Shown here piece after piece: positions 1 to 64,000 of a DNA stretch of 64,000 bases (within the stretch, counting starts at the first letter, position 1; every line of letters starts with the position of its first letter). The notes under the pieces were generated by a model, which saw only the letters and a program-made list of their open reading frames with translations, was not told the origin of the DNA and did not search any database. The translations under genes were made by a program, and so were the position numbers. Location of the stretch: the NCBI GenBank assembly GCA_002269645.1, contig NIVC01001269.1, forward strand, positions 1 to 64,000, read 5' to 3'. The DNA is from Macrostomum lignano. Lineage: Eukaryota.

Positions 1-190
1 AGTGACAACGTCTCCATTTAAACGACAGCGTCTTTATTAAGTGACAACGTCTCCATTTAAACGACAGCGTCTTTATTAAGTGACAACGTCTCCATTTAAA
101 CGACAGCGTCTGTATTAAGTGGCAAAATCTCCATTTAAACGACAGCGTCTGTATTAAGTGGCAAAATCTCCATTTAAACGACAACGTCCC
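1..190. repeat. 39-bp tandem repeat (about 5 units, truncated by window start)
   Basis: Unit agtgacaacgtctccatttaaacgacagcgtctttatta starts at 1, 40, 79, 118 and 157, with few substitutions. Confidence 0.9.
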
Positions 191-2334
191 TACTCAATCT
201 TTGGCGTCATCATTCACGGACAGAGTCCCCATTCAAGAGGTGATGTCCCTATCAAAGAGACGGTGTCACCTGAGTTCGATGCTGTCATTAGTAGTCGGAA
301 TGTGTGGTAAAACAGTATAATAGCCAATTTTGCCAATTGAGCCTACGCTCGTATGAGCAAGCAATTTCTTCCTTAGTGGTATAATCAAGTGCGGAAATGA
401 TTAATTGCTCTTAAGCCTGAGAAATCCATTCTCGTAGTGCATGGTAACACATTTAGTGGTTAAGTAAAGTACAGAATAGCAGGCAGGGTTTTGTCGAGCT
501 TGCCTTCTACACAAATAAAGCTTTATGGTTGGTTCAATTTTTTTAGCGTTGCACCGAATGTAAAAGTCTGTGCATTTCAAACTGCTGAATTACCTTGCAT
601 TGAGCTAACTGTAGCATAAGAGTTCATCTTATTATTTATCTATACGTACAGCCATTGCGGCCTCCACATGTACTGTGACCGCTATCCAAATCGTCCATAT
701 TTCCCGGCAAAATCTTTTGTGTAAAACGCCAAGCAACAAAACTATCAAAATCAGGCTACGAAAGGCTGTTTCGTTACCGATGTTGGATTTGAACATGATT
801 GGCTGGAAGCGTGTATTGCAGCAAGCTTGTAAATATTAAAGATAACGATTTTAAAAGAATAATAAAGGTGCCACTACGTATAGAAAGATGTGGGAAGTTA
901 AAATGGTAAGATTATTTTTTTAATTTTTAATTTCAAAGTCTGTTTAGGCCGTGATAAACAAAAGTGCAATCGGAATAGTTGCTACCTGGTTTGAATCGTT
1001 GCTTTTGGTTCGACAAGGAATAGATGCTAGGATATAAATTTTAAAGCATTGTTAATCACTAACCCTTATTAACAGTACAAGCAAGTGGCGATAGTAGAAC
1101 CAGATATCGGGCTTTGAAACCTGAGTAGTAAAACTAGCTTGCAATTAAAACTACGAGGTTCATCACAAAGTTCTCTGTATTGGACTGTAACTCTCGACCA
1201 GGAAAATGTATTGCATTGAAACTTCACACAAGACTGATTTCACATCATTTCAGCCTGTTCATAAAATTACATCGACCGCATTGAGCATATGAATAATTTG
1301 AAAGGCACCGACTGACCGTTTTCCTTAGCACGCATTATTCTGTTGAGCCTTTTGAACTTGAGGTCTTATCAGTCAATTTCGAGAATCACTTCAATATTTA
1401 ACTTTTATCGCATGTTTTGATTACGAGACAAAATAAGTTGTGCAAAAAAATAAACTTGTTGTCTCAAGACCTGACCGCGACTACGAGCGTAACATAAAAA
1501 ATTAGCAGTTTGTTAAAATCAATGATTTCAATATACGACAATTGATAATAAAGTTCTATTTTATTATCATTTCACGCTCAAGCCTCGCAATTCTAACTGT
1601 TAACTATCTGCATGCAAGCTGCCACAAGAAGTGCATCTTGAGCAGACCCCAATCGAATTAGTTGGAGTTTAGCTCAGTACTTCGTCAAGTCTTGGTGCGT
1701 AGACGTTAATACAATATGCAAACAGACTTTCTAACTTGATCGCAAGTCCGAAGCCTAATGATTGGATTGTATACTTGGCCCAGTGTCCTGGCTAGACTGT
1801 GAGAGGATATGAGTGTTAACTACAGTACAAGGCGAATGCATTGTGCAAACAAGGCTGATTGGCAATTGCTCATGTATTTCTCTGTATTTATGCGGCGTAG
1901 AGACACAAAAAAGTTTGCAGTCTACACAGGCTCTGCAATCAACTTAAGTTTATAAAGTGTAGAATTTAAGACATGTATGGACAGTAGCCTTCACCAGCAA
2001 CTGAAGCTACAATATTCTGAAGCTGAGGTAAGAACTCGCTTACAGCGTTTATAGCTGCTTTCCCGTTTTCATATTTAGTACCGAGTTCATTTTAGTACGA
2101 GTATGCGGTAAGCTTCACACGAAAATTTTCGACTGTCAGAGTGCAAAATTAAAACAACAGGAGATTCTAAATCGAAAAACAAGGCAATCGAGCGCAAAAC
2201 TGCTCAAATTTCACGTCATCACTTGACGGTGGCTGAAGAGGATATAGCTCGAATGTGGAATTAAAAATTAAGCCTGATTAAAAACCAACAAAAAATACCT
2301 GCTATTTCCAGACAAATATGACATAACCTACCAC

Positions 2335-3346
2335 ATGAAATTTCAGAACAATTCAACAGCGTCTATTCCCTACTGGGAACTGGAAGGCTATCGAGGGTTC
2401 CACAAGCTGGTGTTCTCATGGCTGTTCCCACTGTTGATGCTGTTTGGAGCCTGGGGAAATCTGTCCTGTCTGCTGGTACAGCTCCGAAAGCCTCATTGCT
2501 TCCCCTTCTCAGTGCGCTTATCTGCTGCGCCTTCGACACTATACTAGTGACCGTCAAGTCCGTAATACACTACTTGGCCCCAGTAGTCATGGGGAGAATC
2601 TTTCACCTGCATGATTTTCGAAGGAACCCAACCTACGCGGCGTGTGTCGCGTATTATATTTTCACGTTTTGGCTAGTCCACGGCAGTCCGTTCATCCGAC
2701 TAGGACTGTGCTTTCACTCGCTGGTGGTCACGCTGGCCCCATTCAAGCACGCAGTGTTGCTTCGGAAGCGTAACGTGACAATCTACCAGCTCAGCTTGCT
2801 GCTGCTGAGCTCAGTGCCCTGTATTCGAGTAGCCAGCTCTGAGTGGAATGTTAAGACTAAAAAATATCGTTTTGTAAACGACTGGAATGAGGCAATCTAC
2901 CGAATCTACACGGTGTTTTTAAGCAGACTGCTGGTGTCCTGCTGCCTGATAGTTACAATGTTAGTCATTCTGGTCAGCTTGAGACGCAGTCGCAGGCAAC
3001 TAACGGGATCAGGGACCAGCAGCGGATCACAAAACGGCCCTAAAACGCGGTCCGTGATCAGCATATTTATGTCGACCAGCCTGATATTTTTCTCCTGCGA
3101 GCTGCCCTTTAGCGTCACAAAGTTATTAATCAACCTGGATTTTATTGGTCGCACAGACGCTTTGCGCCAGGCCGTCATTATGTTTAACCACATGATTTAC
3201 CTGAATCCAGCACTGAACGTCTAAACTGGCTGCCCTACCTGATCGGGCGAAAATTTCGTCAGCAATACTTCAGCTGCGTCAGTGCTTCCTCTCAAGGTCT
3301 GAGCGGCACATCCCACATCAGCCAGGCGAAGAAGATGAAGACATAA
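2335..3346 (+). pseudogene. Class-A-like 7TM receptor, paralogue 1, with two frameshifts
   Basis: ORFs 2335-2547 and 2418-3224 are consecutive parts of the protein encoded at 6634 and 12605. Relative to the 17014 paralogue there is a ~10-bp deletion at ~2517. An 8-bp insertion (aacgtcta, 3216-3223) creates a TAA in TM7; the frame resumes NWLPYLIGRKFRQQY and stops at 3346. Confidence 0.8.
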
Positions 3347-5474
3347 ATTTGCGTTTTCGGCGGAACTACTCTTCGAACTCCGACCAAGCTGGCACTCGCT
3401 ACAGTGTTTTTATCACGAGCCAAGCGTCGGAGAAGGTACTTGATTAATTCTATGGAAGAGTCAGGTTCTGCAACACATCTGTAGTTGTTTTTTTGCTCAA
3501 CCCTAACTAAAGTTTTTAATTTCGCCATAGCTGAGACACGAAAACACTGGTCTGTTTTTGCAAGCAATCTGGTTGAAAACAGTAAAAGTATGCAGAAGCT
3601 GAACGTGCTCAGACACGGTGCGAAAATTTTCCCACGCTGTACGCTCATTATTCAGCTCTTCGAATTCATTATTTAGGGCTACTAAAAGTACATTCATGAG
3701 ACAATTTGCTTGTGTATATGGTTTTGTCCTTGACAATGACGTTGCATAGTAGGTAATCTCGTGAAATAACTTTAAGCTGCCGGATGGTCAGCAGAGCTGA
3801 CCATGGGCCAACTGCCTTTAGTGCTGGTAATTTTTTGGAGTCTATGGTAAAAGAAAAGTTATGTGCTGCACAGTAGCCGTTCCTGCCGAGCATGGTCAGC
3901 AGCGCTGTTCATATGAAAAAATTGGTGAAAAAAGTCCTACTTATCTGCAATGGAAGCTGATTTACTTTTCAATAAAATGATGCACTACTCGTATTAAGGA
4001 GGTGCAGTGCTTTCTCTTTAAAAAATTCCTGTTTGCAGATTTTAAAGTGAACTGTAGTGCCTATAGCTAGATATCGAGTGTACACATTGCATAACTTATT
4101 TAGAGAGCATTAAGTGAAATGCACTTTGAAACTGTTTTTTTTCGACCCAAGATTTGTCCAAGCTGAGTATAATATGTAATATATAATATCCACCATTGTC
4201 TACCTCCATAACCATATACACAACCTACCCATAAAGCATTGTAAACAATTTTTTGAATGTTTTCGTTTGAAAGTTACCGAACTTTACTTTTTTGTCTGTT
4301 TTTGGCTGACTCGAATTGCTTCTTTATGAACTATCTGTTTAAAGAACATTTTCCTGTCGGACAGAATAAAATCTGCTACATTTTGCTACCAAATATTGAA
4401 TGTAATAAAACCAAATAATGATAGTTTTATTAATTGTCATTAGTCTCAGAAATTTTGGTGCACAAAAAGTTCAACCAACTAACTGTTTAGCACACATCAA
4501 TTTTAAGGTGGAAACAAATCAAGAAAATTTTTATATTGACAATCATCCATACGAGGAAAAGTGAACAGCTTTTAACATCCGAAAAGCGCTCAGAGAAGCC
4601 GAAGATCTGTGCAAAAGGACATGCGGGCATGATTTGGTCGCCTACCGGTACATGCAGCTAACCATCGTACTGAATGCTCTGGAATTCATTTTAACTGTCC
4701 GAAACAAATTGATCTTGCTAATAATACTTGAAGTAATAAGAGAGTTTACGCATTTGTCTGTGTTCATCTGCGACTCTACTGGGTTGCATACTTCGTATGA
4801 TAAACCAAACTTTTACCGTTTTAGCTCAAAAGTGGCTATTTTTTCGAAATAAGTACCTTAAAAACCTGTTCCGCTTCCAGTCCAAATCTAACCGTGATCC
4901 GACATCCCATTCGGTGCTCTTTTTACTCCGGGTTCCCGGTGGTCTCGAGGTCTCATTATTATCTAAGAAGTCATTGGACAAAAAAGACACAATTAGCATT
5001 GCAGAAGGAGTAGTGAACTTCTTTGACTTTGTTTTAACGATTGCACGCTGGAATCGATAAAACAGTTGGACTGTTTTAAAATTAAAGGACTCTGTCCCTC
5101 TACTAATCGTTTGTAGCTCAAAGAACAGTAGTATAGATAGTGTAGATAATGAACTCAACATGAAAGCAAAGCATCGATTTGAATTATTAAAGCCCCTTAA
5201 GTCGAATGCCGCGCTGTTAAGCGCAAAGAAGCAAAGCAAAGAGAAGCATCACAAAAGTTTAGCAAATACTTGAAGATGATATTGGCCTAACGACTGTCGA
5301 CATCCCATGCCAAGAAAAAGATCTCGATTGCCCCTATACGGAGCTTATTGATTTTAACGAGAGCAGTGGAGGACTTCTGCCGAGAGCTGATGAGTTGTAC
5401 GATAGGAAAGGAGCTGTATGTACTCTCTTGAGCTGAAAGATGCATATTAGCTGTGTACCGACGTATTATAGTAT

Positions 5475-5880
5475 TTGTCATGCTATCTCAGCCTAGAGAC
5501 ATCCAAACTCAGCCAGCCCATCTCAACAGTGCGATTTTTTACGTAAGCCAGTCAAGTTTTACCATAGACATGCTTCTTAAGGCCATGCTATCTCAGCCTG
5601 GGACATGCAATCTCAGCCACTTTTCAGATTCTTACTGACTTTTCTTTCTGCGTTCATTCATTGCTGTTTGTTGCCATTTCATGTCACGTTACAGAAATGA
5701 TAGCATTGAGATCTGTTTGCAATTGAAATCTATATTGGCTGAGATTGCATGTCCCAGGCTGAGATAGCATGGCCTTAAGAAGCATGTCTATGGTAAAACT
5801 CGACTAGCTCGAGCCAAAAAACGCATTGCGGAATGGGGCTGGCTGAGTTTGGATGTCCGTAGGCTGAGATAGCATGACAA
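5475..5880. mobile_element. Palindromic MITE-like element
   Basis: ttgtcatgctatctcagcc at ~5475 is inverted at ~5862-5880. An inner inverted pair ggccatgctatctcagcctgggacatgcaatctcagcc lies at ~5581 and ~5737-5774. No ORF; TSD not resolved. Confidence 0.6.
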
Positions 5881-6498
5881 AAGCTATACTTAGGCACCAT
5901 AGAATTAGTTTTCATCAATGGTACACTTTGCTTGGGCAAATAATCACCATTGAAGTTTGCACCCACGAGCCCAGTTTAACTAATTAAAACCAGCCGTTTG
6001 TCACCATTGCAAAAACGACATACAGTTTGCGAGATTAAAAAAGAGCAATAGGAACTAAAGCATCCATGGAATACATGCGAATAACTTTGAAAACTTTTAG
6101 CAACTCTGCAAACAAGCATTTTTACGGAAAGAAAATAGCGAGATCTAACTTTCTTCCCTTTTAAGGCTTTCGATAAATCGCATAAGAGTACAGACAAAAC
6201 TTTTCACTCAGAGCATTCTCAAAACAACTTGTTGAAACAGAGCAAAGACATCAGGACATTTTGCCTTCGTAGTCAGCCTAAGGACCACTAGAACTTTTAG
6301 TCATCTTTGAGCCAGCCTTTATACTTGTTGTGACTCTGACTTGCTATTGGTCAGCAACGACTAAGTCCATTCAAACCAGTATGTAAAACGGTACGAATAA
6401 AAGCCAATGGTATAAAACGGTCCCTGCTAAAAAGAGCTTGAGACCGATCTTCACAAATTTTCTCCACCTTCTGATAATGCTGCAACGGAAGAATTGAA

Positions 6499-7638
6499 AT
6501 GGTAAGTTGAATTTTTTTGTATTAAATCTGTCACCACGAATAATCAATGACCTTGACGTTTATCCACCTCTAGACCAACGAGACAATCAGCAACCTCATC
6601 CCGTCTGAAGGAGGCTTCGAGAAATTCAACAGGTTGATCTTCTCCTGGCTATTCCCCCTCGTGATGGCATTCGGGACCTTCGGTAACGCCTCGTGCATGC
6701 TGGTGCTCCTGCGAAGACCAAAGTGTTTTCCTTTCTCTGTCCGGCTCAGCATGCTCAGCTGCTGCTTCGTGGACTTCCTGCTCGTCGCTGTGAAGTTCAT
6801 CACGCACTATTTGTCCCCAGTCGTCATGGGAACAATCCTAAACGTTAGCGACTATAGGAGGACCTCGAGCTTAGCCGTGTGCATCTTATACTACTGGCTA
6901 ACCATCTGGCTTCTGCATGGTAGCCCGTTTTTCCGTCTGGGCCTCTGCTTTCACTCGCTTGCCGTGACTCTGGTCCCGCTCAAGCAGGCCACGTTGCTAT
7001 GCAAAAGGAACGTGGCACTGTACCAGCTGCTACTGCTGCTGTTGAGTCTTATACCCTGCATCAGGATGTTCAGCACCTACTGGGTTGTTAAGTTACACAA
7101 ATGTTTTTTCTACGAGGACTGGATCGAGGTTTTCTACAGGATATTCACGGTGTTTGTAGGCCGAATCGTAGTGGTAGTGTGTCTGTTGGTGACCCTGCTG
7201 GTCATCTTGCTGGGCGTAAGGCGCACGCGGGACCACCTGCGCGGATCGGTGATCTCTGTCGGTAGTTCTCGCGCTGCTGGGCCTCAAACCAAGGCGGTGA
7301 CCAGCATCTTTGTGATGACTAGCGCCATTTTCTTTTTGTGTGAAATGCCGTACAGCATACTGAGAGCCCTGCTGAATCTAGAGCTAATCAGGGGCACCAG
7401 CGATCTGAGCGAGGTGGTCCGTCTATTGAATGGTCTGATGTACGTAAACCCGGCTCTTAACTGGCTGCCTCTCTTGATCGGAGCGAAGTTTCGACACGAG
7501 TACATAAAAATGTACTGCTGCTTGTGCTGCCGGGTTCAAGAGAGCTCCAATAGATCTCGTTTCAACGAAATTTCAATGACAGCTCGTGCGAATCAACAAC
7601 GAGCGAGCGCTAGTGCCTCATCAGTTGAGGCGGCTTGA
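6499..7638 (+). CDS. Class-A-like 7TM receptor, paralogue 2 (intact, 2 exons)
   Basis: ATG 6499-6501, intron 6502-6573 (gtaagt...ctctag), exon 6574-7638 in frame (M-TNETISNL..., N-glycosylation sequon). Seven hydrophobic segments; TM1 GN, TM6 FFLCEMP, TM7 NPALNW, helix-8 KFR. Confidence 0.85.
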
Positions 7639-9092
7639 TGAGCTAAATCGGGTTTCGAGCGGTTTGTTGCACTTTTTGAGCGGATTTTGCAACTGGAAGC
7701 CGCGAGTCGTCTGAGTTACTGAAATGAGGTTCTGAAACCCATCACTTTTTTCTTGCGAGTTTGAGTCACAAGAACTGGATCAATTGGTTCGTACAATAGT
7801 GATACTTTACTTTTCCTTTCTATGTAAACCACTTAAAATTTTTCTGATGCACATGCTTTGTAGTTGCAGCACTTTAGCATATTTAATACGCACTACCTAT
7901 AAAACTATACCCAACGTTTTATCAAGAAATTTTTCGCTTGTTGTGTGTTGCTACTCAATTAGAAAATTTAAAGCTTGACCATAAAAAATAGTTTAAGAAA
8001 GGGGTCGTTGAAACGTTTGGGAACCATCTACAGTATGGTTGGCCCTAATTCCCATGGACATGCAGGTTCATATCTGTTGCGCCAATGAACTTTTATTTAT
8101 ATGTTTTCTGTCAGTTATTTTCTTATATAGCTGCGTTTAAATAAACAAAGAGGAGGATCTGATCATAATATTATTGTTGTCCAAAATATGCATGTATTGT
8201 GATCTGTTTTATAAACGATAAGTCAGAGCGAATCTATGCCACACTTGTATCGATCGGTTTTAGCAATAATTTGATGGTACAAAGGGAGATGATCACGAAA
8301 GTAGCTGTTCATGCAAATGGCTAGATATCACGGCTATAGATACCGGGTTCTCGTACACGTACAAGAGCTCAAGATGACAACATAAAAATCGTGTTTTTGG
8401 ATAAACCATCATTTTCGCTTCTAAAGATGACGATTTCTTTTTTACTACTTCCAGTACAGCTTATAGTGACTTAGAATTTCTACAGACGATCGATGTATAA
8501 AGACGATGTATTATCAGAACCATAAAAGTAGTGTACTTTTTTGTGACGTAATGTTTCCAAGCAGCAGATCAAGCGACTGAAGGAAGTTGACTGATCAATT
8601 TCGAACTGAATGTCAATCACAAAGGAAGCCTCAAACAGAAACAACATGTCAAACATAAAAGAATCGTCATGTTAATTATCAAACAAGCGCCATGTTGAAC
8701 ATTTCATTGGGAAATTTCTGAGATGTCAGAAGCTTACGGGGTTAATTGTTGAGATGTCAAGGCTTTATGGTCATAAACTACATATAGTTTGTTGAAAAAA
8801 GTTCGATTGTTTGTTGGCTCCACAACGCTGATTGCTAGCTACTGTAAGATAAACAAAATCTGAGCGATTCTGAGCGATAATATCTATGCTTTCATGCAAA
8901 AACTTCTGCACCTTTGGTTGGAATTCCTTAAAAAGAACTGACAGCTTATATCTTGCCATCGCTGTGTAAAGAAAGTGTAATAATTAAAAAATTAAGCGAT
9001 TAAGTTTCTTTTTCAATGCTTGTCTAAACCTATGCGTAGTCTTTGTATATTGCATGACTTATTATATGCTGTCTTTACATTCCTTAACTAAC

Positions 9093-9229
9093 TTTCAACG
9101 AAATTTCAATGACAGCTCGTGCGAATCAACAACGAGCGAGCGCTAGTGCCTCATCAGTGCAGGCGGCTTGATGAAATCGGGTTTCGAGCGGTTTGTTGCA
9201 CTTTTTGAGCGGATTTTGCAACTGGAAGC
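9093..9229 (+). pseudogene. Detached copy of the 3' end and 3' UTR of receptor paralogue 2
   Basis: Near-identical to 7560-7700 (tttcaacgaaatttcaatgacagctcgtgcg...actggaagc); no upstream coding sequence. Confidence 0.85.
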
Positions 9230-9398
9230 TTTAAAATTTGCCTCATTTCTAAGGCAAAACAAGAAAAAACAGCAAAATAATTGGGTAAAAATCCGTTCTA
9301 TTAAAAATTTAGGGCACATTTAGCTGTTCTAGGATATACGGGCTGCATGCAGTGCTGGGGGGTTAAATCGCAATAGTTCAAAGATAAGATTATTCGGT

Positions 9399-10463
9399 TG
9401 TAGGTGAACTAATTTTTCCTCATAAATCTTATCAGACTGTTTATTGGAGTGATCCGCTAGTTGGTGTTAGGCGTCGCACTTTGTCAGCAGTCGCCCTTGC
9501 CCTCGCCCTCGCCCTGGGTTGCTGTCTGCCGCTGGTCAGCTTCCCGCCTCCCTCCTTTTGTCTGTCTGTTGCTGCTCCCTTCCCCCGTTTTGCCCGTTTT
9601 GCCCCTTGTTTCTCAGCCCTCAGCTTCTCTGCTGTGGGCTGTCTCTGTTTCGCTCGATCTTTTTTTCCCCTGTCATGTGAGCGAGTCACATGACAGATCC
9701 TCTGTTCTTTGAGTCCTAAAGTGCAGTAAACATGTTTACTGCACTTGTTGGCCCTGTTTACCGGGAGAGTCACATGCTTTCGGCCCCCTCCCTTCTCTAA
9801 GGAGAGGAGTGACTCATGTTTCTAAAAATAGCAACTGAGTCACAGCCATGTGCACTCTGCCGGGAGACCCTCAAGTGACGTCAGTTCTAAAAATAGAACG
9901 AGTCACGAGGTCTTCCGCACGCTTGTACCCTGCCCGAGACTCTTAAGTGACGTCAGTTCTAAAAATAGAACGAGGTCACGAGGTCTTGTGCGTGGGTGTT
10001 TCCCGGTTATAAATAGGACCCCTCTCCCTTGTTTCCGTCAAGGAATGGCTTCTTATCTGCGGAGAATTCACTAAGATCCCGTGTGCGTCAGTGTATAACT
10101 AAGTGTCCTTTGCGTACTGAATCCGTTTGTACTGGTCTGACTGAGACCCCACTAAAGCCCAAGCCTAAGGGAGGCTAACACTGCCTTCCCAGGCACCCCT
10201 GAGCCCGGCGGGGATCTGCTGATCAGGACGCCTTGTTCATTAATCTGCAAATCTGCACGCTGTGCTGAGTTCGTTGACTTGTTTATTTCGTTCCGACGGG
10301 AAGCTCACCTCATCGAAGGCCGAGACCTGGAGGAACTGGTGGCAGCACTACCTACTGAGAGTTGAGAGAACTTCCCACTGAAGAGGCTCGAGTCTTAAGG
10401 TAATCTTAAGTGCCTAAACCGGGAAGAAACACCATTCCACTTCATTGGTGGCAGCGGTGGGAT
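9399..10463 (+). mobile_element. LTR retrotransposon 5' LTR plus primer-binding site, internal region lost (Ty3/Gypsy-like)
   Basis: LTR-type end ...cacttCA at 10444 is followed by tggtggcagcggtgggat (10446-10463), complementary to a tRNA-Leu 3' end including CCA. U3-like direct repeats and a TATA box lie upstream. The left TG boundary at 9399 is tentative. Confidence 0.65.
9810..10015 (+). promoter_or_regulatory. LTR U3 enhancer/promoter: AP-1 x2, CRE x2, MEF2 x3, TATA
   Basis: TGACTCA 9810-9816, TGAGTCA 9836-9842, TGACGTCA 9876-9883 and 9948-9955, CTAAAAATAG 9822-9831, 9887-9896 and 9959-9968, TATAAATA 10008-10015. Motif matches only. Confidence 0.55.
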
Positions 10464-10982
10464 TCAAAGACCTACCAGACCACCCCGAGAAAACCATAAG
10501 TACTTCATTATTGATTCAATAAGAATATTATCTTCAATGATTTTTTTGCTTGCATTTCTTTGGAAAATTAACAAAAATCGGTGGGCAATCCGACAACATC
10601 GAATAAAGCTTTCTACGGATCAATATTGATGCATGGAACAGCGACGCCCAAGAATCAATAACAGGGAAAGTATCCGACACCCTGGGAGAGCTCGGACCCT
10701 GAGCTACTATTTGGAGCCATGAGTGTCAGAAGGTATCCAACAACTCTCTACATGCTCTTACTGAAATCGATTCGTCTTATTTCAAACCATTTCAGGTGTT
10801 ATCACTCGCTGGAGTTGTTTTTATAGAAAATGAGTTAGCAAACTTAAATGTCCCGATATAAGTGCATTACGAAAGTAGACGAGACGAACAGTTCTCTGGA
10901 TATAAAATTAAGAGTACAGGGCGAAACGGGCTCTTTGATTTTGTTTATTCGATTGCACACGGTTATCAACTGAACCGGTTAA

Positions 10983-11243
10983 GGGTCTGTATAAAAGCTG
11001 GACACATTTGGACACCCCTTATTTTAACAAAATTCGAAATTCAACAACTTGTTGATACTAGTAATTCAAAGATTGCCAAAAGCGTAAGTGAAATTGTAAT
11101 AATAAAAAAATATATATATAATAGACAAAGTATGTAATTACCGCAACGAAAAAACAATTGAATTTCGACTTCTGTTAAAATACCAGTAAGGGGTGTCCAA
11201 TGAGTCCAGTGTGTCCAATACGGTCCAGCTTTTATACAGACCC
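10983..11243. mobile_element. MITE with long terminal inverted repeats
   Basis: gggtctgtataaaagctggac (10983-11003) is inverted at 11223-11243. A further inverted segment ttggacacccctta...ttcgaaattcaa pairs with ttgaatttcg...taaggggtgtccaa. Confidence 0.7.
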
Positions 11244-12463
11244 AACCGTTGGGTTTAAGGCAGTTTGCATGCGATCCCAACCTATCTATTAATTTGAAGG
11301 TATTTTAATTGGGAAAATTTTTACATCGGCTGCACAACGCTAGTTTAAGGTTGCACCTATAGAGAAAATAGGTGATTGCCGAATATTAAATAGGTTGGCT
11401 GGGTTTGACTGAAGCATAATTTTCTAAGACAGACAATTCGACGTTCTGTTGCTTCACAATTTTTTTTCATATGCCCTCTCATCGGCAGTCAATATTTTCT
11501 CATCTACCTGTGGTGGTGATATATTTTAGGATCCCATGCATTCTTCATTTCAGCATTTAAAATTTGAGCAGAAAAAAGGTAAGTTGTGACGTCTCTTGAA
11601 CTATATTTAGCTGTGCCTCTTTTAATACGATATCTGCTCCGACGCAGATAAAATGGAAATGATTGATTGAGTACTGCAGTTCAATGGACATTCATTGCCG
11701 TCTGTCTGTTCCCAAAAACAATATCCATGTTTCTTAATTATTCCTAGTTTCCGATAAATGTATTCAGACTGCTTACTGACTGCAGCAATGACGTTTGCTT
11801 TTAAGTTGCAACCTACATATGCTTGCTTTGGATCTCGTATAACCAACAAATTTTAAAGCTAGCATCGCTTTGAATCACCTGCGGGTCCAGATCGATCTCA
11901 GCATTGCCAAGGCACACAGACAAAGCAAAGCAAATCAAAGGAAAATGGAAACTCATTTCCTAATTGCATGGGGGGGCAGATAAATGACAGCCAATAAGTG
12001 CAATTTTCGAAGAGAGAGCTATACTATTTATTCATTGGTTTAGATAAGAGCAATGCACAGTGGAGACAGTAAAGTGTTCCCAGAGAGTGCAAATCAGAGG
12101 ACATTTCAGCGTCAGCGTTCAGCGTCAGCGTTCAGCGTCCGAAAAATCTTAAGGAAAATCCGCAGTTTCTATTTAGAAGTAGTGTAGGCTGCTGATGACG
12201 CTGAAGTAATTTAAATTTACTTCACAGAACAACAATTGTGCCAATCAAAAATGCTAAAATGTAATCCTATATTAGACGTCTTGAGCAAGATTTTTTTAAT
12301 CAGAAAAAAATATCGAGAAACTAACTTGCTATTGGATAGTTGCTTAAAATGCCACCCAATAAGAGTAAGGCAACGGATGTTATTTAAACAGACCCTGCAA
12401 AAAAGAACTCCTTACCAATTTAGGCAATTTTCCCCACAATTCTGAGGCGACGGAAGAATTGAA

Positions 12464-13567
12464 ATGGTGAGTTAAAGCATCATGGTTTTTCTTTGAAGCT
12501 GAAACCACGAATAATCAATGACCTTGACGTTTATCCACCTCTAGACCAACGAGACAATTAGCAACCTCATCCCGTCTGAAGGAGGCTTCGAGAAATTCAA
12601 CAGGTTGATCTTCTCCTGGCTATTCCCCCTCGTGATGGCATTCGGGACCTTCGGCAACGCCTCGTGCATGCTGGTGCTCCTGCGAAGACCAAAGTGCTTT
12701 CCTTTCTCTGTCCGGCTTAGCATGCTCAGCTGCTGCTTCGTGGACTTCCTGCTCGTCGCTGTGAAGTCCATCACGCACTATTTGTCCCCAGTCGTCATGG
12801 GAACAATCCTAAACGTTAGCGACTATAGAAGGACCTCGAGCTTAGCCGTGTGCATCTTATACTACTGGCTAACCATCTGGCTTCTGCATGGTAGCCCGTT
12901 TTTCCGTCTGGGCCTCTGCTTTCACTCGCTTGCCGTGACTCTGGTCCCGCTCAAGCAGGCCACGTTGCTATGCAAAAGGAACGTGGCACTGTACCAGCTG
13001 CTACTGCTGCTGTTGAGTCTTATACCCAGCACCAGGATGTTCAGCACCTACTGGGTTGTTAAGTTACACAAATGCTTTTTCTATGAGGACTGGATTGAGG
13101 TTTTCTACAGGATATTCACGGTGTTTGTAGGCCGAATTGTAGTGGTAGTGTGTCTGTTGGTGACCCTGCTGGTCATCTTGCTGGGCGTAAGGCGCACGCG
13201 GGACCACCTGCGCGGATCGGCAGTGTCTGTCAGAGGGCCCCAGACCAAGGCAGTGACCAGCATCTTTGTGATGACTAGCGCCATTTTCTTTGTGTGTGAA
13301 ATGCCGTACAGCATACTTAGAATGCTTCAGACGCTGGAGTTAGTCCATTGGACAAGGATGCTCAGCTACATTGCTCTTCTGCTGAATGGTCTGATGTACG
13401 TAAACCCGGCCCTGAACTGGCTGCCCTGCCTGATTGGAGCAAAGTTCCGGCTCGAATGCATGAAGATGTTCTGCTGCTTGTGCTGCCGGTCTCTAGATAG
13501 GTCCAGATTCGACGACATGTCAAATATACAGCGGTCAAATCAGCAGAGAGCAACCACTAGTACCTAA
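12464..13567 (+). CDS. Class-A-like 7TM receptor, paralogue 3 (intact, 2 exons)
   Basis: ATG 12464-12466, intron 12467-12544 (gtgagt...ctctag), exon 12545-13567. Near-identical to paralogue 2 through TM5. Confidence 0.85.
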
Positions 13568-15591
13568 GCGATGCAGTCTGCCTGATGAGATAAATAGGAA
13601 TCCAACTTGGTTCCGACAAAAACAAGTATAAGAAATCTAAAAGCCCTCTGAATTTAAGAGGTCCCACATTGTCAACTTATCAATCACTCTGTCCACAACA
13701 CTATAGCTACAATTTAGCTTTTCAAGCCAGCTACCACGTAATCCAAACAAGACTGTTAGAAATTGAAATATCCCTTTATCACCTTCCTATAATCTTATTT
13801 TGTTTTCTTCGTTTTTTTCGAACACGAAGCACTATTTATAACTATACAGTCTCAAGACTTGCTATGTGCATGCACAAAAAACTTTGCAAACGTTATCTAC
13901 TTAGCTTGAAAGCAGCTGTATCCATTAAAACGCTTGCTTGAAATCAAGACGTAAATAACGATCACGGTATACAGTGAACTTTTTTAAATAGCTAACCTGA
14001 TAAAAGACGCTGAATGTCGAAATATGTCCTTAATAGATGTTTTTCGTGTAAAATACATAATGTAAACTGAGAATTAAAACCTAAAAAACTTGCACTTTCC
14101 AGATTTAAGTGAGAAAAATCAAGCACATTCAGCAAAATTGACTCATCATTCTTTGCGATAGTTTCTTCTCGGGCTGGTATGAGCTAAAAGATCGCATAAT
14201 GAAGTTGCAACTTGTTTTTTTCTACTACTTTTAGTAAGAAACGGAGCATCTAGGCAATTGCATTATCTCATCTCATCTAAAAATTTTAAAATTGTTTTTG
14301 GGCTTTGGAAGAACCAGTAAACTTAGAACTTTTTATGCGAAGTATAATGCAAAATTGGGAAAAATAAAAGAACAAATCCTTGTACTCGTATATTTCTGGT
14401 ATTGTACATTTGTTAGTTTGCAACCGGAATGCTAACTAAATGAAGACTGCTCAGAGAAGGCTCACTCGAACCCCAGTCAAAGGACGCCTTAAATTACACG
14501 TCAAGAAAAGATCATTCTTCATTTGATGGCGGTTGAACCCGTCCTTAAAAATGCATTTTCTTAGAGATTTAGAACAAGATTTTTTTATCGTTTCGTAATT
14601 TTGAGTCATGTCTGTCTTAGTAGACTTCTTTTTCAATTTTACAGTTGCAGTAAATTTTATTGGGGTTTTACTTCACGTGCCATCATCATTTGTGATTGCG
14701 TAACAATGAGAGGTCGTTGAGCACTTTAATGTATCCAATGAAGTTCCTTATTTACTCCAGTTGCTGAATATGGTAAGTGACAGAAATTGTTGAAACGAAA
14801 TCAAATTCAATGCTTTATTTTTGTTTAACAGAATGCTGCACTGACTTCACAAACGATTGAACTTCTTCAACTTTTCATAGGCTCGACTAGGAGAGGGGGC
14901 TGTTCCAGTAAAATATCCTGTAAAATGCTATAATTCCATAACACTTAAAAAAAGAAGAAAATACTTTTTCTTGGCTCTTTACTTGTCAACACACGGAGTA
15001 GACGACGTTCAGATAGGTAGCAAATGTGGAAACCTTGCAGTCGAAGTAGCCATGATGACCCACTCCATTTTTATACATTAATCAGCTGTCAACTCCTCAA
15101 GCTGTCTTTCATTACGGCTGTGGCTAAATTCAAATCAAGCAGGAAATGGAAATGCATAGCCAATGAACGCAGAGTTGAGGTGAATATAGCTTCTACGGAC
15201 TGGCTGAGACTGGACTGGTCCAGTGATGAAAAAATGTTTTATATGAAGAATATAAAAACATACCTGCCTACCGACAGACCATTTTTAGTATACGGAAGTA
15301 GCGGATATCATATTAAGATGCTCGGTATCTGAAACAGAATCTAAACAGCTATTTGAAAACCTCGAAAATATGGTGGTGAGTAATTTCTGGGGGGCCTGGC
15401 GCTTCTTCTTAAAACCGGGCAGAATAATTTACGATTTCGTCCTTTTAAAAGCTCTTCAGACTAAATAATGACCCGGGTAAAAATTCAAAGAATAATTTCT
15501 CACATCCATCGAAGTATAGGAATAAGATAAAATTTTAATAATCACAGGATGGCTGTAAGCCACCCTGATGCCACGCCTAAGACGACAAAAT

Positions 15592-15730
15592 CCCACAACC
15601 ATCGCCGAGGCAACTCTGCCCATTCCGCTGTCTTCTGAGCACATACAGTCGTGCTAATGCTGTACACAGGTCTGCACACATTCATACACACTCTCACACA
15701 GGGTGTACAGGGTAATCGTCAGGAATTTAC
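15592..15730 (+). repeat. Dispersed repeat family B, copy 1
   Basis: Shares ctgcccattccgctg...ctgagcaca...ctgtac...cacaca(g/a)ggtgtaca...taatcgtcagg with four other copies in the window. Confidence 0.75.
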
Positions 15731-15873
15731 ACTCTCTGTGTCAAAAGTCCAAAAATAGTCTGAAAGGCATCTTCATCAATTAGAATTTAATATCCTCCAT
15801 TGAGGTGTGTTGAGTTTTCCTCAACACAGTTTTGAGTTTTGAGGAGCCGCTTGTGTTTTCCTGTTTTCCTAGA

Positions 15874-16497
15874 CCTCCGCATCCTCATAAACTAGACCTC
15901 CGCATCCTCATCAGCTAGTCAGCATCCTTCATCAACTAGACCTCATCATCCTCCATCAACTGGTCAGCATCCTCATTAACTAGACTTCCGCATCCTCATC
16001 AACTAGACCTCCGCATCCTCATTAACTAGACCTCCGCATCCTCATCAACTAGACCTCCGCATCCTCATTAACTAGACCTCCGCATCCTCATCAACTAGAC
16101 CTCACCATCCTCATCAACTAGACCTCACCATCCTCATTAACTAGACCTCCGCATCCTCATCAACTAGACCTCCGCATCTTCATTAACTAGACCTCCGCAT
16201 CCTCATCAACTAGACCTCCGCATCCTCATCAACTAGTCAGCATCCTTCATCAACTAGACCTCACCATCCTCATCAACTAGACCTCACCATCCTCATTAAC
16301 TAGACCTCCGCATCCTCATCAACTAGACCTCCGCATCTTCATTAACTAGACCTCCGCATCCTCATCAACTTGACGCTCAGCATCCTTCATCAACTAAACC
16401 TCATTATATCCTCATCGACTAGTCAGCGGCCAGCATCCTTCATGAACTAGACCTCAGCATCTTTATCAGCTGGACACTCATCATCCTTCATCAACTA
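15874..16497. repeat. 23-bp minisatellite
   Basis: Unit catcctcatcaactagacctccg with variants. Confidence 0.9.
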
Positions 16498-16956
16498 CGA
16501 GTATCTAACACTTCAACGAAGTTGCTGAATCGATTCAATAAATGATATACCATAAGTATATCCTATAAGTATATCATTGATCAAACTCTAGATTTAATCA
16601 CTGTCTCAATAATCCCGGTTACTGAAAGATAAATTCCGTCTCTGACAGGTCAAGGACGCCAAAACAGCGTAGGCGAACTTCAATGCACTTTTAGTCTACA
16701 CGCTTTTATTAACATCGAATGCAGGCCCAGCCCAAGCATGTCATAAAAGGTAATTAGATTCAGTGGACAAACAAGCATTCTACCTACATACGTTACAACA
16801 AAATTATCATCAATTAAAGGAACTGAGTAAACATTCCCACGCGTTGAAGTTCAGGCCTGCATTAGCAAATCCCACTTGAGCGTCTGCAACTTACTCACAG
16901 AGTTACAGGAGCTCTAAAGGCTAGTCAAATATTGTAACTCTATCCATCCATTCCAG

Positions 16957-18007
16957 TCAAACGCATCTTCGACTAGCGCATCGCTTGAGGCCTATGAAAT
17001 CTTCTACAGACTTGTGTTTTCCTGGCTCTTTCCACTGCTGATGCTGTTCGGAACCTGGGGAAATTTATCCTGCCTGCTGGTGCTGTTAAAGAGGCCCAAG
17101 TGCTTTCCACTCTCAGTGAGACTCAGCATGCTCATCTGCTGCGTTATCGATTTTTTACTAGTCTCTGTCAAGTCAGTGACGCACTATCTATCCCCCAACG
17201 TGATGGGAACCATTCTAATGGTGCACGACTACAGAAAGAACACGAGCCACTTTGTGTGCATCGTTTATTACGCCGTCACCTTCTGGCTGCTGCACGGCAG
17301 TCCCTTCATCCGGCTGGGGCTGTGCTTTCACTCGCTGGCGGTCACGCTGGCCCCGCTGAGGCAGGCCAGTCTGCTTCGGAAGCGGAATGTGATCATCTAC
17401 CAGCTAGTGCTGCTCCTGCTCAGCTTTGTGCCATGCATCCGGGTAGCCAGCTCGTTCTGGTCCACCAGATCAGACCGGTCTGTTCCGCAACGATTCAATT
17501 GAAGTTTTCTATCGGATTTTCACTGTTTTTGTGAGCAGACTTTTTGTTGTCTGCTGTCTGCTGGTCACGCTGCTGATTATCTTGATTAGCATGAGGCGCA
17601 CGAGGCAACAACTTGGCGGCTCGGTGGTCTCTGGGGTCAGGAGCGGGCCGCAGACAAAGACTGTCACCAGCATCTTTGTTTCGACCAGTCTGATCTTTTT
17701 TGCTTGCGAAATGCCCTACAATGTGGCCAGGGCCCTGGTCAACCTAGAGCTGGTCAAGGAAAGTGTTTCCATAAAGCAGACGCTGCTCATGCTAAACAAC
17801 CTGCTGTACCTGAATCCGGCGCTAAACTGGATGCCCTACCTGATTGGCCGCAAGTTTCGACGCTTGTACACCGAGTTTTACAGCTGCAACAAGTGCTGCC
17901 GAAGCAGAGCAACCAACGTCCATGGACAGAGACGCGAGCATATTCTGATGCCAGAGAGCTCTGTTCAAAGAAATAATCTTGATAATGAGCAGGTGTACAC
18001 TTACTGA
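16957..18007 (+). pseudogene. Class-A-like 7TM receptor, paralogue 4, single frameshift
   Basis: Acceptor ttccag at 16956, then SNASSTSASLEAYEIFYRLVFSWLFP. The frame breaks near 17479 (about -2 bp versus paralogue 1) and resumes LFRNDSIEVFYRIFTVFVSRLF to the stop at 18007. Could be an assembly indel in an intact gene. Confidence 0.7.
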
Positions 18008-18349
18008 CTGCTGAGACTGAAGTAATTTCCGTGCTGTTTGATGACCATGAGCTCAAAAAGCAATTAAATAGACAGTTTGAAATCTTAAAATGTTATCTGC
18101 GAAACCATCTATTAGCTCTTACGGCAAAATATCCCCTGTAGCACCGTCCCATTCTCCTGTCTTTCTCCCATAGTGAGGAGTCTTGCTTCTATTGCAATTT
18201 TATTCTCTATGAACCCCTTTTACTCGTAGTATCATAGCTAACAGATTTGCTTGCCTCTTTCTTTTTATTTTATTTATTTTTTACGTCATTTTATCTGCTA
18301 ATAAAATGCTTCATTTTAAATGTTTTCTAATCTCGACTATTATAACAAT

Positions 18350-18625
18350 AATTAAAAAAAATAATAATTTATTACACCTACCCTAATAGGGAGATGTCCA
18401 ACCGACAACTCAGCCGCAGTTATTGCTGCGCACGGTTGTTCAGTCCAAGGACTGGGGAGTCGCCACACACCCTCAAATACCCCAGCTAATGCTGTCACCC
18501 ATTTTACAGCTGATTGAACTGAAGCAATACAGAGTTAAGTGTCTTGCTCAAGGACACAAATTGTTCCGATTGGGGTCGAGAATCGAACCCTCGACCTTTC
18601 GGTCATGAGTCCGTCCGTCTCTGTA
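18350..18625 (-). mobile_element. tRNA-derived SINE family A, copy 1
   Basis: Minus strand reads B-box ggttcgattc, then tgtgtccttgagcaagacacttaactctg...cagctgtaaaatgggt, then a TTA-rich tail. Confidence 0.75.
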
Positions 18626-19275
18626 CATGAGCGAGTACATGATTTCCTTTTCTCTCTGTCTCCCGCCAAACTTGCGCGATCCCCCTTCTCACCCAGTCTT
18701 CTCACCCACATTTTTCACTGTTATTACTTCTATTTCTACGATTTCACCTACAGTGTACATGCACTCACCCACTCTTTCCCCAACTGCTCACGCAACTCCC
18801 CTATTGTTGGCTCTCTTTCCCCGCCGCATACTATTTTCTTCCGTTATATTACTCTAAGTACACATCTTCATACATTGTCCTCCCTAATCCTTCCTAAGTT
18901 TCTACGTCGTAGTTGGTTCGCACAGCCTTGCACACCCCATTTGCACAATTTTTTATCTACTGTTCAACCCGTTACTTTCCTATTTCCTGGTTTGCTCCTT
19001 TGTTCTCTGACCCTCTATCTCTACCGGACCCCCGAATTGCGTCACTGTCTACTCGAATGCGCCCACCTCCCTCCAAATCTTCATTCTCCCTCATTTACGA
19101 GCGTATCACGGGTGACCCGAAAGATAATATTTTTTTTAGAAACAGGTCAGTGACTTCAGAAGACCGGGGCCGATCAGAAAGAGGGTATCATGGCAACGAC
19201 CTTGGAAAGCATCTTGTGACCAACTAAACACCTTTTGAACACCAATGAAAGTATGCGTAAAGAAGTCTAAAAACC

Positions 19276-19598
19276 TGCCTACTGATCACCCTGATGGTGA
19301 TTCTGGTCAGTGTGAAGGGCACCCGCAAGCAGCTGGGTGGCTCGGTCACCACATGCGGAGGTTCACGACTTGGCTGTCAGACAAAGATCGTGCCAAAAAT
19401 CTTTGGCTCGAACGGCCTCATCTTCTTTGCTTGTGAGAGTCCTTACAGCATTATGAGAGCCCTGGTCAACCTGAATATCGTAGAGGAAAGTGAAGAACTA
19501 TTCGATATATGTTGTTCTCCTGAATATGCTCTGGTGTACCTCAATTCCGTGCTATACTGGCTAACCCTTACCTCATCGGAATAAATTTTCGTCAGCAG
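19276..19598 (+). pseudogene. 7TM receptor fragment, paralogue 5 (TM5-TM7 only, decayed)
   Basis: CLLITLMVILVSVKGTRKQLGGSV...QTKIV...LIFFACESPYSIMRALVNL aligns with paralogue 4. TM1-4 are absent and there is a frameshift near the end. Confidence 0.8.
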
Positions 19599-20602
19599 CG
19601 GAATTTTCGGAATTTCATCATTGATAGTATATTTTTGGAACTCTGAATACTACTTCAGATAATTCTAGAATAGGAAACTGATGTAAAAACTTGTATCTCC
19701 AGCACATTTTTGGTGAATCGAAACGATTTGTAATGTAGGAAACAATTTCGAAAAATACGCAAAATCGTCTGCCGTATTTAAAACAAAACATTTAAATCAG
19801 ATAAAAGTAGGTAAGTTTCATAGGCGAGCTGACGATACTCATAGGCGAGCTGACGATATAGCAAGAGGCGCATGCAGTGCAAGATATCAGGAAACAAAAT
19901 AGTACATACGAGCTACTTCATAGAAGGTGAAAAGGTTCGTATTGTCAGTGGCATTCATTTTGAAATAGCTATAAGCAAAACGAGAAACGGGTTAAAGCGC
20001 GATCAAAGTTAGTGCACCACAAAAGCAAAAGCAGTATAATAGTTTTTATAGTAATTACGATGCTCTCGGTTGAAGCACGAGTGTCTTTTGATGTATGAAA
20101 ACAGTAGCAGTAAACCAAAATTAACTTCATTTATTTTTATCTAGAAAAATTCCATAACCACTTTTTGACAAATGGGTAAAGCAGACAGAATAACAAAAAG
20201 CTTCTCGTGGTTAACAGGCGTCACATCGTCGACAGGTGTGAGCCACGTGCCAAAACGTCACTGACATTAAGCAATTTAGCAGATACTCAGAAGGCAAATA
20301 AGTCATTTTCATAGTTTCAATCATTGCTGATTTAAAGATGAGCGAAAGAGCTTTGACAATTTCACAAAAAAATTGTTGCGAGTGACACCTAATTACTAAA
20401 GAAATATAAATTGGCTACTTTTATTGTTTGCAAACATGCAGAAAACGAAGGCTTTCCTTAGAGCTAGCTATATCTAATAAAAACAATGATGTAAAGACGT
20501 CATAATTATGATTTCACGTATCCGTACGTAGCAGAAAGTAGTTAAAAATTAGCATAAAGATGCCTAATTAGTTATTTTACAATCACACAGTTTCGAAGAG
20601 GT

Positions 20603-23600
20603 CTATCGTAGAGGTGGAAACCTCAGTCTTTTCCTATTTGTCGATCGGTAGCACGCGATCGTCCTGTTTTCATTGGTTGCTGCTGTGGTGTGCGATGCGA
20701 ACGGCAACACTGACATCAGGTCGTCGTTCATCAAATCGAACTGGTTGATAAGTACGTTGCACAGCGTCAGAATGAATCTTCCAGAACACATGCTCCCTTT
20801 GACAACACTATGGATGTACAGACAGTCCTCATGTTGACCTACGTTCAGGTCGCCGACGCTTCGAGCCTCTGTTCGCGCCTGAACATTGCCTCGGTTTGCT
20901 TGAACAATAAAAACCTTGGGCTTGTTTTTCAGCTGCGGGCACATTCTGAACTGTTTGTACACACTTTTCAGTGAGACGCGACTTCCGTCAGCTGAGTACA
21001 CGTAGCCCTGCTCTCCGTGCGACAGGATGCAAAGAACAAGTGCGTCCTCCTCAGCGTACTCTTCTGGCTGCCGGTCAATCGTCAGGAGGTGACCGAAGGT
21101 CTCATGAGACGGGTTATTCAAGCTGAGGACGTCGAAGCCTAGCCGACTAAAGCAAATATAAAATCTATCGTCCATGAGAGATCGCGGTGGAAGATTTGTC
21201 TCTGGTGGAAAATTAGTGACTTGTATTAGGATGGCTCTTCCGCGACGTGCACTTTGCATCGGATAGTACGGAGAAGAATCTGGATCGTCTGGACCACCAC
21301 CATCATCGCCACCACCGCCACCACCTCCACCACCACCACCGCCACCACCTCCACCACCACCACCGCCACCATCGCCACCACCACCACCGCCATCTCCGCC
21401 GTGGCCGTTGCCTCTGTCGCTTGGCTCCTCCACAGGAGAGTTGGATGGATCGCCGCTCTCTTCAGGTTGGTAGCCGCAGCCGGTTTCGCTATCAATACTT
21501 AATCCACTTTCGCTTCCTTCGCTTGTTGGTGCGTGCTGTAATCTAAAATTATAATATATTGCCTGTGTTTGAATACTAATCCAAAGTAACTACGAGATCA
21601 AGATAAAATAGCAAACAACTTACATCAAGCGTGAACAGTTGATGTGACCGGAAAACTTCGCCCATTGATAAGCGTTCATATCCCTCTCTCCGGTCAAGCG
21701 CCAGTAATTCGCGTCTTTCATCAACTCTCCGAATATTTTAATGACCTCAATGTGGCCGCAGCGAGCAGCCCAGATCAGAGGTGTGTTGCCGAAGCAATCT
21801 TTCAGCCATAAATTTGCTCCGAAGTCACACAACATTTTGAAAGTTCCTGCGTGACCCTGTTTTGCTGCGTGGACTGCAGCTGAAAATTTATACACGTCCT
21901 GAAAAACAATTAGCATTTTCTTAGGGTTTCATTCATACCAAAAAGCAGGTTTAAATTTTTAACCTCACCTGGCAATCTATATCAGCTTTCATTTTGATGA
22001 GCTGCTCCAAAACAGATTTCTGGTCATTTATGGCCGCCAGAATCAGCGGGGTTTGTCGAAGATTATTTTCTCTATTTACTTCTGTCGTCATAGTGCTGGC
22101 GTTGTTTGTCAATATTTTCTCAAACGCTATCAGGACTTCTTTGTGGCCTTTGAGGGCGGCCCAGGAAATGGCTGTCCGACCCATTACATCCTGGACACTG
22201 ACCAGGGATGTGTCAGAATTTCTATTGAGCAGCGATAGTACCAGGTCATGTTTGCCTCTGGCGGATGCGATTGTTAGCAGAGTCTGATTCAAAGTCCCAA
22301 ACTTGTGGGCTGTATTCTCCTGAGATCTGCACAGGGCTGCAAGCTGCGCGTCCGACCACTTATCCGGGGACGCAGAGCTGAATATCCTAATTTGTGATGC
22401 GATAGATGGATGTAATGGATGTGATACGAGTATCTTTCACTTTTGATAGCCCCAGATGTATAGCATTTTATTTGTCTATCTAATAAAATAACAATTAAAA
22501 CATCAAATGGAATTTAATTATCAATGGTTGCTAATAAAGTTTGTACTTAAGAGATTAAAGCAGTGGTATCTGCGGATGTCTAAAACCAAGAAACATGGCT
22601 AACAGTGACAATAACTTACTGCACATCGTCAGATGCAGCGCTATTCAAGAAGAATTTCTTGATCAGACTGGTGACTGCAGAAGCTTCAGTACCGAATTTT
22701 TCGGATCCACCTTTCATCTCGGGCATGCCCAGCCGCCTGTTCACCTCTGCCACCACGTTCACAATGTGCTCTTTGCTGAATTTTTCCTCTTGAACAACGG
22801 AGCATAGAACCTCAGCAAGCGATCCCTTCTCGCCTAGTGAGCCACCGCGGCAGAGAAGAAAGTCTTTCTCAGGAAGTTTAAACGACGTCTCTTCCAGCGG
22901 GCAGGCGTTTAGGGTTTCAGGCTGCTGCTCAGTCTGAACAAAGAAGATCTTCGGTTTGTCCTTTAGAAAGGAGCACTGGTTGACTCGGAACCTGGCCACG
23001 ATGTCTCTTACTTCGACCTCTTCACCGTCGCTAGCGAAGAAGCTGGCACCGGTCCCGTGTCCGATGATGAAGCACACGAAGCTGCCCACGTCGCGGAGAT
23101 CGGACCTGACTATTTTGTTGACCGCTGCAAAGATTTCAGCACTAGTAGGCTTACTTGTGCATGGTTGGATTGTAAAACCAAGGTTTTCGAAGGTGTCGGT
23201 AATTATTTTAACTTCCTTCTGTTGGTTGTGGCTTGAGCTGCGATTGTAGGTCTCGACACTTATTACCAAGCACAGGCCTTTTGCCGTAATGCTCTCTGTG
23301 TATATGTCGTTTTCCGGCTTGTTTGAAGTTGAACTAAATGAAAATGTGCAAAATAGATTTCCAAATATTTTCACCACAATGATTCGAAAGATTCAAATTT
23401 TAGCAAAGATTTGTGTGAAGCTGACTTACGCGACAACTTGCTCTTCGCCAATCCTAACATGCGAATGAGCCCCATCAAACTGTAGCTCATGTTCCTCTTG
23501 GCCTTCCGTTTCAAACGCAGGAACCTTGCACGTCAGTCCTCCTTGTTCTGGTTTAGAAAAATATTTAAGTTAGTACTAGATGTACGTCACCTGGTGCCAG

Positions 23601-24810
23601 TGGCCAAAATGCCAGGTCAATTCGATATTCAAGCCTTGTACGAGCTAGAAAGCCAGAAAAGTTAGGAATCGAAAAGTCGGGAAAAACATGCATGTGATTG
23701 CTTTACCTTGATCATAAATGAGAGGATGCTTCATCAATTCGATAGCCAGCATCCGGTCACTCGGTTGTTTTTCAGTGCATTTGTTATAGAAATCTTTCAG
23801 ATTAGCCGAGCAACTTTCCGGAAGCACTGGAGCCCCCTGCCGTTCCACCCGGCGAACAATGGCCAGCATGTTCTTGCACTCCCAGTAGGGCCGTTTGGCG
23901 ATCACCATCTGGTAGATCACGCAGCCGAACGCCCACACATCGGAGGCGCAGCTATAGGGAGGGTCCTCGGTCTCAGAAGACAGGAACATCTCAGGCGCCA
24001 TGAAGTGCGGGTCGCCTCTCTCCCCAGTGGACGGATGCTCCGTTACTGTTTGGAGAATCTGGATGGCCAGACCAAAATTGACGATCACAATTCGATCGCC
24101 CGGACAAACGAGCACCGTCTTGCAGTTGATGTTACGGTGAATCACCGGATCGTTGAGGCCGTGCAAATATGAAAGGGCGTCGCATATCTGAAATCAGTCG
24201 GTGATTCAGGATTTTAATATCGTTGTTTAAATAAGCAGCCGAACACGTTTTTAAAATAATTGCCAATTTTTACTGTTAATTTTCTTATCCGCGTTTAAAT
24301 AAGTGGTCATGGACTTCTTAGTGAAGTCGTGTATTTTTCTATTAGCTCATTAGCTCGTAGAAGTCATTAAGACCCTTCGAGTACCCTTCAAGCCCTGGCT
24401 GGGTTCATGGCAAAAAAAACTTTCGATAATGTACAATTTTGCAATTATTTATTACGCACCTGTCTTGTAAGATTACAAATGCTCTTCTCCGGCAAGCCTT
24501 GTTGGGCGGTGATATGCCGTTCCAGAGTTACCGGTCCCGAAAGCAAGCTCATCTGTACGGTCACGCACATCTGCTCCTTGTCCACCATGATTCGTTTGAA
24601 TTTGACCACGTTTTTGTGATCCAATGCGCACAGCTTCTTAGCCTCTTTGTCGCAAGCCTTAGTCAGAGTTTCTAGCTTATCATGAGCTCCAGCTTCGACA
24701 AGATGCCATGGCAGGCGGATTTGTTTTACAGCCTGCAGTTGCTCTGCCTCGCCCACCGCTTCGGCGTAAGTTTCGCCTCGATCGCCTCTCGATAGAAGCT
24801 CCCGGACCAT
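20603..24810 (-). CDS. Gene A: pseudokinase - caspase-like - ankyrin repeats - poly-Gly - caspase-like protein (1095 aa)
   Basis: Exons 24810-24460, 24187-23707, 23547-23430, 23333-22620, 22377-21969, 21898-21624 and 21542-20603. All introns are GT-AG with phases 0,1,2,2,0,2 and the total is 3288 nt in one open frame. Kinase motifs AVK, HRNINCKT, VNFG, MAPE. Caspase motifs IIGHG/KPKIFFVQTEQQ and ILSHG/KPKVFIVQANRG. Ankyrin motifs GRTAISWAA, QTPLILAA, GNTPLIWAARCGH. An extra upstream exon cannot be excluded. Confidence 0.85.
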
Positions 24811-26083
24811 TGCTTGGCTTAGGGGAGAGTTTCAAAACAGTGTTTTACAGCTTCATGTGAGCTTCAAATTTACCTGTAATTTTTTGCCAGTGCAGTTAAT
24901 GTTTAACTGCAGTGTCTCTGCTTAGCCGTAAAAAAGTGGCAAGGCTTTTTAAAAGCTGTCTAGCTATAGTGTCATTGGTAGCAAGCTTACTCTGTCAAAT
25001 AGAGGCTTGTTTCTCTTGCCATTATAATACCTTATCTGTCTTTTCTCTTTTCTACCCCTAGTTTTCTAGCGCTGTCCAATAATATTTGGTTCTGTATGAA
25101 GAATTAAGTACAGTCTAGACAAGTACTTGCGTTGTAGGGTATAGACTGGGAGAGAAACTATCTGGGGGAGGGTTAATGTACATTAAGTACAGCACGTTGC
25201 TGTCAGGCAGCATTCTGGAGAGTTTTACACACTGCTTTGCATATCAAATTGAAAAGAAAAGAAAAATAATAAAACAAGAGTTGCATTTCATACCCATTTG
25301 TGCAGATGTTGTCTCTTGGCTCTCATGCCATTTTATAGCCAGCAATTCTTAGAACCTGCTCTCGTAGCATGGAGGCTTAAAACCAACTGGTTTTTAGTTA
25401 GAAATTTGGTACCTTATTCTACTGTACAGCGCTTTCCGCTTAGCTAGCTAGTGCAGCCAGTCCCTATCTGTCCTATTTTAGAAAGAAACAGTCATTTGGT
25501 ATATAAATAATAGCTAATTTCTCACTTAGTAGCTATATGTGAATTCGCTATTGGTAATTTCAACTAGCGGCCGTTGCTCACAGAAGCTTGTTGCAAACTT
25601 TTTTTGCCTGTAAAAAACTTTTGAAACATAACAACTAGTGAGAATTAAACAATCGCGAGTGCGACTGTTTGTGGCTTAAATACAAGGTAAGAAGCTTCAC
25701 GACAAGTGCTTATTTGCTAATCGTACCAGCTTTTGTAGGTCCAAGCGACATGTAGCCCCTGTCAGTGACTCCAGGGGGAGGCGTGGCGGGCCACATCATC
25801 CACGCCGAGTCACACTGCCCACAGGCGGAGTAGGAGGTGCTGCTGCTAGCGCTGCAAACGGGGAGGACAGACATGGGCTCGGCGCTTGTTAAACTGCCTT
25901 CTGGCTGACGACCGCGCACGCTCAAGCCTTCACACACGCTCTGTGGTGTGACGCTGAATGATACTGTTTTATTATCGTGTATGCATATAGGCTATCTGGG
26001 GTTAAATAATTATCCTATCTGTTGCTTTGTCCGAAGATATTTACGTTGGCAAAAGACCGCAACCAATTTTCCTTCACTTCAGC
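24811..26083. promoter_or_regulatory. Putative bidirectional promoter/5' UTR region between genes A and B
   Basis: 1273 bp separates the two divergent ATGs. Candidate 5' UTR introns are 25687-26082 (gtaaga...cttcag) for B and a short gtaaat...ctaag intron just upstream of A's ATG. Based on position only. Confidence 0.45.
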
Positions 26084-29000
26084 ATGGTCACAGACTACTC
26101 AATCGGGGAACAGATCGGTCGAGGCGAGTTTGCTAATGTCCATGCCGTCACTGTCAAGGATGCAGACTGGAACCCAAGACCCACTTGTGTAAAGCTGATC
26201 AGACTACCGAAGCACTTGGATCAAGGTTTAGACGAAAAAGAGCTCACTGAATTGGTAGATAAACACAAGCCACTAATTGGACTGAAACACCGGAACTTAG
26301 TTCAAATTGAAGATCTTCATGCCATTCCTCAAGACTACTCTGTCGCAGTGTTCATGGAGCGGTTTCAAGGAAAAACATTGGAATATTTGCTGAAAACGAA
26401 GGGTGCCATCACCCAAGAAGATAAGATTCGGCTCTACTCCAAGCAGGTGAGCACTGCATGGATTTCTATGACGTGTTAATTCACAAGCCCCATAACTAAA
26501 CAGTCTCTGACTTATATCCAATTAATTAGTTGGTTTTTAATTTGATTAAGCACAATTTTCAACTTCTCTGCAGATCTGTGAAGCTTTGAAGTATCTCCAC
26601 CACGACTTAAAGGACCCGGTCATTCACAGAAACATCTGCAGTAAAACAGTTATGATAGACGACAACGATTTAGTTAAGTTAATTGACTTTGGCATATCCA
26701 TTCAGCTGATGGATGCAGTGAGTCATCAGGTGACGCAGTGTCCGAGAGGCCACCCGAACTACATGGCTCCAGAGTTGTTCTTGGAGGAATCCAGCTCTGC
26801 ATTCCAGAGCCTCTACAGTCGGGGCTCAGACATCTGGGCTTTCGGTTGCGTTGTGTACGAGATGACCACTGGTGCGAAACCGCTTGGAGATTGCAGAAAC
26901 ATGCTGGCCATAGTTAACAAAATCAAATATCACGGAGCTCCAAACCTACCGGAGGCGAGCTCTGAGCAGCTGAGAGACTTCTATAAAGGCTGCATGAGAA
27001 AGAATAGGAAAGAGAGAATGTCGGCAGCAGATCTGCTACGACACGAGTTTCTCAGTCCTGGTATGCAATTTTATGGTTTTTTGAGCTAAATTTATATTTT
27101 TCACTGTTATTTTGGCTAGTTGTTAACTAATATAAGCTCTCTTTTAGTATATGACAAACGCTGGGACAATGTCCGTCTGCTGAGCAGAGGAGGCTTCGCA
27201 GAAATTCACGAGGCTCTCACAGACAAGGGCATCAGTTGCGCCGTAAAAACTCTGAAGCTGCCCCTTCAACTAGGTGATCAACGTGACAAAGTGCAGAGAG
27301 AAACCGATCGGGCTATCGAAAGCGAGATGAACCTGTGCAGATTACGGCATGAAAACATCGTAAAGATTTTTGACATTGTGCAGCCAGAGATTGCCACGGT
27401 TGTTGTGTTCATGGAGCTGCTGGATGGCAAAACTTTGGAATTGGTGATAGATGGAAAACCACTGGATGAGGGAATGATTCGTTTTTTCGCTTCACAAGTA
27501 AGCATGAATACTGAGTTGAATTATCAGGTTTGCTCATTATCCTGATCGCATTACTTTCGTTTACTCGCATTTCAGATCTGCAGCGCACTTAGCTACATGC
27601 ACAATCAGCCAGAAAAATCAGCCGTGATTCACAGAGACCTCAACTGCTCAAATATCGTGATTCTAAATGATAGCAAAGTCAAGTTGATTGATTTTGGCTT
27701 ATCGCACAGGCTAGGAACGTCGATAAGTCACAGCACCGCCTCGTCAGTGAAGGGCACGCTGAACTTTATGGCGCCGGAGCTACTGGGTGACGACGAAAAA
27801 ATTGTGTACAGCACAGCATCAGATGTCTGGGCATTCGGTTGCGCCGTCCACCAGATGGCCACTGGAGAGCGGCCGTTCGAGAAAATTAAAAACTTAAATC
27901 GTCTTATTCGCACTCTGAAAGAGCAAGGCGCCCCAGTATTGCCAGATTCGTGTTCGAGTCTGCTGAAAGATTTCTATGCCAGTTGCGTTATGCGCCAGCG
28001 CTCGGAGAGGGCGTCCGCTATGGCGTTGATGAAGCACGAGTTTCTGACTTTCAAGTAAGTCTGCTTGCATTTTGTCTATTAAAGTTCATATTTTATATCA
28101 ACGATAGCTCCGTATTTTTGTACTTTTAGTCGAGCATATTGTTTCCTTTCATTCCTTTAATTAGAGCCTCAGAGTACAAGGATGAAGACCGATACGAATC
28201 CAGTGCTAGCCAGAAAGGAATGTGCGCAATCATTGACATGCTCCCATCTGGCTCGGACTCAAAACTCTCTTCTAAAATCAGCAAAAGTTTTGAAAAGTTC
28301 GATTTCATCGTCAAGTCGCTACCAGACGCAACCTGTCAAACCGCTTGGAGCTTCATCGGGGACATCGCAAACAGTCAAGAGCTTGCAGACTCAAAATGCT
28401 TTGCTTGTTTTGTTATAGCTTCCGGTTCGAACGGACAACTGTACTCAGCTGACAATGATGATAGCATTGAAATCAGAGATCTGCTGGCCAGGTTTCGCTC
28501 TAGCCAGTGTCCCAGCCTGAAGGACAAGCCGAAGCTTTTCTTTATTCAAGCTGTGCAACCGGCCAGTGCAGCCGCCGGCTTGGACGAATCCGCGGCGCGA
28601 ATTCGAGACGATGACTTTCTGGTTTGCATCAACGATGGCAACCTGGATTCATCGTTCGTTGGGACATTGTGCACTGTTTTAGAAGAGGACGAATTTAGCG
28701 ACCTAGACATTGAAGGAGTTGTGGGTGAGGTGAACGATCGCCTAAAACTGGAACCGTTGGTTAAAGCGAAAAACCGGGCACTTAAATTCATGTCGGAAGC
28801 AGTTTCCACTCTGACGAAGAAATTTTACCTGAAGCCGGAACGGGTGAAACCGGATCCCAGGTGAGCTTTTTCGTTGTTTTAGAGGCTTATTGAGAAGAAT
28901 GCACAAAAATTAGCTAAATCAGCAACACTAATTGCTGGTATTCGAGGAGCACTTCATCCTGCAGACAAACAAGTTTCCAGTACCTTACTTACCTAACTTA

Positions 29001-31727
29001 CTTATTGCTCAATGAAACGGTTGGGCCCGATGATGCCATACGTGTCCATCTTTGATCACTTCGCTTCCACCACAAGAGCTTTATTTAAAACAGTTGCTTA
29101 GTGAATAGGAGGGATTTCTTATTCTTCCCATTGATTCATACTGTTTAGCATAGAAAGATAACAAATATTTCAGAGCGGAGTCGCCAGAAAAGTGGGACGA
29201 TGAACAATTGAAGAGGCTAATAGAGGAGGAGGCAAGTCAATGCGCGAACCCGGACTTCACCAGCCAAAAGTACGGCCCGTTGGGACAGACGCTGCTGTCG
29301 ATCGCAGCAGAGAAGGATAGCAGCGAGTTAGTTAAGCTTGCGCTCCAGGCAGCGACCACTGTTCCATCCATTCACTCGGATCTCGACGTGATGGGCAGGA
29401 CGGCCCTTTCCTGCGCCGCAGCCAAAGGATCAGACGCGGTTCTGGCCGCTTTCGAACAAGCATTCATCGATGCGGCCGATGTTCAGAAATCAGTGGTCAA
29501 CGAAGCCAACTATATGCGCCAGACTCCCATCATTGTGGCAGCCAAGCAAAACAAGACGAATGTTCTCGAGAAGTTGGTTCAGATGGGAGCCGATATCAAT
29601 CAGAAGGTAAGGCGGTGTTGATACCCTTTAGTTTTACTCGAAATTATATATTTCAATTACAAAAATGTTTTATCAGCTGTGAATCGCGAAAAACAGACAG
29701 AGATACGAATAGAAATAAACAATGCAGGATAGGAACCAATTGCTGATTTATTGCATAGTTTAAGAAGTAACTTTGTGGCCTTTATCAAAGGGCTCAAGAA
29801 ATTGTACAGCTGTATCCATGCGCAGATGCCCGACCAATCATGATGTTCTCTTTTGCTGTCTCGATGCGGTCTTCTTAAAGCTATTGATACGAAACAAATA
29901 TGTTTGCGTTTTTGCGATCGCCTACCGGCTTTCACGTTGGTCTTTTTGGGACTTTGAGACCTGGCTCTCATGATCTTTAGTCAGATGCATCTTGCGTCGG
30001 AACATTTGAAGGGGTTTTATCTCTGGGTTTGAGTGGCTAGAGTCGTCTGATCTGTATGATCTTCAACAGTTGCATCATTCGATATTTGGCTAATTAGTGT
30101 TAGTGTTTATAACTTCCGTCGTCTCTACCTTCCATTACTTTTAGAGTTTGTACTTTCTGTACATCCAGCTGATTTACATTTCAGGATATTGTAGAAGCCA
30201 CCGCATTGATCTATGCGGCTAAATTCGGATTTGTTGACGCGGTGCGCAAGCTGCTGGAACTCGGCGCCGATGCAGTTCTGGCAGACCGTTCGGATCAAAC
30301 ACCGCTAATTTGGGCAGCTCGCTGTGGCCACACCGATGTTATCAACGCTCTATCTGAAAAGCTTAATAGTCTGGAGCTCTGGAACCACCGGAGCACGCGG
30401 TTGCGCAACTTTACTGCGCTTGAATGGGCTAAGCTCTGCGGCCATGACGCCACTGCGGACAGGATTCAGCAGATGTAAGTAATTGGCGACGTAATTTTTG
30501 TTCCAATGGCTGAATGCTCTGTAGAAATCTGCACCTCCTGCTTTCATGGGCGTAGGAAATTGGCCGTCACGAGGGTCCTCCGTTTCCACCAGACTATTTA
30601 AAATTTTTCCGTGAATATCTCCTAAGATACTAAACTTTTTCCTGTCTTTAACCCTCACAATGACACGCATGAGCCATCCATGATCCTGTTAAGCTGTTAA
30701 GAAGTTTTTAATTATTTAAATATTTTAAATGATCGATGCAAACTATTTCAGAATTCAACAGATAACCGGAGCGACACAGGAGGCGGACGCCACTACCGAC
30801 CCACAATCAAGGGGTGGCGGTGGCGGTGGTGACGGTGCCAGTAGTGAAGCGACAGGAACTTCCGCCGGAGGAAGCGGCGGCGGAGCCGTTGGTGGAGGAG
30901 GTGGTGCTGATGAAGTTGGTGGAAGGGGTGCCGGTGGCGGAGGTGCCGGTGGCGGAGGTGGCAGTGGCAGTGGTGCCGGTGGCGGAGGTGCCGGTGGCGG
31001 AGGTGGTGGTGGCGGAGGTGGTGGTGGCTGGCCTATTTACCATATGAACAGCCCAGTCAGAGGCCTAGCAATAGTTATCAGTCGGAACACGATTCCACCA
31101 AATGCAGGTTTTCAGAACATACATTGGGTGCCGGATCAGCAGACTCAATCTTTTGTCGGTTGTTTAAGCGACCTACGCTTCGATTTCTTAGTGCTACCAA
31201 ATATTCCGAGAAACCTTTATTATAATCTCCGAACCACGGTACTCAATTTGCCGACGTATACCATCTCTGATTCTCTTCTCCTCTGCCTGATGTCTTATGG
31301 CGAACACGGCCGAGTGTATGACTGCAATGGAGAGCGTGTTGAGCTGGAAACAATGTTTCGACAGTTCAGAGAGTGTCCGCTGCTCTCTGGTAAGCCGAAA
31401 ATATTCATGGTCGATGCTGGTCGCGACATTCCTCATGAGAGACTGGTGTTGGAGCAGGCAATTCAGGAGAACGCGGGCCAGCACCAGGACTGTATTTACA
31501 TTTACAGTGTTGTAAAAGGAAACGCCTGCTACCAAGAGGTAGAGAACGGCTTTTGCTTCATGCAGTCCATGGTGAATTTACTGCGCTGGCCAAGTTTCGA
31601 TTCAGCCACGGAAGATTTTGCGTCCTTTCTGACGAAAGTCGTCAGCGACGTGTCGAACAAGTGCACAGCAAAGCAGATTGTCTGCCACACGAGCACCTTG
31701 CAGCGCCATATCATTTTAGGAAATTAA
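26084..31727 (+). CDS. Gene B: pseudokinase - kinase - caspase-like - ankyrin repeats - poly-Gly - caspase-like protein (1357 aa)
   Basis: Exons 26084-26446, 26574-27060, 27148-27497, 27576-28054, 28165-28860, 29174-29606, 30185-30474 and 30752-31727. All introns are GT-AG with phases 0,1,0,2,2,0,2 and the total is 4074 nt in one open frame. Kinase 1 has HRNICSKT/DFG; kinase 2 has CAVK, HRDLNCSN, DFG, GTLNFMAPE. Caspase motifs VIASG/KPKLFFIQAVQP and LMSYG/KPKIFMVDAGRD. About 6 ankyrin repeats. Confidence 0.88.
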
Positions 31728-32888
31728 CCCGAGAACTCGTAATTTTTATGACGCTGATCCTGTAAGGTAAAATGCATAAAGTATATTTACTTTTATAATT
31801 TCATCTGGTGACAGTGTCTCGTTATTTTCATCCAGTTGCTTTTCCTCCAACTATCTAAAAATTGTTTTAATGTGGGGATCCAATATAAACCCAGATGATA
31901 CTACTTCAAACTAATCAAACAGACCCGTGTGGCAGTGAGAAAACAAATTTAAGTTAAGCCTAAATCCTAACCGACGACTGATATTATAATTTTCGTATAC
32001 TGCGCACTTCGATTGCTTGTTGGGTTTTAACATTAACATTTATTGTTGTTATCTTTTGTTTTTTCGATGCTTTTATGATGACGTCAATGTATACATTTGA
32101 TTCACCTACATATCCTACTTTGTATACTGAATGATTTTTTTGTATGTTTTAAAAAAATTGTTATAGACAAAGCAGTTTAACATAATTAAATCTTTATTAG
32201 GAATAATGTATTGAACTCAAAAAGTTGGTATTAGATTGCATCTACAAACTACATGTAATTGGAACTTGCAATGCCCCTGAATATACAGCCGCTGGTTTTG
32301 TTTGCTAATGAGGGACAGAGGCTCCCTCCATCGTGTGAATTTCCCGCCGAAACTATACGGAAAATGTTACAATTTTATACCGCACCCAATTTGTTTGAAT
32401 GCGCCGCACCCCCACCCCCTTTTACTAAAAATACAAGAACGTTTTTTCACCCGTGAATTCTAACTTGGCCCTTGCTGGCAGCGCTCATTTTTTTCTCTAA
32501 TAATACCTAAGTAACTGACGGATCTTTCCAATATAGTTTTTCGTATTAGCTAGAATCGGAAAAGCAAGTGCAAATTGGCTGGGTGGGAAAACCAAGTCGT
32601 GCAGTAGTTTTGCTTCAGGGCTCCAAATGAGTGCCTGCGGCGCCAATATGAGTGCCTGCGGCGCTAAAATGCTAAATTGAGTGCGGCGCCAAAATGAGGC
32701 TAGTGCTAACAGCACCGCTTTTCAAAATAATGTAGGAATTTAGCCATGTAGACTTCTTGGCTTTGTCCCCCACTATAAAATCCATGGTGACGCCCCTGGC
32801 TGTAATTATCTTAAAAAGTGCTAATTAAAAATCAATCTTATAATATCTTAAAAATCTGGGGACCCCACATACAGGTGGTGAGACATGT

Positions 32889-33542
32889 CAGTGGCGTATA
32901 CTCGAGAATTTTATTTGCAGGATTTGCAACATTACAGAGACCAGTATTTGGTCTCTAGGTTAATACCTCGATCGCTTGTTGGGCGCCCCTGTCTCTTGGT
33001 GGGTGCCCCTGTCTCTTGGTGAGCGCCCCTGTCTCTTGGTGTGCGCCCCTGTCTCTTGGTGGGCGCCCCTGTCTCTTGGTGGGCGCCCATATCTCTTGGT
33101 GGGCGCCCCTGTCTCTTGGTGGGCGCCCCTGTCTCTTGGTGGGCGCCCATATCTCTTGGTGGGCGCCCCTGTCTCTTGGTGGGCGCCCCTGTCTCTTGGT
33201 GGGCGCCCCTGTCTCTTGGTGGGCGCCCCTATCTCTTGGTGGGCGCCCCTGTCTCTTGGTGGGCGCCCATATCTCTTGGTGGGTGCCCCTGTCTCTTGGT
33301 GGGCGCCCCTGTCTCTTGGTGGGCGCCCCTGTCTCTTGGTGGGCGCCCCTGTCTCTTGTTGGGCGCCCATATCTCTTGGTGGGCGCCCCTGATCTCTTCT
33401 AACAAGAGAAGGTAATTAAACACGAGCCCCTCTGTCATTCGTCAAGCTCGCGGTTACCTCTTATTTAGTTTCTTGGGGATTACAATTATTATAAAGGGGC
33501 CATTGGGGGGGGGCACCTCCACCCTAGCTGCGTACGCCACTG
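32889..33542. mobile_element. Non-autonomous hAT-type element containing a 20-bp tandem array
   Basis: TIRs cagtggcgta (32889) and tacgccactg (ending 33542); perfect 8-bp TSD agacatgt at 32881-32888 and 33543-33550. Internal array of gggcgcccctgtctcttggt at ~32980-33390. Confidence 0.9.
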
Positions 33543-33913
33543 AGACATGTACAGCAGTAAGTTTTATTCTGCTGTACTTGTAAATATACCGGCATAATGT
33601 ACTGCACATGTACACTGCAGTCTTTCACAAGCACTTGGACGATCGATTTAGTCTCATCTGTATTGTGGTCAAAAAGTGCAATGTACCTATACGAACATGT
33701 ACTCTCAAGGACATCAAAAGTTTTTGGATTCTAAATTTAAATGTACTAGCTCTTTAATTAGGCTACTAGGGGGCAGAGCAGCCTATAGGCTCTCGCTCCA
33801 TGACCTCTGGTTTATTGATTCCCTGCGCAACCGCATTTGGGGTTGTGAAACGAAAAATTGGCCATGTGTGTTTTGTCGCCATGAGGGCCAACCCCCAATA
33901 AAGCACAGGGAGT

Positions 33914-34072
33914 GTACATGCCTGATGATTAGAAAGACAGTCAGGGCCGCTGTACACCTTGTGTGAGCTTTGTGTTAGACGTGACTGTGTACGCTCGTAT
34001 AATATTAGCTTGCTTGTATGTGCATCAGGAGAGTCAGTGGAATGGGAGGAACTGCCTCAGCGCTGGTTGTGG
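33914..34072 (-). repeat. Dispersed repeat family B, copy 2
   Basis: Reverse complement of the family B consensus (gtacatgcctga...agtcagtggaatggg...ctcagcgctggttgtgg). Confidence 0.75.
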
Positions 34073-35274
34073 GGCGATATCGCAAAAGAATTTTCGCCAG
34101 ATTTTTGCGAGTATTATTACATTTTTGTTACATTTTTGTACAAATATTATTGCATCTGAATATTATCGTATTATTTATATTTTAGCGAACGCTGAGCTTT
34201 TTGGTTGGACCGTGGACCGATTTGCTCAGCTGCCATCGGTTGGGATTTTTTTCCAATTTTAATACGAATGTACATGCAGAGTTTATGCAACACCGCCAGA
34301 TCCCCAGTGAAAACTCTGCAGCTTCTGACGAAAACTTAGACGAAAACCCCAGTTTTTGTGTCCTTTTTGTATTACTCTTCTTTAATCCTTCACATTTCGG
34401 GACTTGAGTGGATATAGAATTTCTTCGTTAATTTTCTAACTTTTACTCGCCATAACTCCTCAAACTCCCATCGATGACGGTCTACATATCTTCCCAACGC
34501 AACTTGAAATTAACACATGAGATATGACAGTTGCTACGTGTAGATGTAAACCCAAATTTCTTACCACATATCTAGTATCGCACCCAGTGGTACTATTAAT
34601 TTGCTATTAAAAATTCGAAACACTGCACGTACATACGCAAATAAGCCGCGAATTTTCCCTCCCTCATTTATAAACAGCAACGCTAAAAGTAGCGCCTTTA
34701 ATTACAAGCCTTTGAGGGCCAAATTTGTCTTCCGAAACTCACTAGATACTTATAAGCAGAGATTTTAGATTTTTCTTAGCTCTGAGTAACCTACCATACC
34801 ATCAGAAATATATCTTGCTAAAACTAAAACGCTACTATTAGTAGTAAGTAGTACAACAATAACATTGGTTGGTGCCCGTGAGTCGTGGGTGGGACATCGG
34901 TTAAAAATTACAAGTTAAACGGTAATTTGAATTTAATGTTGGCAAGCCTGCAGAAAATCTTAAAGCAAATCATAAAAGCAGTAGCATCTGAAATCAGTTA
35001 TTTACTCCCACGACTATCTGTTTTTAAAGTTTGAATACCTCAGCAGTCCGAGATTCTTTATATGCATAGCAAATTTGTTTTAACCGTAAAACAATTTTAA
35101 ATGCAGTTAATTTTTGAAGAAAAATATGTACAAATCATCATCATGATTTTTGCAGCAGGTGCACCATTCACGTTAGCATTAAATTGTTGTGTTTATTATT
35201 AGAACCAAAAATTGAAAGCTCAACATAAACATTTTTTAGTTTAAAAAAAAAACAAATCGAAATATTTAAAGGTC

Positions 35275-38200
35275 ATGACTTTAAGCTCTAAAGAGTTGGG
35301 TAATTTGATGAGGTAAGTACTTATGGTTTTGTATCATTATTATAGCTTGTTTTAGTGTATACTTTAGTAATTGCCCTCCATAAGCATTTTTAAAACTATT
35401 CTCACCGCCAGTGATGTCCGTGACATGTGACAGACATCACTGAGGGTGAGAGCATTTTTAAAAATCTGGTATGTGGTCTCCTTAGACCTTTTTCCCCTTA
35501 TCCAGTTCTTAAATTTTTCCTTGAACTTTCCTTGAACTTAAGGATTTTAAATGTCTAAATCTTCTTATTTTCAGCCAATTAAGAATCTAATTCCCTTTTA
35601 TAATTAGTTATATTAAGATATTTAATGCCCTGCTAAACAAATTGCTTAATGAATCATTTACAAAGCAATTCAATGTGTTGGGTATTGTTATTGGCTATTG
35701 GATCAATTCACTAAAGTCATATCAATTTGGCCTATGATTAAAAATGTGCAAGCTGTGCCAATCCCCATGCTAGCAAGCTCAACAGGTGCAGTATAAAGTA
35801 GCTACTTAGTTAATAGCCTTTAGACCTATGTTAGATGCATGCAAATTCAGTGACAAACAAATTCGGCAACAGAAATTTAACATAAACAATTTTGGCAAAA
35901 GCAAATTTGGTAACAATCTAGGCAAATTTAGCAAACATCTCTTTATAGCTAAGACAAGTTAAAGCAAATTACAATTAATAAAGGCTTTTTAAAATGCTTG
36001 TAAAAGTTTATAAATGTAAAATAATTATTGCATAAGGGTGTCAAAATAACTAAAAAGTGTTTTGTTACATAGGACATCTCGCATATTCAAGAATGTGGTA
36101 TGTATGAGTAATATGTGTGGGCCACTAGACATTTTTTAAATTTTGTTAGTTTTCTTTGCATAGCATATTTTTGCAAATATTTTTCCCTAATATTATAACC
36201 AATAGAAGGACCTTATTAGGCATAAAAGAAGTTTATTGTTTTGTTTTTTCCAAGTTTTTGCTTATTATTAGAGGTTTTTCTCAAATGATTCAGTCAATCA
36301 TTATGATTGTTATTAGTTTTTGAAAAGTCTAAAGCCTTATTAGAAAGACAATGATATTTTACTTTAATAAATATATAGTCCCTTGTGCTCATTTGTCTAT
36401 AGTTATAACTCCTAATTGAAATTTTTTATAAATATAAGTTGCTTAAACCCTAGGCCCCATAGTGCGGAAGGATTTCTGTATACGATGGAAGGTAAATTTT
36501 CATTTCGGCCTGTTGTATGACAGTACGACAGGGATTGGAAAATGGTACTAGTGTTGTACGACAGAGTTAGAGTTTAAGGAAGTGCTGTATGACAAAAATA
36601 GTGGCATTTACATGAAATTGGCAATAAATAAAAAGTCAACTTTTTGAATATGTGGGTAGGTGCGGGAAATTCTTGATATTGCGTTTTTTTAATATGCAAA
36701 GTAAAACAACAGATATATTGTACTTTTCTGCTTGCAATGTCAAGTATAGTTTTGCACCAATAAAATTGAATTTAAGAGTTTGTACGAATATAATACTGAT
36801 AATTTAAATTACCCTTTGAGTGGAAAAGTGCAACTATTGAATTTTTACTTCTTTGCTTCAACACAATATGTTAACAATGACGTTATGAGTTAGTTACGAG
36901 ACTACAAGTATCTGGTACTGGTGTCCGATTGTCCATCAAAGGAATACTAACTATGTCTATGCTTCACGTATGAGTCGTATGACATTGACAAGTGTACGAC
37001 AGTGTACGACATAGCGCCCCCCAAAAATTAGCGATGTACAACATGTACGACAGGCGATCCCTGTGTACAACGGAGATTTCTGGCATATACCCGTCCTTCC
37101 GCACTATGGCCTAGGCCTAATTAAAAAAGGCTTGAAAAACCTAAAAGCAAAAAATCAAAGCTTGTTTTTAACAACTCTAAGTTTTATATCTTGGATTAAA
37201 TTTTGGCTATTGATAACTATGGGTATTTCAAATATATTGAATCTAGAAACAATATTTAGGCAGGTTTTTTTACTTTTGAGATCTAAACCTGATCTATATT
37301 CTATTATATATGTAGGTTTCTTGACAAATATTTATCTTAGATGTATATATATATGTCTAGAGACTAGAGAGGCATTTAGCCTAAAAGTATAATTATATAT
37401 TTTATTAAAAATGTATGTATATTTATAGCTAATACTTTTAAATAACAATTTTAAGTAAATCTATCATTTTAAAGCTTTAATAATATTAGAAACAATATTT
37501 TCTTGCCAATAGCTTTTATGTCTAGTTTCTTTTTTATTATAGAACCATGTCTATCTTAGATAGCAATAAAGATAACCAAACCAATTTCACTTGGATTCAA
37601 AATTTCATTTCTTAAAGTTTGCAAAAGGGGGTTGTAGCCTCATACATGCGCAACCTCCAAAATTTGGTCGGCTATGCGACTTAGTTTTAACAAAAATGTG
37701 ACATAGTTTTTGGCCAAAAATGCAACTTACATGTAAAAAAAACCCTTAATGCAAAATTAACGCAACTTTGGGTAAACGGCACGAGTAACTATGACTGTCT
37801 TATTAAGGCAAAATGCCTCGTCAGCTACTTAGTACTACACTGGTATTTTTTCGAGTGGGCATTTTTGCAACTTCCTTGGTTGGCTGCCAAATCGGTCGGC
37901 CGAATCGGCCGACTCGGCCAACTGTTGCGCATGTGTGTGTAGCCTAGAGGTCAAAGTGTTAGACTTATGACTAAAAGGTTAGGGGTTAAATTCCTGAATC
38001 CTACTGGAACAATTTGTCCTTGAGCAAGACCATACATGCGCAACAGTCGGCTGAGTCGGCCGATCCGGCTGACTGATTTGGCGGCCATTGGCCAACCAAG
38101 GTGAGTTGCAAAAATGCCCAGCCCAAAAAAACAGATGTAGTACTAATTATATGATGAGGCATTAAGCCCTTATAAGACACTCATAGTTACTCCTGCCGTC

Positions 38201-41200
38201 TACCCAAAATTGCGTCGCATTTTTGTTAAAACTAAGTCGCACAGCCAACAAAATTTTGGAGGTTGCGCATGTATGAGCAAGACACTTAACTCTGCATTGC
38301 TTTAGTTCACCCAGCTATAAAATGGGTGCTAGTATTAGCTGGGATAATTGAGGGTGTATGTGGCAACCCCCTAGTCCTTGGACTGAACAGCTATATATGG
38401 CCTTCAGATGTGCCATGCAATAGCTATGGCTGAGCTGTTGGTTGCACATCTGCTTATTATGGCAGATATAATCAATTATTATTATAATAATTATTATTAT
38501 TATTAATATTATTGTTAATATTGCAATATAGAACTTATAAAGGTTGAATTTAGCCAAAATAGTAATTAAAAAATATAGTATCAAAGTAACAATCTTTAAA
38601 TTTTTCTAAGATTTCTTAGTTGAATATTCCTAACTACATATTGTGTAATACTAGTGCCAATGTGAAAGGAAAATAAAATTATTTAAAAAAATTTTCTTTC
38701 TTCACAAAATTTTAGCCTGCTTACTTTGGACCAGTGTGCCAATAATACTTTTGAAAACATTGGTCAGCAAGTGCAGAAGTATTTTACTAAACAAGATGGA
38801 TTCAAGGTTGGCACTGCTTTGGTAAGTAGAAGAATGCTTCATATGCCATTTTTTATATTTTAATAGTAGAATTTGAGTTCAATTGTTAAAGGCAGGTGGG
38901 TGAAAGGTTGTGAAGGGAGGTGGGTAAAGGGAGGTGGATGAAGGGAGATGGAATGATGGATGAAGGGTGGAGGGTAAAGGGAGGTGGGTGAATGGAGGTG
39001 GTAAAGGGAGGTGGGTGAAAGGAGGTGGTAAATGGAGGTGTTAAGGGGAGGTAGGTGAAGGGAGGTGGTGAAGGGAGGTGGGTGAAAGGAGGTGGTGAAG
39101 GAAGGTGGGGGAAGGGAGGTGGTGAAGGGAGGTGGGTGAAAGGAGGTGGTGAATGGAGGTGTTGAAGGGAGGTAGGTGAAGGGAGGTGGTGAAGGGAGGT
39201 GGGGAAGGGAGGTGGGGGAAGGGAGGTGGTGAAGGGAGGTGGGTGAAAGGAGGTGGTGAAGGGAGGTGGGTGAAAGGAGGTGGTAAAGGGAGGTAGGTAA
39301 AGGGAGGTGGTGAAAAGAGGTGGGTGAAAGGTGGTGAAGGGAGGTGGGTGAATGGAGGTGGTGAAGGGAGGTAGGTAAAGGGAGGTGGTGAAAAGAGGTG
39401 GGTGAAAGAAGGTGGGGGAAGGGAGGTGGTGAAGGGAGGTGGGTGAATGGAGGTGGTGAAGGGAGGTAGGTAAAGGGAGGTGGTGAAAAGAGGTGGGTGA
39501 AAGAAGGTGGGGGAAGGGAGGTGGTGAAGGGAGGTGGTGAAGGGAGGTGGTGAAGGGAGGTGGGTGAAAGGAGGTGGTGAATGGAGGTGTTGAAGGGAGG
39601 TAGGTGAAGGGAGGTGGTGAAGGGAGGTGGGGGAAGGGAGGTGGGGAAGGGAGGTGGTGAAGGGAGGTGGGTGAAAGGAGGTGGTGAAGGGAGGTGGGTG
39701 AAAGGAGGTGGTAAAGGGAGGTAGGTAAAGGGAGGTGGTGAAAAGAGGTGGGTGAAAGGTGGTGAAGGGAGGTGGGTGAATGGAGGTGGTGAAGGGAGGT
39801 AGGTAAAGGGAGGTAGGTAAAGGGAGGTGGTGAAAAGAGGTGGGTGAAAGGTGGTGAAGGGAGGTGGGTGAATGGAGGTGGTGAAGGGAGGTAGGTAAAG
39901 GGAGGTAGGTAAAGGGAGGTGGTGAAAAGAGGTGGGTGAAAGGTGGTGAAGGGAGGTGGGTGAATGGAGGTGGTGAAGGGAGGTAGGTAAAGGGAGGTGG
40001 TGAAAAGAGGTGGGTGAAAGGAGCTGGGGGAAGGGAGGTGGGTGAACGGAAGTGAGGTTAAAAATGAACACCGACAGTTTTTGCATTCTCATCTCGCATT
40101 CGCTTCGGCAGGTGTTGCTCCTGCAGAACCCCGATCTGCTGCCTAATCGGATGCAACAGCTGGTGGCTCTCTACCTGCTCTGGGAGTTGACCCGAGTTGA
40201 CCCGCCCAATGTGAACCCATTTCAACCCGCGTTTGTTTACGCCATGCGATCGGACGAGAACGATACGAGGCATTTTCGCGTTCCCTGCCTGCCGCTGCAG
40301 GAGCGCGTGTTCTTGTACAGCCTGCTGCAGAGCACCCACGCCAGCGGCCAGCCTTCTAGGGAACTCTTGAAGAAAACCCCTCAGCAGGTTTGTAAAACTG
40401 TTGGTGTCTGTCATCTTGAAATGCACGAGTCAGTGTTTCATTAATCATTACGAGGCAATAAATCAGCCTCAAACCTAAATAAATCATATATCTGCAACCA
40501 AAAATCATCATTCAGAAACCATAAATCATCATTCAGAAACCATAAATCATCATTCAGAAACCATAAATCATCATTCAAAAACCATAAATCATCATTCAAA
40601 AACCATAAATCATCATTCAGAAACCATAAATCATCATTCAAAAACCATAAATCATCATTCAGAAACCATAAATCATCACTCAAAAACCATAAATCATCAT
40701 TCAGAAACCATAAATCATCATTCAGAAACCATAAATCATCATTCAAAAACCATAAATCATCATTCAGAAACCATAAATCATCACTCAAAAACCATAAATC
40801 ATCATTCAGAAACCATAAATAATCATTCAAAAACCATAAATCATCATTCAAAAACCATAAATCATCATTCAGAAACCATAAATCATCATTCAAAAACCAT
40901 AAATCATCATTCAGAACCATAAATCGTCATTAAAAAGCCATAAATCATCCTTCAGAAACCATAAATCATCATTCAGACGCTATAAATTATCCCCAAATCA
41001 CCGCAGATAGCCAACAGTGTATTCCCGCCCAACGTGATTCCCAGCGAGCTGGACCTGAGTTTCCTAGAAAGCCCATACGCGGAGCGGGCCAAGGAGATGC
41101 CGGTGGTGAGTCGGGTTGCTATGCCGTGCGTCCTGTCCGATCCCGAGCGCCGTCTGGCCTCGATGGAATCTTACAGCGGCTCGGGCAGCTCTGCGGAGGC

Positions 41201-42481
41201 CCAGCGCCAGGTGCTGGACTCGCTGCTCACCGGTGATCAGGCAGCTGTCCGATCTCACCTGCGGCCGGAGTTTCTCCTGCTAGCGCCGCCGCTGCACAGC
41301 GTCGGGATCGAGGACGAGCTCGTGTGGATGTCGCCGACTGGCCTTGAGCACACCGCTCAGTGGGACGCCTCTATGTGCCAGAGCGGCTCTTCCGGGGGTG
41401 AGTGACATTTGAAGGTCAAACTAGTTATTTTCTAAGCTGCTAAAATGCTACAGGTGTCGAATCTCACCCAACATCACCTGAGAATCTCACCCAACCCCAC
41501 CTGAGAATCTCATCCAACCCTATCTGAGAATCTCACCAGAATCTCACCCAATCCCACGTGAGAATCTCACCCAACCCCATCTGAGAATCTCACCCAACCC
41601 CATCTGAGAATCTCACCCAACCCCATCTGAGAATCTCACCCAACCCCATCTGAGAATCTCACCCAACCCCATCTGAGAATCTCACCCAATCCCCACGTGA
41701 GAATCTCACCCAACCCCATCTGAGAATCTCACCCAACCCCATCTGAGAATCTCACCCAACCTCGTCTAATCTCACCCAACCCCACCTGTGAATCTCACCC
41801 AACCTCACCTGAGAATCTCACCCAACCCCTATCCTCCCAGCCGAGACCCGGAAGCTGATGGTGCGGGCCTTCAAGCAGACTCTGCAACAGTCGCAGATTC
41901 GCCAGCTAAACGAGGCCATCTCCCAGGATCCCAAGCTGATCAGCCTAAGCGGCATGTCTCCATCCCGGCTGCCCGAACTGGTTGAGCACAATCCCCTGGT
42001 TGCTATCGAGGTGCTGCTCACCTTGATGAAGGCCAGCTCGCCCCAAGTCACAGACTATTTCTCTGTCCTAGTGAACATGGAGATGTCCCTGCACAGCATG
42101 GAGGTTGTCAACCGCCTGACAACCAGTGTTGAACTGCCTGCGGAGTTCATCCACCTGTACATCAGCAACTGCATATCGTCGTGCGAGTCAACCAAGGACA
42201 AGTACATGCAGAACAGGCTGGTCAGGCTGGTGTGCGTGTTCCTGCAGTCGCTGATCCGCAATAAGATTATTGACGTCAAGAATATCTACATCGAGGTGCA
42301 GGCTTTCTGCATCGAGTTCAACCGCATCCGGGAGGCTGCTGGCTTGTTCCGGCTGCTAAAATCCTTGGAGTCCAGCGATGGCAGCGTCGACTCCGCCGCC
42401 GCTTCTGCCGCTCTGGCTGCTGGCGGCGGCGGCCCGGGTTCGAATCCGCCTAGCGCCGCCACCACGCCTTCGAAGCCGTAG
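35275..42481 (+). CDS. CNOT11: CCR4-NOT transcription complex subunit 11 (483 aa, 5 exons)
   Basis: Exons 35275-35312, 38716-38821, 40112-40387, 41007-41397 and 41841-42481 join in frame (1452 nt). The C-terminal domain [35 protein letters not shown]...[25 protein letters not shown]...[22 protein letters not shown] and the N-terminal LLQNPDLLP...ALYLLWE are recognisable CNOT11 sequence. Confidence 0.95.
35401..35450. other. Short near-perfect palindrome (hairpin) in CNOT11 intron 1
   Basis: ctcacc-gc-cagtgatgtc...gacatcactg-ag-ggtgag. Confidence 0.6.
36453..37111. mobile_element. MITE with TA target duplication
   Basis: TIRs ggccccatagtgcggaagga and tccttccgcactatggcc, flanked by TA at 36451-52 and 37112-13. 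Subterminal gta(c/t)gaca motif repeats. Confidence 0.75.
37641..37937. mobile_element. hAT-type MITE, copy 1
   Basis: TIRs catacatgcgcaac and gttgcgcatgtgtg; 8-bp TSD tgtagcct at 37633-37640 and 37938-37945. Confidence 0.85.
38031..38275. mobile_element. hAT-type MITE, copy 2 (opposite orientation)
   Basis: TIRs catacatgcgcaac and gttgcgcatgtatg; 8-bp TSD agcaagac at 38023-38030 and 38276-38283. Body is the reverse complement of copy 1. Confidence 0.9.
38891..40052. repeat. Purine/G-rich degenerate satellite in CNOT11 intron 2
   Basis: Repeats of gaagggaggtggt, gggaggtgggt and aaaggagg. Confidence 0.9.
40495..40980. repeat. 21-bp minisatellite in CNOT11 intron 3
   Basis: Unit aaaccataaatcatcattca(g/a). 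Confidence 0.9.
41460..41830. repeat. 23-bp minisatellite in CNOT11 intron 4
   Basis: Unit gagaatctcacccaaccccatct, running up to the acceptor at 41840. Confidence 0.9.
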
Positions 42482-42574
42482 GCTGTATGTTTGGGGGACT
42501 CTGGGCGGAACATGTTTTTTTGTTGTTTATTATTTCACTTACCTAGTAAAACCTATAGGCCATAATAATAAGCT

Positions 42575-42835
42575 AAGCCATTCTAAGAATCCTCCTGTAA
42601 ACCATTTTCTAAGAATCTTCCTATAAATAAAACATTTTCTAATCGTCTCAACGAGCCATTTTCTAAGAATCGTCCCAATTAACTATTTTCTAAGAGTCGT
42701 CCTATAAACCATTTTCTAAGAATTATCCCAATCTGCCATTTTCCAAAAATCTTCCTATAAGCCAGTTTCTAAGAATCGTCATATAAACAGTTTTCTAGGA
42801 ATCGCTCTATAAAAATTTTCTAAGAATCCTCCCTT
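42575..42835. repeat. Degenerate repeat downstream of the CNOT11 stop
   Basis: Recurring ccattttctaagaatc(g/t)tcc. Confidence 0.7.
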
Positions 42836-43348
42836 GAGTTTCGAGTTGAAGTATCTCTGTTGTTTTCTCTGCTTTTGCATCTGTTAATGTTTGAGTTCAA
42901 AACCCCTGAATTAAAATGCATGTACCTGACACGGCATTTTGTAAGCATCTAGATACTTGAAGTAGTTAAGGTGTAACTAGGCTGTTAGTAATATAAATTA
43001 ATTGTTATGATAGGTTCTGTCGTTCTATTTACTGCTTGACTTCTTTGCATTGCTGATTTGTATTTCTGAATGATAATAACGTTAAAACTTCTTCTAGTTT
43101 TACCCGTGTTCAACTCACTGTCTGTCTAAAATCTTGTTGTCTATTGCCCCATCCTGACTGTTGATCTATACTCCTTAGTACGAGTATTTTATAAGGAAAA
43201 TTTAAAATAAACAATAAATCATCAGTGCAACATTGAGATTTGGTTTGTGTACATCTCCCTTATCGCCTCTAGTGTTTGTGAAAACCTTATGAATATTTTT
43301 ATTGTCGATTGTTTCTATCTAAAAAAATTAACTTGGTGTGCCATCTAA

Positions 43349-44140
43349 GGGTGAGATTTAGGTTTGAGGCTGTACTATCTATCTCAGGGTGAGATTTCAG
43401 TTTAAGGCTGTACTATCTATCTCAGGGTGAGATTTCGGTTTGAGGCTGTACTATCTATCTCAGGGTGAGATTTCAGTTTAAGGCTGTACTATCTATCTCA
43501 GGGTGAGATTTCAGTTTAAGGCTGTACTATCTATCTCAGGGTGAGATTTCAGTTTAAGGCTGTACTATCTATCTCAGGGTGAGATTTCGGTATGAGGCTG
43601 TACTATCTATCTCAGGGTGAGATTTCAGTTTAAGGCTGTACTATCTATCTCAGGGTGAGATTTCAGTTTAAGGCTGTACTATCTATCTCAGGGTGAGATT
43701 TCGGTATGAGGCTGTGCTATCTATCTCAGGGTGAGATTTCAGTTTAAGGCTGTACTATCTATCTCAGGGTGAGATTTCAGTTTAAGGCTGTACTATCTAT
43801 CTCAGGGTGAGATTTCGGTATGAGGCTGTACTATCTATCTCAGGGTGAGATTTCGGTATGAGGCTGTACTATCTATCTCAGGGTGAGATTTCAGTTTGAG
43901 GCTGTACTATCTATCTCAGGGTGAGATTTCGGTATGAGGCTGTACTATCTATCTCAGGGTGAGATTTCGGTTTGAGGCTGTACTATCTATCTCAGGGTGA
44001 GATTTCAGTTTGAGGCTGTACTATCTATCTCAGGGTGAGATTTCGGTTTGAGGCTGTATTATCTATCTCAGGGTGAGATTTCGGTTTGAGGCTGTGCTAT
44101 CTATCTCAGGGTGAGACTTCCGTTTGAGGTTGTTCTATTC
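43349..44140. repeat. 38-bp minisatellite
   Basis: Unit gggtgagatttcagtttaaggctgtactatctatctca. Confidence 0.92.
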
Positions 44141-44745
44141 CAGATTTAAATCGTCTCCTGAAATCAATGTGATACGTATAGAAATAATTTCTTTTTGTGA
44201 TCCTTGTGTGATTTTGAATCTTGTTGATTTAATAGAGATTTTCTGCTTTGAGTCTATAAGTCTCATCAATTATTTCTCACGTGCTACGTGACAAGCGCTG
44301 CGAAAGAAATCAACAAGTGTCAATTCAATAATTCACTGAGACGGACTTTTACTATGTTTTGAAAGACCTCAATGAAACATAGCGTGAAACATAAGAATAT
44401 CCTTACAAATTCTGGACTTCTGTAATAGAACTGGAATGCTTGTTGGACAGACTAAAAACAATTGATATAATAAAACGCTCTGGCCGTTTAGTTCAAAATG
44501 TTGGTTTAGCCGCTTGGCTGAGGCATTGGGGTTGGAAATGAGGTAAAAAAACTTTTTTGAGGAGTTTTTGAACTTATAGTGGTGATATTTTTCGGATTTT
44601 GTTTAACAAATTCATTTGTGTTCTGTGTTAACTGGATCTTTATTGGCAATGATGCGATGCTTAGGGACCAGGGGGGGGGGTCTTAAACCACCTGAGTTGC
44701 CCATGAGCGACAGGTGTAGAATAATAGGGTTTTGCCACCAGCTAA

Positions 44746-45480
44746 CATCTGAAGATTTAGCCATCAGCCCACACCTGAAGGTTAAGCCATCAGCCCACAC
44801 CTGAAGGTTCAGCCATCAGCCCACACCTGAGAGTTTAGCCATCAGCCCACATCTGAAGGTTCAGCCATCAGCCCACACCTGAAGGTTCAGCCATCAACCC
44901 ACACCTGAAGGTTCAGCCATCAGCCCACACCTGAAGGTTCAGCCATCAACCCACACCTGAAAGTGCAGCCATCAACCCACACCTGAAGGTTCAGCTATCA
45001 GCCCACACCTGAAGGTTCAGCCATCAACCCACACCTGAGATTTAGCCATCAGCCCACACCTGAAGATTTAGCCATCAGCCCACACCTGAAGATTTAGCCA
45101 TCAACCCACACCTGAGAGTTTAGCCATCAGCCAACACCTGAAGGTTCACCCATCAACCCACACCTGAGGTTCAACCATCAACCCACATCTGAGGGTTCAG
45201 CCATCAACCCACACCTGAAAGTTCAGCCATCAGCTCACAGCTGAAGGTTCAGCCATCAACCCACACCTGAAGATTTAGCCATCAGCCCACACCTGAAGAT
45301 TTAGCCATCAACCCACACCTGAGAGTTTAGCCATCAACCCACACCTGAAGGTTCAGCCATCAGTCCACACCTGAAGGTTCAGCCATCAACCCACACCTGA
45401 AGGTTCAGCCATCAACCCACACCTGAAAGTGCAGCCATCAACCCACACCTGAAAGTGCAGCCATCAACCCACATCTGAAG
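44746..45480. repeat. 26-bp minisatellite
   Basis: Unit gaaggttcagccatcaacccacacct. Confidence 0.92.
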
Positions 45481-45535
45481 GAGGATACAAACAAAAACTA
45501 ATTGGCACAGTTTCGCTTGCACAGCCAGTCGGCAG

Positions 45536-48500
45536 TCACACAGCCCTGGCGGACAGCAGCAAGCTGGGGTCCAGAGCTCGGCAGAACACCCTCCGAAACA
45601 GGCGAGCCTCCGCCGAGTTCAAATTGTACGGCGCCTCGGTGGTGTACAGCCGCTCAGTCACCGACGGCATCCGGCCAAATCGACCGCCGGCCGATGCGGC
45701 GGCTGCGGCGGCGGCTGCCGCCCCGGCAAAGTCCGGCCCGGCCCTGGCCTGAATGTCGCGGCCTTTGGCGACAAGGGGGCGGCGATCCCGGCACAGGCCG
45801 CTCAGACCCGTCAGCTGCACTCGGCGGCGGGCGGCGGTCGGTGTCGCCTCGGGCACCGGCACTGGCGGCATCGCGGCCGAATCAACGCCTTTGGGCGGGG
45901 GGAGGAATGGGTAACCGATTGGGATCAATAACATACATGTAATGGGATTAATAACATAATATCGTCAATAACACAGTGAGATCAATAACAGAATGGGATC
46001 AATAATCTTCTAGGGATTAAAAATCTACTGGGGATCAATAACATAAGGGGATTAATAAACTTATTGGGCTCAATAAATCTATTGGGATAAATGAATCTAT
46101 TGGGATCAGTAAATTAGTTGGGATAAAAAAATTAATTGGGATCAAGAATTCGATTGGGATCAATAAATCTATCAGGATCAACAAATCGATTGGAATCCAA
46201 AATTAATTAAGATCAATAATCGATCGAACATATCCCTGTCTCTCTCTCACCCTTCAACGCAGCCGGAACGTCAAAATCCCAGCCTTCAGCAGCAGCTGCT
46301 GGGCCGACTCCGCTGCTCCTCTGCCGCTGCACCGCGGACCGCCTCTCATCGTCTCCGTTGTCGCCATAGTCTGAGCCGGTCGCCTCCGCGGCGGCCGCGA
46401 TCCCCTCCAGAGCCGCCCGACGGTGCTGCATGGCCGCCTCCAGCCCGGATTCCACTCCCGCGCCGGCGACGCCGGCAGTGGCGCCCGAACGCATGGCCTG
46501 CAGTTCGCGCTCCTTCTGCTGCTCGATTAGCACGCAGCGGGTCAGCTCTGATTGGCGAGCGCGCATTCGCGACATGGCGGAGTCGTAGGTGCTGTGCGTC
46601 AGCATCGAGGCGCTGGCGGCGTCCGCGTCCACTGTGCGGCCCGGGCGGGACGCCTGCGGCGGATTGTTGGGTTGGTAATTGGCCAACGTCGTTTTGAGTA
46701 GTTTGAATTTGTAGGTAATTAGATTATCTTTGAGTAGTTTGGATGAGTAGGTAATTAGATTATCTTTGAGTAGTTTGGATGAGTAGGTAATTTCATCATC
46801 CTTGAGTAGTTTGAGTGAGTAGGTAATTAGATTATCTTTGAGTAGTTTGGATGAGTAGGTAATTAGATTATCTTTGAGTAGTTTGGATGAGTAGGTAATT
46901 TCATCATCCTTGAGTAGTTTGAGTGAGTAGGTAATTAGATCATCCTTGAGTAGTTTGAGTAAATAGAAAATTACATCATCCTTGAGTAGTTTGGGTGAGT
47001 AGATAATTATATCATATCAATTAGTTTGGGTGAGTAGGTAATTAGATCATCCTTGAGTAGTTTGAGTGAGTAGGTAATTAGATCATCCTTGAGTAGTTTG
47101 AGTGAGTAGGTAATTAGATCATCCTTGAGTAGTTTCGGGGAGTAGGTAATTAGATCATCCTTGAGTAGTTTCGGTGAGTAGGTAATTAGATCATCCTTGA
47201 GTAGTTTGAGTGAGTAGGTAATTAGATCATCGTTGAGTAGTTTCGGGGAGTAGGTAATTAGATCATCCTTGAGTAGTTTCGGTGAGTAGGTAATTAGATC
47301 ATCCTTGAGTAGTTTGGGTGAGTAGGTAATTAGATCATCCTTGAGTAGTTTGGGTGAGTAGATAATTATATCATATCAATTAGTTTGGGTGAGTAGGTAA
47401 TTAGATCATCCTTGAGTAGTTTGAGTGAGTAGGTAATTAGATCATCCTTGAGTAGTTTGAGTGAGTAGGTAATTAGATCATCCTTGAGTAGTTTCGGTGA
47501 GTAGGTAATTAGATCATCCTTGAGTAGTTTCGGTGAGTAGGTAATTAGATCATCCTTGAGTAGTTTGGGTGAGTAGGTAATTAGATCATCCTTGAGTAGT
47601 TTCGGTGAGTAGGTAATTAGATCATCCTTGAGTAGTTTGGGTGAGTAGGTAATTAGATCATCCTTGAGTAGTTTGAGTGAGTAGGTAATTAGATCATCCT
47701 TGAGTAGTTTGGGTGAGTAGGTAATTAGATCATCCTTGAGTAGTTTGGGTGAGTAGGTAATTAGATCATCCTTGAGTAGTTTGAGTGAGTAGGTAATTAG
47801 ATCATCCTTGAGTAGTTTGAGTGAGTAGGTAATTAGATCATCCTTGAGTAGTTTGGGTGAGTAGGTAATTAGATCATCCTTGAGTAGTTTGGGTGAGTAG
47901 GTAATTAGATCATCCTTGAGTAGTTTGAGTGAGTAGGTAATTAGATCATCCTTGAGTAGTTTGGGTGAGTAGATAATTATATCATATCAATTAGTTTGGG
48001 TGAGTAGGTAATTAGATCATCCTTGAGTAGTTTCGGTGAGTAGGTAATTAGATCATCCTTGAGTAGTTTCGGTGAGTAGGTAATTAGATCATCCTTGAGT
48101 AGTTTGGGTGAGTAGGTAATTAGATCATCCTTGAGTAGTTTGAGTGAGTAGTTAATTAGATAATCCTTGAGTAGTTTGAGTGAGTAGGTAATTTCATCAT
48201 CTTTGAGTAGTTTGAGTGAGTAGGTAACTACATCATCATTGAGTAGTTTGAGTGAGTAGGTAATTAGATCACCCTTGAGTAGTTTGGTTAATTGGAAAGC
48301 TGACCATTGGGTTTGACAGCAAGGAAGATCAAATTGGTAGATGCTCAGACCCAGGAGTGCCAGTTAATTTTAGTGAATGCAGCACAAGTCTGAATTATCG
48401 CTCACCAACTCGCTGGATTCCGCCGTGAAGCACCGCCTTCCATTGCCATTCTTCAGTATTGATCTGCAGGTGCTCTGCTCAACTGTGGCAGCCTGCATGG

Positions 48501-50415
48501 TGCGGTTCTGGCTCGCCGCTGTGCCCTGCTGCTGCTGCTGCTGCTTGAGCAGCTGAGTTTGCTCAAATGACAGAGCAGCCCTGATCTCGTTATCGGTGTA
48601 AGCTGAGGAGCGATTGTCAAGTATTGGTGATATTGACCTACTGGCGAAACTTAATCAACAGGTAAATAATAAGGATCAATAGCAGTTGATTCAAGAAAGC
48701 CAGCAATAATCAACACTTGGTTGGATTTGTTCAGTTGATAAACTGCTAGAGAGCAAGGACACGAAATTTGTCACCCAGGGGGCTTGGGTTGCCGTGTAAT
48801 TCACAGCCATGAGGGTCAACCCCGATGCTCAGCTCAGAAAGAAAACATGAAAAATTAGGCACAATCGGTAGACCCTTTATCGTTGAAGAGAACAGGTAAA
48901 CTCTATGATGATTGGTTCCATTGCTATCTGGCAATTTTTGTTTTGATTGATCGATTCAGTTGGAAATCAGAATTAGTTCGCCAATAGTGGGGATAGTCAA
49001 CCTGCAGCCAAGAAAGAGACAATTAGTTATGTTAGGCCCCTTGAGCAGGAACACGCGCACACACACACACACACTTAGTGAGGTCGCGGGTGCTTTGGAG
49101 GACCAGGCCCGGAGTCGGTAACGGAGAGAATGTGCTCGACCGCAGCCTTAGGTTTTCCCAGAGGTCCTTAGACACCAGTGAGATGGGGGCGGATGGGCAG
49201 TCAAACAGATGGGCCACAGTCTCATCAGAGCGGTTGCAGCGCGGGCAGGTAGGGCGAGGCCCTGCTGTCAATTTCCTGCTGGTAAGCGGTCAGATCGGAG
49301 TTGAGACAGCAAGACACGCTGGGTCCTGGATAGGGACAGCTTCGAGCAGTCGATGAGAGGCGGCTGTTTCGGAATCACTTTATTTGGGCCGCTCATGAGA
49401 AGATGCCCTTGGACACAGGATGTTTGAAGGTCCTTCACAACTTGGCGGAGCGGCTGAGGATGGTCTTGGTGCAGCTGAATGTTGTTCAGGTAGGTGGAGT
49501 GGAGGCTGAGGAAGTGGTGAGCAGAGGAGGAGAGCGAAGGAGCGGATGAGGAGCCCCTCAAGAGCCTCAAGATGCGATAGTCGGACGCGTTACCGTGAAG
49601 TTGCCCTGCCCTTGCATTGGCAAACACAAGAATCGATGCTCACCGGTGGCGGCATCGTCTCCGGAGAAAATCCGATAGCCAGCTGTTGACGTCATCTCGC
49701 CCTCGATGATCCCGCAGCTGTCGCTGACGCTGCTGCCGCGAGTGTCAACAGTTCGACGCTGCTGCATCAGCGAGCTGGAGCTGCCTCTCCTGGCGGCGGC
49801 GATGATCGACTCGGTGCACGCCTCGTCCGCGTCCTCGGCCTCAGCCTCCTCGTTGGCTTCCTCATCATCTTCATCCTCTAGAGTTTCCTCGTCATCGGCC
49901 GATGACTGCTCTTCATCAACTTCGGCTTCTTCGCTCTGTTCCTCCTCCTCCTCGTCCTCCTCCTGAATGTCCGGAGCAAAGCTCACCCGATCGCCGCCAC
50001 CGCTGGAGAGCAGCGCCGCCGCGGCCTCCTCGACATCCTCGTCTGGCTCGCCAGCCTCGCAGAGAATCGCCCGCATCCGCTGGTAGATGGCCCGGTCCAT
50101 CGAGCGCCTGCGTCTGGGCAGATAAGGCGGAGGCTGCGGCGGAGTTCTGATGGTGCACGAGGTCAGAGAGTCGATCATGAGCGGATCGGGAGACTGCCGG
50201 TCCGGCGACTGCGATTTTATTGGCTGCTCCTGCTGCTCCTGCTGCTCCTGTTGCTCCTGCTCCTGCTCCTGCTCCTGAGGCTGTACAAGCCTGTGAAACT
50301 CCTCGCAAGGAATCCTCAGCAGGTGATAGCCCCGACGACATGCCTGATTTGAGTCCACCTCGTACGAGGCCAACTGCAACTGCTGCAGATCACTGCTAAG
50401 ATAATTAGTTGACAT
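45536..50415 (-). CDS. Uncharacterised multi-exon protein (Gln/Glu/Ala-rich, probably disordered)
   Basis: GC-rich coding-like segments 50415-49594, ~48640-48406, 46653-46251 and 45888-45536. The last three join in frame through GT-AG introns (phases 0,1). The junction between the first two is unresolved. No recognisable domain. Confidence 0.6.
46700..48290. repeat. 36-bp minisatellite in an intron of the minus-strand orphan gene
   Basis: Unit gagtaggtaattagatcatccttgagtagtttgggt, with three 35-bp variant units (~46997, 47357, 47967). Confidence 0.92.
49050..49560 (-). mobile_element. 3' fragment of a non-LTR retrotransposon (LINE) ORF2
   Basis: Frameshifted LSRTQRVLLSQLRS followed by the terminal zinc knuckle CPRCNRSDETVAHLFDCP, typical of LINE ORF2 C-termini; followed by a (tg)n tract. 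Confidence 0.7.
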
Positions 50416-50984
50416 CACGGTGGCTAACAATGTTTGATAGAGACAAATTATTTTTGGTGAGATACTTATGCCATTTTGAGACTAATAAAGAGACAACACA
50501 GGGTCGTTACGAGCTCAAATTGATTGATGATGACGCCATAGACAAGTGGCTTACCGTCTTTGCGATGTAGCTTGAGCAGCGGGCAATTATACTTAGACGC
50601 TTGTGAAACCTGGTTAAGTTAGCTCGTAGACATGAGGCAGTCAATTCTGACAATTGTCGTGCTGCTTTTAAACCGTTTATTCGCTAGCAGGCATGGGACA
50701 CTCTCTTGGTTATCCTTGCATACAGCGAATGGGGCTGTCCTTGGTCTTTCTGCGTTGTGTTGTGCGGTCTGTCTTTTTTGACGAGGAAGTATAGAGCCAT
50801 GGAGGGCATGAGTTTATCTACTGAAATGTCCGAATTCGGCTGCCCCCTGTCTAACTTGATTTCTAATCGGTGTCATTTTGTCCATGGCCTTAGTCTATGG
50901 ATGAGCCCCAGATGATGAGACCTTAGGACTGTCATCTCCTCCATCCGACCCATAGCATATCTTCAAACAGTTGACATTGTCCTA

Positions 50985-51110
50985 CAGCCAGAGCTGACGG
51001 CAAGTCTGCCCATTCCGCAGACTCCTGAGCACACACAAGCGCGCCAATACTGTACGCAGGCACGCACTCATGCACACGCTCACACAGGGGTGCACATCCG
51101 CCCTGACTTT
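50985..51110 (+). repeat. Dispersed repeat family B, copy 3
   Basis: ctgcccattccgcagactcctgagcacacacaagcgcgccaatactgtacgcagg...ccctgacttt. Confidence 0.75.
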
Positions 51111-51483
51111 CAACTTATTAAATTTATTGTGAAAGCGCAAAAGAGTTCACAAGGGTCAGGATTTTCATCTGCAGAAGGCAGCTGTACTTCCTGTACTCGT
51201 ATCAAAGCTACGAGGCTTCTTTTAGTAGTTGCTATGGTTTTTAAGTTCTTTTTTCTACAAATTTTCACGCTCATGCTAAAGACTCTATATCGTTCTCTAA
51301 TTGTTTAAAGGACGACTATCTGGGACGACGAAAATATCTGGGGCCCGTGCTAAATTCAAATCAGCTTCATCTTCTAAAGATTTTGTGTATTAGTATTAAA
51401 CATGCTGGACTATGAAATATATATTTTTAGCATTGCATATATACTGTAGATAGCGATTGGCTCATATGGTGATTTAAGATTAT

Positions 51484-51770
51484 TGATAATAATAATAATA
51501 ACTGATTACACCTGCCCCAACGGGCAGATGTGCAACCGACAGCTCAGCCGCAGCTATTGCACGGCGCATCTGAAGGCTGCGTGCGGCTTTTCAGTCCAAG
51601 GACTGGGGGGGGGGGGGGGGTCGCCACACACATCCGCAATTACCCCAGCTAATGAACTGAAGCAATGCAGAGTTGATTCTTCCTCAAGGACAAAAATCGT
51701 TCTGTGGGATCGGGAATCGAACCCCCAAACCTTCAAGTCGTGAGTCCAACGCGCTGACCACTAGGTTGTA
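51484..51770 (-). mobile_element. tRNA-derived SINE family A, copy 3 (most complete)
   Basis: Minus strand has A-box-like tagtggtcagcg, B-box ggttcgattcc, body ttgtccttgagg...tcaactctgcattgcttcagttca, and a (tta)n tail. Confidence 0.8.
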
Positions 51771-52036
51771 GATTATTGCTAACTGCTATAGTCACGGGAC
51801 CATAGTTTTTGTGTTTTGTATTGGTATTGGTTCCCTTAACTTTGTCAAAACTGGTGAATTTACTATCATGCGAGCATACAGATGCGCATGCTTCTCAAGC
51901 TATCTATAGAGCCGTGATCAGCAACCCAGAACAGTCTATGGACAAAGCGCCCAGTCAAGACTGCCAAGTCTGTATGCGTTCCCCTATTTGACAGCTAAAA
52001 GTGGCAGTTGTTGCGTAGCAGCGGCCCTCGTCATTC

Positions 52037-52765
52037 ATGCCGGCAGACTCCCTGACTGTCAGACTGCAGCTGGACGAATCCGAGTCAAGCGTCGGCATGC
52101 CAACAGCCGAGCCGATCCTCATCAAGCTGCTGTGCAGCACCAAGCAGACGGACAGCGCTGAAGACCACGCTGACGGCAACAGCAGCTGCGGCGACTGCAG
52201 CAGCCGGTGCAGCAGCAACCATAACAACAACAACAGCGGCAACTCCCGCGCCACCAACAGGTCCTCGGCAGCTGGAGACGCCAGCAGGAGCAGCAGCTTG
52301 GCGGTGCAGAAGCGGCTGCAAAATGAGCAGCTTCGCCAGGACCTGGCCAAGCAGCTCGACACTCGACTGCACGACATCGGCGGGCCGATCAGCGCCGAGT
52401 GGTCGGCCATCAAGCAGTTCGTCAGCTCGGAGATTCAAGCCAACCTTGGCGACAAGCTCCGGTCGGATGTCGAGTCCCTCATGGAACATCCGCATCTCCG
52501 CAAGATGGTGCGAGAGCTGCAGGCGGAGCGGCCGGAGTCCGCGACTCAGACCGACATGCTGGACCGGATGACGGCGTCGCTGTTGCCGAAAGTCCGACGA
52601 AATCATCGACAGTTTCTAGACAGATTAAACCGGCGCGTCTCCCAGATGCTGGTGCAGCTCATGCACAATGACCAGATGGTGACCGTCATTGATGATGAAC
52701 AGCTCATTAACGATCTGTTCAAGCTGTCCTCCGGCAGCGACGAGGACACTTCGAGGACTGCTTGA
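52037..52765 (+). CDS. Uncharacterised 242-aa protein, single exon
   Basis: ATG-initiated ORF with GC-rich codon usage like the other exons here; helical-looking C-terminal half; no domain recognised. Confidence 0.6.
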   Translation: MPADSLTVRLQLDESESSVGMPTAEPILIKLLCSTKQTDSAEDHADGNSSCGDCSSRCSSNHNNNNSGNSRATNRSSAAGDASRSSSLAVQKRLQNEQLRQDLAKQLDTRLHDIGGPISAEWSAIKQFVSSEIQANLGDKLRSDVESLMEHPHLRKMVRELQAERPESATQTDMLDRMTASLLPKVRRNHRQFLDRLNRRVSQMLVQLMHNDQMVTVIDDEQLINDLFKLSSGSDEDTSRTA

Positions 52766-53807
52766 GGCGCGCTGAACTTATACAGCATCAGCTTAAACTA
52801 TAGTCAGAGTACTGAGCTCAATTTTCGATTGTAAGTCTTCAAAAACAAACGCGTTACTGATTTGGTCGTGCTGAATTCAATAAAAATCAAATTCAAATTC
52901 GTGCCCAACGTCGATAAACAAGTACACGCAGAGAAGTCTGTTAGTAATACAAATTTTTTTTGCGTGTTTTAAGGCAGTTATTATTTGTTTTACCAATATT
53001 CTTCGTTGGCGCTAATTTGAATCGCATTTATTTAACTACCGGTTCTGAGTGAACCAAGAGGCCAGCAACAAATGCAGGCAAATATTTAATATTTAGCATT
53101 TTGTTTGTTTACCTTGACTTTATTTATCGCATCAAAATGGTTCCGTCTTATTGAAATATCTACATAACTGTCCATCCTCGATAGCAGATCAGTGACTTTT
53201 CCATCCGGTATGTAGCTTTTCATTCGACACTCGTCGTTGATTGGCTGATCCAAAGTCGCCAGACGTACAGTGACCCGCAAGCTAAATAAATGAAACCCAG
53301 TTACCAGTTGCTAAATAGCCGGCCTTGTCAGTCGCGATAGGTTTAGAATTTGTTTCTGAAAAAGCCTCGTAATGAAAAGTTTACGACATTTATCTCATAT
53401 TATATTTCGGATAAGAAGGTTTGTCTTTGTTATACTTTTTCTTTGTTACACGGAGCTTTTCATTGGCATTGAAACTCGTTTTGGGACGAAAAATTTCTGA
53501 TTTTGAAACTTTTTCACCTTTTCCAACCTCTACTTTTATTTAAACTCTTCAATAATAACAAAAAACTTTGTTTTAAATAGTAAACGATCGAAGATCCATA
53601 TGTGAACAATATTTTTGCAAGTCGTAATTCGTTTAATCTTGAAGTTCATTCCCTGACGATACGAAACTGGTGTAATTATAAACAGAACAACATAGGAGTA
53701 TATACTTTATTTAACATGTACACTTTATTTTCAATAAATAATAGTTTGAGGTTGCATGTAGCCTTGTGGTCAGATCGTCGGACTCACGACTAAAAGGTCG
53801 GGGGTTC

Positions 53808-56644
53808 TGTTATTCCACCTAGTTGAATTAGCCTAGCAGGGCGGTGCCTGTTGCCAGCGCTCTCTCTCTCTCTCGCCCGCTCTGTCCTAATCAATAGCAT
53901 CAATAGCGTAGCAATGTACATGTTCATGAATGTACGCATCGTTCACTGTCGCCTAACAAATATATATATTGGGCCCACGGCCATATGGGGCCTTAAGCCT
54001 TTCGTTTCGCGCTCACATTGCCGCCTTCACTATCAGGTTCAGCACCCCGCTGGGCCTCATGCGACTCACCAGGCTCAGCATGGGTTTCACCAACGCGTCG
54101 GAGGTGCTGCAGAGAGTCATGACGGGAGTCCTCAGCGGCCTAAATGGTGTCAGGTGGGCCCACGACGATATCACGATCTTCGCGCGCAACATGGCCGAAC
54201 ACAACAGCCGTTTGAAGGCGTGCCTCCAGCGCCTCAGAGACCACGGGATCACCCTTAACCCCGATAAGTGCCGTCTCGCCCAACCTTCCATCGAATTCCT
54301 CGGAATGCGCATCAGCGCCAGCGGCGTCCAGCCAACAGAGGAGAAAATAAAGGCGCTCAAGGCCTTCAAGGAGCCCACGAACACATCGAAACTACGCTCA
54401 TTCCTTGGGCTGGCAACCTACCTGTCAAGGTTCATTCCTAACTTCTCCGACCTGACTCAACCGATGCGAGAGCTGCTCAAGAAGGGCCACGTCTGGAGCT
54501 GGACGGACAAGCAGCAAGAAGCCTTCAAACAAACTAGGGCCGCCATTTGTTCAGAAAACATTCTGGCCTTCTTCGACGTCAACATGGAGACGGAGGTGCA
54601 CGTGGACGCCTCGCCGGTCGGCCTCGACGCTATCCTGAGCCAGACGGACAAGAGAGGAGTCCGCAGACCTATCGCCTTCGCCAGCAGATCGCTGACGGCC
54701 GTCGAGCAACGGTATGCTCAGATAGAGCGGGAGGCGCTTGCTGTGAAGTTTGGCTGCCTCCGATTCGAGCACTACCTCAGCGGCTGCCCAAGGTTCACCA
54801 TCGTGACAGACCACCGCCCGCTGGTACCACTCTTCCAGCCGGGGTCTCGGCCGCCGCCCAGAATCGAGCGTATGGCACTGAGAGTGCAGCACCTCAGCTT
54901 CAACATCATCTACCAGCCCGGGCCGCAAAACCCAGCCGACGTGCTCAGCAGGCAGCCGCAAATGCAGACAACCGACAACCCCGGCGAAGTGCTCGACCGG
55001 CAGTTCATCAACGCCATCGCCCTCGGATCGACGCCACAAGGTCTCAACTTCGAGTCAATCAAGCAGGCGGCCAGGCTCGACGGTGTCACTCAGGCAGCCA
55101 TCTCGGCACTTCAGACCAACCAGTGGACCAGCAACGACCATGAGTTCCGTGCGCTTGCCTGCATCCGGCAAGAACTGTCGGCCCACGACGGCGTTCTGCT
55201 TCGCGGTTCTTCGATCATCGTGCCAGCGAGTCTTCGGCGAGTAGTACTCCAGCTGGCGCACAAAGGCCATCAGTGCTGGCGGAAAACGCTAGACCGGCTT
55301 CAAACGAAGGTGTGGTGGCCAGGCATGAGGGGCGACTGCCAGGTCTTCGTGCAAAGCTGCCTCGCCTGCCAAGCAACGTCGCCTAAAACGACCAATCCGC
55401 CACCTCTTCAGCCCTCGCAGCTCCCCGACGGAGCCTGGCTCGTCCTCGGCATGGACTTCTACGGTCCGGTGCAGGACAAAATGCTGCTAGTGACAACAGA
55501 CCTTTACTCAAAGTTTCCAGAGATCAACATCGTCAGTTCGACCTCCGCAGAGGCTGTGCTGCCACACCTGAAAACTCTCTTCAGCAGGTACGGCATCCCA
55601 CAAGAAATCATCAGCGACAACGGCCCACCCTTCAACTCTGCAGAGTTCCACAGCTTTCTCGCTGAGCACGGCGTCAAGCACCGCCGCATCTGCTTGCTGC
55701 ATCCGGAGGCCAACGGAGCGACCGAGCGCGTCAACCGATGCGTCAACAAGGTCGTCAGGGCGGCCATCGCCGAAGGCCGCAGCTGGCGCAGTGCCCTAGA
55801 CGACTGGCTCCTCGCATACCGCGTCACTCCTCATTCGGCAACCGGAGTCGCACCGGCCGAATTGCTAATGGGCCGGACCTTCAACGACACCGTCCCGTCG
55901 GCGCGCCCCTCGCAGCCCGTGTACCATCATCGCACACAGCTGACCCAGCGACACTCGGCCTACACCAGAGCGATGGCCAGGGACTTCAACCGTTCCCGGA
56001 GGGCCAAGGCCTGCAGCGTGAGGCCGGGTACTGCGGTGCTACGGAGGCGGAATCAGCGAACAAAGACTCAGACACCCTTCGAGGTCGAGCCCTGGACCGT
56101 CGTGGACAGGCGGGGTGACTCCTACGTGCTACAACAGGGCGACCGCACCTGCACTCGACACCTGACGCACATCCGCCCGCTGGTGGCGGCAGAGGGCGCT
56201 GCGGCGAACGCGGAACCGACGCCGCCAGAATGCGGCATTGCCCAGCGGCCGCATCCCCCCGCGGCCAAAGACAAGCCAATCAGCTACAAGGACTGATTTG
56301 GGGTTGGGGCTGATTAAGGACTGGAACTATTGTACGAGTACTTCGATGACTGTCATTCGAGCTTTTATCCCCTCTTTGTTTCTTTCTGCTTTGGGAGAAG
56401 TGTTATTGCCACCTAGTTGAATTAGCCTAGCAGGGCGGTGCCTGTTGCCAGCGCTCTCTCTCTCTCTCTCGCCCGCTCTGTCCTAATCAATAGCATCAAT
56501 AGCGTAGCAATGTACATGTTCATGAATGTACGCATCGTTCACTGTCGCCTAACAAATATATATATATTGGGCCCACGGCCATATGGGGCCTTAAGCCTTT
56601 CGTTTCGCGCTCACATTGCCGCCTTCACTATCGCAGTCTTTACA
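53808..56644 (+). mobile_element. Ty3/Gypsy LTR retrotransposon, internally deleted
   Basis: Near-identical LTRs at 53808-~54035 and 56401-56644 (TGT...ACA), PPT-like gggagaag at 56393-56400, 5-bp TSD ggttc at 53803-53807 and 56645-56649. Gag, protease and PBS are missing. Confidence 0.92.
54035..56296 (+). CDS. pol: Gypsy pol remnant: RT C-terminal part - RNase H - integrase
   Basis: RT AHDDITI, RNase H VDAS...ILSQ...PIAFASR and YAQIEREALA, integrase HKGH...CLAC, GMDFYGP, SDNGPPF, ANGATER. The RT-RH-INT order is the Ty3/Gypsy order. Confidence 0.9.
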   Translation, partial: RFSTPLGLMRLTRLSMGFTNASEVLQRVMTGVLSGLNGVRWAHDDITIFARNMAEHNSRLKACLQRLRDHGITLNPDKCRLAQPSIEFLGMRISASGVQPTEEKIKALKAFKEPTNTSKLRSFLGLATYLSRFIPNFSDLTQPMRELLKKGHVWSWTDKQQEAFKQTRAAICSENILAFFDVNMETEVHVDASPVGLDAILSQTDKRGVRRPIAFASRSLTAVEQRYAQIEREALAVKFGCLRFEHYLSGCPRFTIVTDHRPLVPLFQPGSRPPPRIERMALRVQHLSFNIIYQPGPQNPADVLSRQPQMQTTDNPGEVLDRQFINAIALGSTPQGLNFESIKQAARLDGVTQAAISALQTNQWTSNDHEFRALACIRQELSAHDGVLLRGSSIIVPASLRRVVLQLAHKGHQCWRKTLDRLQTKVWWPGMRGDCQVFVQSCLACQATSPKTTNPPPLQPSQLPDGAWLVLGMDFYGPVQDKMLLVTTDLYSKFPEINIVSSTSAEAVLPHLKTLFSRYGIPQEIISDNGPPFNSAEFHSFLAEHGVKHRRICLLHPEANGATERVNRCVNKVVRAAIAEGRSWRSALDDWLLAYRVTPHSATGVAPAELLMGRTFNDTVPSARPSQPVYHHRTQLTQRHSAYTRAMARDFNRSRRAKACSVRPGTAVLRRRNQRTKTQTPFEVEPWTVVDRRGDSYVLQQGDRTCTRHLTHIRPLVAAEGAAANAEPTPPECGIAQRPHPPAAKDKPISYKD

Positions 56645-57484
56645 GGTTCGATTTTCGATCACTCTGAACAATTTGTGTCCTTGAGCGAGGCACTTAATTC
56701 TGCACTGCTTCAGTTCACCCAGCTGTAAAATGGGTGCCAGAATTAGCTGGGGTAGTGTGGCGACTCCCCAGTCCTTGGACTGAACAGCCGTACGCAGCCT
56801 TCAGATGCCAATAGCTGCGGCTGAGCTGTCGGTTGCACATCTACCCTTTAGTTGACATTATGACAGGATTTCAGCTATCACCAAAGCAACTTTTGATTTA
56901 TCCGCATCTTAGTCGAGTAGCTAAAAAGATAGCTCCTACATTTTGCAAAATGGTTCCTTTTTACATTTCGCAACTGGCGCAATATGAAAAGCCTCAAAGA
57001 AGTTCAGAAGCGGCTGAGTTAATAGGAATTGAATCAATTTCTGGAATATGCTTTGTAGTTGTTATAATATAATCATATTTAACTTTTATTGAATAGTTAC
57101 GCTTTTGTTTACAGATCCGAAACGGATTTTGTAGCTGGAATATTTCATTTTTGCACCTTGTTAAGCATTAAGCTCAACCATTGAAACCGTGTAGATCGCG
57201 GCAGTCGTATTTTTCACGTTGGTAAAATGGAGTTGAGACCGACTCTGTACCTCGCAGTAAATCCGAGCGTCTTTGAAGCCTCACTGGGATGCCATTTCTT
57301 CCAACATCATTTTGCAAGATCATTTTGTTGGGTCAATTCAATTTAATATTTGAACAACTAACCTCCAATAAAATTTTTGCAGGATCTTACAAGTTTAAGA
57401 TAGATTCCTAAGAGTTTGTCAGCTAAGAATCATAGAGGACCATGGAGTCAGACTTGAATAATATCGCACCGTCCCTCCAGCCTC

Positions 57485-58830
57485 TTAGTCCAGCAATCCT
57501 TGACCAGCGGTCGTCTCCTCGACGCCCTCCTCAATGACATCCTGTTGAATATCTTGAGCCCGACTAGATGACACAGCAGACGACGAAGGTGTCTTAGCGG
57601 CGGCGGCGGCCGCACTACTGGACGTCGGTGGACGGCGCTTGCGGTTGGCCGCGCCGATTCGGCCACCAGCGATCGGCTTCAGCGAGTCCAGCTGCTGCTG
57701 GTGCTGCTCCAGCTGGCCTTTCTCGACGACGATTTCCACGTTAGTGACCGATCTGCCGTCTCGGTTGGACAGCCAGCAGAGCGCCGTCTGGCAGATCAGC
57801 GCCAGGATGACGGCCAGGCCGACGCAGACGTAGGCAGTGCCGTTCGAGCTCGAGAAAGCGCAAGCTTCGGGCGGTCGGATGGTCACCGGGTCACTGTGGA
57901 AATTTCCAATTTGAATTTGCGCCAAATTCTAGTGAGAGTATAACAAGCCCAGATTATTAAGTAGCTCGTATTTGGACACTTGGTTGTGAATAAAGTGGCC
58001 AAACGCGTAAGAAAAGTACAATATTTGGAATGCAATCGGGGGCGAATATTTCGAAATACGTCGCTAGCAGTCTACAGCAGTTGTCCATGGCCAATGGACA
58101 AAACTTTACTGTTTGTCCTGGCTTACATCTTTTTTCTCAATCTCTGATCAGACAGCCAAAGCAAGGGTACATGCCTGACAATTGGAAAGTCAGGGCCGAT
58201 GTACACCTCTGTGTGAGGGTGTGGATGGGTGCGTGCCCTGAGTACAGTATTGGCGCGCTTTTGCGCTCAGGAGTCAGTGGAATGGGCAGAATTGACTCAG
58301 CGCTGGTTGTTCCGCGGGGCCACTGCCCTCCTGCAGTTATTATTATTTATTAACCTAGAAGATTCTTGGTTTTTTTCATGATTAAAAGTCTTAGACCAGA
58401 CAAGCAGACAAAATTCTCACCTGGTCGAGAACTCATTGACAGAGTCGTTAGCGCTCGACCTTGACGGCTGCAATTTGTTGGCAGTTTTTATTTGGGCTGA
58501 GTTAGCAAAGCCCAATATTGTGAGTAGTACAGCGATGATGGCAGCCGAGTGCTGAGTCACTTGGAAGGCCAATCGACGTCTCTGAGCAGTACTTGAGTCG
58601 TTGCTACCTTGTGTCACTACAGAGCTGCACGCGGCCGTCACACCGACCAAGCCAGACAGGAGCACCAGGCCGGGACTCAGCGACCTGGCAACATCGGTGA
58701 CCGTCGCTGACTGACCTTGCAGGCGGTCGCAGCTGCTGACGATGGTGCTGAGAGCCAGAGAGAGACTGAGCGCGCAGCAGCACAGCGCAGAGATCAGCTC
58801 TGGAGCCAAAAACCGATCCTGAGGCATCAT
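57485..58830 (-). CDS. Four-transmembrane protein (MS4A/CD20-like topology), 272 aa, 2 exons
   Basis: Exons 58830-58421 and 57893-57485 join through a phase-2 GT-AG intron (819 nt). Four hydrophobic segments and a charged C-terminal tail. The start codon choice is uncertain. Confidence 0.65.
58167..58310 (-). repeat. Dispersed repeat family B, copy 4 (intronic)
   Basis: gtacatgcctgac...gagtcagtggaatgggcagaattgactcagcgctggttgt. Confidence 0.75.
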
Positions 58831-59800
58831 GCGTCTTGCTGGCTGTACAAGCGTTTGCTGTCCAGAGGCAATACAGGCTTTATGAGGGCCGCACGATTCA
58901 TTCGTGTGTGCATAAATATCCGCCGGCTGGACACCCAAACTTAGTTGCGGGCTGCTTAAAATGGGTATTGCGCACAAGGCTGCATTGTTTGGAATTTGAA
59001 TGCTAAACTGTAAAGATCAGCTATCGCTGTTAGCCATCTGGACAGAAACTGGGCAATGGAGGCGAAGTTTATGCATTTACGAGCTACACGCGGTTGCTAA
59101 ATAATATTCTAGTTTGCAAGTCATGCATATGCTATATAGTTATTTGAAATCTAAATTTCAGCGATTCTTACCTTTAGTTTCACCACAATCTTTGTTAAAC
59201 ATCGGTCAGGTTTAGTTTAGTCTATCTATACTAAATCAGTGGCGTCAGTTACTAAGCATGCATTATAGCCTGAGCCGGCTTACTTCGTCTTCGCACCTTA
59301 GCTCGCTATTTTTAACGTAACCCTCACTTCACCCTGTTATTTCCTCTGCAGTTTTCCCATCTCGCTTCCCTTGGTCTCAAAATGTTCTGCGATATCTATT
59401 TTTATTGCTCACCCAAATATTGGCCATCGACCAACTCCAGACCCGAACAGCCCCGACGAATCTCCACTTTCCTTCGTTTTCCTCATGCGTCGTATCTATT
59501 TTTAGCCACAGTTGCATGACGTCATACCGCCGGGAACGAGTTTGAGAGAGCTTCGGGTGGCAACGGCTTTAAAGGAAGACTTTTGAGCACATCTGGCGAC
59601 TCTATACATGTGTTCACTGGGGAATTTGAGCCTAAATATCCTCAGTATCGTCGGTTTTCTCAGGAGTGGGACTACATAACATAAGCCGTGCCTTGCATTT
59701 TCCTTGATTTGAGATCTCTGGGGGTAAAATGTACATGAGCGGTGTACAGCCTCGGGGCTAAAACTCTGCCAAATAATTATTGGTTGCATGTGCAGGGACT

Positions 59801-59873
59801 TGTGTTAGATGAATTGTGTTAGATGAATTGTGTTAGATGAATTGTGTTAGATGAATTGTGTTAGATGAATTGT
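59801..59873. repeat. 14-bp tandem repeat x5
   Basis: Unit tgtgttagatgaat. Confidence 0.9.
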
Positions 59874-61185
59874 CAGTGTAATTGCGCAATGTATACTTCA
59901 GTCTCACTGATGCTTAGTGTATTTTAATAGATATTTAATTAAGAATTTAGAAGGCTTGCAAGTGTGACTGAGGTACTTTTAGTTTCAAGTGGAGACAGAC
60001 ATGGCAAAAGCGAGTCTAAACCAAGTGTTCTTTTGCGAGCTCGTACTGAACGAGTACGTCGAAATTCACAGAGACTTGCCGGCCAAAGTGAGGGACAATT
60101 TGAAGCGCAAAATTCGAGAGAAAAGTAAAGCCTTTTCTTCCAAGACTTCTAAAAAGTGAGAAACCGGAACCGCGGCAAGAAAAGGCGCCCATAACAGCGG
60201 CGGCGTGTGCTCTTTGCGGAGGATGAAGTCAGGGAAAAGATCAAAGCACTGCACGTCAAGCGAGTCATGTTAAATGGGAATAAGGAGCACCATTGGCCTC
60301 TTTACCGCGTGATTTTACAACGAAAAGTAGCATCGGGGCATCGGGGAATGGGGGGTTTTAGGGTGTGTAAATTCTTCATGGGGGATCGATTTTTATACAT
60401 AAACTTCGATAGAGGCAAGGGGGTCTATTGAAGATTAGGTATATAAAAGTTTTTGGGGGTCAAAAGGGGGGTGACCAACTAAGGACAATAACCAATAACC
60501 AGGGCATTTCATTCTTTGACCCGGACATCACAATCCGGATGTCTCAAAGCAAACCTTAGTTTTTCGGCAGGATATTTCAACCTTAGCTTGTGACTATCAG
60601 GGGGAGACTGCTAATACCCCGGAGAACGCAAAGCAGCTTGAGATATCCGGGGGGGAGATCAAAAAGCACTTGTACTATCTGGGCGGATCACACAAGACAC
60701 GGATATCCGAAAGTATAACACCGGTCCACAAAGTCCTTCCCCCGTTAGAAGAAGTGCGGATGATACGGTATTGATTTCAAAATAAACTTCTAAAGTCATG
60801 AATGCATCGCTTACGGCTTTGCTTGAAAACCGCGTATAAATAAAGAAAAACAAATATTAATAGCGATGATGAAGTTTAAAATAGGCACATTCACAATAGC
60901 CAGTGTTAAGTGTTAAGGAAGTCTACCCTTCCTTTCTTCTGCTCCTGTACGTTATTCCGCCGTGAATTGTGTCTCTCATGGAGGTGGGTGTGTGCAGTGC
61001 TCATTGTGCTATCCGAGCTCAGTCTGGCCCCTAGGGTAGACAGAGAGCATCGCTGATGCTAGTAGAAAAGCCATGTGCATCTAGACATACAAAACAGCAA
61101 AAACTGCAGAGAAGCTGCCTTTAACCGAGGCGTCGAGACTTCAGAGAATCGCAAGCAGAAAAAAAACAGAGCATCAAACGTCGCT

Positions 61186-61790
61186 ATGCTTCATCTTGCA
61201 ACCAGTGTCTGTCTGCTAATCTTCGTTGAGCTTATTGGTAAGTGTTCCAGCAGCGTCAGCTGTGCCGTGGTTTTCGTGTATTTTCTGTATATTCAATATT
61301 TTCTGGACCTCCAGAGTAGTGCTACCATTGAAAATGAATTTGCAGGGACAACCCAGGCAGCGGGCTGCTCAACAGTCACCTGCTACAACGGTGGCACCTG
61401 CAACAGCTACACAGAAAGCCCGCCGTGCCTGTGCCCGCTGCCCTACATCGCACCTTACTGCGAATCAGCTGCAGACTACTGCTTCACCCTGCAGCCTGAC
61501 AAGAACATCACTAAGCTGCCTGTGTGCCTGAATGACGGCACCTGCACTCTGGCGTACACCGATGCGTACTTCAACTGCAGCTGCCCCTCTAACTACACAG
61601 GTGTGAAAATGCGATTGCAAGTCTTGTGTGACAGACGCTTGAAAAAAAATTCAAGTAGATTATTATTCCAACAGGCACCAAGCTGAGTGAAATATTGAAG
61701 TTTGATTTGAAGCTTGTATGTACGAGCGTACTCTGTCTTCGATATCTTTGTTTGTGCCTGACTGACTGTCCGTCTTTCTGTCTGTCTGGC

Positions 61791-61873
<83 letters not shown>

Positions 61874-62286
61874 ACATGAAACTAGCTGCAGCAACACAGC
61901 GTGATTGAATACCATCTATATAATTCATAAGCACTCACATTTGCTCAGGTTTGCGCTGCGAGGTACCGGTTGGAGACGAGGAGACTACAGAATTTTCTAC
62001 TACCACAATAACCACTGCTGCTACTGAACAGAGTAAGCTACTTTCTAACACCAACTACAGTTCAGAGTTTTAAGCATCTAATTGCAGTCATTTACAACAG
62101 TTATGACTTTTTTCAGCCAGTGAGCAGAGCCAAATCTCTACAGCGGTGATCATAGCGACTGCCTGCGGTGCAGTCTTACTGACTGGTGGCGCCATCCTGG
62201 TGGGCGTTTATTTGATTCGCTCCTGTCGCCATAAAAAGCCTCAAATAAAGGAAACAATAACTACGGGTACGGGGAACTTCTATTAG
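61186..62286 (+). CDS. Type I membrane protein with two EGF-like domains (186 aa, 4 exons)
   Basis: Exons 61186-61237 (signal peptide), 61346-61600 (EGF1 and most of EGF2), 61949-62032 (GLRCE plus Thr-rich stalk) and 62117-62286 (TM and short tail). All three introns are phase 1 and the total is 561 nt in frame. Confidence 0.85.
61779..61872. repeat. (TCTG)n microsatellite in an intron
   Basis: Directly visible. Confidence 0.95.
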
Positions 62287-62305
62287 CAGTACAGTGGATG
62301 CGGTT

Positions 62306-62441
62306 CCACGGCCATCGCTGAGGCAATTCTGCCCATTCCGCTGACTCCGGAGCACATGCAAGCGCCCCAATACTGTACGCAGGCCCGCACTCATGCACAC
62401 GCTCATACAAGGTGTACACCTTCTAATCGTCAGGCATGTAC
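62306..62441 (+). repeat. Dispersed repeat family B, copy 5 (just 3' of the EGF gene stop)
   Basis: cgctgaggcaattctgcccattccgctgactcc...aaggtgtacaccttctaatcgtcaggcatgtac. Confidence 0.75.
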
Positions 62442-62963
62442 AGTCTCTATGTGCCTTGGAACTTGGATTTTCAGCTTATGCTATTCAAAGAAGCAAGCTT
62501 ATTTTAAATGACGGCTGTTTCTTTAAAATTTGTTGGAAAGTAAAACAGTGTTCTGCATCGCAACTAATCAAGGTCGAATTTGACGTACAAATTGTCTAAA
62601 ATATAGAATCTTCAAGTCTAATCAACTTGATTTTATTACTATTACTTCGTATTTCCATCTGCTAAAGCTAAATTGTTTTGTTATTGTGTACGGCTCTTCA
62701 CGCACAATTTAAATTTGCTTTGATGGGTATTTTTTAAAGACCCGATGTGAATTTTATTGGCTGTCTGTCTGTAATCTGCATACGAACAATTTTTCTATTT
62801 AATCAATGTAGTTTAATTAAATTGTTATCAAATAAATCTGCTATACCATCAGTTCTGATAATCTCCTACTAATTCACGTTTACTGTAAATCTTCAATAGT
62901 GATATTGTACGGAAAAAAAATTTGATTCATAAATACATGTATTTTACCGCAAAAGTTTTTGAA

Positions 62964-63737
62964 CGGGAATAGCTGGATACTGGACACGGGAACAGCTGGA
63001 TACTGGACACGGGAACATGCAGCTGGATACTGGACACGGGAACAGCTGGATACTGCAGGGACACGGGAACAGCTGGATACTGCAGGGACATGGGAACAGC
63101 TGGATACTGCAGGGACACGGGAACAGCTGGATACTGCAGAGACACGGGAACAGCTGGATACTGCAGGGACACGGGAACAGCTGGATACTGCAGGGACACG
63201 GGAACAGCTGGATACTGCAGGGACACAGGAACAGCTGGATACTGCAGGGACACGGGAACAGCTGGATACTGCAGGGACACAGGAACAGCTGGATACTGCA
63301 GGGACACGGGAACAGCTGGATACTGCAGGGACACGGGAACAGCTGGATACTGCAGGGACACGGGAACAGCTGGATACTGCAGGGACACGGGAACAGCTGG
63401 ATACTGCAGGGACACGGGAACAGCTGGATACTGCAGGGACACGGGAACAGCTGGATACTGCAGGGACACGGGAACAGCTGGATACTGCAGGGACACGGGG
63501 ACAGCTGGATACTGCAGGGACACGGGGACAGCTGGATACTGCAGGGACACGGGGACAGCTGGATACTGCAGGGACACGGGGACAGCTGGATACTGCAGGG
63601 ACACGGGGACAGCTGGATACTGCAGGGACACGGGGACAGCTGGATACTGCAGGGACATGGGAACAGCTGGATACTGCAGGGACACGGGAACAGCTGGATA
63701 CTGCAGGGACACGGGAACAGCTGGATACTGGACACGG
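62964..63737. repeat. 27-bp minisatellite
   Basis: Unit gggaacagctggatactgcagggacac, about 28 copies. Confidence 0.95.
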
Positions 63738-64000
63738 CAAGTTCGAAGACGCTAAGTGACGGTGTAATGATGGTGAATGATCGATGTGAAATTTGGTTAT
63801 TAAGAAACAGTCTTAGTCCGTTTCTTGTCACTGCAGCCTCTGATGTCTCGCCACTTGCCCACGTTCTCCATTGTTTTCAAACAGGAAATTAATTTTCGAT
63901 AGAGCGCTTCTTGCTATTCACCTTAATGTGGACAGGTTTTTGCCTGAATTCGATCATCCTGTGAAGCCCGTGAAACTTCATTCCGTGCGATCGATAGAAT

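Follow-up and report, generated by a model that had tools for sequence, protein, structure and literature searches.

What does a protein do when every enzyme domain it carries looks dead, and is such a protein retained or merely on its way to decay? To our knowledge, proteins that join several enzyme folds, all inactive, and that are still under selection are rare. The question arises at a locus of Macrostomum lignano, within a 64,000-nucleotide stretch of contig NIVC01001269.1 (assembly GCA_002269645.1) that we refer to as the window. The gene studied here, Gene A, lies on the minus strand (24810→20603) and consists of seven exons, with all introns of the GT..AG type, and a coding length of 3297 nt (1098 amino acids), closed by a TAG stop codon at 20603-20605. 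The original prediction gave seven exons and an uninterrupted frame of 1095 amino acids; the exon number stands, the length is corrected to 1098 through a trivial difference at the splice boundaries, and the reading frame is open both in the window copy and in a second genomic copy.

The encoded domains follow the order kinase, caspase, ankyrin, Gly-rich linker, caspase. Exon 1 (24460..24810, start codon 24808-24810) encodes the N-lobe of the pseudokinase (amino acids 1-117) and shows 99% identity to NCBI model P0037 and UniProt model P0001, and exon 2 (23707..24187) encodes the C-lobe (amino acids 118-277). Exon 3 (23430..23547) provides an acidic linker between kinase and pseudocaspase 1 (amino acids 278-316) that gave no match in a Pfam search, and exon 4 (22620..23333) carries pseudocaspase 1 itself (amino acids 317-555). 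The ankyrin-repeat domain is divided between exon 5 (21969..22386; first part, Ank_2) and exon 6 (21624..21898; second part), which ends at the donor CTTGAT/gtaagt. Finally, exon 7 (20603..21542) comprises an acidic/Ser-rich segment, a poly-Gly tract (21293-21400), pseudocaspase 2 (amino acids 878-1098; 20606-21268) and the stop codon. Pfam matches were obtained for Pkinase (residues 6-273; 117.1 bits, cut-off 31.7), for Peptidase_C14 over two stretches (130.5 bits) and for Ank_2 (132.7 bits, 7e-39). The ankyrin domain spans residues ~580-780 and is followed by the linker and the caspase fold at 878-1098, which places ankyrin N-terminal to caspase. DED, CARD and Death domains gave no Pfam match in Gene A at E<=0.01, and no other known recruitment domain was found.

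Catalytic residues of the enzyme-like domains

The kinase motifs of Gene A were read from an alignment to human SLK; the best solved relatives of the domain are SLK/LOK, WNK3 and NEK7 (E down to 8e-25). Here, 'IHRDLKAGNIL' of SLK aligns with 'IHRNINCKTVL' of Gene A, and 'LADFG' with 'IVNFG'. All three predicted substitutions are thus seen against SLK, namely HRD to HRN (amino acids 134-136), the catalytic-loop Asn to Thr, and DFG to NFG (amino acids 154-156; 24071-24079), where SLK and every paralogue have DFG. In addition, the catalytic-loop Lys is replaced by Asn ('HRNINCKT', 24116-24139, versus 'HRDLKAGN'), and the Gly-rich loop has degenerated to 'SRGDRGE'. The second genomic copy and P0001 have HRN as well. 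Features that are kept include the APE motif (23990-23998) and the beta3 Lys (AVK, K29; 24721-24732), which is invariant in the Gene A family, while E56 occupies the expected alphaC Glu position, one residue outside the HMMER alignment. With the HRD Asp, the loop Asn, the loop Lys and the DFG Asp all lost, the domain appears from its sequence to be incompetent as a kinase.

The two caspase domains have each kept the His and lost the nucleophile Cys, as the original prediction had read them from IGHG and LSHG for the His and from QTEQQ and QANRG for the Cys. The PDB relatives of pseudocaspase 1 are caspase-3/7/8 (E down to 6.5e-15). In the alignment to caspase-3/7, FVCFIIGHGTGA in Gene A matches FVCVLLSHGEEG and the His is retained (IGHG, 23054-23065), and 'KLFFIQAC' aligns with 'KIFFVQTE', so that QTEQQ stands in place of QACRG (22922-22936; Cys to Glu). 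For pseudocaspase 2 the PDB relative is caspase-2 (5.9e-15). Its 'LLSHGVEG' aligns with 'ILSHGEQG' of Gene A, which retains the His (LSHG, 21014-21025), and its 'FFIQACRGD' with 'FIVQANRGN', placing QANRG at the site of QACRG (20888-20902; Cys to Asn). A six-residue loop of the small subunit that bears the P1-binding Arg (S-W/F-R) is present in the paralogue P0004 and missing from pseudocaspase 2. The small-subunit S-W-R is likewise absent from pseudocaspase 1, and the large-subunit Arg is present in pseudocaspase 2 ('PPRS' versus 'FRS' in caspase-2) but has no clear counterpart in pseudocaspase 1. Judged by the nucleophile Cys and the set of Arg residues that bind P1 Asp, neither domain appears competent for proteolysis.

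Both domains are nevertheless confidently predicted to fold as whole caspases. AlphaFold models reached a pLDDT of 86.0 and a pTM of 0.86 for pseudocaspase 1 (Foldseek TM 0.75-0.82 to caspase-7) and a pLDDT of 87.4 and a pTM of 0.87 for pseudocaspase 2 (TM 0.77-0.82), with Foldseek matching both to caspase-7/3/6/8 at E about 1e-17. Alignments to solved structures agree with the prediction that every enzyme domain looks dead, as all three enzyme-like domains are without essential catalytic residues. It could be argued that the domains are alive through non-canonical chemistry, for example an HRN/NFG kinase that binds nucleotides or transfers phosphate atypically, in the manner of ErbB3, WNK or CASK, or relocated catalytic residues. 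Such activity would fit the retained K29 and the His that each caspase dyad has kept, and some predicted pseudoenzymes described in PMC10211241 have migrated catalytic residues. However, the HRD Asp, loop Asn and DFG Asp are lost together, and the loop Lys with them, neither caspase has a Cys at or beside the nucleophile position (E and N, respectively), and pseudocaspase 2 has lost the loop with the P1-binding Arg. We regard residual catalysis as highly improbable.

Transcript models and selection on the two genomic copies

The NCBI annotation of M. lignano is derived from RNA-seq (PMC5730564), and the exon 6-7 junction of Gene A used here is confirmed by its model PAA94593.1 (P0037), which comes from the second copy and reads '...CSRLILQRAPTS...' across the junction, in frame, 60 codons into exon 7. 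The transcript models in the databases do not agree about pseudocaspase 2: those in UniProt for near-identical copies (P0001 and P0002) stop before it; in A0A1I8GR64 (P0001), which ends after exon 6, reading through the donor gives ATG TAA. Moreover, an alternative acceptor for exon 7 (attacag/, 21535), 7 nt downstream, would shift the frame to a stop after 12 codons, and a frameshifting acceptor is also chosen in P0006, a Gene B-like model in UniProt. NCBI itself divides the second copy into two partial genes. The seven-exon reading could then be wrong in vivo, with a product that ends after ankyrin (~786-797 amino acids) and a pseudocaspase 2 that is an untranslated or separately expressed remnant. 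We consider this improbable. PAA94593.1 uses the in-frame acceptor after exon 6, both partial models from NCBI share one frame and lie 9 Gly codons apart inside a single exon, and full-length P0003, P0004, P0005 and the 1356-amino-acid Gene B' model are built by the same splice phase and position as Gene A. The 313-codon frame of exon 7 is also open and free of indels in both Gene A copies (P=0.003). The window copy is presumably expressed. The annotation is corrected here with regard to split and truncated gene models, and with regard to ANK-type caspases in a free-living flatworm.

The second copy, Gene A', is found on NIVC01000006.1 of the same assembly (GCA_002269645.1) at 95-97% DNA identity and shares the seven exons, splice sites, frame and dead motifs of the window copy. 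Between the two copies we observe 34 synonymous and 35 nonsynonymous changes, corresponding to a dN/dS of 0.30 (P=1.2e-6) in what is a shallow test, since the copies are very similar (dS ~0.047) and may exchange sequence. The exons contain no indels in 3297 nt, where 20.5 would be expected from the rate in introns and flanks (9 events in 1450 nt; P=1e-9), and divergence increases from exons (2.1%) to introns (4.2%) and flanks (6.4%). Gene A is a real and intact gene that is selectively maintained. Two intact reading frames, the dN/dS of the whole gene and its indel-free exons bear out the initial impression that the locus, taken as a whole, is not decaying.

If Gene A were a duplicate that had lost its activity recently and was heading toward pseudogenisation, its dead motifs being early decay and its frame still intact for lack of time, this would account for the loss of all catalytic centres and for a pseudocaspase dN/dS indistinguishable from 1; the M. 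lignano assembly is also highly redundant after genome duplication (PMC5730564). Such a recent loss is very unlikely given the whole-gene dN/dS and the missing exon indels. In addition, Gene A shares only 36-43% identity with its paralogues (~60% amino acid divergence from every one of them) and still has an intact frame of 1098 codons, which implies that it has long survived since duplication. The same dead motifs also recur in three independent copies (window, L001 and P0001).

Selection is distributed unevenly over the protein. The dN/dS between the Gene A copies is 0.14 in the pseudokinase (P=2e-5) and 0.21 in the ankyrin domain (P=8e-4), whereas pseudocaspases 1 and 2, with only 14 and 6 changes, show values of 0.72 (P=0.38) and 0.60 (P=0.42), and their substitution pattern differs from that of kinase plus ankyrin (Fisher P=0.028). 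At the level of substitutions, only the pseudokinase and ankyrin show constraint, and the pseudocaspases are indistinguishable from neutral. The comparison of dN/dS with 1 that the original prediction had proposed comes out in its favor for the gene as a whole and gives no distinction from 1 for the two pseudocaspases. What argues for retention of the latter is solely their unbroken frames (P=0.012 for pseudocaspase 1 and P=0.003 for pseudocaspase 2) together with their confidently predicted folds.

Clustered paralogues and a putative regulatory role

Gene A belongs to a cluster of four paralogues that form two head-to-head pairs. Its divergent partner in the window, Gene B (26084..31727, plus strand), has 8 exons encoding 1357 amino acids, and the two start codons are separated by 1.27 kb (24811..26083), an intergenic region that may provide shared or bidirectional regulation. 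Gene B begins with a pseudokinase (HRN..T..DFG) and a kinase with HRD, loop Asn and DFG Asp, in which the loop Lys is Asn, followed by pseudocaspase 1 (ASG / QAVQP), ankyrin, a Gly-rich linker and pseudocaspase 2 (SYG / DAGRD). Its dN/dS is 0.37, all its indels are in-frame, and its pseudocaspase 1 is constrained (dN/dS 0.34, P=0.009). The other pair consists of a P0003-like gene (minus strand) and a P0004-like gene (plus strand) 717 bp apart. In the collinear copy, Gene A' (minus) and Gene B' (plus) lie ~24 kb beyond this pair, with ~24-37 kb separating Gene A' from the P0004-like and P0003-like genes. Relative to the P0004-like gene, the window begins ~2 kb farther along.

The first caspase is dead in all four paralogues, with the Cys absent from its site in each, which makes its inactivity a trait of the family and not a peculiarity of Gene A. 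The last caspase has a complete catalytic set in two of the four (QACRG/QSCRD) and has lost it in Gene A and Gene B. Members of the P0004/P0044 lineage (PAA89054.1 and PAA94591.1) display SHG, QACRG, RRDG and SFR, the last aligning to SWR of caspase-9, and those of the P0003/P0041 lineage (A0A1I8GZ94 and A0A1I8FVW6) display SHG, QSCRD and the P1-binding Arg. Because His, Cys and both P1-binding Arg residues are kept, the C-terminal caspase of P0003 and P0004 looks competent. Both lineages are uncharacterised and resemble Gene A in domain order, exon phases and the dead first caspase, yet they keep the Cys of the last caspase and the kinase DFG, and P0003/P0041 also the HRD, all of which Gene A has lost. 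When Gene A is compared with the P0003 lineage, identity is highest in pseudocaspase 1 (59.6%), with kinase and ankyrin at 44-49%.

Since Gene A is clustered with sisters that have a working-looking caspase, its most likely role is to regulate them. By analogy we lean toward Gene A being a selectively retained, catalytically inert, cFLIP-like regulator or scaffold of its live sisters. The earlier suggestion of a regulatory partner gains concrete candidates in the clustered paralogues ~24 kb away whose C-terminal caspase is catalytically complete, and the interaction with them is the part we infer. Gene A would act noncatalytically through its retained pseudokinase, ankyrin and two caspase folds with their dimer-interface strand, and through these folds and interaction surfaces would enter the same complexes as the live sisters. 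There it may dimerise with, or compete against, their caspase and kinase modules and so modulate them, binding its paralogues physically with an effect that could be either inhibition or activation.

The model for such a role is cFLIP, a pseudocaspase without Cys whose gene adjoins CASP8/CASP10 and which heterodimerises with caspase-8 (PMC7586951, PMC11121540). Like cFLIP(L) (CFLAR), Gene A is a duplicate beside live paralogues with a caspase fold devoid of the nucleophile Cys, and just as cFLIP(L) has short isoforms without the pseudocaspase, database models of Gene A without the last pseudocaspase exist. cFLIP(L) acts by pairing with live paralogues and not by catalysis, as Gene A may do too. 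Unlike cFLIP(L), Gene A has no death-effector domains and instead carries a pseudokinase and ankyrin repeats; it also has two pseudocaspase domains per chain, keeps the catalytic His, and originated independently within a flatworm lineage.

Gene A could instead act on its own as a scaffold, sensor or decoy, relying on pseudokinase and ankyrin only. The ankyrin repeats would bind a ligand or partner and the pseudokinase would serve as a module for allostery or dimerisation (compare RNase L and plant decoys of the ZED1/RKS1 type), with the caspase folds reduced to vestigial spacers that take no part in pairing with live caspases. Constraint is concentrated in exactly these two domains, K29 and APE are kept in the kinase, and transcript models of near-identical copies do without pseudocaspase 2. 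The pseudocaspases, seemingly close to neutral on this short time scale, further imply that the caspase folds may be only loosely needed, which weakens the case for cFLIP-type dimerisation. Nonetheless, the conservation of pseudocaspase 1 toward the P0003 lineage, the constraint on its counterpart in Gene B, and two caspase folds that are predicted intact and encoded by indel-free exons all speak against mere spacers, and we consider this reading unlikely, although it deserves more weight than the other alternatives to a cFLIP-like regulator.

Platyhelminths are reported to be without FADD and, in the species sampled, to have ANK caspases in place of DED caspases (PMC11463336). If dead paralogues do regulate live ones, the cFLIP principle would have been invented independently in a phylum reported to be without FADD, and the control of initiator caspases would have been rebuilt from kinase, ankyrin and caspase modules. 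A wider and rather doubtful extension is that the four-gene cluster forms a flatworm-specific, self-contained death or immune module, maybe replacing a FADD/DED-caspase/cFLIP axis that platyhelminths have reportedly lost. Each chain would then possess a built-in FLIP, with the always-dead caspase pairing in cis with the C-terminal caspase over the flexible poly-Gly tether, together with an ankyrin sensor and a kinase-like switch. Gene A and Gene B, being fully dead, would serve the live pair as trans-acting regulators or pathogen decoys, convergent with cFLIP and with integrated-decoy pseudokinases. Live and dead versions side by side represent a natural series in an animal with working RNAi and transgenesis, and Gene A is also relevant to how cell death is controlled in a model of regeneration and stem cells.

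RNase L combines ankyrin repeats, a pseudokinase and an effector nuclease (KEN), and its activity depends on dimerisation. The family resembles it in joining ankyrin, a kinase-like module and an effector enzyme, a possible analogy for the live members. It differs in domain order and in having a KEN nuclease rather than a caspase as effector, while the effector of Gene A is dead, and we found no sequence relationship between RNase L and Gene A beyond generic folds.

Relatives of the family

In the databases searched, the family architecture had no match beyond M. lignano. One M. lignano "caspase with a kinase pro-domain" received brief mention in 2024, where it was treated as a caspase with an odd pro-domain, sister to ANK caspases (PMC11463336). 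That paper makes no mention of the dead paralogues, the missing catalytic residues, a second (pseudo)caspase domain or the four-gene cluster. The architecture is in this sense not entirely new, the kinase-like pro-domain having been described, unlike the dead paralogues, tandem pseudocaspase and cluster. The platyhelminth ANK caspases described there, from the same phylum, have ankyrin directly upstream of the caspase, as does Gene A.

In a neighbor-joining tree, in which no parasitic-flatworm ANK caspase was identified and members from outside M. lignano are mostly of unidentified origin, the first caspase of the family groups with the M. lignano proteins Ank-C14 (P0088) and Ank-kinase-C14 (P0091) at 93% bootstrap. 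The C-terminal caspase forms a clade of its own (99.5%) that is not nested with M. lignano Ank-C14 proteins. For the kinase of Gene A, that of P0091 is a closer match (130 bits) than the best solved kinase (91 bits).

Structure and active sites of Gene A

Gene A (20603-24810) is read from the minus strand, where seven exons with canonical GT..AG borders connect open stretches of all three frames: exon 1 at 24810-24460, exon 2 at 24187-23707, exon 3 at 23547-23430, exon 4 at 23333-22620, exon 5 at 22386-21969, exon 6 at 21898-21624 and exon 7 at 21542-20603. The spliced reading frame spans 3297 nt (1098 codons plus TAG); the seven-exon frame of the original prediction stands, and its count of 1095 aa gives way to 1098 codons, a difference of boundary details only. 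Pfam recognizes three kinds of domain in the protein: a Pkinase domain spanning residues 6-273 (117 bits; cut-off, 31.7), Peptidase_C14 matched over two stretches (130.5 bits), and ankyrin repeats (132.7 bits). An acidic, Ser-rich segment containing a poly-Gly tract of 36 residues (21293-21400) separates these repeats from the last caspase. As Gene A is a spliced eukaryotic gene, an origin in bacteria or viruses is rejected.

A region of the same assembly (L001; GCA_002269645.1, NIVC01000006.1:672140-695556) is collinear with about 11.8-33 kb of the window at 95-97% DNA identity. It is a second genomic copy, in keeping with the duplication of the M. lignano genome (PMC5730564). The exon 7 acceptor (ttttag/ at 21542) keeps Gene A in frame and is the same as in NCBI PAA94593.1. 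It is preferred over the acceptor attacag/ at 21535, 7 nt downstream, where a frameshift after exon 6 would end the protein 12 codons past the ankyrin domain. The UniProt model A0A1I8GR64 (P0001), 98% identical to Gene A and with the first six exons identical in structure, reads through the exon-6 donor (CTTGAT/gtaag, read as ATG TAA; 21619-21624) and ends at 786 aa. In NCBI PAA94593.1 (P0037, “partial”), exon 6 is joined in frame and followed for 60 codons into exon 7 (“...CSRLILQRAPTSEGS...GGG”), while PAA94592.1 (243 aa, Peptidase_C14) takes up this frame again after 27 nt, still within exon 7. The NCBI split, 9 Gly codons wide (L001 13417-13445, collinear with about 21335-21362 of the window), thus cuts through the poly-Gly-coding repeat of what is a single continuous ORF, and the resulting two-gene annotation of the sister copy is probably an artifact. 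Since the NCBI annotation of M. lignano was built from RNA-seq (StringTie/TACO/TBONE; PMC5730564), the in-frame junction of exons 6 and 7 is transcript-supported in the sister copy. The identical splice position and phase yield full-length paralogue models P0003, P0004, and P0005, as well as a 1356-aa model of the neighboring gene. Gene A is probably one gene of seven exons, with the last pseudocaspase belonging to it.

Alignment to human SLK sets “IHRDLKAGNIL” of the active kinase against “IHRNINCKTVL” of Gene A, and “LADFG” against “IVNFG”, so that the HRD Asp, loop Lys, loop Asn, and DFG Asp are all replaced, with the beta3 Lys (K29) and APE retained. The predicted changes of HRD to HRN, loop Asn to Thr, and DFG to NFG are thereby confirmed at residue level. 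A sequencing or assembly artifact behind the D-to-N changes is excluded, as they are found in the window, L001, and P0001 alike. The caspases were compared with ancestral caspase-3/6/7 and caspase-7 (caspase 1) and with caspase-2 (caspase 2). Caspase 1 keeps its His (“IIGHG”) and has the nucleophile Cys replaced by Glu (“FFVQTE” versus “FFIQAC”), and caspase 2 keeps “LSHG” and has Cys replaced by Asn (“IVQANRG” versus “FIQACRG” of caspase-2); these alignments to solved caspases uphold the earlier reading of both as His-kept and Cys-lost (QTEQQ, QANRG). Caspase 2 is also six residues short in the family alignment: in P0004 these residues form “VSFRDSRRGGYF”, which aligns with “VSWRDPKSGSWY” of caspase-9, the loop bearing the P1-binding Arg; the small-subunit half of caspase 2 alone has no PDB match at E<=10 in a sequence search. 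From these residues, Gene A is very probably catalytically dead. Predicted from single exons, one per domain, pseudocaspases 1 and 2 form complete caspase folds (pLDDT, 86.0 and 87.4; pTM, 0.86 and 0.87) that Foldseek matches to caspase-7/3/6/8 (TM 0.75-0.82, E about 1e-17); according to these models, they are dead but folded.

Constraint between the two genomic copies

L001 preserves the seven exons of Gene A together with every splice site, the stop codon, and each dead motif. Across the 3297 nt of exons we observe 69 mismatches and no indels. Introns and flanks show 9 indel events over 1450 nt of alignment, a rate that predicts 20.5 for the exons as a whole (Poisson P=1.3e-9), 5.8 for exon 7 taken by itself (P=0.003), and 4.4 for exon 4 taken by itself (P=0.012). 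Exons diverge by 2.1%, introns by 4.2%, and flanks by 6.4%. Nei-Gojobori counts between the copies, with P for fewer nonsynonymous changes than neutral, give a whole-gene dN/dS of 0.30 (P=1.2e-6; 34 synonymous and 35 nonsynonymous changes). Taken with the indel-free exons, this bears out the prediction of an uninterrupted frame without decay and indicates that Gene A as a whole is under purifying selection; on these sequence comparisons, it is probably maintained by selection.

Constraint is distributed unevenly along the protein. The proposed dN/dS check, made here against the second copy, favors selection for the pseudokinase (0.14, P=1.8e-5; 14 synonymous and 7 nonsynonymous) and ankyrin repeats (0.21, P=8e-4; 11 and 8) as for the whole gene, but not for pseudocaspase 1 (0.72, P=0.38; 4 and 10) or pseudocaspase 2 (0.60, P=0.42; 2 and 4), and the substitution pattern of the caspase parts differs from that of the kinase and ankyrin (Fisher P=0.028). 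Over this short time span, retention of the pseudocaspases is backed by their frames only and not by the substitution pattern. This distribution agrees with the main rival reading of Gene A, in which it acts as a scaffold or sensor through its pseudokinase and ankyrin repeats only and the caspase folds are vestigial. That reading fits less well with the high long-term conservation of pseudocaspase 1 (22640-23290), the Gene A segment best conserved relative to the P0003 paralogue lineage (59.6% identity, against 33-35% to other paralogues). Overall, Gene A shares only 36-43% identity with any paralogue, yet its reading frame is fully open. For pseudocaspase 2 (20606-21268), the nearest paralogue is P0004 (40%), and the tree places this domain with Gene B. 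Between the copies, the kinase and ankyrin show a synonymous divergence of 0.075-0.078, the caspase parts a lower one of 0.013-0.027. The similarity of Gene A to its paralogues is mosaic, and gene conversion within the cluster is possible.

A cluster of live and dead paralogues

Gene A is arranged head-to-head with Gene B (26084-31727 on the plus strand; 8 exons, 1357 aa), whose start is 1.27 kb away and which encodes in order a pseudokinase, a kinase, a pseudocaspase, ankyrin repeats, a Gly-rich linker, and a second pseudocaspase. The first of its tandem kinases is dead (HRN..T, with DFG kept), and kinase 2 (HRDLNCSN) keeps the HRD Asp, loop Asn, and DFG Asp, with the loop Lys changed to Asn (HRD..N..DFG). 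Both caspases are dead (ASG/QAVQP and SYG/DAGRD). Against the second copy, Gene B shows a dN/dS of 0.37 (P=9e-9) and indels of 6, 15, and 18 nt only, all in frame; its pseudocaspase 1 is at 0.34 (P=0.009) and its pseudocaspase 2 at 0.83 (nonsignificant). Besides these two genes, tblastn finds no further family member in the 64-kb window. A second head-to-head pair, a P0003-like gene (minus) and a P0004-like gene (plus) with start codons 717 bp apart and C-terminal caspases catalytically complete by their motifs, lies on NIVC01000006.1 (L002 6637-15562; NIVC01000006.1:648148-657073), about 24 kb from the counterparts of Gene A (minus) and Gene B (plus). Positions 1-8291 of the window align with a region beginning about 2.1 kb past the P0004-like gene, from which we infer the same arrangement for the window haplotype, just beyond its left edge.

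The first caspase lacks its Cys in all four paralogues, the position being Glu in Gene A and P0003/P0041, Val in Gene B, and His in P0004/P0044. The last caspase looks competent in the P0003/P0041 (SHG, QSCRD) and P0004/P0044 (SHG, QACRG) lineages, which keep both Arg, and is dead in Gene A (SHG, QANRG, small-subunit Arg loop deleted) and Gene B (SYG, DAGRD, both Arg lost). The kinase motifs are HRN..T..NFG in Gene A, HRN..T..DFG in Gene B kinase 1, HRD..T..DFG in P0003/P0041, and HRQ..T..DFG in P0004/P0044. Among the four paralogues compared, only Gene A has no enzyme-like domain left that is not dead. The original observation is confirmed and is no artifact; the dead internal caspase, a family-wide trait, is part of the new context for its interpretation.

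Pseudoenzymes usually arise by duplication and target active relatives or serve as scaffolds (PMC7586951, PMC10211241). The closest precedent is cFLIP(L), a caspase-fold protein without the Cys that is encoded beside CASP8/CASP10 and tunes caspase-8 activity by heterodimerizing with procaspase-8 through the (pseudo)catalytic domains (PMC7586951, PMC11121540). Like cFLIP(L), Gene A is a dead paralogue clustered with live ones and keeps complete caspase folds, including the C-terminal dimer-interface strand (predicted strands). Clustering with live paralogues, kept folds, and the well-conserved pseudokinase and ankyrin surfaces together favor a noncatalytic regulator or scaffold, which would enter the same assemblies as the live paralogues. 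A cFLIP-like pairing with these paralogues is a tentative proposal, somewhat short of an even chance. The earlier suggestion of a sensor, decoy, or regulatory partner is reasonable and only partly supported; the second copy under selection, the four-gene cluster, and the live and dead paralogues make it sharper and testable.

Competing splice choices before the last exon of Gene A and Gene B could give isoforms without the last pseudocaspase: P0006, a Gene B-like model, goes out of frame through use of an acceptor lying 34 nt downstream (Gene B 30752-30786), and the NCBI models of the P0003-like genes also stop after the first caspase. Such short models may be real cFLIP-S-like isoforms or assembly artifacts.

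Wider relatives and neighboring sequence

Among 5.8 billion proteins searched, the Gene A architecture occurs only in Macrostomum lignano (seven 90%-identity clusters), the remaining matches covering the kinase part only or the ankyrin part only. A profile of eight family caspase domains was run against 1.84 billion representative proteins, followed by Pfam scans and cluster look-ups, and none outside M. lignano shows kinase, caspase, ankyrin, and caspase in that order. The matches include numerous tandem-caspase proteins, a Daphnia sinensis Pkinase + C14 model, a jellyfish Ank-C14-Ank-C14 protein, and two M. lignano proteins encoded on contigs other than that of the window: P0091 (Mlig018903; Ank + Pkinase + C14, with HRD..N..DFG and QACRG intact) and P0088 (Mlig000705/009621; Ank + C14, catalytic motifs intact). 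In a neighbor-joining tree (237 columns, 200 bootstraps; distance-based only, with unreliable deep nodes), the four first-caspase domains cluster with P0088 and P0091 (93%), and the last-caspase domains of the four genes make up a separate clade (99.5%). The kinase of P0091 resembles that of Gene A more (130 bits) than any solved kinase does (91 bits). The family may plausibly have arisen when a kinase-caspase gene fused with an ankyrin-caspase gene; under this scenario the internal caspase would have become inactive early.

PMC11463336 reports that platyhelminths have lost FADD. The same study names a “kinase pro-domain caspase” of M. lignano and makes no mention of a second caspase domain, catalytic-residue loss, paralogues, or a cluster. 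It describes ANK caspases as restricted to parasitic species, unlike P0088, an Ank + C14 protein of the free-living M. lignano. The gene identifiers of this family have no match among searchable papers. Pseudokinases, pseudocaspases, and pseudoenzyme paralogues are already known; this architecture, mentioned once in passing, has never been characterized.

Elsewhere in the window, ORFs with hydrophobic, receptor-like sequence lie at 17014-19584 (plus strand). One of them (17531-18007) has a weak rhodopsin-family 7TM match (19 bits, below the 30.5 cut-off) and is resembled by a fragment at 19294-19584; this stretch may hold a GPCR gene and a duplicated remnant. Minisatellite arrays are numerous (periods of 14-54 nt, up to 86 copies), at 15869-16497, 32975-33398, 38889-40054, 40479-40991, 43343-44138, 44745-45481, 46694-48287, and 62963-63730. 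A GC skew of 0.68 arises from the G-rich array at 38.9-40.1 kb, and the window and the second genomic copy carry different numbers of repeats in the array at 15.9-16.5 kb.

What the first reader, a model, noticed from the sequence alone, without database searches (positions are those of the whole stretch)
20603..31727. Head-to-head paralogue pair resembling a sensor/executor module
Seen: genes A and B are divergently transcribed with ATGs 1274 bp apart. They share domain order and the intron phases from the first caspase onward (2,2,0,2), yet are strongly diverged in sequence. Only B has a predicted active catalytic site. Established: head-to-head paired immune genes with split labour are known in plants (RPS4/RRS1, RGA4/RGA5, Pik-1/Pik-2). 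Inference by analogy only: co-expressed A and B form a heterocomplex in which A senses or inhibits and B signals. This is my best candidate for an undescribed system in the window.
Basis: inference. Interest (0 to 1): 0.85.

Follow-up and report, generated by a model that had tools for sequence, protein, structure and literature searches.

The report
Head-to-head flatworm pseudo-caspase/kinase gene pair
Two neighbouring, oppositely oriented flatworm (Macrostomum lignano) genes encode large kinase–caspase–ankyrin–caspase proteins in which every protease site is dead and only one kinase domain (in gene B) still looks active; the pairing is real and recurs at a second locus, but that the two proteins work together as a sensor/executor is still only a guess.

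Summary
Gene A (minus strand, 24810→20603, 7 exons, 1095 aa) and gene B (plus strand, 26084→31727, 8 exons, 1357 aa) are divergent paralogues with ATGs 1274 bp apart. They are about 37% identical and share intron phases 2,2,0,2 from the first caspase exon onward. The source is Macrostomum lignano.

All four caspase domains lack the catalytic Cys. A's kinase and B's first kinase lack catalytic residues. Only B's second kinase is canonical (HRDLNCSN…DFG); it occupies the place of a mini-exon found in A and in two paralogues.

Both genes are intact and under purifying selection against a second M. lignano copy (dN/dS 0.30 and 0.34), including several dead domains. That copy keeps the head-to-head layout despite a 1.4-kb insertion. 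A paralogous locus (P0005/P0007, both with intact C-terminal caspase dyads) is also head-to-head.

The family is a Macrostomum-restricted offshoot of flatworm ANK caspases; one member was noted by Horkan et al. 2024.

Most likely A and B are pseudoenzyme regulators, cFLIP-like, with B's second kinase as the only catalytic output. The plant NLR-pair analogy has no domain-level support. Co-expression and interaction remain untested.

The parts
20603..24810 (-). Gene A, 7 exons: 24810-24460, 24187-23707, 23547-23430, 23333-22620, 22377(or 22386)-21969, 21898-21624, 21542-20603. It encodes 1095 aa: pseudokinase, mini-exon, pseudocaspase C1, ankyrin repeats, poly-Gly linker, pseudocaspase C2.
   Evidence: Exon plan matches UniRef P0008/P0192. 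All splice sites are conserved in L003. dN/dS is 0.30, p=1e-6.
26084..31727 (+). Gene B, 8 exons: 26084-26446, 26574-27060, 27148-27497, 27576-28054, 28165-28860, 29174-29606, 30185-30474, 30752-31727. It encodes 1357 aa: pseudokinase K1, kinase K2, pseudocaspase C1, ankyrin repeats, Gly-rich linker, pseudocaspase C2.
   Evidence: Matches P0001/P0002 through exon 7. Splice sites of exons 1-6 are conserved in L003. dN/dS is 0.34, p=6e-8. The last intron's acceptor is inferred from phase conservation with A, P0005 and P0007.
24811..26083 (.). Shared 1273-bp spacer between the two start codons. It is unique sequence and a candidate bidirectional promoter region. Block 25411-26010 is 99% identical to the other copy.
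   Evidence: Conserved block versus introns: Fisher p=0.007.
26062..26083 (+). Polypyrimidine/AG acceptor (ttttccttcacttcag|C) immediately before B's ATG. It is a possible cis- or SL-trans-splice site. In the other copy a 1371-bp insertion sits just upstream of it.
   Evidence: Use of the site is an inference.
24068..24145 (-). Degenerate catalytic motifs of A's kinase: VIHRNINCKT (Asp→Asn, catalytic-loop Asn→Thr) and IVNFGL (DFG Asp→Asn).
26619..26696 (+). B kinase 1: VIHRNICSKT (Asp→Asn, Asn→Thr), with DFG retained. Predicted pseudokinase.
27148..28054 (+). B kinase 2 (two exons, 829 nt, phase 1→2). It occupies the place of the 118-nt mini-exon of A, P0005 and P0007. AVK (27240-27260), HRDLNCSN (27624-27653) and DFG (27684-27701) are all intact. 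This is the only canonical catalytic site in the pair.
22620..23333 (-). A pseudocaspase C1: His kept (IIGHGTG, 23048-23068), Cys→Glu (FFVQTEQQ, 22922-22945).
28165..28860 (+). B pseudocaspase C1: His→Ser (VIASGSN, 28412-28432), Cys→Val (FFIQAVQP, 28538-28561).
   Evidence: Purifying selection p=0.009.
20603..21542 (-). A last exon: poly-Gly linker (repeat 21293-21392) plus pseudocaspase C2. SHG kept (21005-21028), QACRG→QANRG (20888-20908).
   Evidence: AlphaFold model pLDDT 69.6, pTM 0.72; best PDB match caspase-7, TM 0.78.
30752..31727 (+). B last exon: Gly-rich linker (repeat 30919-31028) plus pseudocaspase C2. SHG→SYG (31287-31310), QACRG→DAGRD (31407-31427).
21624..22377 (-). A ankyrin-repeat region (two exons, phase-0 intron).
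   Evidence: Purifying selection p=8e-4.
29174..30474 (+). B ankyrin-repeat region (two exons, phase-0 intron at the homologous column).

Best explanation
A and B are an old inverted-duplicate pair. They belong to a Macrostomum-restricted gene family whose proteins run kinase, caspase-like domain, ankyrin repeats, flexible linker, caspase-3/7-like domain. This is an elaboration of the flatworm 'ANK caspase'.

Shown:
- Both genes are intact. RNA-seq-guided annotation of the other genome copy covers both.
- Both are under purifying selection, including several dead domains.
- Every caspase domain in both has lost the catalytic Cys. B's C2 has also lost the His and, by eye, the Asp-binding pocket residues.
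- A's kinase has lost the HRD Asp, the catalytic-loop Asn and the DFG Asp.
- B's first kinase has lost the HRD Asp and the catalytic-loop Asn.
- B alone carries an inserted, canonical second kinase.

Inferred:
- The two proteins act without proteolysis, as pseudoenzyme scaffolds or regulators of a kinase/caspase signalling route.
- They engage partners through their retained caspase folds (caspases work as dimers) and ankyrin repeats. The partner may be the other member of the pair or the paralogues that keep intact dyads (P0005/P0007, P0216, P0224). This is how the pseudocaspase cFLIP modulates caspase-8.
- Phosphorylation by B's K2 is the only enzymatic output, possibly controlled by the adjacent pseudokinase K1 as in JAK-type tandem kinases.
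- The short shared spacer makes co-regulation plausible but unproven.
For: - Domains and gene models.
- Organism and family.
- Catalytic-residue table.
- C2 profile matches caspase-3/-7 (E 4e-33). The A-C2 model matches the caspase-7 fold (TM 0.78).
- K2 aligns to PLK2 and MAP3K5 with HRD and DFG in register, and groups with canonical Ank-kinase paralogues.
- K2's two exons replace the mini-exon with the same phases.
- Window versus L003: no stops or frameshifts, and all compared splice sites kept. dN/dS is 0.30 for A and 0.34 for B. It is individually significant for A's pseudokinase (0.14, p=2e-5), A's ANK, B's K1, B's K2 and B's pseudocaspase C1.
- The pair layout is kept in L003, and a second head-to-head pair lies at L001.
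- Family relatives with other domain architectures (P0010, P0216, P0224) have no partner within 10 kb.
- Annotation of Mlig_3_7 is RNA-seq-guided. It gives 846 + 243 aa for A' and 1356 aa for B'.
- Literature places an M. lignano kinase-caspase as sister to ANK caspases.
Against: - There is no expression, interaction or phenotype data (searches found none).
- Purifying selection on A's two pseudocaspase domains is not significant on its own (p=0.33 and 0.42, too few substitutions).
- B's C2 could not be compared, because L003 ends before it and no database protein contains it.
- One UniRef model of the B type (P0001) uses an alternative acceptor that ends the protein before C2.
- Domain trees disagree: C1 groups A with P0005, C2 weakly groups A with B, and quartet sites split 22/16/16. 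The history of the pairs, and so the age of the linkage, is unresolved.
- K2's glycine loop is degenerate (S-R-G-G-F-A), so its activity is predicted, not shown.
Confidence: 0.5

Rival explanations
1. Independent paralogues. The head-to-head layout is just the footprint of an inverted tandem duplication (or of two such events). A and B have separate functions, promoters and partners, and linkage persists only because nothing has broken it.
For: - Domain trees give no consistent A/P0005 versus B/P0007 orthology, which is compatible with independent duplications or mosaic evolution.
- The spacer accepts a 1.37-kb insertion in the other copy.
- The spacers of the two pair loci share no sequence.
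- B has been remodelled by the K2 insertion independently of A.
Against: - Both loci with this architecture are head-to-head pairs, while three relatives with other domain architectures (P0010, P0216, P0224) are unpaired.
- A 600-bp block of the spacer is more conserved between copies than the introns (99% versus about 96.6%, p=0.007).
- Catalytic loss is complementary rather than random.
Confidence: 0.3
2. One reading: a plant-NLR-like immune pair, in which dead A acts as sensor, decoy or inhibitor and B as the signalling executor within an obligate heterocomplex driven by a bidirectional promoter.
For: - Divergent orientation with a 1273-bp spacer.
- Pairing recurs at L001 and L003.
- A has no canonical catalytic motif in any of its three enzyme-like domains, and B retains one kinase.
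- The family shows lineage-specific expansion and domain shuffling typical of immune or death signalling, including a weak Mab-21_C-like N-terminus on one ANK-caspase relative.
Against: - No NLR-type domain is present.
- No integrated decoy distinguishes one partner.
- B's caspases are dead, so the 'execution' could only be phosphorylation.
- No infection-response or expression data exist.
- The analogy rests on gene orientation alone.
Confidence: 0.1
3. Decaying duplicates: A and/or B are pseudogenes or on the way to becoming so, and the loss of catalytic residues reflects relaxed constraint.
For: - Catalytic residues are lost in five of the six enzyme-like domains that are dead.
- dN/dS of A's C1 and C2 is not distinguishable from 1.
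- Public models of both genes are truncated before C2 (P0001, P0008).
Against: - The ORFs are open over 1095 and 1357 codons.
- All splice sites are conserved, and there are no indels in A and one in-frame 6-nt indel in B exons 1-6 across two copies.
- dN/dS is 0.30 and 0.34, with p of about 1e-6 and 6e-8, and 0.14 for A's pseudokinase.
- Transcript-guided annotation covers both genes.
Confidence: 0.05

Closest known systems
Platyhelminth ANK caspases (caspases with an ankyrin-repeat pro-domain; Horkan et al. 2024, PMC11463336, who cite Lee et al. 2014 for Schistosoma)
   Same: Both have ankyrin repeats directly N-terminal to a caspase domain, and both are restricted to flatworms. [quoted passage not shown] The C2 domains of A, B, P0005, P0007 and the Ank-caspase P0224 form one clade (99% bootstrap).
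   Different: - The proteins here have an additional N-terminal kinase plus a second, always Cys-less caspase-like domain.
- In A and B the ANK-linked caspase itself is dead.
- The genes occur as head-to-head pairs.
- The paper describes ANK caspases as specific to parasitic flatworms, whereas Macrostomum is free-living.
cFLIP (CFLAR) with caspase-8 and caspase-10
   Same: A pseudocaspase paralogue keeps the caspase fold but lacks the catalytic Cys, and regulates an active paralogue by heterodimerisation. The genes arose by local duplication. (Established knowledge; not tested here.)
   Different: - The pro-domains here are kinase and ankyrin repeats, not DEDs.
- Each protein has two caspase-like domains.
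- Both members of this pair are dead, and the intact paralogues lie at other loci.
Plant paired NLRs (RPS4/RRS1, RGA4/RGA5, Pik-1/Pik-2)
   Same: Head-to-head orientation with a short shared spacer, and unequal partners.
   Different: There are no NB-ARC, LRR, TIR or CC domains and no integrated decoy. The resemblance is purely positional.
Tandem pseudokinase-kinase proteins (JAK JH2-JH1 type)
   Same: B carries an N-terminal pseudokinase (K1) immediately followed by a canonical kinase (K2).
   Different: The kinases here are Ser/Thr, STE/MAP3K19-like. The best PDB matches are PLK2, MAP3K5 and MAP3K2, and the neighbouring outgroup clade is MAP3K19. No regulatory relationship between K1 and K2 has been tested.
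Kinase-ankyrin proteins (RIPK4/ANKK1-like architecture) and the large M. lignano Ank-kinase expansion (P0004, P0009-P0022)
   Same: A kinase is combined with ankyrin repeats. B-K2 is 49-59% identical to these M. lignano kinases and groups with them.
   Different: Those proteins lack caspase domains. Membership of the RIPK family was not supported by the PDB ranking.

Membership tests
Caspases (peptidase family C14A), as active enzymes | Caspase fold / Pfam PF00656 match | tested here: met
   All four domains match Peptidase_C14 (E 8e-18 to 3e-20). The C2 profile matches caspase-3 at E 4e-33. The A-C2 model matches caspase-7 at TM 0.78.
Caspases (peptidase family C14A), as active enzymes | Catalytic His-Cys dyad (SHG … QACxG) | tested here: not met
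   A-C1 GHG/QTEQQ, A-C2 SHG/QANRG, B-C1 ASG/QAVQP, B-C2 SYG/DAGRD. The dyad is intact in the C2 of paralogues P0005 (QSCRD) and P0007 (QACRG), and in P0216 and P0224.
Caspases (peptidase family C14A), as active enzymes | Asp-binding S1 pocket (Arg, Gln, Arg) | tested here: not met
   Read by eye from alignments A1, against caspase-3/-7. A-C2 keeps the first Arg and the Gln but has a deletion over the third position. B-C2 has Ile/His, Asp and Gln at the three positions. Residue numbering comes from my own knowledge.
Flatworm ANK caspases | Ankyrin repeats as the pro-domain immediately upstream of the caspase domain | tested here: met
   Ank_2/Ank hits lie in the two exons before the linker and C2 in both genes.
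Flatworm ANK caspases | Phylogenetic placement with neodermatan ANK caspases | not tested
   Literature only. No verified ANK-caspase sequence from parasitic flatworms was included in my trees. The two trematode caspases are short (267-294 aa) and did not group with C2.
Active eukaryotic protein kinases | Pkinase fold and β3 Lys | tested here: met
   Pfam Pkinase hits all three kinase domains. The AVK/CVK Lys is present in A, B-K1 and B-K2.
Active eukaryotic protein kinases | HRD Asp, catalytic-loop Asn and DFG Asp | tested here: not met
   Not met for A (HRN…T, NFG) or B-K1 (HRN…T). Met only for B-K2 (HRDLNCSN, DFG).
Plant-type paired NLR sensor/executor | NB-ARC plus LRR (with TIR or CC) architecture | tested here: not met
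   Pfam scans of all exons find only Pkinase, Peptidase_C14 and Ank.
Plant-type paired NLR sensor/executor | Head-to-head orientation with a short shared spacer | tested here: met
   1273-bp spacer. Also seen in L003 and at L001.
Plant-type paired NLR sensor/executor | Physical heterocomplex and genetic interdependence of the two partners | not testable with these tools
   Spliced A and B sequences cannot be submitted to the structure tool, and no multimer prediction or expression data are available.
cFLIP-like pseudocaspase regulators | Caspase fold retained, catalytic Cys lost, gene under constraint | tested here: met
   Constraint is significant for B-C1 and for both whole genes, but not separately for A-C1 or A-C2.
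cFLIP-like pseudocaspase regulators | Heterodimerisation with a catalytically active paralogue | not testable with these tools
   Active-looking paralogues exist (P0005, P0007, P0216, P0224). Binding is unknown.
Bidirectional-promoter gene pair | Transcription starts less than about 1 kb apart, and correlated expression | not testable with these tools
   Only the ATG spacing is known (1274 bp). No TSS or expression data were found.

The most novel reading that the evidence does not exclude
The kinase-pseudocaspase-ANK-caspase genes of Macrostomum work as obligate head-to-head heteromeric pairs. One locus would be still proteolytic (P0005/P0007). The other (A/B) would have been converted into an all-pseudocaspase module whose output is phosphorylation by B's inserted kinase. 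Together they would form a previously undescribed animal cell-death or immune signalling system with split labour between co-regulated paralogues.
Probability: 0.13. Interest if true: 0.8.

Novelty: new variant of a known kind. Interest (0 to 1): 0.5.

Why it matters
Caspases fused to kinases are rare, and I know of no animal protein with two caspase-like domains in one chain.

This family shows, within one genome, a graded series:
- fully competent members (P0216: kinase and caspase both intact);
- mixed members (P0005, P0007);
- an all-dead member (A).

It therefore offers a natural experiment on how proteases and kinases turn into pseudoenzyme regulators.

If the paired layout reflects function, it would be an animal counterpart of genetically paired signalling proteins. 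It would also extend the cFLIP principle beyond DED caspases.

M. lignano has RNAi and transgenesis, so the idea can be tested directly. If the pairing is only historical, the locus is still a useful annotation correction. Public models split or truncate both genes, and the C-terminal pseudocaspase of B is absent from the protein database searched.

Tried and rejected
- A six-exon model of A using the weak donor CAT|gttttt was replaced by a seven-exon model once P0008 revealed the mini-exon.
- Orthology of the two pairs (A↔P0005, B↔P0007) could not be established. Domain identities, quartet counts and NJ trees disagree, so I make no claim about one ancient pair versus repeated duplication or conversion.
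- The full-architecture profile search of 1.84 billion representatives was swamped by giant ankyrin proteins. It added only M. lignano relatives (P0192, P0216, P0224) and no member from another genus.
- The search with B's C2 alone returned nothing. The word-indexed search also failed to return P0005 and P0007, so the absence of hits is weak evidence.
- Spliced A and B could not be submitted to the representative search or the contig look-up. As a result, the part of the second copy (L003) that would contain B's C2 was not retrieved.
- Expression look-ups by gene ID in the full-text library and in the supplements of two M. lignano papers found nothing. The supplements of Horkan et al. are not held.
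- The spacer shows no similarity to the spacer of the L001 pair and is not repeated in the window.
- No Rfam family and no tRNA was found in the window.
- The N-terminus of P0224 as a cGAS/Mab-21 domain rests only on a sub-threshold Pfam hit, with no PDB sequence match. It is left as a lead.
- The pseudogene reading was rejected on ORF integrity and dN/dS.

Full report
**Source and gene models**

The window is eukaryotic. A search with the B model returned almost only Macrostomum lignano proteins. The best, P0001, is 93% identical to B. P0008 and P0192 are near-identical to A.

ORF listing and Pfam scans show two exon series. On the minus strand the order is kinase, caspase, ankyrin, caspase. 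On the plus strand it is kinase, kinase, caspase, ankyrin, caspase.

GT-AG junction searches, guided by P0008, give these models:
- Gene A has seven exons (24810→20603), encodes 1095 aa and has intron phases 0,1,2,2,0,2.
- Gene B has eight exons (26084→31727), encodes 1357 aa and has intron phases 0,1,0,2,2,0,2.

The start codons are 1274 bp apart. From the intron preceding the first caspase exon onward both genes read 2,2,0,2, at homologous alignment columns.

Two additions to it:
- A has a 118-nt mini-exon between kinase and caspase 1.
- B has two exons encoding a second kinase in exactly that slot. Both the mini-exon and the K2 exons enter in phase 1 and leave in phase 2.

The paralogues P0005 and P0007 share A's seven-exon plan. 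B's K2 is therefore best read as an insertion or replacement.

**Divergence and catalytic status**

A and B are 37% identical overall and 33-47% per domain. No other family member lies in the window.

| Domain | Key motifs | Predicted status |
|---|---|---|
| A kinase | HRN…T, NFG | dead |
| B kinase K1 | HRN…T, DFG | dead |
| B kinase K2 | AVK, HRDLNCSN, DFG | canonical |
| A caspase C1 | GHG / QTEQQ | Cys lost |
| B caspase C1 | ASG / QAVQP | His and Cys lost |
| A caspase C2 | SHG / QANRG | Cys lost |
| B caspase C2 | SYG / DAGRD | His and Cys lost |

These assignments come from alignment A1 and motif mapping.

- K2's motifs align in register with PLK2 and MAP3K5.
- In an NJ tree the kinases of A, B-K1, P0005 and P0007 form a divergent group that shares the catalytic-loop Asn→Thr change. 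B-K2 sits among the canonical HRDINCSN/DFG Ank-kinase paralogues.
- By eye, the Asp-binding pocket is also partly lost in A-C2 and wholly lost in B-C2.
- The C2 profile matches caspase-3 and caspase-7 (E 4e-33).
- An AlphaFold model of A-C2 (pLDDT 69.6, pTM 0.72) superposes on caspase-7 at TM 0.78.

'Only B has an active site' is therefore true, but the site is a kinase. There is no protease activity to be expected from either protein.

**Are the genes alive?**

A second copy of the locus exists in the NCBI M. lignano assembly (L003, NIVC01000006.1). It is collinear with window 11016-29810 at 94-97% nucleotide identity. That level fits the subgenome copies described for this neopolyploid.

- All compared splice sites are conserved. 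A has no indels, and B exons 1-6 have one in-frame 6-nt indel.
- dN/dS is 0.30 for A (34 synonymous and 35 non-synonymous changes, p=1e-6).
- dN/dS is 0.34 for B exons 1-6 (p=6e-8).
- Selection is individually significant for A's pseudokinase (0.14), A's ankyrin region, B-K1, B-K2 and B's pseudocaspase C1.
- A's C1 and C2 have too few changes to test.
- B's C2 lies beyond the retrieved part of L003 and is absent from the protein database.

The Mlig_3_7 annotation is RNA-seq-guided. At L003 it gives 846 aa plus a 243-aa 'partial' protein for A', broken in the poly-Gly repeat, and 1356 aa for B'. Both genes therefore appear to be transcribed, and for A the C2 exon is joined to the rest. Decay is rejected.

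**The pairing**

- L003 keeps the head-to-head layout. It carries a 1371-bp insertion with terminal direct repeats of about 175 bp, 22 nt upstream of B' ATG. That position is just upstream of a strong pyrimidine-AG acceptor, which may be a cis- or SL-trans-splice site.
- The spacer is 97.8% identical between the two copies, and block 25411-26010 is 99% identical. Introns are about 96.6% identical, and dS is 0.05-0.09.
- The only other locus found with this architecture is also a divergent pair. L001 holds P0005 on the minus strand and P0007 on the plus strand, with ATGs about 2 kb apart.
- In that pair both C2 domains keep the dyad (QSCRD, QACRG). P0007 is a pseudokinase (HRQ) and P0005 keeps HRD and DFG.
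- Relatives with other architectures have no partner within 10 kb:
  - P0010: Ank, kinase, pseudocaspase.
  - P0216: Ank, kinase and caspase, both enzymes intact.
  - P0224: a weakly Mab-21_C-like N-terminus, Ank and an intact caspase.

Pairing therefore looks like a property of this subfamily. That is suggestive, but it also fits simple inheritance of one ancestral inverted duplication.

Domain trees do not resolve the history:
- C1 groups A with P0005 (100% bootstrap).
- C2 groups A with B (67% in the larger tree, 97.5% in the four-taxon tree).
- Quartet-informative sites split 22/16/16.

**Relation to what is known**

Horkan et al. 2024 describe flatworm 'ANK caspases'. They note one M. lignano caspase with a kinase pro-domain as sister to them. 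The present family is that lineage.

What I did not find described in the searched library is the second, always-dead caspase-like domain, the complete loss of protease sites in A and B, the inserted kinase of B, and the head-to-head pairs.

Functionally the nearest precedent is cFLIP with caspase-8: a pseudocaspase that regulates an active paralogue through the caspase dimer interface. For B's K1-K2 the nearest precedent is the JAK-type pseudokinase-kinase tandem. The plant paired-NLR analogy fails every domain-level criterion and survives only as a statement about gene orientation.

**Verdict**

- The anatomy is confirmed and refined.
- The most likely reading (confidence 0.5) is a pair of constrained pseudoenzyme regulators whose only catalytic output is B's second kinase.
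- That A and B act together is plausible but untested. Independent function is the main rival (0.3). The NLR-like sensor/executor model gets 0.1 and decay 0.05.
- Novelty: a new variant of a known kind (ANK-caspase relatives).
- Interest: moderate (0.5). It would rise sharply if co-expression and interaction are shown.

Noticed in passing
window 6634-7638 (+) and 12605-13567 (+); also 2418-3224 (+): Two single-exon ORFs (334 and 320 aa) are 87% identical. Their sequences look hydrophobic and multi-pass by eye, and they have no Pfam hit. A third ORF upstream gives a weak 7tm_1 match. Together they look like a small cluster of orphan GPCR-like genes to the left of gene A.
   Followed up: partly
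window 38889-48287: A dense run of minisatellites. It includes a G-rich 14/27-bp array (38889-40054, GC skew 0.68), a 21-bp array (40479-40991), a 38-bp array (43343-44138), a 26-bp array (44745-45481) and a 36-bp × 44 array (46694-48287). A CNOT11-domain exon (41858-42481) lies among them.
   Followed up: no
window 53969-56296 (+): A 775-aa ORF carries reverse transcriptase, RNase H and integrase domains. It is an LTR-retrotransposon pol remnant in a GC-rich patch (GC 0.60).
   Followed up: no
window 15869-16497, 32975-33398 and 62963-63737: Further tandem arrays: 23 bp × 27, 20 bp × 21, and 27/54/81 bp. The 23-bp array is also present, with a different copy number, in the other genome copy (L003).
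   Followed up: no
L003 3960-5330 (equivalent to window about 26061): A 1371-bp insertion is present only in the other M. lignano copy. It has terminal direct repeats of about 175 bp (93% identical), a GC-rich interior and a short target-site duplication. It sits 22 nt upstream of B's start codon.
   Followed up: partly
L001 3437-15367 (NIVC01000166.1): A second head-to-head pair of the same family (P0005 and P0007) has intact C-terminal caspase dyads. The NCBI model of the minus-strand gene (559 aa) covers only part of it.
   Followed up: yes
P0224 / P0340 (L004, NIVC01002235.1): An M. lignano protein has an N-terminus of about 570 aa giving a sub-threshold Mab-21_C hit (E 2e-4). This is fused to the same Ank, linker and caspase module with an intact QACRH site. 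It may be a nucleotidyltransferase-like sensor coupled to a caspase, but the PDB sequence search gave nothing.
   Followed up: partly
P0216 (L005, NIVC01004603.1): An Ank, kinase, Gly-rich linker and caspase protein in which both kinase (HRDINGNN, DFG) and caspase (AHG, QACRG) motifs are intact. It is weakly sister to the dead C1 domains, so C1 probably descends from an active kinase-linked caspase.
   Followed up: partly
window 30752-30812 and the public models P0001, P0008 and P0121: Public gene models are inconsistent at the Gly-rich last exon. P0001 uses an acceptor equivalent to 30780 that shifts the frame and stops before C2. P0008 reads into the intron. NCBI splits A' into 846 aa plus 243 aa at the poly-Gly repeat.
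   Followed up: partly
window 61075-61686 (+): An ORF with a weak EGF-domain hit, possibly an exon of another gene.
   Followed up: no

What the first reader, a model, noticed from the sequence alone, without database searches (positions are those of the whole stretch)
20603..31727. Four caspase folds inactivated by four different substitutions; possible single-chain pseudo-dimer
Seen: the His/Cys dyads are A1 H/E (QTEQQ), A2 H/N (QANRG, codon aac), B1 S/V (IASG, QAVQP) and B2 Y/G (MSYG, DAGRD). The structural motifs (G.a.ii, L..lGF, c.i..G, C..L..KPK.F.vq, terminal st..k.f.l strand) are kept and the large-small subunit linkers are short. Established: caspases work as dimers of catalytic domains, and cFLIP regulates caspase-8 by heterodimerising. 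Inference: the two domains in one chain may pair across the ankyrin/Gly linker as an autoinhibited clamp, dimerise with real caspases, or bait pathogen caspase inhibitors.
Basis: partly seen in the sequence, partly recalled or inferred. Interest (0 to 1): 0.75.

Follow-up and report, generated by a model that had tools for sequence, protein, structure and literature searches.

The report
Flatworm gene pair of dead caspases
Two neighbouring flatworm (Macrostomum) genes each encode a large kinase–caspase–ankyrin–caspase protein in which both caspase domains have lost their catalytic residues but are still conserved, so they are probably non-cutting regulators of sister genes that still carry a working caspase.

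Summary
The region holds two head-to-head multi-exon genes from Macrostomum lignano or a very close relative. Gene A is on the minus strand (1095 aa) and gene B on the plus strand (1357 aa).

Each gene encodes kinase-like domain(s), caspase-like domain d1, ankyrin repeats, a Gly-rich linker and caspase-like domain d2. All four caspase-like domains match Pfam Peptidase_C14 (E 1e-17 to 1e-20).

Three points are new:
- **A family with live members.** Paralogues P0004 and P0005/P0006 have a dead d1 but a live d2 (QSCRD, QACRG). P0004-like and P0006 also sit head-to-head at a second locus.
- **Fewer inactivations than four.** d1 was probably dead in the family ancestor. The d2 exons of A and B group together. 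The dead positions then drift (QAV here, QAA in the 95% identical second copy).
- **The genes are maintained.** Reading frames are intact in two copies and dN/dS is about 0.3.

A's kinase is also dead (HRN, NFG).

The cFLIP-like or caspase-X-like regulator reading is plausible but untested. A full-length AlphaFold model of P0004 gave no confident inter-domain packing (pTM 0.31). This is a new variant of a known kind, of moderate interest.

The parts
20603..24810 (-). Gene A, 7 exons, 1095 aa: 24810-24460, 24187-23707, 23547-23430, 23333-22620, 22377-21969, 21898-21624, 21542-20603. Architecture: pseudokinase, d1 (A1), ankyrin repeats, poly-Gly linker, d2 (A2).
   Evidence: GT-AG junctions in frame with no internal stop. 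The mini-exon and junctions match the database model P0002. All seven exons map without gaps onto the second copy L001.
23707..24810 (-). Gene A kinase-like domain, predicted pseudokinase. HRD is HRN, the catalytic-loop Asn is Thr, and DFG is NFG. The beta3 Lys and APE are kept.
   Evidence: Pfam Pkinase / PK_Tyr_Ser-Thr. Kinase alignment. dN/dS 0.14 against L001.
22640..23290 (-). A1: N-terminal pseudo-caspase domain (d1), GHG / QTE. It lacks the caspase-3 R64 equivalent and has a truncated L3 loop.
   Evidence: Pfam PF00656 E=3.3e-20. PDB alignment. Alignment with caspase-3. 61% identical to d1 of P0004.
21624..22377 (-). Gene A ankyrin-repeat region (two exons).
   Evidence: Pfam Ank_2/Ank/Ank_3/Ank_4. 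dN/dS 0.20.
21278..21542 (-). Gene A Ser/Glu-rich then poly-Gly linker, at the start of the last exon.
   Evidence: Translation. The reading frame is continuous in both copies. A low-complexity linker sits at the same place in all paralogues.
20606..21277 (-). A2: C-terminal pseudo-caspase domain (d2), SHG / QANRG. It keeps the equivalents of R64, His, Gly and Gln161, has Asn (AAC) in place of Cys, and has a 6-residue deletion in the L3 (SWR) region.
   Evidence: Pfam E=8e-18. PDB alignment to caspase-2 QACRG.. The same motifs occur in P0001 / L001.
24811..26083 (.). 1.27-kb intergenic region between the divergent start codons of A and B. It is presumed to be a shared bidirectional promoter; this is an inference.
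   Evidence: Gene models. The same head-to-head layout occurs at L001 and at the live locus L002.
26084..31727 (+). Gene B, 8 exons, 1357 aa: 26084-26446, 26574-27060, 27148-27497, 27576-28054, 28165-28860, 29174-29606, 30185-30474, 30752-31727. Architecture: kinase-like K1, kinase K2, d1 (B1), ankyrin repeats, Gly-rich linker, d2 (B2).
   Evidence: Canonical splice sites in frame. NCBI's model for the second copy is 1356 aa. The partial UniRef model P0060 has the same order.
26084..27060 (+). Gene B kinase-like domain K1, predicted pseudokinase (HRN, catalytic-loop Asn is Thr; DFG kept).
   Evidence: Pfam. Kinase alignment. dN/dS 0.45.
27148..28054 (+). Gene B kinase domain K2, with a complete catalytic set: beta3 Lys (AVK), HRDLNCSN, DFG and APE. 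This is the only enzyme domain in either gene that looks active.
   Evidence: Pfam Pkinase E=1.2e-31 for the C-lobe exon. Nearest solved kinases are PLK2, ASK1, MEKK2, PAK and WNK, at about 1e-25. Alignment. dN/dS 0.30.
28208..28837 (+). B1: N-terminal pseudo-caspase domain (d1), ASG / QAV, with a truncated L3 loop.
   Evidence: Pfam E=2.6e-17. PDB alignment. AlphaFold2 pLDDT 87.3, pTM 0.87. Foldseek caspase-7/6/3 TM 0.75-0.78. dN/dS 0.33, p=0.009.
29174..30474 (+). Gene B ankyrin-repeat region (two exons, 29174-29606 and 30185-30474, separated by a 578-nt intron).
   Evidence: Homologous to gene A's ankyrin exons, which have Pfam Ank hits. Splice sites.
30752..31022 (+). Gene B Gly-rich linker, about 90 residues.
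   Evidence: Translation.
31023..31724 (+). B2: C-terminal pseudo-caspase domain (d2), SYG / DAGRD. The equivalents of R64, His, Gln161, Cys and R207 are all replaced.
   Evidence: Pfam E=2.8e-17. PDB alignment. Alignments. Codons.

Best explanation
The region holds a head-to-head pair of paralogous genes belonging to a family found so far only in Macrostomum. The family encodes large initiator-type caspases with the layout kinase-like module, pseudo-caspase (d1), ankyrin repeats, flexible Gly-rich linker, caspase (d2).

In the family's 'live' members (P0004, P0005/P0006) d1 is catalytically dead and d2 keeps His and Cys. That is the same logic as coral caspase-X.

The window holds the 'dead' twin of the live locus. 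It appears to be a block duplicate of a head-to-head pair in which both d2 domains have also lost the dyad. Gene A has lost its kinase catalytic residues as well.

Shown here: the architecture, the loss of catalytic residues, the existence of live paralogues in the same head-to-head layout, and purifying selection on the dead copies.

Inferred: A and B no longer cut anything. They act as non-catalytic partners, either cFLIP-like decoys or tuners. Their caspase-like domains would pair through the usual beta6/alpha5 dimer surface, and their ankyrin and kinase-like modules would dock to the same platform as the live paralogues, setting the threshold for activation. Whether d1 and d2 pair within one chain (in cis) or between chains (in trans) is open.
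For: Architecture and dead dyads.

Fold: B1 model pLDDT 87, Foldseek caspase-7/6/3 TM 0.75-0.78. In the P0004 model, d1 and d2 show the caspase strand/helix order, and a caspase-7 hit has TMt 0.82.

Live paralogues: P0004 d2 is SHG/QSCRD; P0005/P0006 d2 is SHG/QACRG with SFR; all have a dead d1.

Same head-to-head layout at the live locus L002: a P0004-like gene on the minus strand and P0006 on the plus strand.

Position-wise orthology: quartets give (A,P0004)|(B,P0005) in 500/500 for d1, 372/500 for the kinase and 460/500 for the whole protein.

Maintenance:
- Reading frames of 7 exons (A) and at least the first 6 exons (B) are intact in two copies that are 95-97% identical.
- dN/dS is 0.30 for A (34 synonymous, 35 non-synonymous; p=1e-6) and 0.34 for B.
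- B1 alone gives 0.33 (p=0.009); all caspase-like domains pooled give 0.44 (p=0.009).
- A2 is no further from human caspase-3 (28% identity) than the live d2 domains are (28-30%).

Precedents: coral caspase-X has an inactive N-terminal and an active C-terminal caspase domain, is modelled as a cis cFLIP/caspase-8-like pair, and kills more strongly when the dead domain is deleted (PMC4715348). A Macrostomum lignano caspase with a kinase pro-domain branches as sister to the ankyrin caspases, which are themselves sister to the DED (caspase-8-type) caspases (PMC11463336). The nearest non-Macrostomum single-domain hits that I named are DED caspase-8-like proteins.
Against: There is no direct evidence of any interaction.
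- The AlphaFold2 model of full-length P0004 gave pTM 0.31, with no confident placement of d1 against d2. Only 16 alignment rows were available.
- The spliced A and B proteins could not be modelled.
- Taken alone, A1 (4 synonymous, 9 non-synonymous; dN/dS 0.64; p=0.32) and A2 (2 and 4; 0.60; p=0.42) do not differ significantly from neutrality.
- The B2 exon of the second copy was outside the fetched locus, so constraint on B2 is untested.
- No expression data were examined. The database transcript-style models cover only part of A (P0002/P0003) and B (P0060).
- B keeps one kinase domain that looks active, so its function may not depend on caspase partners at all.
Confidence: 0.5

Rival explanations
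1. Kinase-centred scaffold. A and B work in a signalling role that has nothing to do with caspase partners. B would act through its intact K2 kinase, and A as a pseudokinase adaptor. The dead caspase-like domains would serve only as structural or ligand-binding modules.
For: B-K2 keeps Lys, HRD..N, DFG and APE. The kinase-like and ankyrin parts show the strongest constraint: A kinase dN/dS 0.14, A ankyrin 0.20, B K2 0.30. Kinase-caspase fusions occur in other contexts, for example the Macrostomum ANK-kinase-caspase P0079 and a fish PYRIN-kinase-caspase P0107.
Against: B1 on its own is under purifying selection (dN/dS 0.33, p=0.009). The core framework motifs are kept in all four domains. This suggests the caspase-like surfaces still matter. 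A has no active kinase either.
Confidence: 0.25
2. Decaying duplicates. After a block or whole-genome duplication the window's pair became redundant and is drifting towards pseudogenes. The dead dyads would be the first visible damage.
For: Both d2 domains and A's kinase lost catalytic residues at one locus. The former Cys position still changes (QAV versus QAA). A1 and A2 alone have dN/dS of about 0.6, not significantly below 1.
Against: There is no stop codon, frameshift or broken splice site in 15 exons here, nor in the 13 exons that could be compared in the second copy. Overall dN/dS is 0.30-0.34 with p<=1e-6. A2 is as similar to human caspase-3 as the live d2 domains are.
Confidence: 0.12
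3. Obligate intramolecular clamp. d1 and d2 of the same chain pair across the ankyrin/Gly linker as a closed pseudo-dimer. That closed form would itself be the functional state, for example an autoinhibited sensor opened by a ligand of the ankyrin repeats.
For: The coral caspase-X model shows such a cis pair (PMC4715348). A disordered linker of about 90-130 residues precedes d2 in every paralogue. The beta6-type motif SL(T/I/N)KK is invariant in d1.
Against: AlphaFold2 gave no confident inter-domain geometry (pTM 0.31), and the d1 C-terminal strand has pLDDT below 50. The beta6 motif is conserved in all caspases, so it does not discriminate. No covariation test is possible with six sequences.
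Confidence: 0.1
4. Residual protease activity through a different nucleophile or a shifted active site.
For: A2 keeps His, Gly, Gln161, the R64 equivalent and the 'RG' of QACRG.
Against: No Cys or Ser lies at or next to the nucleophile position in A2 (QANRG). B2, A1 and B1 have also lost the P1-pocket arginines, and d1 lacks most of loop L3.
Confidence: 0.03

Closest known systems
Coral caspase-X (Acropora millepora/digitifera; PMC4715348)
   Same: One chain carries an N-terminal caspase-like domain without the catalytic His/Cys and a second caspase domain downstream. The dead domain was proposed to pair with the second one like cFLIP with caspase-8, and was shown to damp killing. The live paralogues P0004-P0006 follow this dead-then-live order.
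   Different: The flatworm proteins add a kinase-like module in front, and ankyrin repeats plus a Gly-rich linker between the two domains. In the window's genes A and B the second domain is dead too. No close sequence relationship was seen: among the named non-Macrostomum hits to the profile there were no corals. The resemblance is therefore most likely convergent.
cFLIP (CFLAR), the vertebrate pseudo-caspase paralogue of caspase-8/-10
   Same: It is a duplicated initiator-type caspase gene that lost His/Cys, stayed under selection, and regulates its live paralogues by heterodimerising (established knowledge; reviewed in PMC13545259, listed). The A/B family sits near the DED/ankyrin-caspase clade (PMC11463336).
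   Different: No death-effector domains are present; Pfam finds only Pkinase, Peptidase_C14 and Ank. There are two dead caspase-like domains per chain. Heterodimerisation is not shown.
Flatworm ankyrin-pro-domain ('ANK') caspases and the Macrostomum lignano kinase-pro-domain caspase (PMC11463336)
   Same: Ankyrin repeats lie directly upstream of the C-terminal caspase domain and a kinase-like domain lies at the N-terminus. The species is the same, and very likely the family is the one the paper places as sister to the ANK caspases.
   Different: The paper does not mention an internal pseudo-caspase domain, tandem caspase domains or catalytically dead members. It also describes ANK caspases as restricted to parasitic flatworms, whereas Macrostomum encodes ANK-caspase architectures (P0081 and this family).
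Other multi-caspase-domain predicted proteins in animals
   Same: Two or more Peptidase_C14 domains in one predicted chain. Examples are Anabrus XP_068084304, Branchiostoma XP_066297229, Medioppia proteins, and the jellyfish Sanderia ANK-caspase-ANK-caspase P0046.
   Different: They score 200-270 bits against the family profile, compared with more than 540 bits for true family members. They have no kinase module. Several may be fused gene models, and their dyads were not examined.

Membership tests
Caspase family (Peptidase C14A, caspase-hemoglobinase fold) | Significant match to the Peptidase_C14 profile over the whole domain | tested here: met
   PF00656 E=3.3e-20, 8e-18, 2.6e-17 and 2.8e-17 for A1, A2, B1 and B2. 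phmmer hits to solved caspases at 1e-12 to 1e-16.
Caspase family (Peptidase C14A, caspase-hemoglobinase fold) | Alpha/beta fold with strand and helix order beta1-alpha1-beta2-alpha2-beta3-alpha3-beta4 | beta5-alpha4-alpha5-beta6 | tested here: met
   B1 model: pLDDT 87.3, pTM 0.87, Foldseek caspase-7/6/3 TM 0.75-0.78. d1 and d2 in the P0004 model show the same order. A1, A2 and B2 were not modelled and are assigned by homology only.
Caspase family (Peptidase C14A, caspase-hemoglobinase fold) | Catalytic His-Cys dyad (caspase-3 H121/C163) | tested here: not met
   A1 H/E, A2 H/N, B1 S/V, B2 Y/G. They are therefore pseudo-caspases, not active peptidases.
Caspase family (Peptidase C14A, caspase-hemoglobinase fold) | P1-aspartate pocket (caspase-3 R64, Q161, R207) | tested here: not met
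   A2 keeps R64 and Q161 but has a 6-residue deletion at the SWR site. B2 has I, D and Q at these positions. A1 and B1 lack R64 and most of loop L3.
cFLIP-type pseudo-caspase regulators | Tandem death-effector domains N-terminal to the pseudo-caspase domain | tested here: not met
   No DED hit in Pfam scans of the exons. The N-terminus is kinase-like.
cFLIP-type pseudo-caspase regulators | Heterodimerises with, and regulates, a live paralogous caspase | not testable with these tools
   Live paralogues exist (P0004-P0006). No binding data are available. The AlphaFold2 model had no inter-domain confidence.
Coral caspase-X architecture | N-terminal inactive caspase domain followed by a C-terminal active caspase domain in one chain | tested here: not met
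   Met by paralogues P0004-P0006. Not met by A or B, whose C-terminal domain is also inactive.
Coral caspase-X architecture | Sequence relationship to the Acropora caspase-X clade | not tested
   No coral appeared among the 20 profile-search hits that I named. No tree including caspase-X was built.
Flatworm ANK caspases (PMC11463336) | Ankyrin repeats as the region immediately N-terminal of the caspase domain | tested here: met
   Pfam Ank_2/Ank/Ank_3/Ank_4 hits on the two exons preceding the linker and d2 in gene A. B is homologous there.
Flatworm ANK caspases (PMC11463336) | Placement in or next to the ANK-caspase clade, sister to DED caspases | tested here: inconclusive
   The literature places a Macrostomum lignano kinase-pro-domain caspase as sister to the ANK caspases. 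Here the nearest named non-Macrostomum single-domain hits were DED caspase-8-like proteins. No parasite ANK caspase was included in a tree.
Eukaryotic protein kinases | Pkinase fold plus catalytic Lys, HRD Asp, catalytic-loop Asn and DFG Asp | tested here: inconclusive
   The fold is met for all three kinase-like domains. The catalytic set is complete only in B-K2. A has HRN, Thr and NFG; B-K1 has HRN and Thr. A and B-K1 are therefore predicted pseudokinases.

The most novel reading that the evidence does not exclude
A whole head-to-head gene pair has been converted into all-pseudoenzyme partners: dead kinase, dead caspase, dead caspase. These partners would regulate the 'live' twin pair elsewhere in the genome. 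That would be a cFLIP-like control layer that arose independently in a flatworm lineage reported to lack FADD. The terminal exon (linker plus d2) would be evolving in concert within each locus, so that the two genes of a pair are switched live or dead together.
Probability: 0.25. Interest if true: 0.65.

Novelty: new variant of a known kind. Interest (0 to 1): 0.45.

Why it matters
Pseudo-caspases such as cFLIP are key switches between survival, apoptosis and necroptosis in vertebrates. How often such switches evolved, and from what, is poorly known outside vertebrates and corals.

This flatworm family offers a natural comparison:
- one gene pair with a live C-terminal caspase;
- a duplicated pair in which that domain, and in one gene the kinase too, is dead but still conserved.

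Macrostomum lignano is a laboratory model in which RNAi and transgenesis are available (my own knowledge, not checked here). The idea that dead paralogues tune live ones could therefore be tested directly.

The result also corrects two points in the record. This family has an internal pseudo-caspase domain and ankyrin repeats, not just a 'kinase pro-domain'. Ankyrin-caspase architectures are present in a free-living flatworm.

Tried and rejected
1. RIPK-like kinase idea (RIPK4 is kinase plus ankyrin). Rejected: the nearest solved kinases are PLK2/3, ASK1, MEKK2, PAK, MST and WNK at about 1e-25, with no RIPK among them.
2. AlphaFold2 on the spliced A protein with the family alignment. I modelled paralogue P0004 instead. 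The domains fold, but pTM is 0.31, so the pseudo-dimer question stays open. The tool returns no coordinates or PAE, so contacts could not be read in any case.
3. Word-indexed homology searches with A2 and with a d2 profile. These found only the near-identical Macrostomum fragment and generic caspases at 26-28% identity. The exhaustive profile search was needed to see the family and the other multi-domain caspases.
4. Exact look-up of my B protein, to find the window's own record and the B2 exon of the second copy.
5. Recent gene conversion between A and B. There is no long near-identical inverted repeat. Only the poly-Gly tracts and stretches of 27-89 nt at 71-85% identity match. Any conversion of the last exon is therefore old.
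6. Literature search by locus tags (Mlig003293, Mlig030125, Mlig018903) found nothing. The supplements of PMC11463336 are not held, so I could not tell which Macrostomum protein that paper used.
7. First model of gene A. It missed a 118-nt mini-exon, and was corrected after comparison with P0002.

Full report
**What is at the coordinates**

The window is eukaryotic. ORFs are short and exon-like, and GC is about 0.45. A search with the A2 domain found one protein at 98% identity, Macrostomum lignano BOX15_Mlig003293g3. A 20.7-kb locus from the NCBI M. lignano assembly (L001, NIVC01000006.1) is collinear with the window at 94-97% nucleotide identity over most of its length, through genes and intergenic DNA. 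The window is therefore M. lignano, as a second genomic copy or another assembly, or a very close relative.

The stretch 20603-31727 contains two divergently transcribed genes, which I assembled from canonical GT-AG junctions.
- **Gene A**, minus strand, 7 exons, 1095 aa.
- **Gene B**, plus strand, 8 exons, 1357 aa.

Neither model has an internal stop. NCBI's model of the B copy in L001 is 1356 aa. The UniRef model P0002 confirms A's junctions, including a 118-nt mini-exon that I first missed.

**Checking the observation**

All four caspase-like domains pass Pfam Peptidase_C14 far above threshold, with E from 3e-20 to 3e-17. Residue-by-residue alignments to solved caspases put the following at the His and Cys positions (codons):

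| Domain | His position | Cys position |
|---|---|---|
| A1 | GHG | QTE |
| A2 | SHG | QANRG |
| B1 | ASG | QAV |
| B2 | SYG | DAGRD |

The Asn codon AAC in A2 is two base changes away from a Cys codon. It is also present in the second copy, so it is not a sequencing error.

- The two d1 domains lack the R64 equivalent and most of loop L3.
- A2 keeps R64, His, Gly, Gln and 'RG', but has a 6-residue deletion around the SWR site.
- B2 has replaced all five key residues.

B1 is the most atypical domain. Its AlphaFold2 model is confident (pLDDT 87.3, pTM 0.87), and its best structural matches are caspase-7/-6/-3 with TM 0.75-0.78.

Upstream of d1, gene A has one kinase-like domain and gene B has two. 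The kinase alignment shows:
- A: HRN in place of HRD, Thr in place of the catalytic-loop Asn, and NFG in place of DFG;
- B-K1: HRN and Thr;
- B-K2: Lys, HRD..N, DFG and APE all present.

Gene A is thus predicted to have no working enzyme domain at all. Gene B has only K2. The kinase is not RIPK-like; the nearest solved structures are PLK2, ASK1, MEKK2, PAK, MST and WNK. Ankyrin repeats follow d1. A low-complexity, Gly-rich stretch of about 90-130 residues precedes d2 in every family member.

**The family**

A search with full-length A found four full or partial M. lignano paralogues with the same Pfam content, and nothing comparable elsewhere. Their sequences are informative.
- P0004: kinase HRD/DFG, d1 GHG/QAE, d2 SHG/QSCRD.
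- P0005/P0006: d1 GCG/QTH, d2 SHG/QACRG with SFR.

The family plan is therefore a dead d1 plus a live d2. Only the window's two genes have a dead d2.

An exhaustive profile search of 1.84 billion representative proteins gave more than 540 bits only for these M. lignano proteins. The next hits, at 200-270 bits, are unrelated multi-caspase-domain predictions from a cricket, amphioxus, a mite, a fish and a jellyfish. The first single-domain hits outside Macrostomum that I named are DED caspase-8-like proteins.

M. lignano also encodes ANK-kinase-caspase (P0079), ANK-caspase (P0081) and Ras/Roc-caspase (P0109) proteins.

**A live twin locus**

P0006 lies in NCBI contig NIVC01000166.1, head-to-head with a P0004-like gene. 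All the expected exons can be read there, including d2 with SHG/QSCRD. The layout matches A(-)/B(+) in the window.

Quartet analysis pairs A with P0004 and B with P0005 for d1 (500/500), the kinase (372/500) and the whole protein (460/500). This fits a block duplication of an ancestral head-to-head pair.

The d2 domain tells a different story: (A,B)|(P0004,P0005) in 491/500. A sliding window places the switch at about A residue 740-790, which is the start of the last exon. Counts of shared derived residues agree: about 32 columns for the by-locus grouping in d2 against 18 for the alternative, and the reverse in d1. A2 and B2 also share the derived motif GQH.DC.YI.SVVKG..C.

Either the last exon was homogenised within each locus long ago, or the history is otherwise mosaic. 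There is no sign of recent conversion. I regard this as unexplained.

**Consequences for 'four different substitutions'**

Because d1 is dead in every member and A1 shares its Glu with P0004, d1 was most likely inactivated once, before the paralogues diverged. Because the d2 exons of A and B are sisters, one inactivation could account for both. After that, the positions are free to change. The former Cys codon of B1 reads Val here and Ala in the 95%-identical second copy. Four different residue pairs are therefore what drift at unconstrained sites would produce. They are not evidence of four independent hits.

**Are the dead genes maintained?**

All seven A exons, and the six B exons that fall inside L001, align to the second copy with one in-frame 6-nt indel and no stops. 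Nei-Gojobori dN/dS values, with one-sided binomial tests where run, are as follows:

| Region | Synonymous / non-synonymous | dN/dS | p |
|---|---|---|---|
| A, whole | 34 / 35 | 0.30 | 1e-6 |
| B, available part | 51.5 / 65.5 | 0.34 | <0.0001 |
| A kinase | 14 / 7 | 0.14 | <0.0001 |
| A ankyrin | 11 / 8 | 0.20 | 0.0008 |
| B-K2 | 13 / 14 | 0.30 | 0.003 |
| B1 | 11 / 13 | 0.33 | 0.009 |
| A1 | 4 / 9 | 0.64 | 0.32 |
| A2 | 2 / 4 | 0.60 | 0.42 |
| All caspase-like domains pooled | 17 / 26 | 0.44 | 0.009 |

A1 and A2 have too few changes to test alone. The genes as a whole are under purifying selection. For the caspase-like domains this is shown for B1 and for the pool, but not for each domain. 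B2 of the second copy was out of reach.

**How it most likely works**

Known facts:
- Caspase catalytic domains act as dimers through beta6/alpha5.
- cFLIP, a dead paralogue, regulates caspase-8 by heterodimerising.
- In coral caspase-X, a dead N-terminal domain in the same chain damps the live C-terminal domain and was modelled as a cis cFLIP/caspase-8-like pair (PMC4715348).

The live flatworm paralogues have the same dead-then-live order. I infer that d1 is a built-in regulatory partner domain in this family. I further infer that A and B, having lost d2 activity as well, act as non-catalytic partners of the live pair, whether decoys, dampers or platform components. They would use the retained caspase-like surfaces, the ankyrin repeats and the kinase-like modules.

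This step is inference. The only structural test I could run, AlphaFold2 on full-length P0004 with 16 alignment rows, folded the domains but gave pTM 0.31 and no confident inter-domain arrangement. It neither supports nor excludes a cis pseudo-dimer.

The rival readings are a kinase-centred scaffold, slow decay, an obligate cis clamp, and residual activity. They are listed with their tests in the Rival explanations section.

**Comparison with what is known**

[quoted passage not shown] It did not mention an internal pseudo-caspase, tandem domains or dead members (PMC11463336).

Pseudo-caspases (cFLIP) and dead-plus-live tandem caspases (caspase-X) are known. What is new here:
- the combination kinase-like, pseudo-caspase, ankyrin, caspase;
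- the existence of a fully dead but conserved gene pair beside a live pair;
- the exon-level discordance of d2.

I class it as a new variant of a known kind, of moderate interest.

Noticed in passing
window 20603-21542 and 30752-31727 versus L002 3434-4288 and the last exon of P0006: The last exon (linker plus d2) groups by locus: A with B, and P0004 with P0005. The kinase and d1 group by gene position: A with P0004, and B with P0005. The switch falls at about the start of the last exon. This suggests old exon-level gene conversion between the inverted neighbours, or a mosaic origin.
   Followed up: partly
L001 6557-9973 and 10001-10732 (NCBI GCA_002269645.1, NIVC01000006.1): The public annotation splits the second copy of gene A into an 846-aa protein and a 243-aa 'partial' protein at the poly-Gly run, although the reading frame is continuous. 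The UniRef models P0002 and P0003 also stop before d2. No database entry therefore shows gene A as a two-caspase-domain protein.
   Followed up: yes
proteins P0081, P0109, P0079 (Macrostomum lignano; not in the window): M. lignano encodes ANK-caspase, Ras/Roc-caspase and ANK-kinase-caspase proteins. The last has a canonical QACRG and a complete kinase catalytic set, and its caspase domain groups weakly (64%) with the d1 clade. The 2024 survey describes ANK caspases as restricted to parasitic flatworms.
   Followed up: partly
window 2418-3224, 6634-7638, 12605-13567, 17014-18007 (+): A tandem array of four paralogous seven-transmembrane receptor-like genes. Only the first has a Pfam hit, and it is weak (7tm_1, E=3e-5). 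The array is also present in the second copy L001.
   Followed up: partly
window 53969-56296 (+): A 775-aa open reading frame with reverse transcriptase, RNase H and integrase domains, i.e. the pol of a Ty3/gypsy-type LTR retroelement. It lies in a block of GC 0.60 against a background of about 0.45.
   Followed up: partly
window 41858-42481 (+): An exon encoding a CNOT11 domain (CCR4-NOT subunit 11; PF10155, E=4e-52).
   Followed up: no
window 32960-33400, 38860-40092, 40441-40920, 62880-63890: Long tandem repeats that read open in several frames. The block at 38-40 kb has a GC skew of 0.68.
   Followed up: no
proteins P0107 (Alosa pseudoharengus) and P0046 (Sanderia malayensis): A fish PYRIN-kinase-caspase and a jellyfish ANK-caspase-ANK-caspase prediction. 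Kinase-caspase and ankyrin-tandem-caspase fusions have therefore arisen, or been predicted, in distant animals.
   Followed up: no
window 23855-23881 versus 26889-26915: The kinase of A and the extra first kinase (K1) of B share the HRN change, the DPVIHRNI context, and a 27-nt stretch at 85% identity around CKNMLAIV / CRNMLAIV. The paralogue at B's position in the live locus (P0005/P0006) has only one kinase-like domain. K1 may therefore be a B-specific acquisition.
   Followed up: partly

Follow-up and report, generated by a model that had tools for sequence, protein, structure and literature searches.

The 64,000-nucleotide stretch of Macrostomum lignano DNA analysed here (the window) contains a real, intact eight-exon Macrostomum gene, gene B, whose signal is far beyond chance and which is an unannotated variant within a kinase/ankyrin-caspase family so far mentioned only in passing in the literature. 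We favour, at a probability of roughly 55%, the reading that gene B is an intact member of this Macrostomum-specific family whose product serves as a protease-dead, cFLIP-like scaffold or regulator of active paralogues.

Rebuilt from the sequence, the eight exons of gene B (26084-31727, + strand) join into a single frame of 4074 nt (1357 codons plus TAA), all seven introns are GT..AG, and the 14 splice sites and 1357 codons are all undamaged. This agrees with the eight exons, canonical splice sites and 1357-aa frame of a first-pass annotation, whose 28054/28165 and 28860/29174 junctions were recovered exactly; the read-through stops at 28058, 28864 and 30478 are the ends of raw ORFs. Its domain order was likewise borne out by Pfam and by inspection, namely pseudokinase, kinase-like domain, caspase fold, six ankyrin (ANK) repeats, Gly-rich linker and a second caspase fold. 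Pfam reported two Pkinase domains (E 2.4e-90; residues 7-277 and 292-557), two Peptidase_C14 domains (E 5.7e-34) and four stretches of Ank_2 (E 7.8e-31), the six repeats being counted by eye between residues ~825 and 1033, and found no DED, CARD, death or RHIM domain at E<=0.1. The exons are as follows.

26084..26446, + strand: exon 1, encoding residues 1-121, the N-lobe of kinase domain 1 (pseudokinase); start codon ATG at 26084, donor in phase 0
26574..27060, + strand: exon 2, C-lobe of kinase domain 1; ends in phase 1 within the 'SP|VY' junction
27148..27497, + strand: exon 3, N-lobe of kinase domain 2, with Gly loop SRGGFAE, VAIK Lys and alphaC Glu
27576..28054, + strand: exon 4, C-lobe of kinase domain 2
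28165..28860, + strand: exon 5, middle pseudo-caspase, whole p20+p10 fold
29174..29606, + strand: exon 6, linker, then ankyrin repeats 1-3
30185..30474, + strand: exon 7, ankyrin repeats 4-6; donor CAGAT|GTAAGT in phase 2, read-through stop at 30476-30478
30752..31013, + strand: exon 8, 5' part, disordered Gly-rich linker; QEAD|A at residues 1042-1046
31014..31727, + strand: exon 8, 3' part, C-terminal pseudo-caspase, complete fold, then the TAA stop

Both caspase folds are complete, comprising p20 and p10. In the middle fold ASG stands in place of SHG (His to Ser) and QAVQP in place of QACRG (Cys to Val), neither Arg179 nor the Arg341 loop remains, and the domain ends in a caspase-3/7-like 'STLTKKFYL'; the C-terminal fold reads SYG for SHG (His to Tyr) and DAGRD for QACxG (Cys to Gly), lacks an Arg at position 179 and carries Gln for Arg341 (caspase-1 numbering). 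Residues were called from alignments to caspase-3/7/8 together with a family alignment for R179, H237, C285 and R341. With catalytic His and Cys lost in both folds, both are pseudo-caspases, and the earlier 'pseudo' calls hold for these domains as they do for kinase 1 (HRN, against HRD in kinase 2). Both domains match caspases by phmmer against the PDB (caspase-7 at 1e-16, caspase-3/8 at 1e-12), and AlphaFold models of the two domains (pLDDT 77, pTM 0.8) have caspase-7/6/3/8 as their best Foldseek matches in the PDB (E 1e-15 to 1e-17, TM 0.7-0.8).

Dead sites might simply reflect decay, gene B being a young, functionless duplicate in a fast-expanding family that is drifting towards a pseudogene. 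The loss of every protease residue, the dead kinase 1, the slippage-prone coding repeat and the divergence of gene B from its closest copy (7%, compared with 2% for the neighbouring gene A and its own) all point this way, but we think it unlikely, since the 4 kb frame and its 14 splice sites are intact, kinase 2 retains nearly all catalytic residues, and confidently predicted models show both caspase folds with their structural core intact. The closest copy, P0001, shares the middle-domain substitutions (ASG; QAAQP), so the protease-dead state is older than the split between the two, and no stop has since interrupted the frame, which is open in both over at least 1033 residues. The pseudo-caspase middle domain is also kept in every kinase, pseudo-caspase, ANK, caspase paralogue aligned, with a strongly conserved core (FVCF.I..G; RDI.ARFR..QCP.LK.KPK.FF.Q; SSLTKKF.L); paralogues P0005, P0007 and P0230 retain both S1-pocket arginines (Arg179 and Arg341).

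Kinase domains were read from alignments to MAP3K2, ASK1 and PLK2. Kinase 1 keeps the VAIK Lys, DFG and APE, but HRN replaces HRD, the Mg-binding Asn is gone (HRNICSKT) and the alphaC Glu is lost, three catalytic losses that mark it as a dead pseudokinase; it is also diverging at roughly twice the rate of the other domains (89% identity as compared to 93.5-95%). Kinase 2 has the VAIK Lys, alphaC Glu, HRD Asp, Asn, DFG and APE, with the catalytic-loop Lys changed to Asn (HRDLNCSN), and for want of this Lys it is perhaps inactive too. The same change is common to most of the aligned family kinases (HRDIKGNN in MAP3K19, HRDINGNN in P0230). An intron lies at identical position and phase in the two kinases (SKQ|IC and ASQ|IC), and the 'SP|VY' junction recurs between the tandem kinases of P0004; tandem pseudokinase-kinase units arise through phase-compatible exon-pair duplication. 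The first-pass annotation had likened the protein to a RIPK/caspase-8/cFLIP-type signalling complex; the RIPK part of this likeness was not supported. MAP3K2, MAP3K5/ASK1, PLK2/3, MAP4K4, TNIK, WNK, PAK and MST3 are the nearest solved relatives of both domains in the PDB, MAP3K19 is the nearest named animal kinase, and RIPK is absent among the best 60 PDB matches listed for either domain, so that the kinases classify by sequence as MAP3K/STE-like and not TKL/RIPK.

Gene B has a paralogue in the window, arranged head to head with it.

20603..24810, - strand: gene A, head-to-head paralogue, 7 exons, 1098 aa
24811..26083, no strand: intergenic region of 1273 bp separating the divergent start codons of the two genes

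The region between them is presumed to hold a bidirectional promoter; its comparison with the paralogous locus yielded no conserved block. Gene A encodes a pseudokinase (HRN, NFG), a pseudo-caspase, ANK repeats, poly-Gly and a caspase-like domain that keeps the His and has Cys changed to Asn (QANRG), and its five introns with a gene B counterpart share position and phase with gene B. A second head-to-head pair lies elsewhere, and its C-terminal caspases retain QACRG or QSCRD. Residues 284-1355 of gene B are colinear with the full-length paralogues P0007 (QACRG) and P0005 (QSCRD), and the exon layout is the same in gene A and the P0007 gene. The first-pass annotation knew of no animal protein that joins kinases, caspase folds and ankyrins; several M. 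lignano predictions in UniProt and NCBI do (Pkinase, Peptidase_C14 and Ank), and the truncated UniProt models of the 93%-identical copy and a Daphnia magna pseudokinase-caspase are further precedents. Plain ANK-caspases occur in M. lignano too (P0122, P0237, P0315). The family of gene B, found only in Macrostomum, combines three modules (MAP3K-like kinase, caspase fold and ankyrin repeats) and amounts to a flatworm ANK-caspase with a kinase and a dead caspase copy added to its pro-domain. Its core layout is kinase, pseudo-caspase, ANK, linker and caspase, from which gene B differs by an extra N-terminal kinase domain and by a C-terminal fold that appears to have lost its protease capacity.

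A rival reading concerns the exon 7/8 junction. One might suppose that the locus mainly yields a shorter protein of two kinases, pseudo-caspase and ANK repeats, stopping at or just after the latter, either because intron 7 is retained (stop at 30478) or because an alternative acceptor (GACACAG|G), 28 nt downstream of 30752 in exon 8, shifts the frame; in that case the C-terminal pseudo-caspase would represent either a minor isoform or a relic exon. In public models of the closest copies the C-terminal domain is indeed never in frame. The P0002 model ends at this junction (...ADRIQQ), P0008 and P0121, of gene A type, end at the equivalent one (...SRLM) by intron read-through, and P0001 (UniProt), which runs unbroken across the exon 4/5, 5/6 and 6/7 junctions into exon-8 sequence and to that extent speaks for a single gene, reads exon 8 in the +1 frame, continuing as LRRTPLPTHNQGVAVAV... 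The first-pass annotation had named mRNAs stopping at 30478, among other stops, as a sign of separate genes; gene models of homologues that stop there or slightly beyond are a partial counterpart. The (GGN)n coding minisatellite at 30919-31028, which encodes the Gly-rich linker, could also break transcript assemblies, an observation we have counted on the side of the shorter protein. Nevertheless we regard the shorter product as rather unlikely to predominate: a pyrimidine tract accompanies the canonical acceptor, TTTCAG|A, but not GACACAG|G, and the in-frame junction restores a family-conserved helix (IQ..I..L). Moreover, in the models of P0005, P0007 and P0006 the corresponding exons are spliced together in frame, the last intron of gene B recurs in the P0007 gene, and the 324-codon exon-8 frame is open and is predicted to fold as a complete caspase domain.

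The most likely function of the intact protein would be that of a non-proteolytic, cFLIP-like scaffold or regulator, with kinase 2 as its sole possible enzyme. Such a protein would cleave nothing; its pseudo-caspase domains would instead use the usual dimer interface of caspases to pair with one another or with active paralogues, for which the C-terminal caspases of P0007 and P0005 are candidates. The ankyrin repeats might recruit partners, kinase 1 might be an allosteric or docking partner, and kinase 2, if active despite HRDLN, would be the only enzymatic input or output. The pairing is modelled on cFLIP(L) with caspase-8, a plausible analogy, and heterodimerisation with the paralogues is purely an inference. 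cFLIP(L)/CFLAR is the only human pseudo-caspase (PMC7586951), a whole caspase fold without the catalytic Cys and His that acts by heterodimerising with an active paralogue, and it is our working model for gene B. However, cFLIP has tandem DEDs and one pseudo-caspase, whereas gene B has two pseudo-caspases, kinases and ANK repeats and no DED (Pfam, E<=0.1); the two evolved independently.

Alternatively, gene B might be an integrated-decoy immune sensor, in which pathogen effectors or inhibitors aimed at host kinases and caspases are lured by the dead kinase and the dead caspase folds, binding of the bait switches on kinase 2 or a partner caspase, and the head-to-head partner is the co-receptor, on the pattern of plant tandem-kinase proteins and paired NLRs. 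The pseudokinase-kinase tandem, the lineage-specific expansion with shuffled modules, the two independent head-to-head pairs, the pseudokinase as the fastest-evolving domain and the plant tandem-kinase precedent (PMC8761531, PMC6170490) would fit. We consider this very unlikely, since the analogy is architectural only, and since gene A and gene B are both protease-dead, which leaves no executor within the window pair. Plant tandem kinase proteins such as Yr15/WTK1 (PMC6170490, PMC8761531) do combine pseudokinase and kinase, sometimes with integrated extra domains, but they belong to another kingdom and to unrelated kinase lineages and have no caspase folds. That the whole family might be the animal counterpart of such integrated-decoy receptors, its head-to-head pairs acting as sensor and partner with a caspase- or MAP3K-type output, is an analogy we hold to be highly doubtful.

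The nearest described relative of gene B is a single M. lignano 'kinase pro-domain caspase' reported in 2024 as sister to flatworm ANK caspases (PMC11463336), which shares a kinase placed N-terminal to a caspase and is almost certainly of the same family; that paper makes no mention of ankyrin repeats, an internal pseudo-caspase, tandem kinases or protease-dead members, and gene B differs from that sequence in its pair of kinases and in lacking an active caspase. The ANK caspases of flatworms, initially found in Schistosoma and forming a clade reported as sister to DED (caspase-8-like) caspases, have been described as restricted to parasitic flatworms and are presumed active initiators (PMC11463336). 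They resemble gene B, with its order of six ANK, linker and caspase fold, in having ANK directly upstream of the caspase domain, but gene B belongs to a free-living flatworm, carries this module behind kinase and pseudo-caspase, and has a dead caspase. Our search for the parasite ANK-caspase sequences gave three weak matches only.

Other likenesses are partial. Mammalian caspase-16 (PMC12198278) and the caspases of Mytilus coruscus that carry two CASc domains (PMC10967218) place a dead caspase-fold pro-domain N-terminal to a caspase, as do P0005 and P0007; the C-terminal domain of caspase-16 is active and it has no kinase or ANK, whereas both copies in gene B are dead. Kinase-caspase and ANK-caspase fusions are present in Daphnia, earthworm and shrimp as well. 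For instance, a Daphnia magna 'Caspase-8' (P0199) and an Eisenia andrei protein (PMC11463336) have a kinase-like domain fused N-terminal to a caspase; the P0199 kinase is also HRN and dead, and its caspase has QACQG. Unlike gene B, these fusions carry one kinase and an active caspase but neither ANK nor a second caspase fold, and they probably arose as independent fusions. The RIPK1/RIPK3-caspase-8-cFLIP complex brings kinase and (pseudo)caspase within one signalling unit, and RIPK4 and ANKK1 combine kinase and ANK repeats, but the gene B repeats come after a caspase fold, its kinases are of the STE/MAP3K type rather than TKL/RIPK, and it has no RHIM, death domain or DED.

Caspase pro-domains decide how caspases are recruited and switched on. 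FADD has been lost in flatworms, and DED caspases have also been lost in parasitic flatworms (PMC11463336), losses that bear on how flatworms start non-mitochondrial cell death. Parasites are not the only flatworms to carry the ANK-caspase module, and its Macrostomum version has gained a MAP3K-like kinase and an internal pseudo-caspase, in a family that appears to span protease-competent and fully protease-dead members in divergent gene pairs. Our gene B model corrects existing gene models that are truncated or frameshifted. RNAi and transgenesis are feasible in M. lignano, which makes the proposed role as an independently evolved cFLIP-like regulator, and a possible direct coupling of kinase and caspase, experimentally accessible.

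Scripted splicing of positions 25500-32300 gave for gene B (26084-31727, plus strand) a frame of 4074 nt, that is, 1357 codons and a TAA stop, with GT..AG borders at every intron. The first-pass annotation had proposed an eight-exon model, and the independent splicing returned the same exons, frame and length; the read-through stops it had listed coincide with the ends of the raw ORFs that contain gene B exons (28058, 28864 and 30478).

Exons of gene B, spliced by script
26084-26446, plus strand, exon 1
26574-27060, plus strand, exon 2
27148-27497, plus strand, exon 3
27576-28054, plus strand, exon 4
28165-28860, plus strand, exon 5
29174-29606, plus strand, exon 6
30185-30474, plus strand, exon 7
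30752-31727, plus strand, exon 8

In the spliced product Pfam recognizes two protein-kinase domains (residues 7-277 and 292-557, E 2.4e-90), two Peptidase_C14 stretches (E 5.7e-34) and ankyrin (ANK) repeats as Ank_2 (E 7.8e-31). Six ankyrin repeats are readable, from about residue 825 to 1033, and a coding (GGN)n minisatellite (30919-31028) makes up the linker upstream of the last domain.

All close matches to gene B are from Macrostomum lignano, and the full 1357-aa architecture is shown by no public model. Over residues 1-1033, gene B and the UniProt model P0001 (1178 aa) share 93% identity, compared with 98% between gene A, the head-to-head paralogue in the window, and its own counterpart, the protein model P0008; from these identities we take the window to come from M. 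lignano or a very close relative, and P0001 and P0008 to be allelic or homeologous copies of gene B and gene A, respectively. P0001 starts with translated 5'-UTR-like sequence, is unbroken through the exon 4/5, 5/6 and 6/7 junctions, and after ...ADRIQQ continues with LRRTPLPTHNQGVAVAV..., which by comparison with the wrong-frame translation is the +1 frame of exon 8 and shortens the protein. Because P0001 reads on into exon 8, this exon is part of the same predicted mRNA as exons 1-7. A rival explanation is that gene B yields mainly a shortened product. The frameshifted P0001 tail with its VAEV repeats fits use of an alternative acceptor (ACACAG|G) that lies within exon 8, 28 nt past 30752 (window 30752-30780), and this acceptor may mark a genuine truncating isoform or may be an artefact of annotation; the model P0002 ends at the exon 7/8 junction, and P0008 and P0121, both of gene A type, end by read-through into the equivalent intron. 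We favour the in-frame join because a pyrimidine tract is present only at the 30752 acceptor and not at the alternative one, because the join yields IQQ-I-IQQIT in agreement with the family consensus IQ..IR.L, because residues 284-1355 are colinear with the full-length M. lignano models P0007 and P0005, both of which include the C-terminal caspase, and because the exon layout is common to gene A and the P0007 gene, with the introns shared by gene A and gene B equal in phase. We conclude that gene B is one gene, and a shorter isoform ending past the ANK repeats is a real possibility.

Kinase 1 retains the VAIK Lys and DFG and is a pseudokinase, as the alphaC Glu, the HRD Asp (HRN) and the Mg-binding Asn have been lost. 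Kinase 2 retains Lys, Glu, HRD, Asn, DFG and APE; its catalytic-loop Lys is replaced by Asn (HRDLNCSN), a change common to most aligned family kinases, and for this reason we rate enzymatic activity as likely, not certain. The RIPK-type assignment made previously is not supported: the nearest solved relatives of both domains are MAP3K2, ASK1/MAP3K5, PLK2/3, MAP4K4, TNIK, WNK, PAK and MST3, no RIPK is found among the best 60 matches to solved structures for either domain, and Pfam detects no DED, CARD, death or RHIM domain in the spliced product. The nearest named animal kinases to those of gene B are MAP3K19.

The two kinase domains are only 39% identical to each other, and we therefore rejected an assembly artefact as the source of the tandem. 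Kinase 2 is 52-54% identical to the kinases of the M. lignano models P0004 and P0010 and only 39-44% to those of the four-domain genes, and the junction between kinase 1 and kinase 2 (HEFLSP|VYDKRWD) resembles the inter-kinase junction of P0004. Since the internal introns of the two kinases are equal in position and phase, and the boundary between the domains coincides with a phase-1 intron, we infer that tandem kinases probably arise by duplication of a phase-compatible exon pair. The pseudokinase (residues 1-283) diverges about twice as fast as three other parts of the protein: gene B and P0001 are 89% identical there, against 95% in kinase 2, 93.5% in the middle pseudo-caspase and 95% in the ANK repeats.

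The middle and C-terminal caspase-like regions are each a complete caspase fold. The middle fold (exon 5) matches caspase-7 at E 1e-16 and has at its end STLTKKFYL, which corresponds to a C-terminal strand that the aligned canonical caspases have in common (e.g., STLTKQLYF), and the C-terminal fold matches caspase-3 and caspase-8 at about 1e-12. AlphaFold models of both folds, with family alignments as input, reached pLDDT 77 and pTM of about 0.8, and their best PDB matches were caspase-7, -6, -3 and -8 (E 1e-15 to 1e-17, TM 0.7-0.8). In the family alignment with canonical caspases the middle fold carries Ser where the catalytic His should be and Val in place of the Cys (QAVQP), and both Asp-binding arginines are missing. 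In the C-terminal fold Tyr replaces the His and Gly the Cys (DAGRD); the residue at position 179 is not Arg, and the one at 341 is Gln. Neither fold is expected to act as a protease, and gene B is predicted to be devoid of protease capacity. Kinase 2 is the one domain of gene B that may still be enzymatically active, and the structural cores of the protein are well kept. A further rival explanation is that gene B is a decaying duplicate.

The head-to-head neighbour of gene B, gene A (20603-24810, minus strand), has 7 exons and encodes 1098 aa; 1273 bp separate the two start codons. Its product starts with a dead kinase that has HRN and NFG, followed by a pseudo-caspase, ANK repeats, a poly-Gly stretch and a last caspase-like domain in which His is kept and Cys is replaced by Asn (QANRG). 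The public model P0008 ends before the last exon of gene A. A second divergent pair is present on another contig of the same assembly (GCA_002269645.1):

Second divergent gene pair, NIVC01000166.1
3434-8159, minus strand, P0005-like gene
10001-15370, plus strand, P0007

The C-terminal domains of this pair have a complete catalytic set: Arg179 and Arg341 are in place, as are the His and the Cys (QSCRD and QACRG). NCBI annotates the minus-strand gene with only 559 aa, though ANK and caspase ORFs run on downstream. Gene A matches the P0005-like gene at the corresponding position with 74-75% nucleotide identity over short stretches, which suggests that the pair was duplicated as a whole. Comparison of the intergenic regions of the two pairs gave no conserved block, and an Rfam search of the window gave zero matches. 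Other M. lignano proteins combine the same modules differently: P0230 (BOX15_Mlig018903) has ANK, kinase and active caspase, P0010 ANK, kinase and pseudo-caspase, P0004 ANK and two kinases, and P0122, P0237 and P0315 are plain ANK-caspases. By their residues, the family also contains members predicted to be protease-competent.

The remainder of the window holds the following:

Other features of the window
2418-3224, 6634-7638, 12605-13567, 17014-18007 and 19294-19584, plus strand, tandem single-exon paralogues, multi-pass membrane proteins
41858-42481, plus strand, exon of a CNOT11 (CCR4-NOT subunit 11) homologue, Pfam E 3.6e-52
53969-56296, plus strand, Ty3/gypsy-type LTR retrotransposon pol ORF, 775 codons (end of RT, RNase H, integrase)
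15869-16497, 32975-33398, 38889-40054, 40479-40991, 41459-41829, 43343-44138, 44745-45481, 46694-48287 and 62963-63737, minisatellites, periods 14-54 nt, 8 to 86 copies

The array proteins look GPCR-like, and Pfam recognizes none of them; the fourth copy is broken up among several ORFs, and the fifth is fragmentary. Several minisatellites border the CNOT11 exon, and the RT of the pol ORF, which lies within a block of 60% G+C, is N-terminally truncated. The minisatellites are unusually dense; they are the source of long, spurious repeat ORFs on either strand and of a strong local skew in GC.

A profile of five homologues of gene B was used for an exhaustive search of 1.84 billion representative proteins, and M. 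lignano paralogues were at the top. Among the best 150 matches, a list swamped by giant ankyrin proteins, every protein combining kinase and caspase was from M. lignano, and the absence of the gene B architecture outside Macrostomum holds only within that list; the other matches were ankyrin proteins of large size, gastropod ANK+caspase giants among them. A search with the P0007 caspase domain as query returned no parasite ANK caspases and three weak matches only. ANK-caspases were found in Penaeus (P0126, P0131), and a Daphnia magna 'Caspase-8' (P0199) joins an HRN pseudokinase to a QACQG caspase. An ENA metagenome protein (P0171) combines Peptidase_C14 with PF15009, which we take to be the STING/TMEM173 family. 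P0199 and P0171 point to further unexplored caspase fusions.

The first-pass annotation knew of no precedent for this architecture in animals. The claim of no precedent is wrong: a single caspase of M. lignano whose pro-domain is kinase-like, and which is sister to the ANK caspases, has been described (PMC11463336), and related fusions occur in Daphnia and Penaeus. According to the same study, ANK caspases occur in parasitic flatworms only, and other unusual pro-domains are absent in platyhelminths (PMC11463336). Four models from the free-living M. lignano (P0122, P0237, P0315 and P0124) are plain ANK-caspases with intact Cys (QACRL, QACRH, QSCRQ), which goes against the published restriction. 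Caspase-16 has been called unique for its caspase-fold pro-domain (PMC12198278), an arrangement also seen in the paralogues P0005 and P0007.

These features lead us to propose that gene B would act as a scaffold or regulator. cFLIP(L) has been described as the only human pseudo-caspase (PMC7586951). In the most economical, cFLIP-like model the pseudo-caspase folds would dimerize through the caspase interface, either between themselves or with C-terminal caspases of paralogues that are still active, and such pairing would tune activation of the active caspases. The ANK repeats would bind partners, kinase 2 (MAP3K-like) would link the assembly to phosphorylation, and kinase 1 might be an allosteric or docking partner; we can only speculate that QEAD|A in the linker (residues 1042-1046) is a caspase site. 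The first-pass interpretation is thus correct in part: its domain calls hold and its analogy to cFLIP is plausible, but assignment to the RIPKs is unsupported and a precedent does exist. Alternatively, by analogy with plant tandem kinase proteins, gene B with its own tandem might be a decoy-type immune sensor.

Gene B is a new, unannotated member, with a tandem kinase and both caspase folds dead, of a family already glimpsed in the literature, and the data on this family extend and partly correct the picture given in PMC11463336. If a role as regulator or decoy is true, gene B would be more interesting still.
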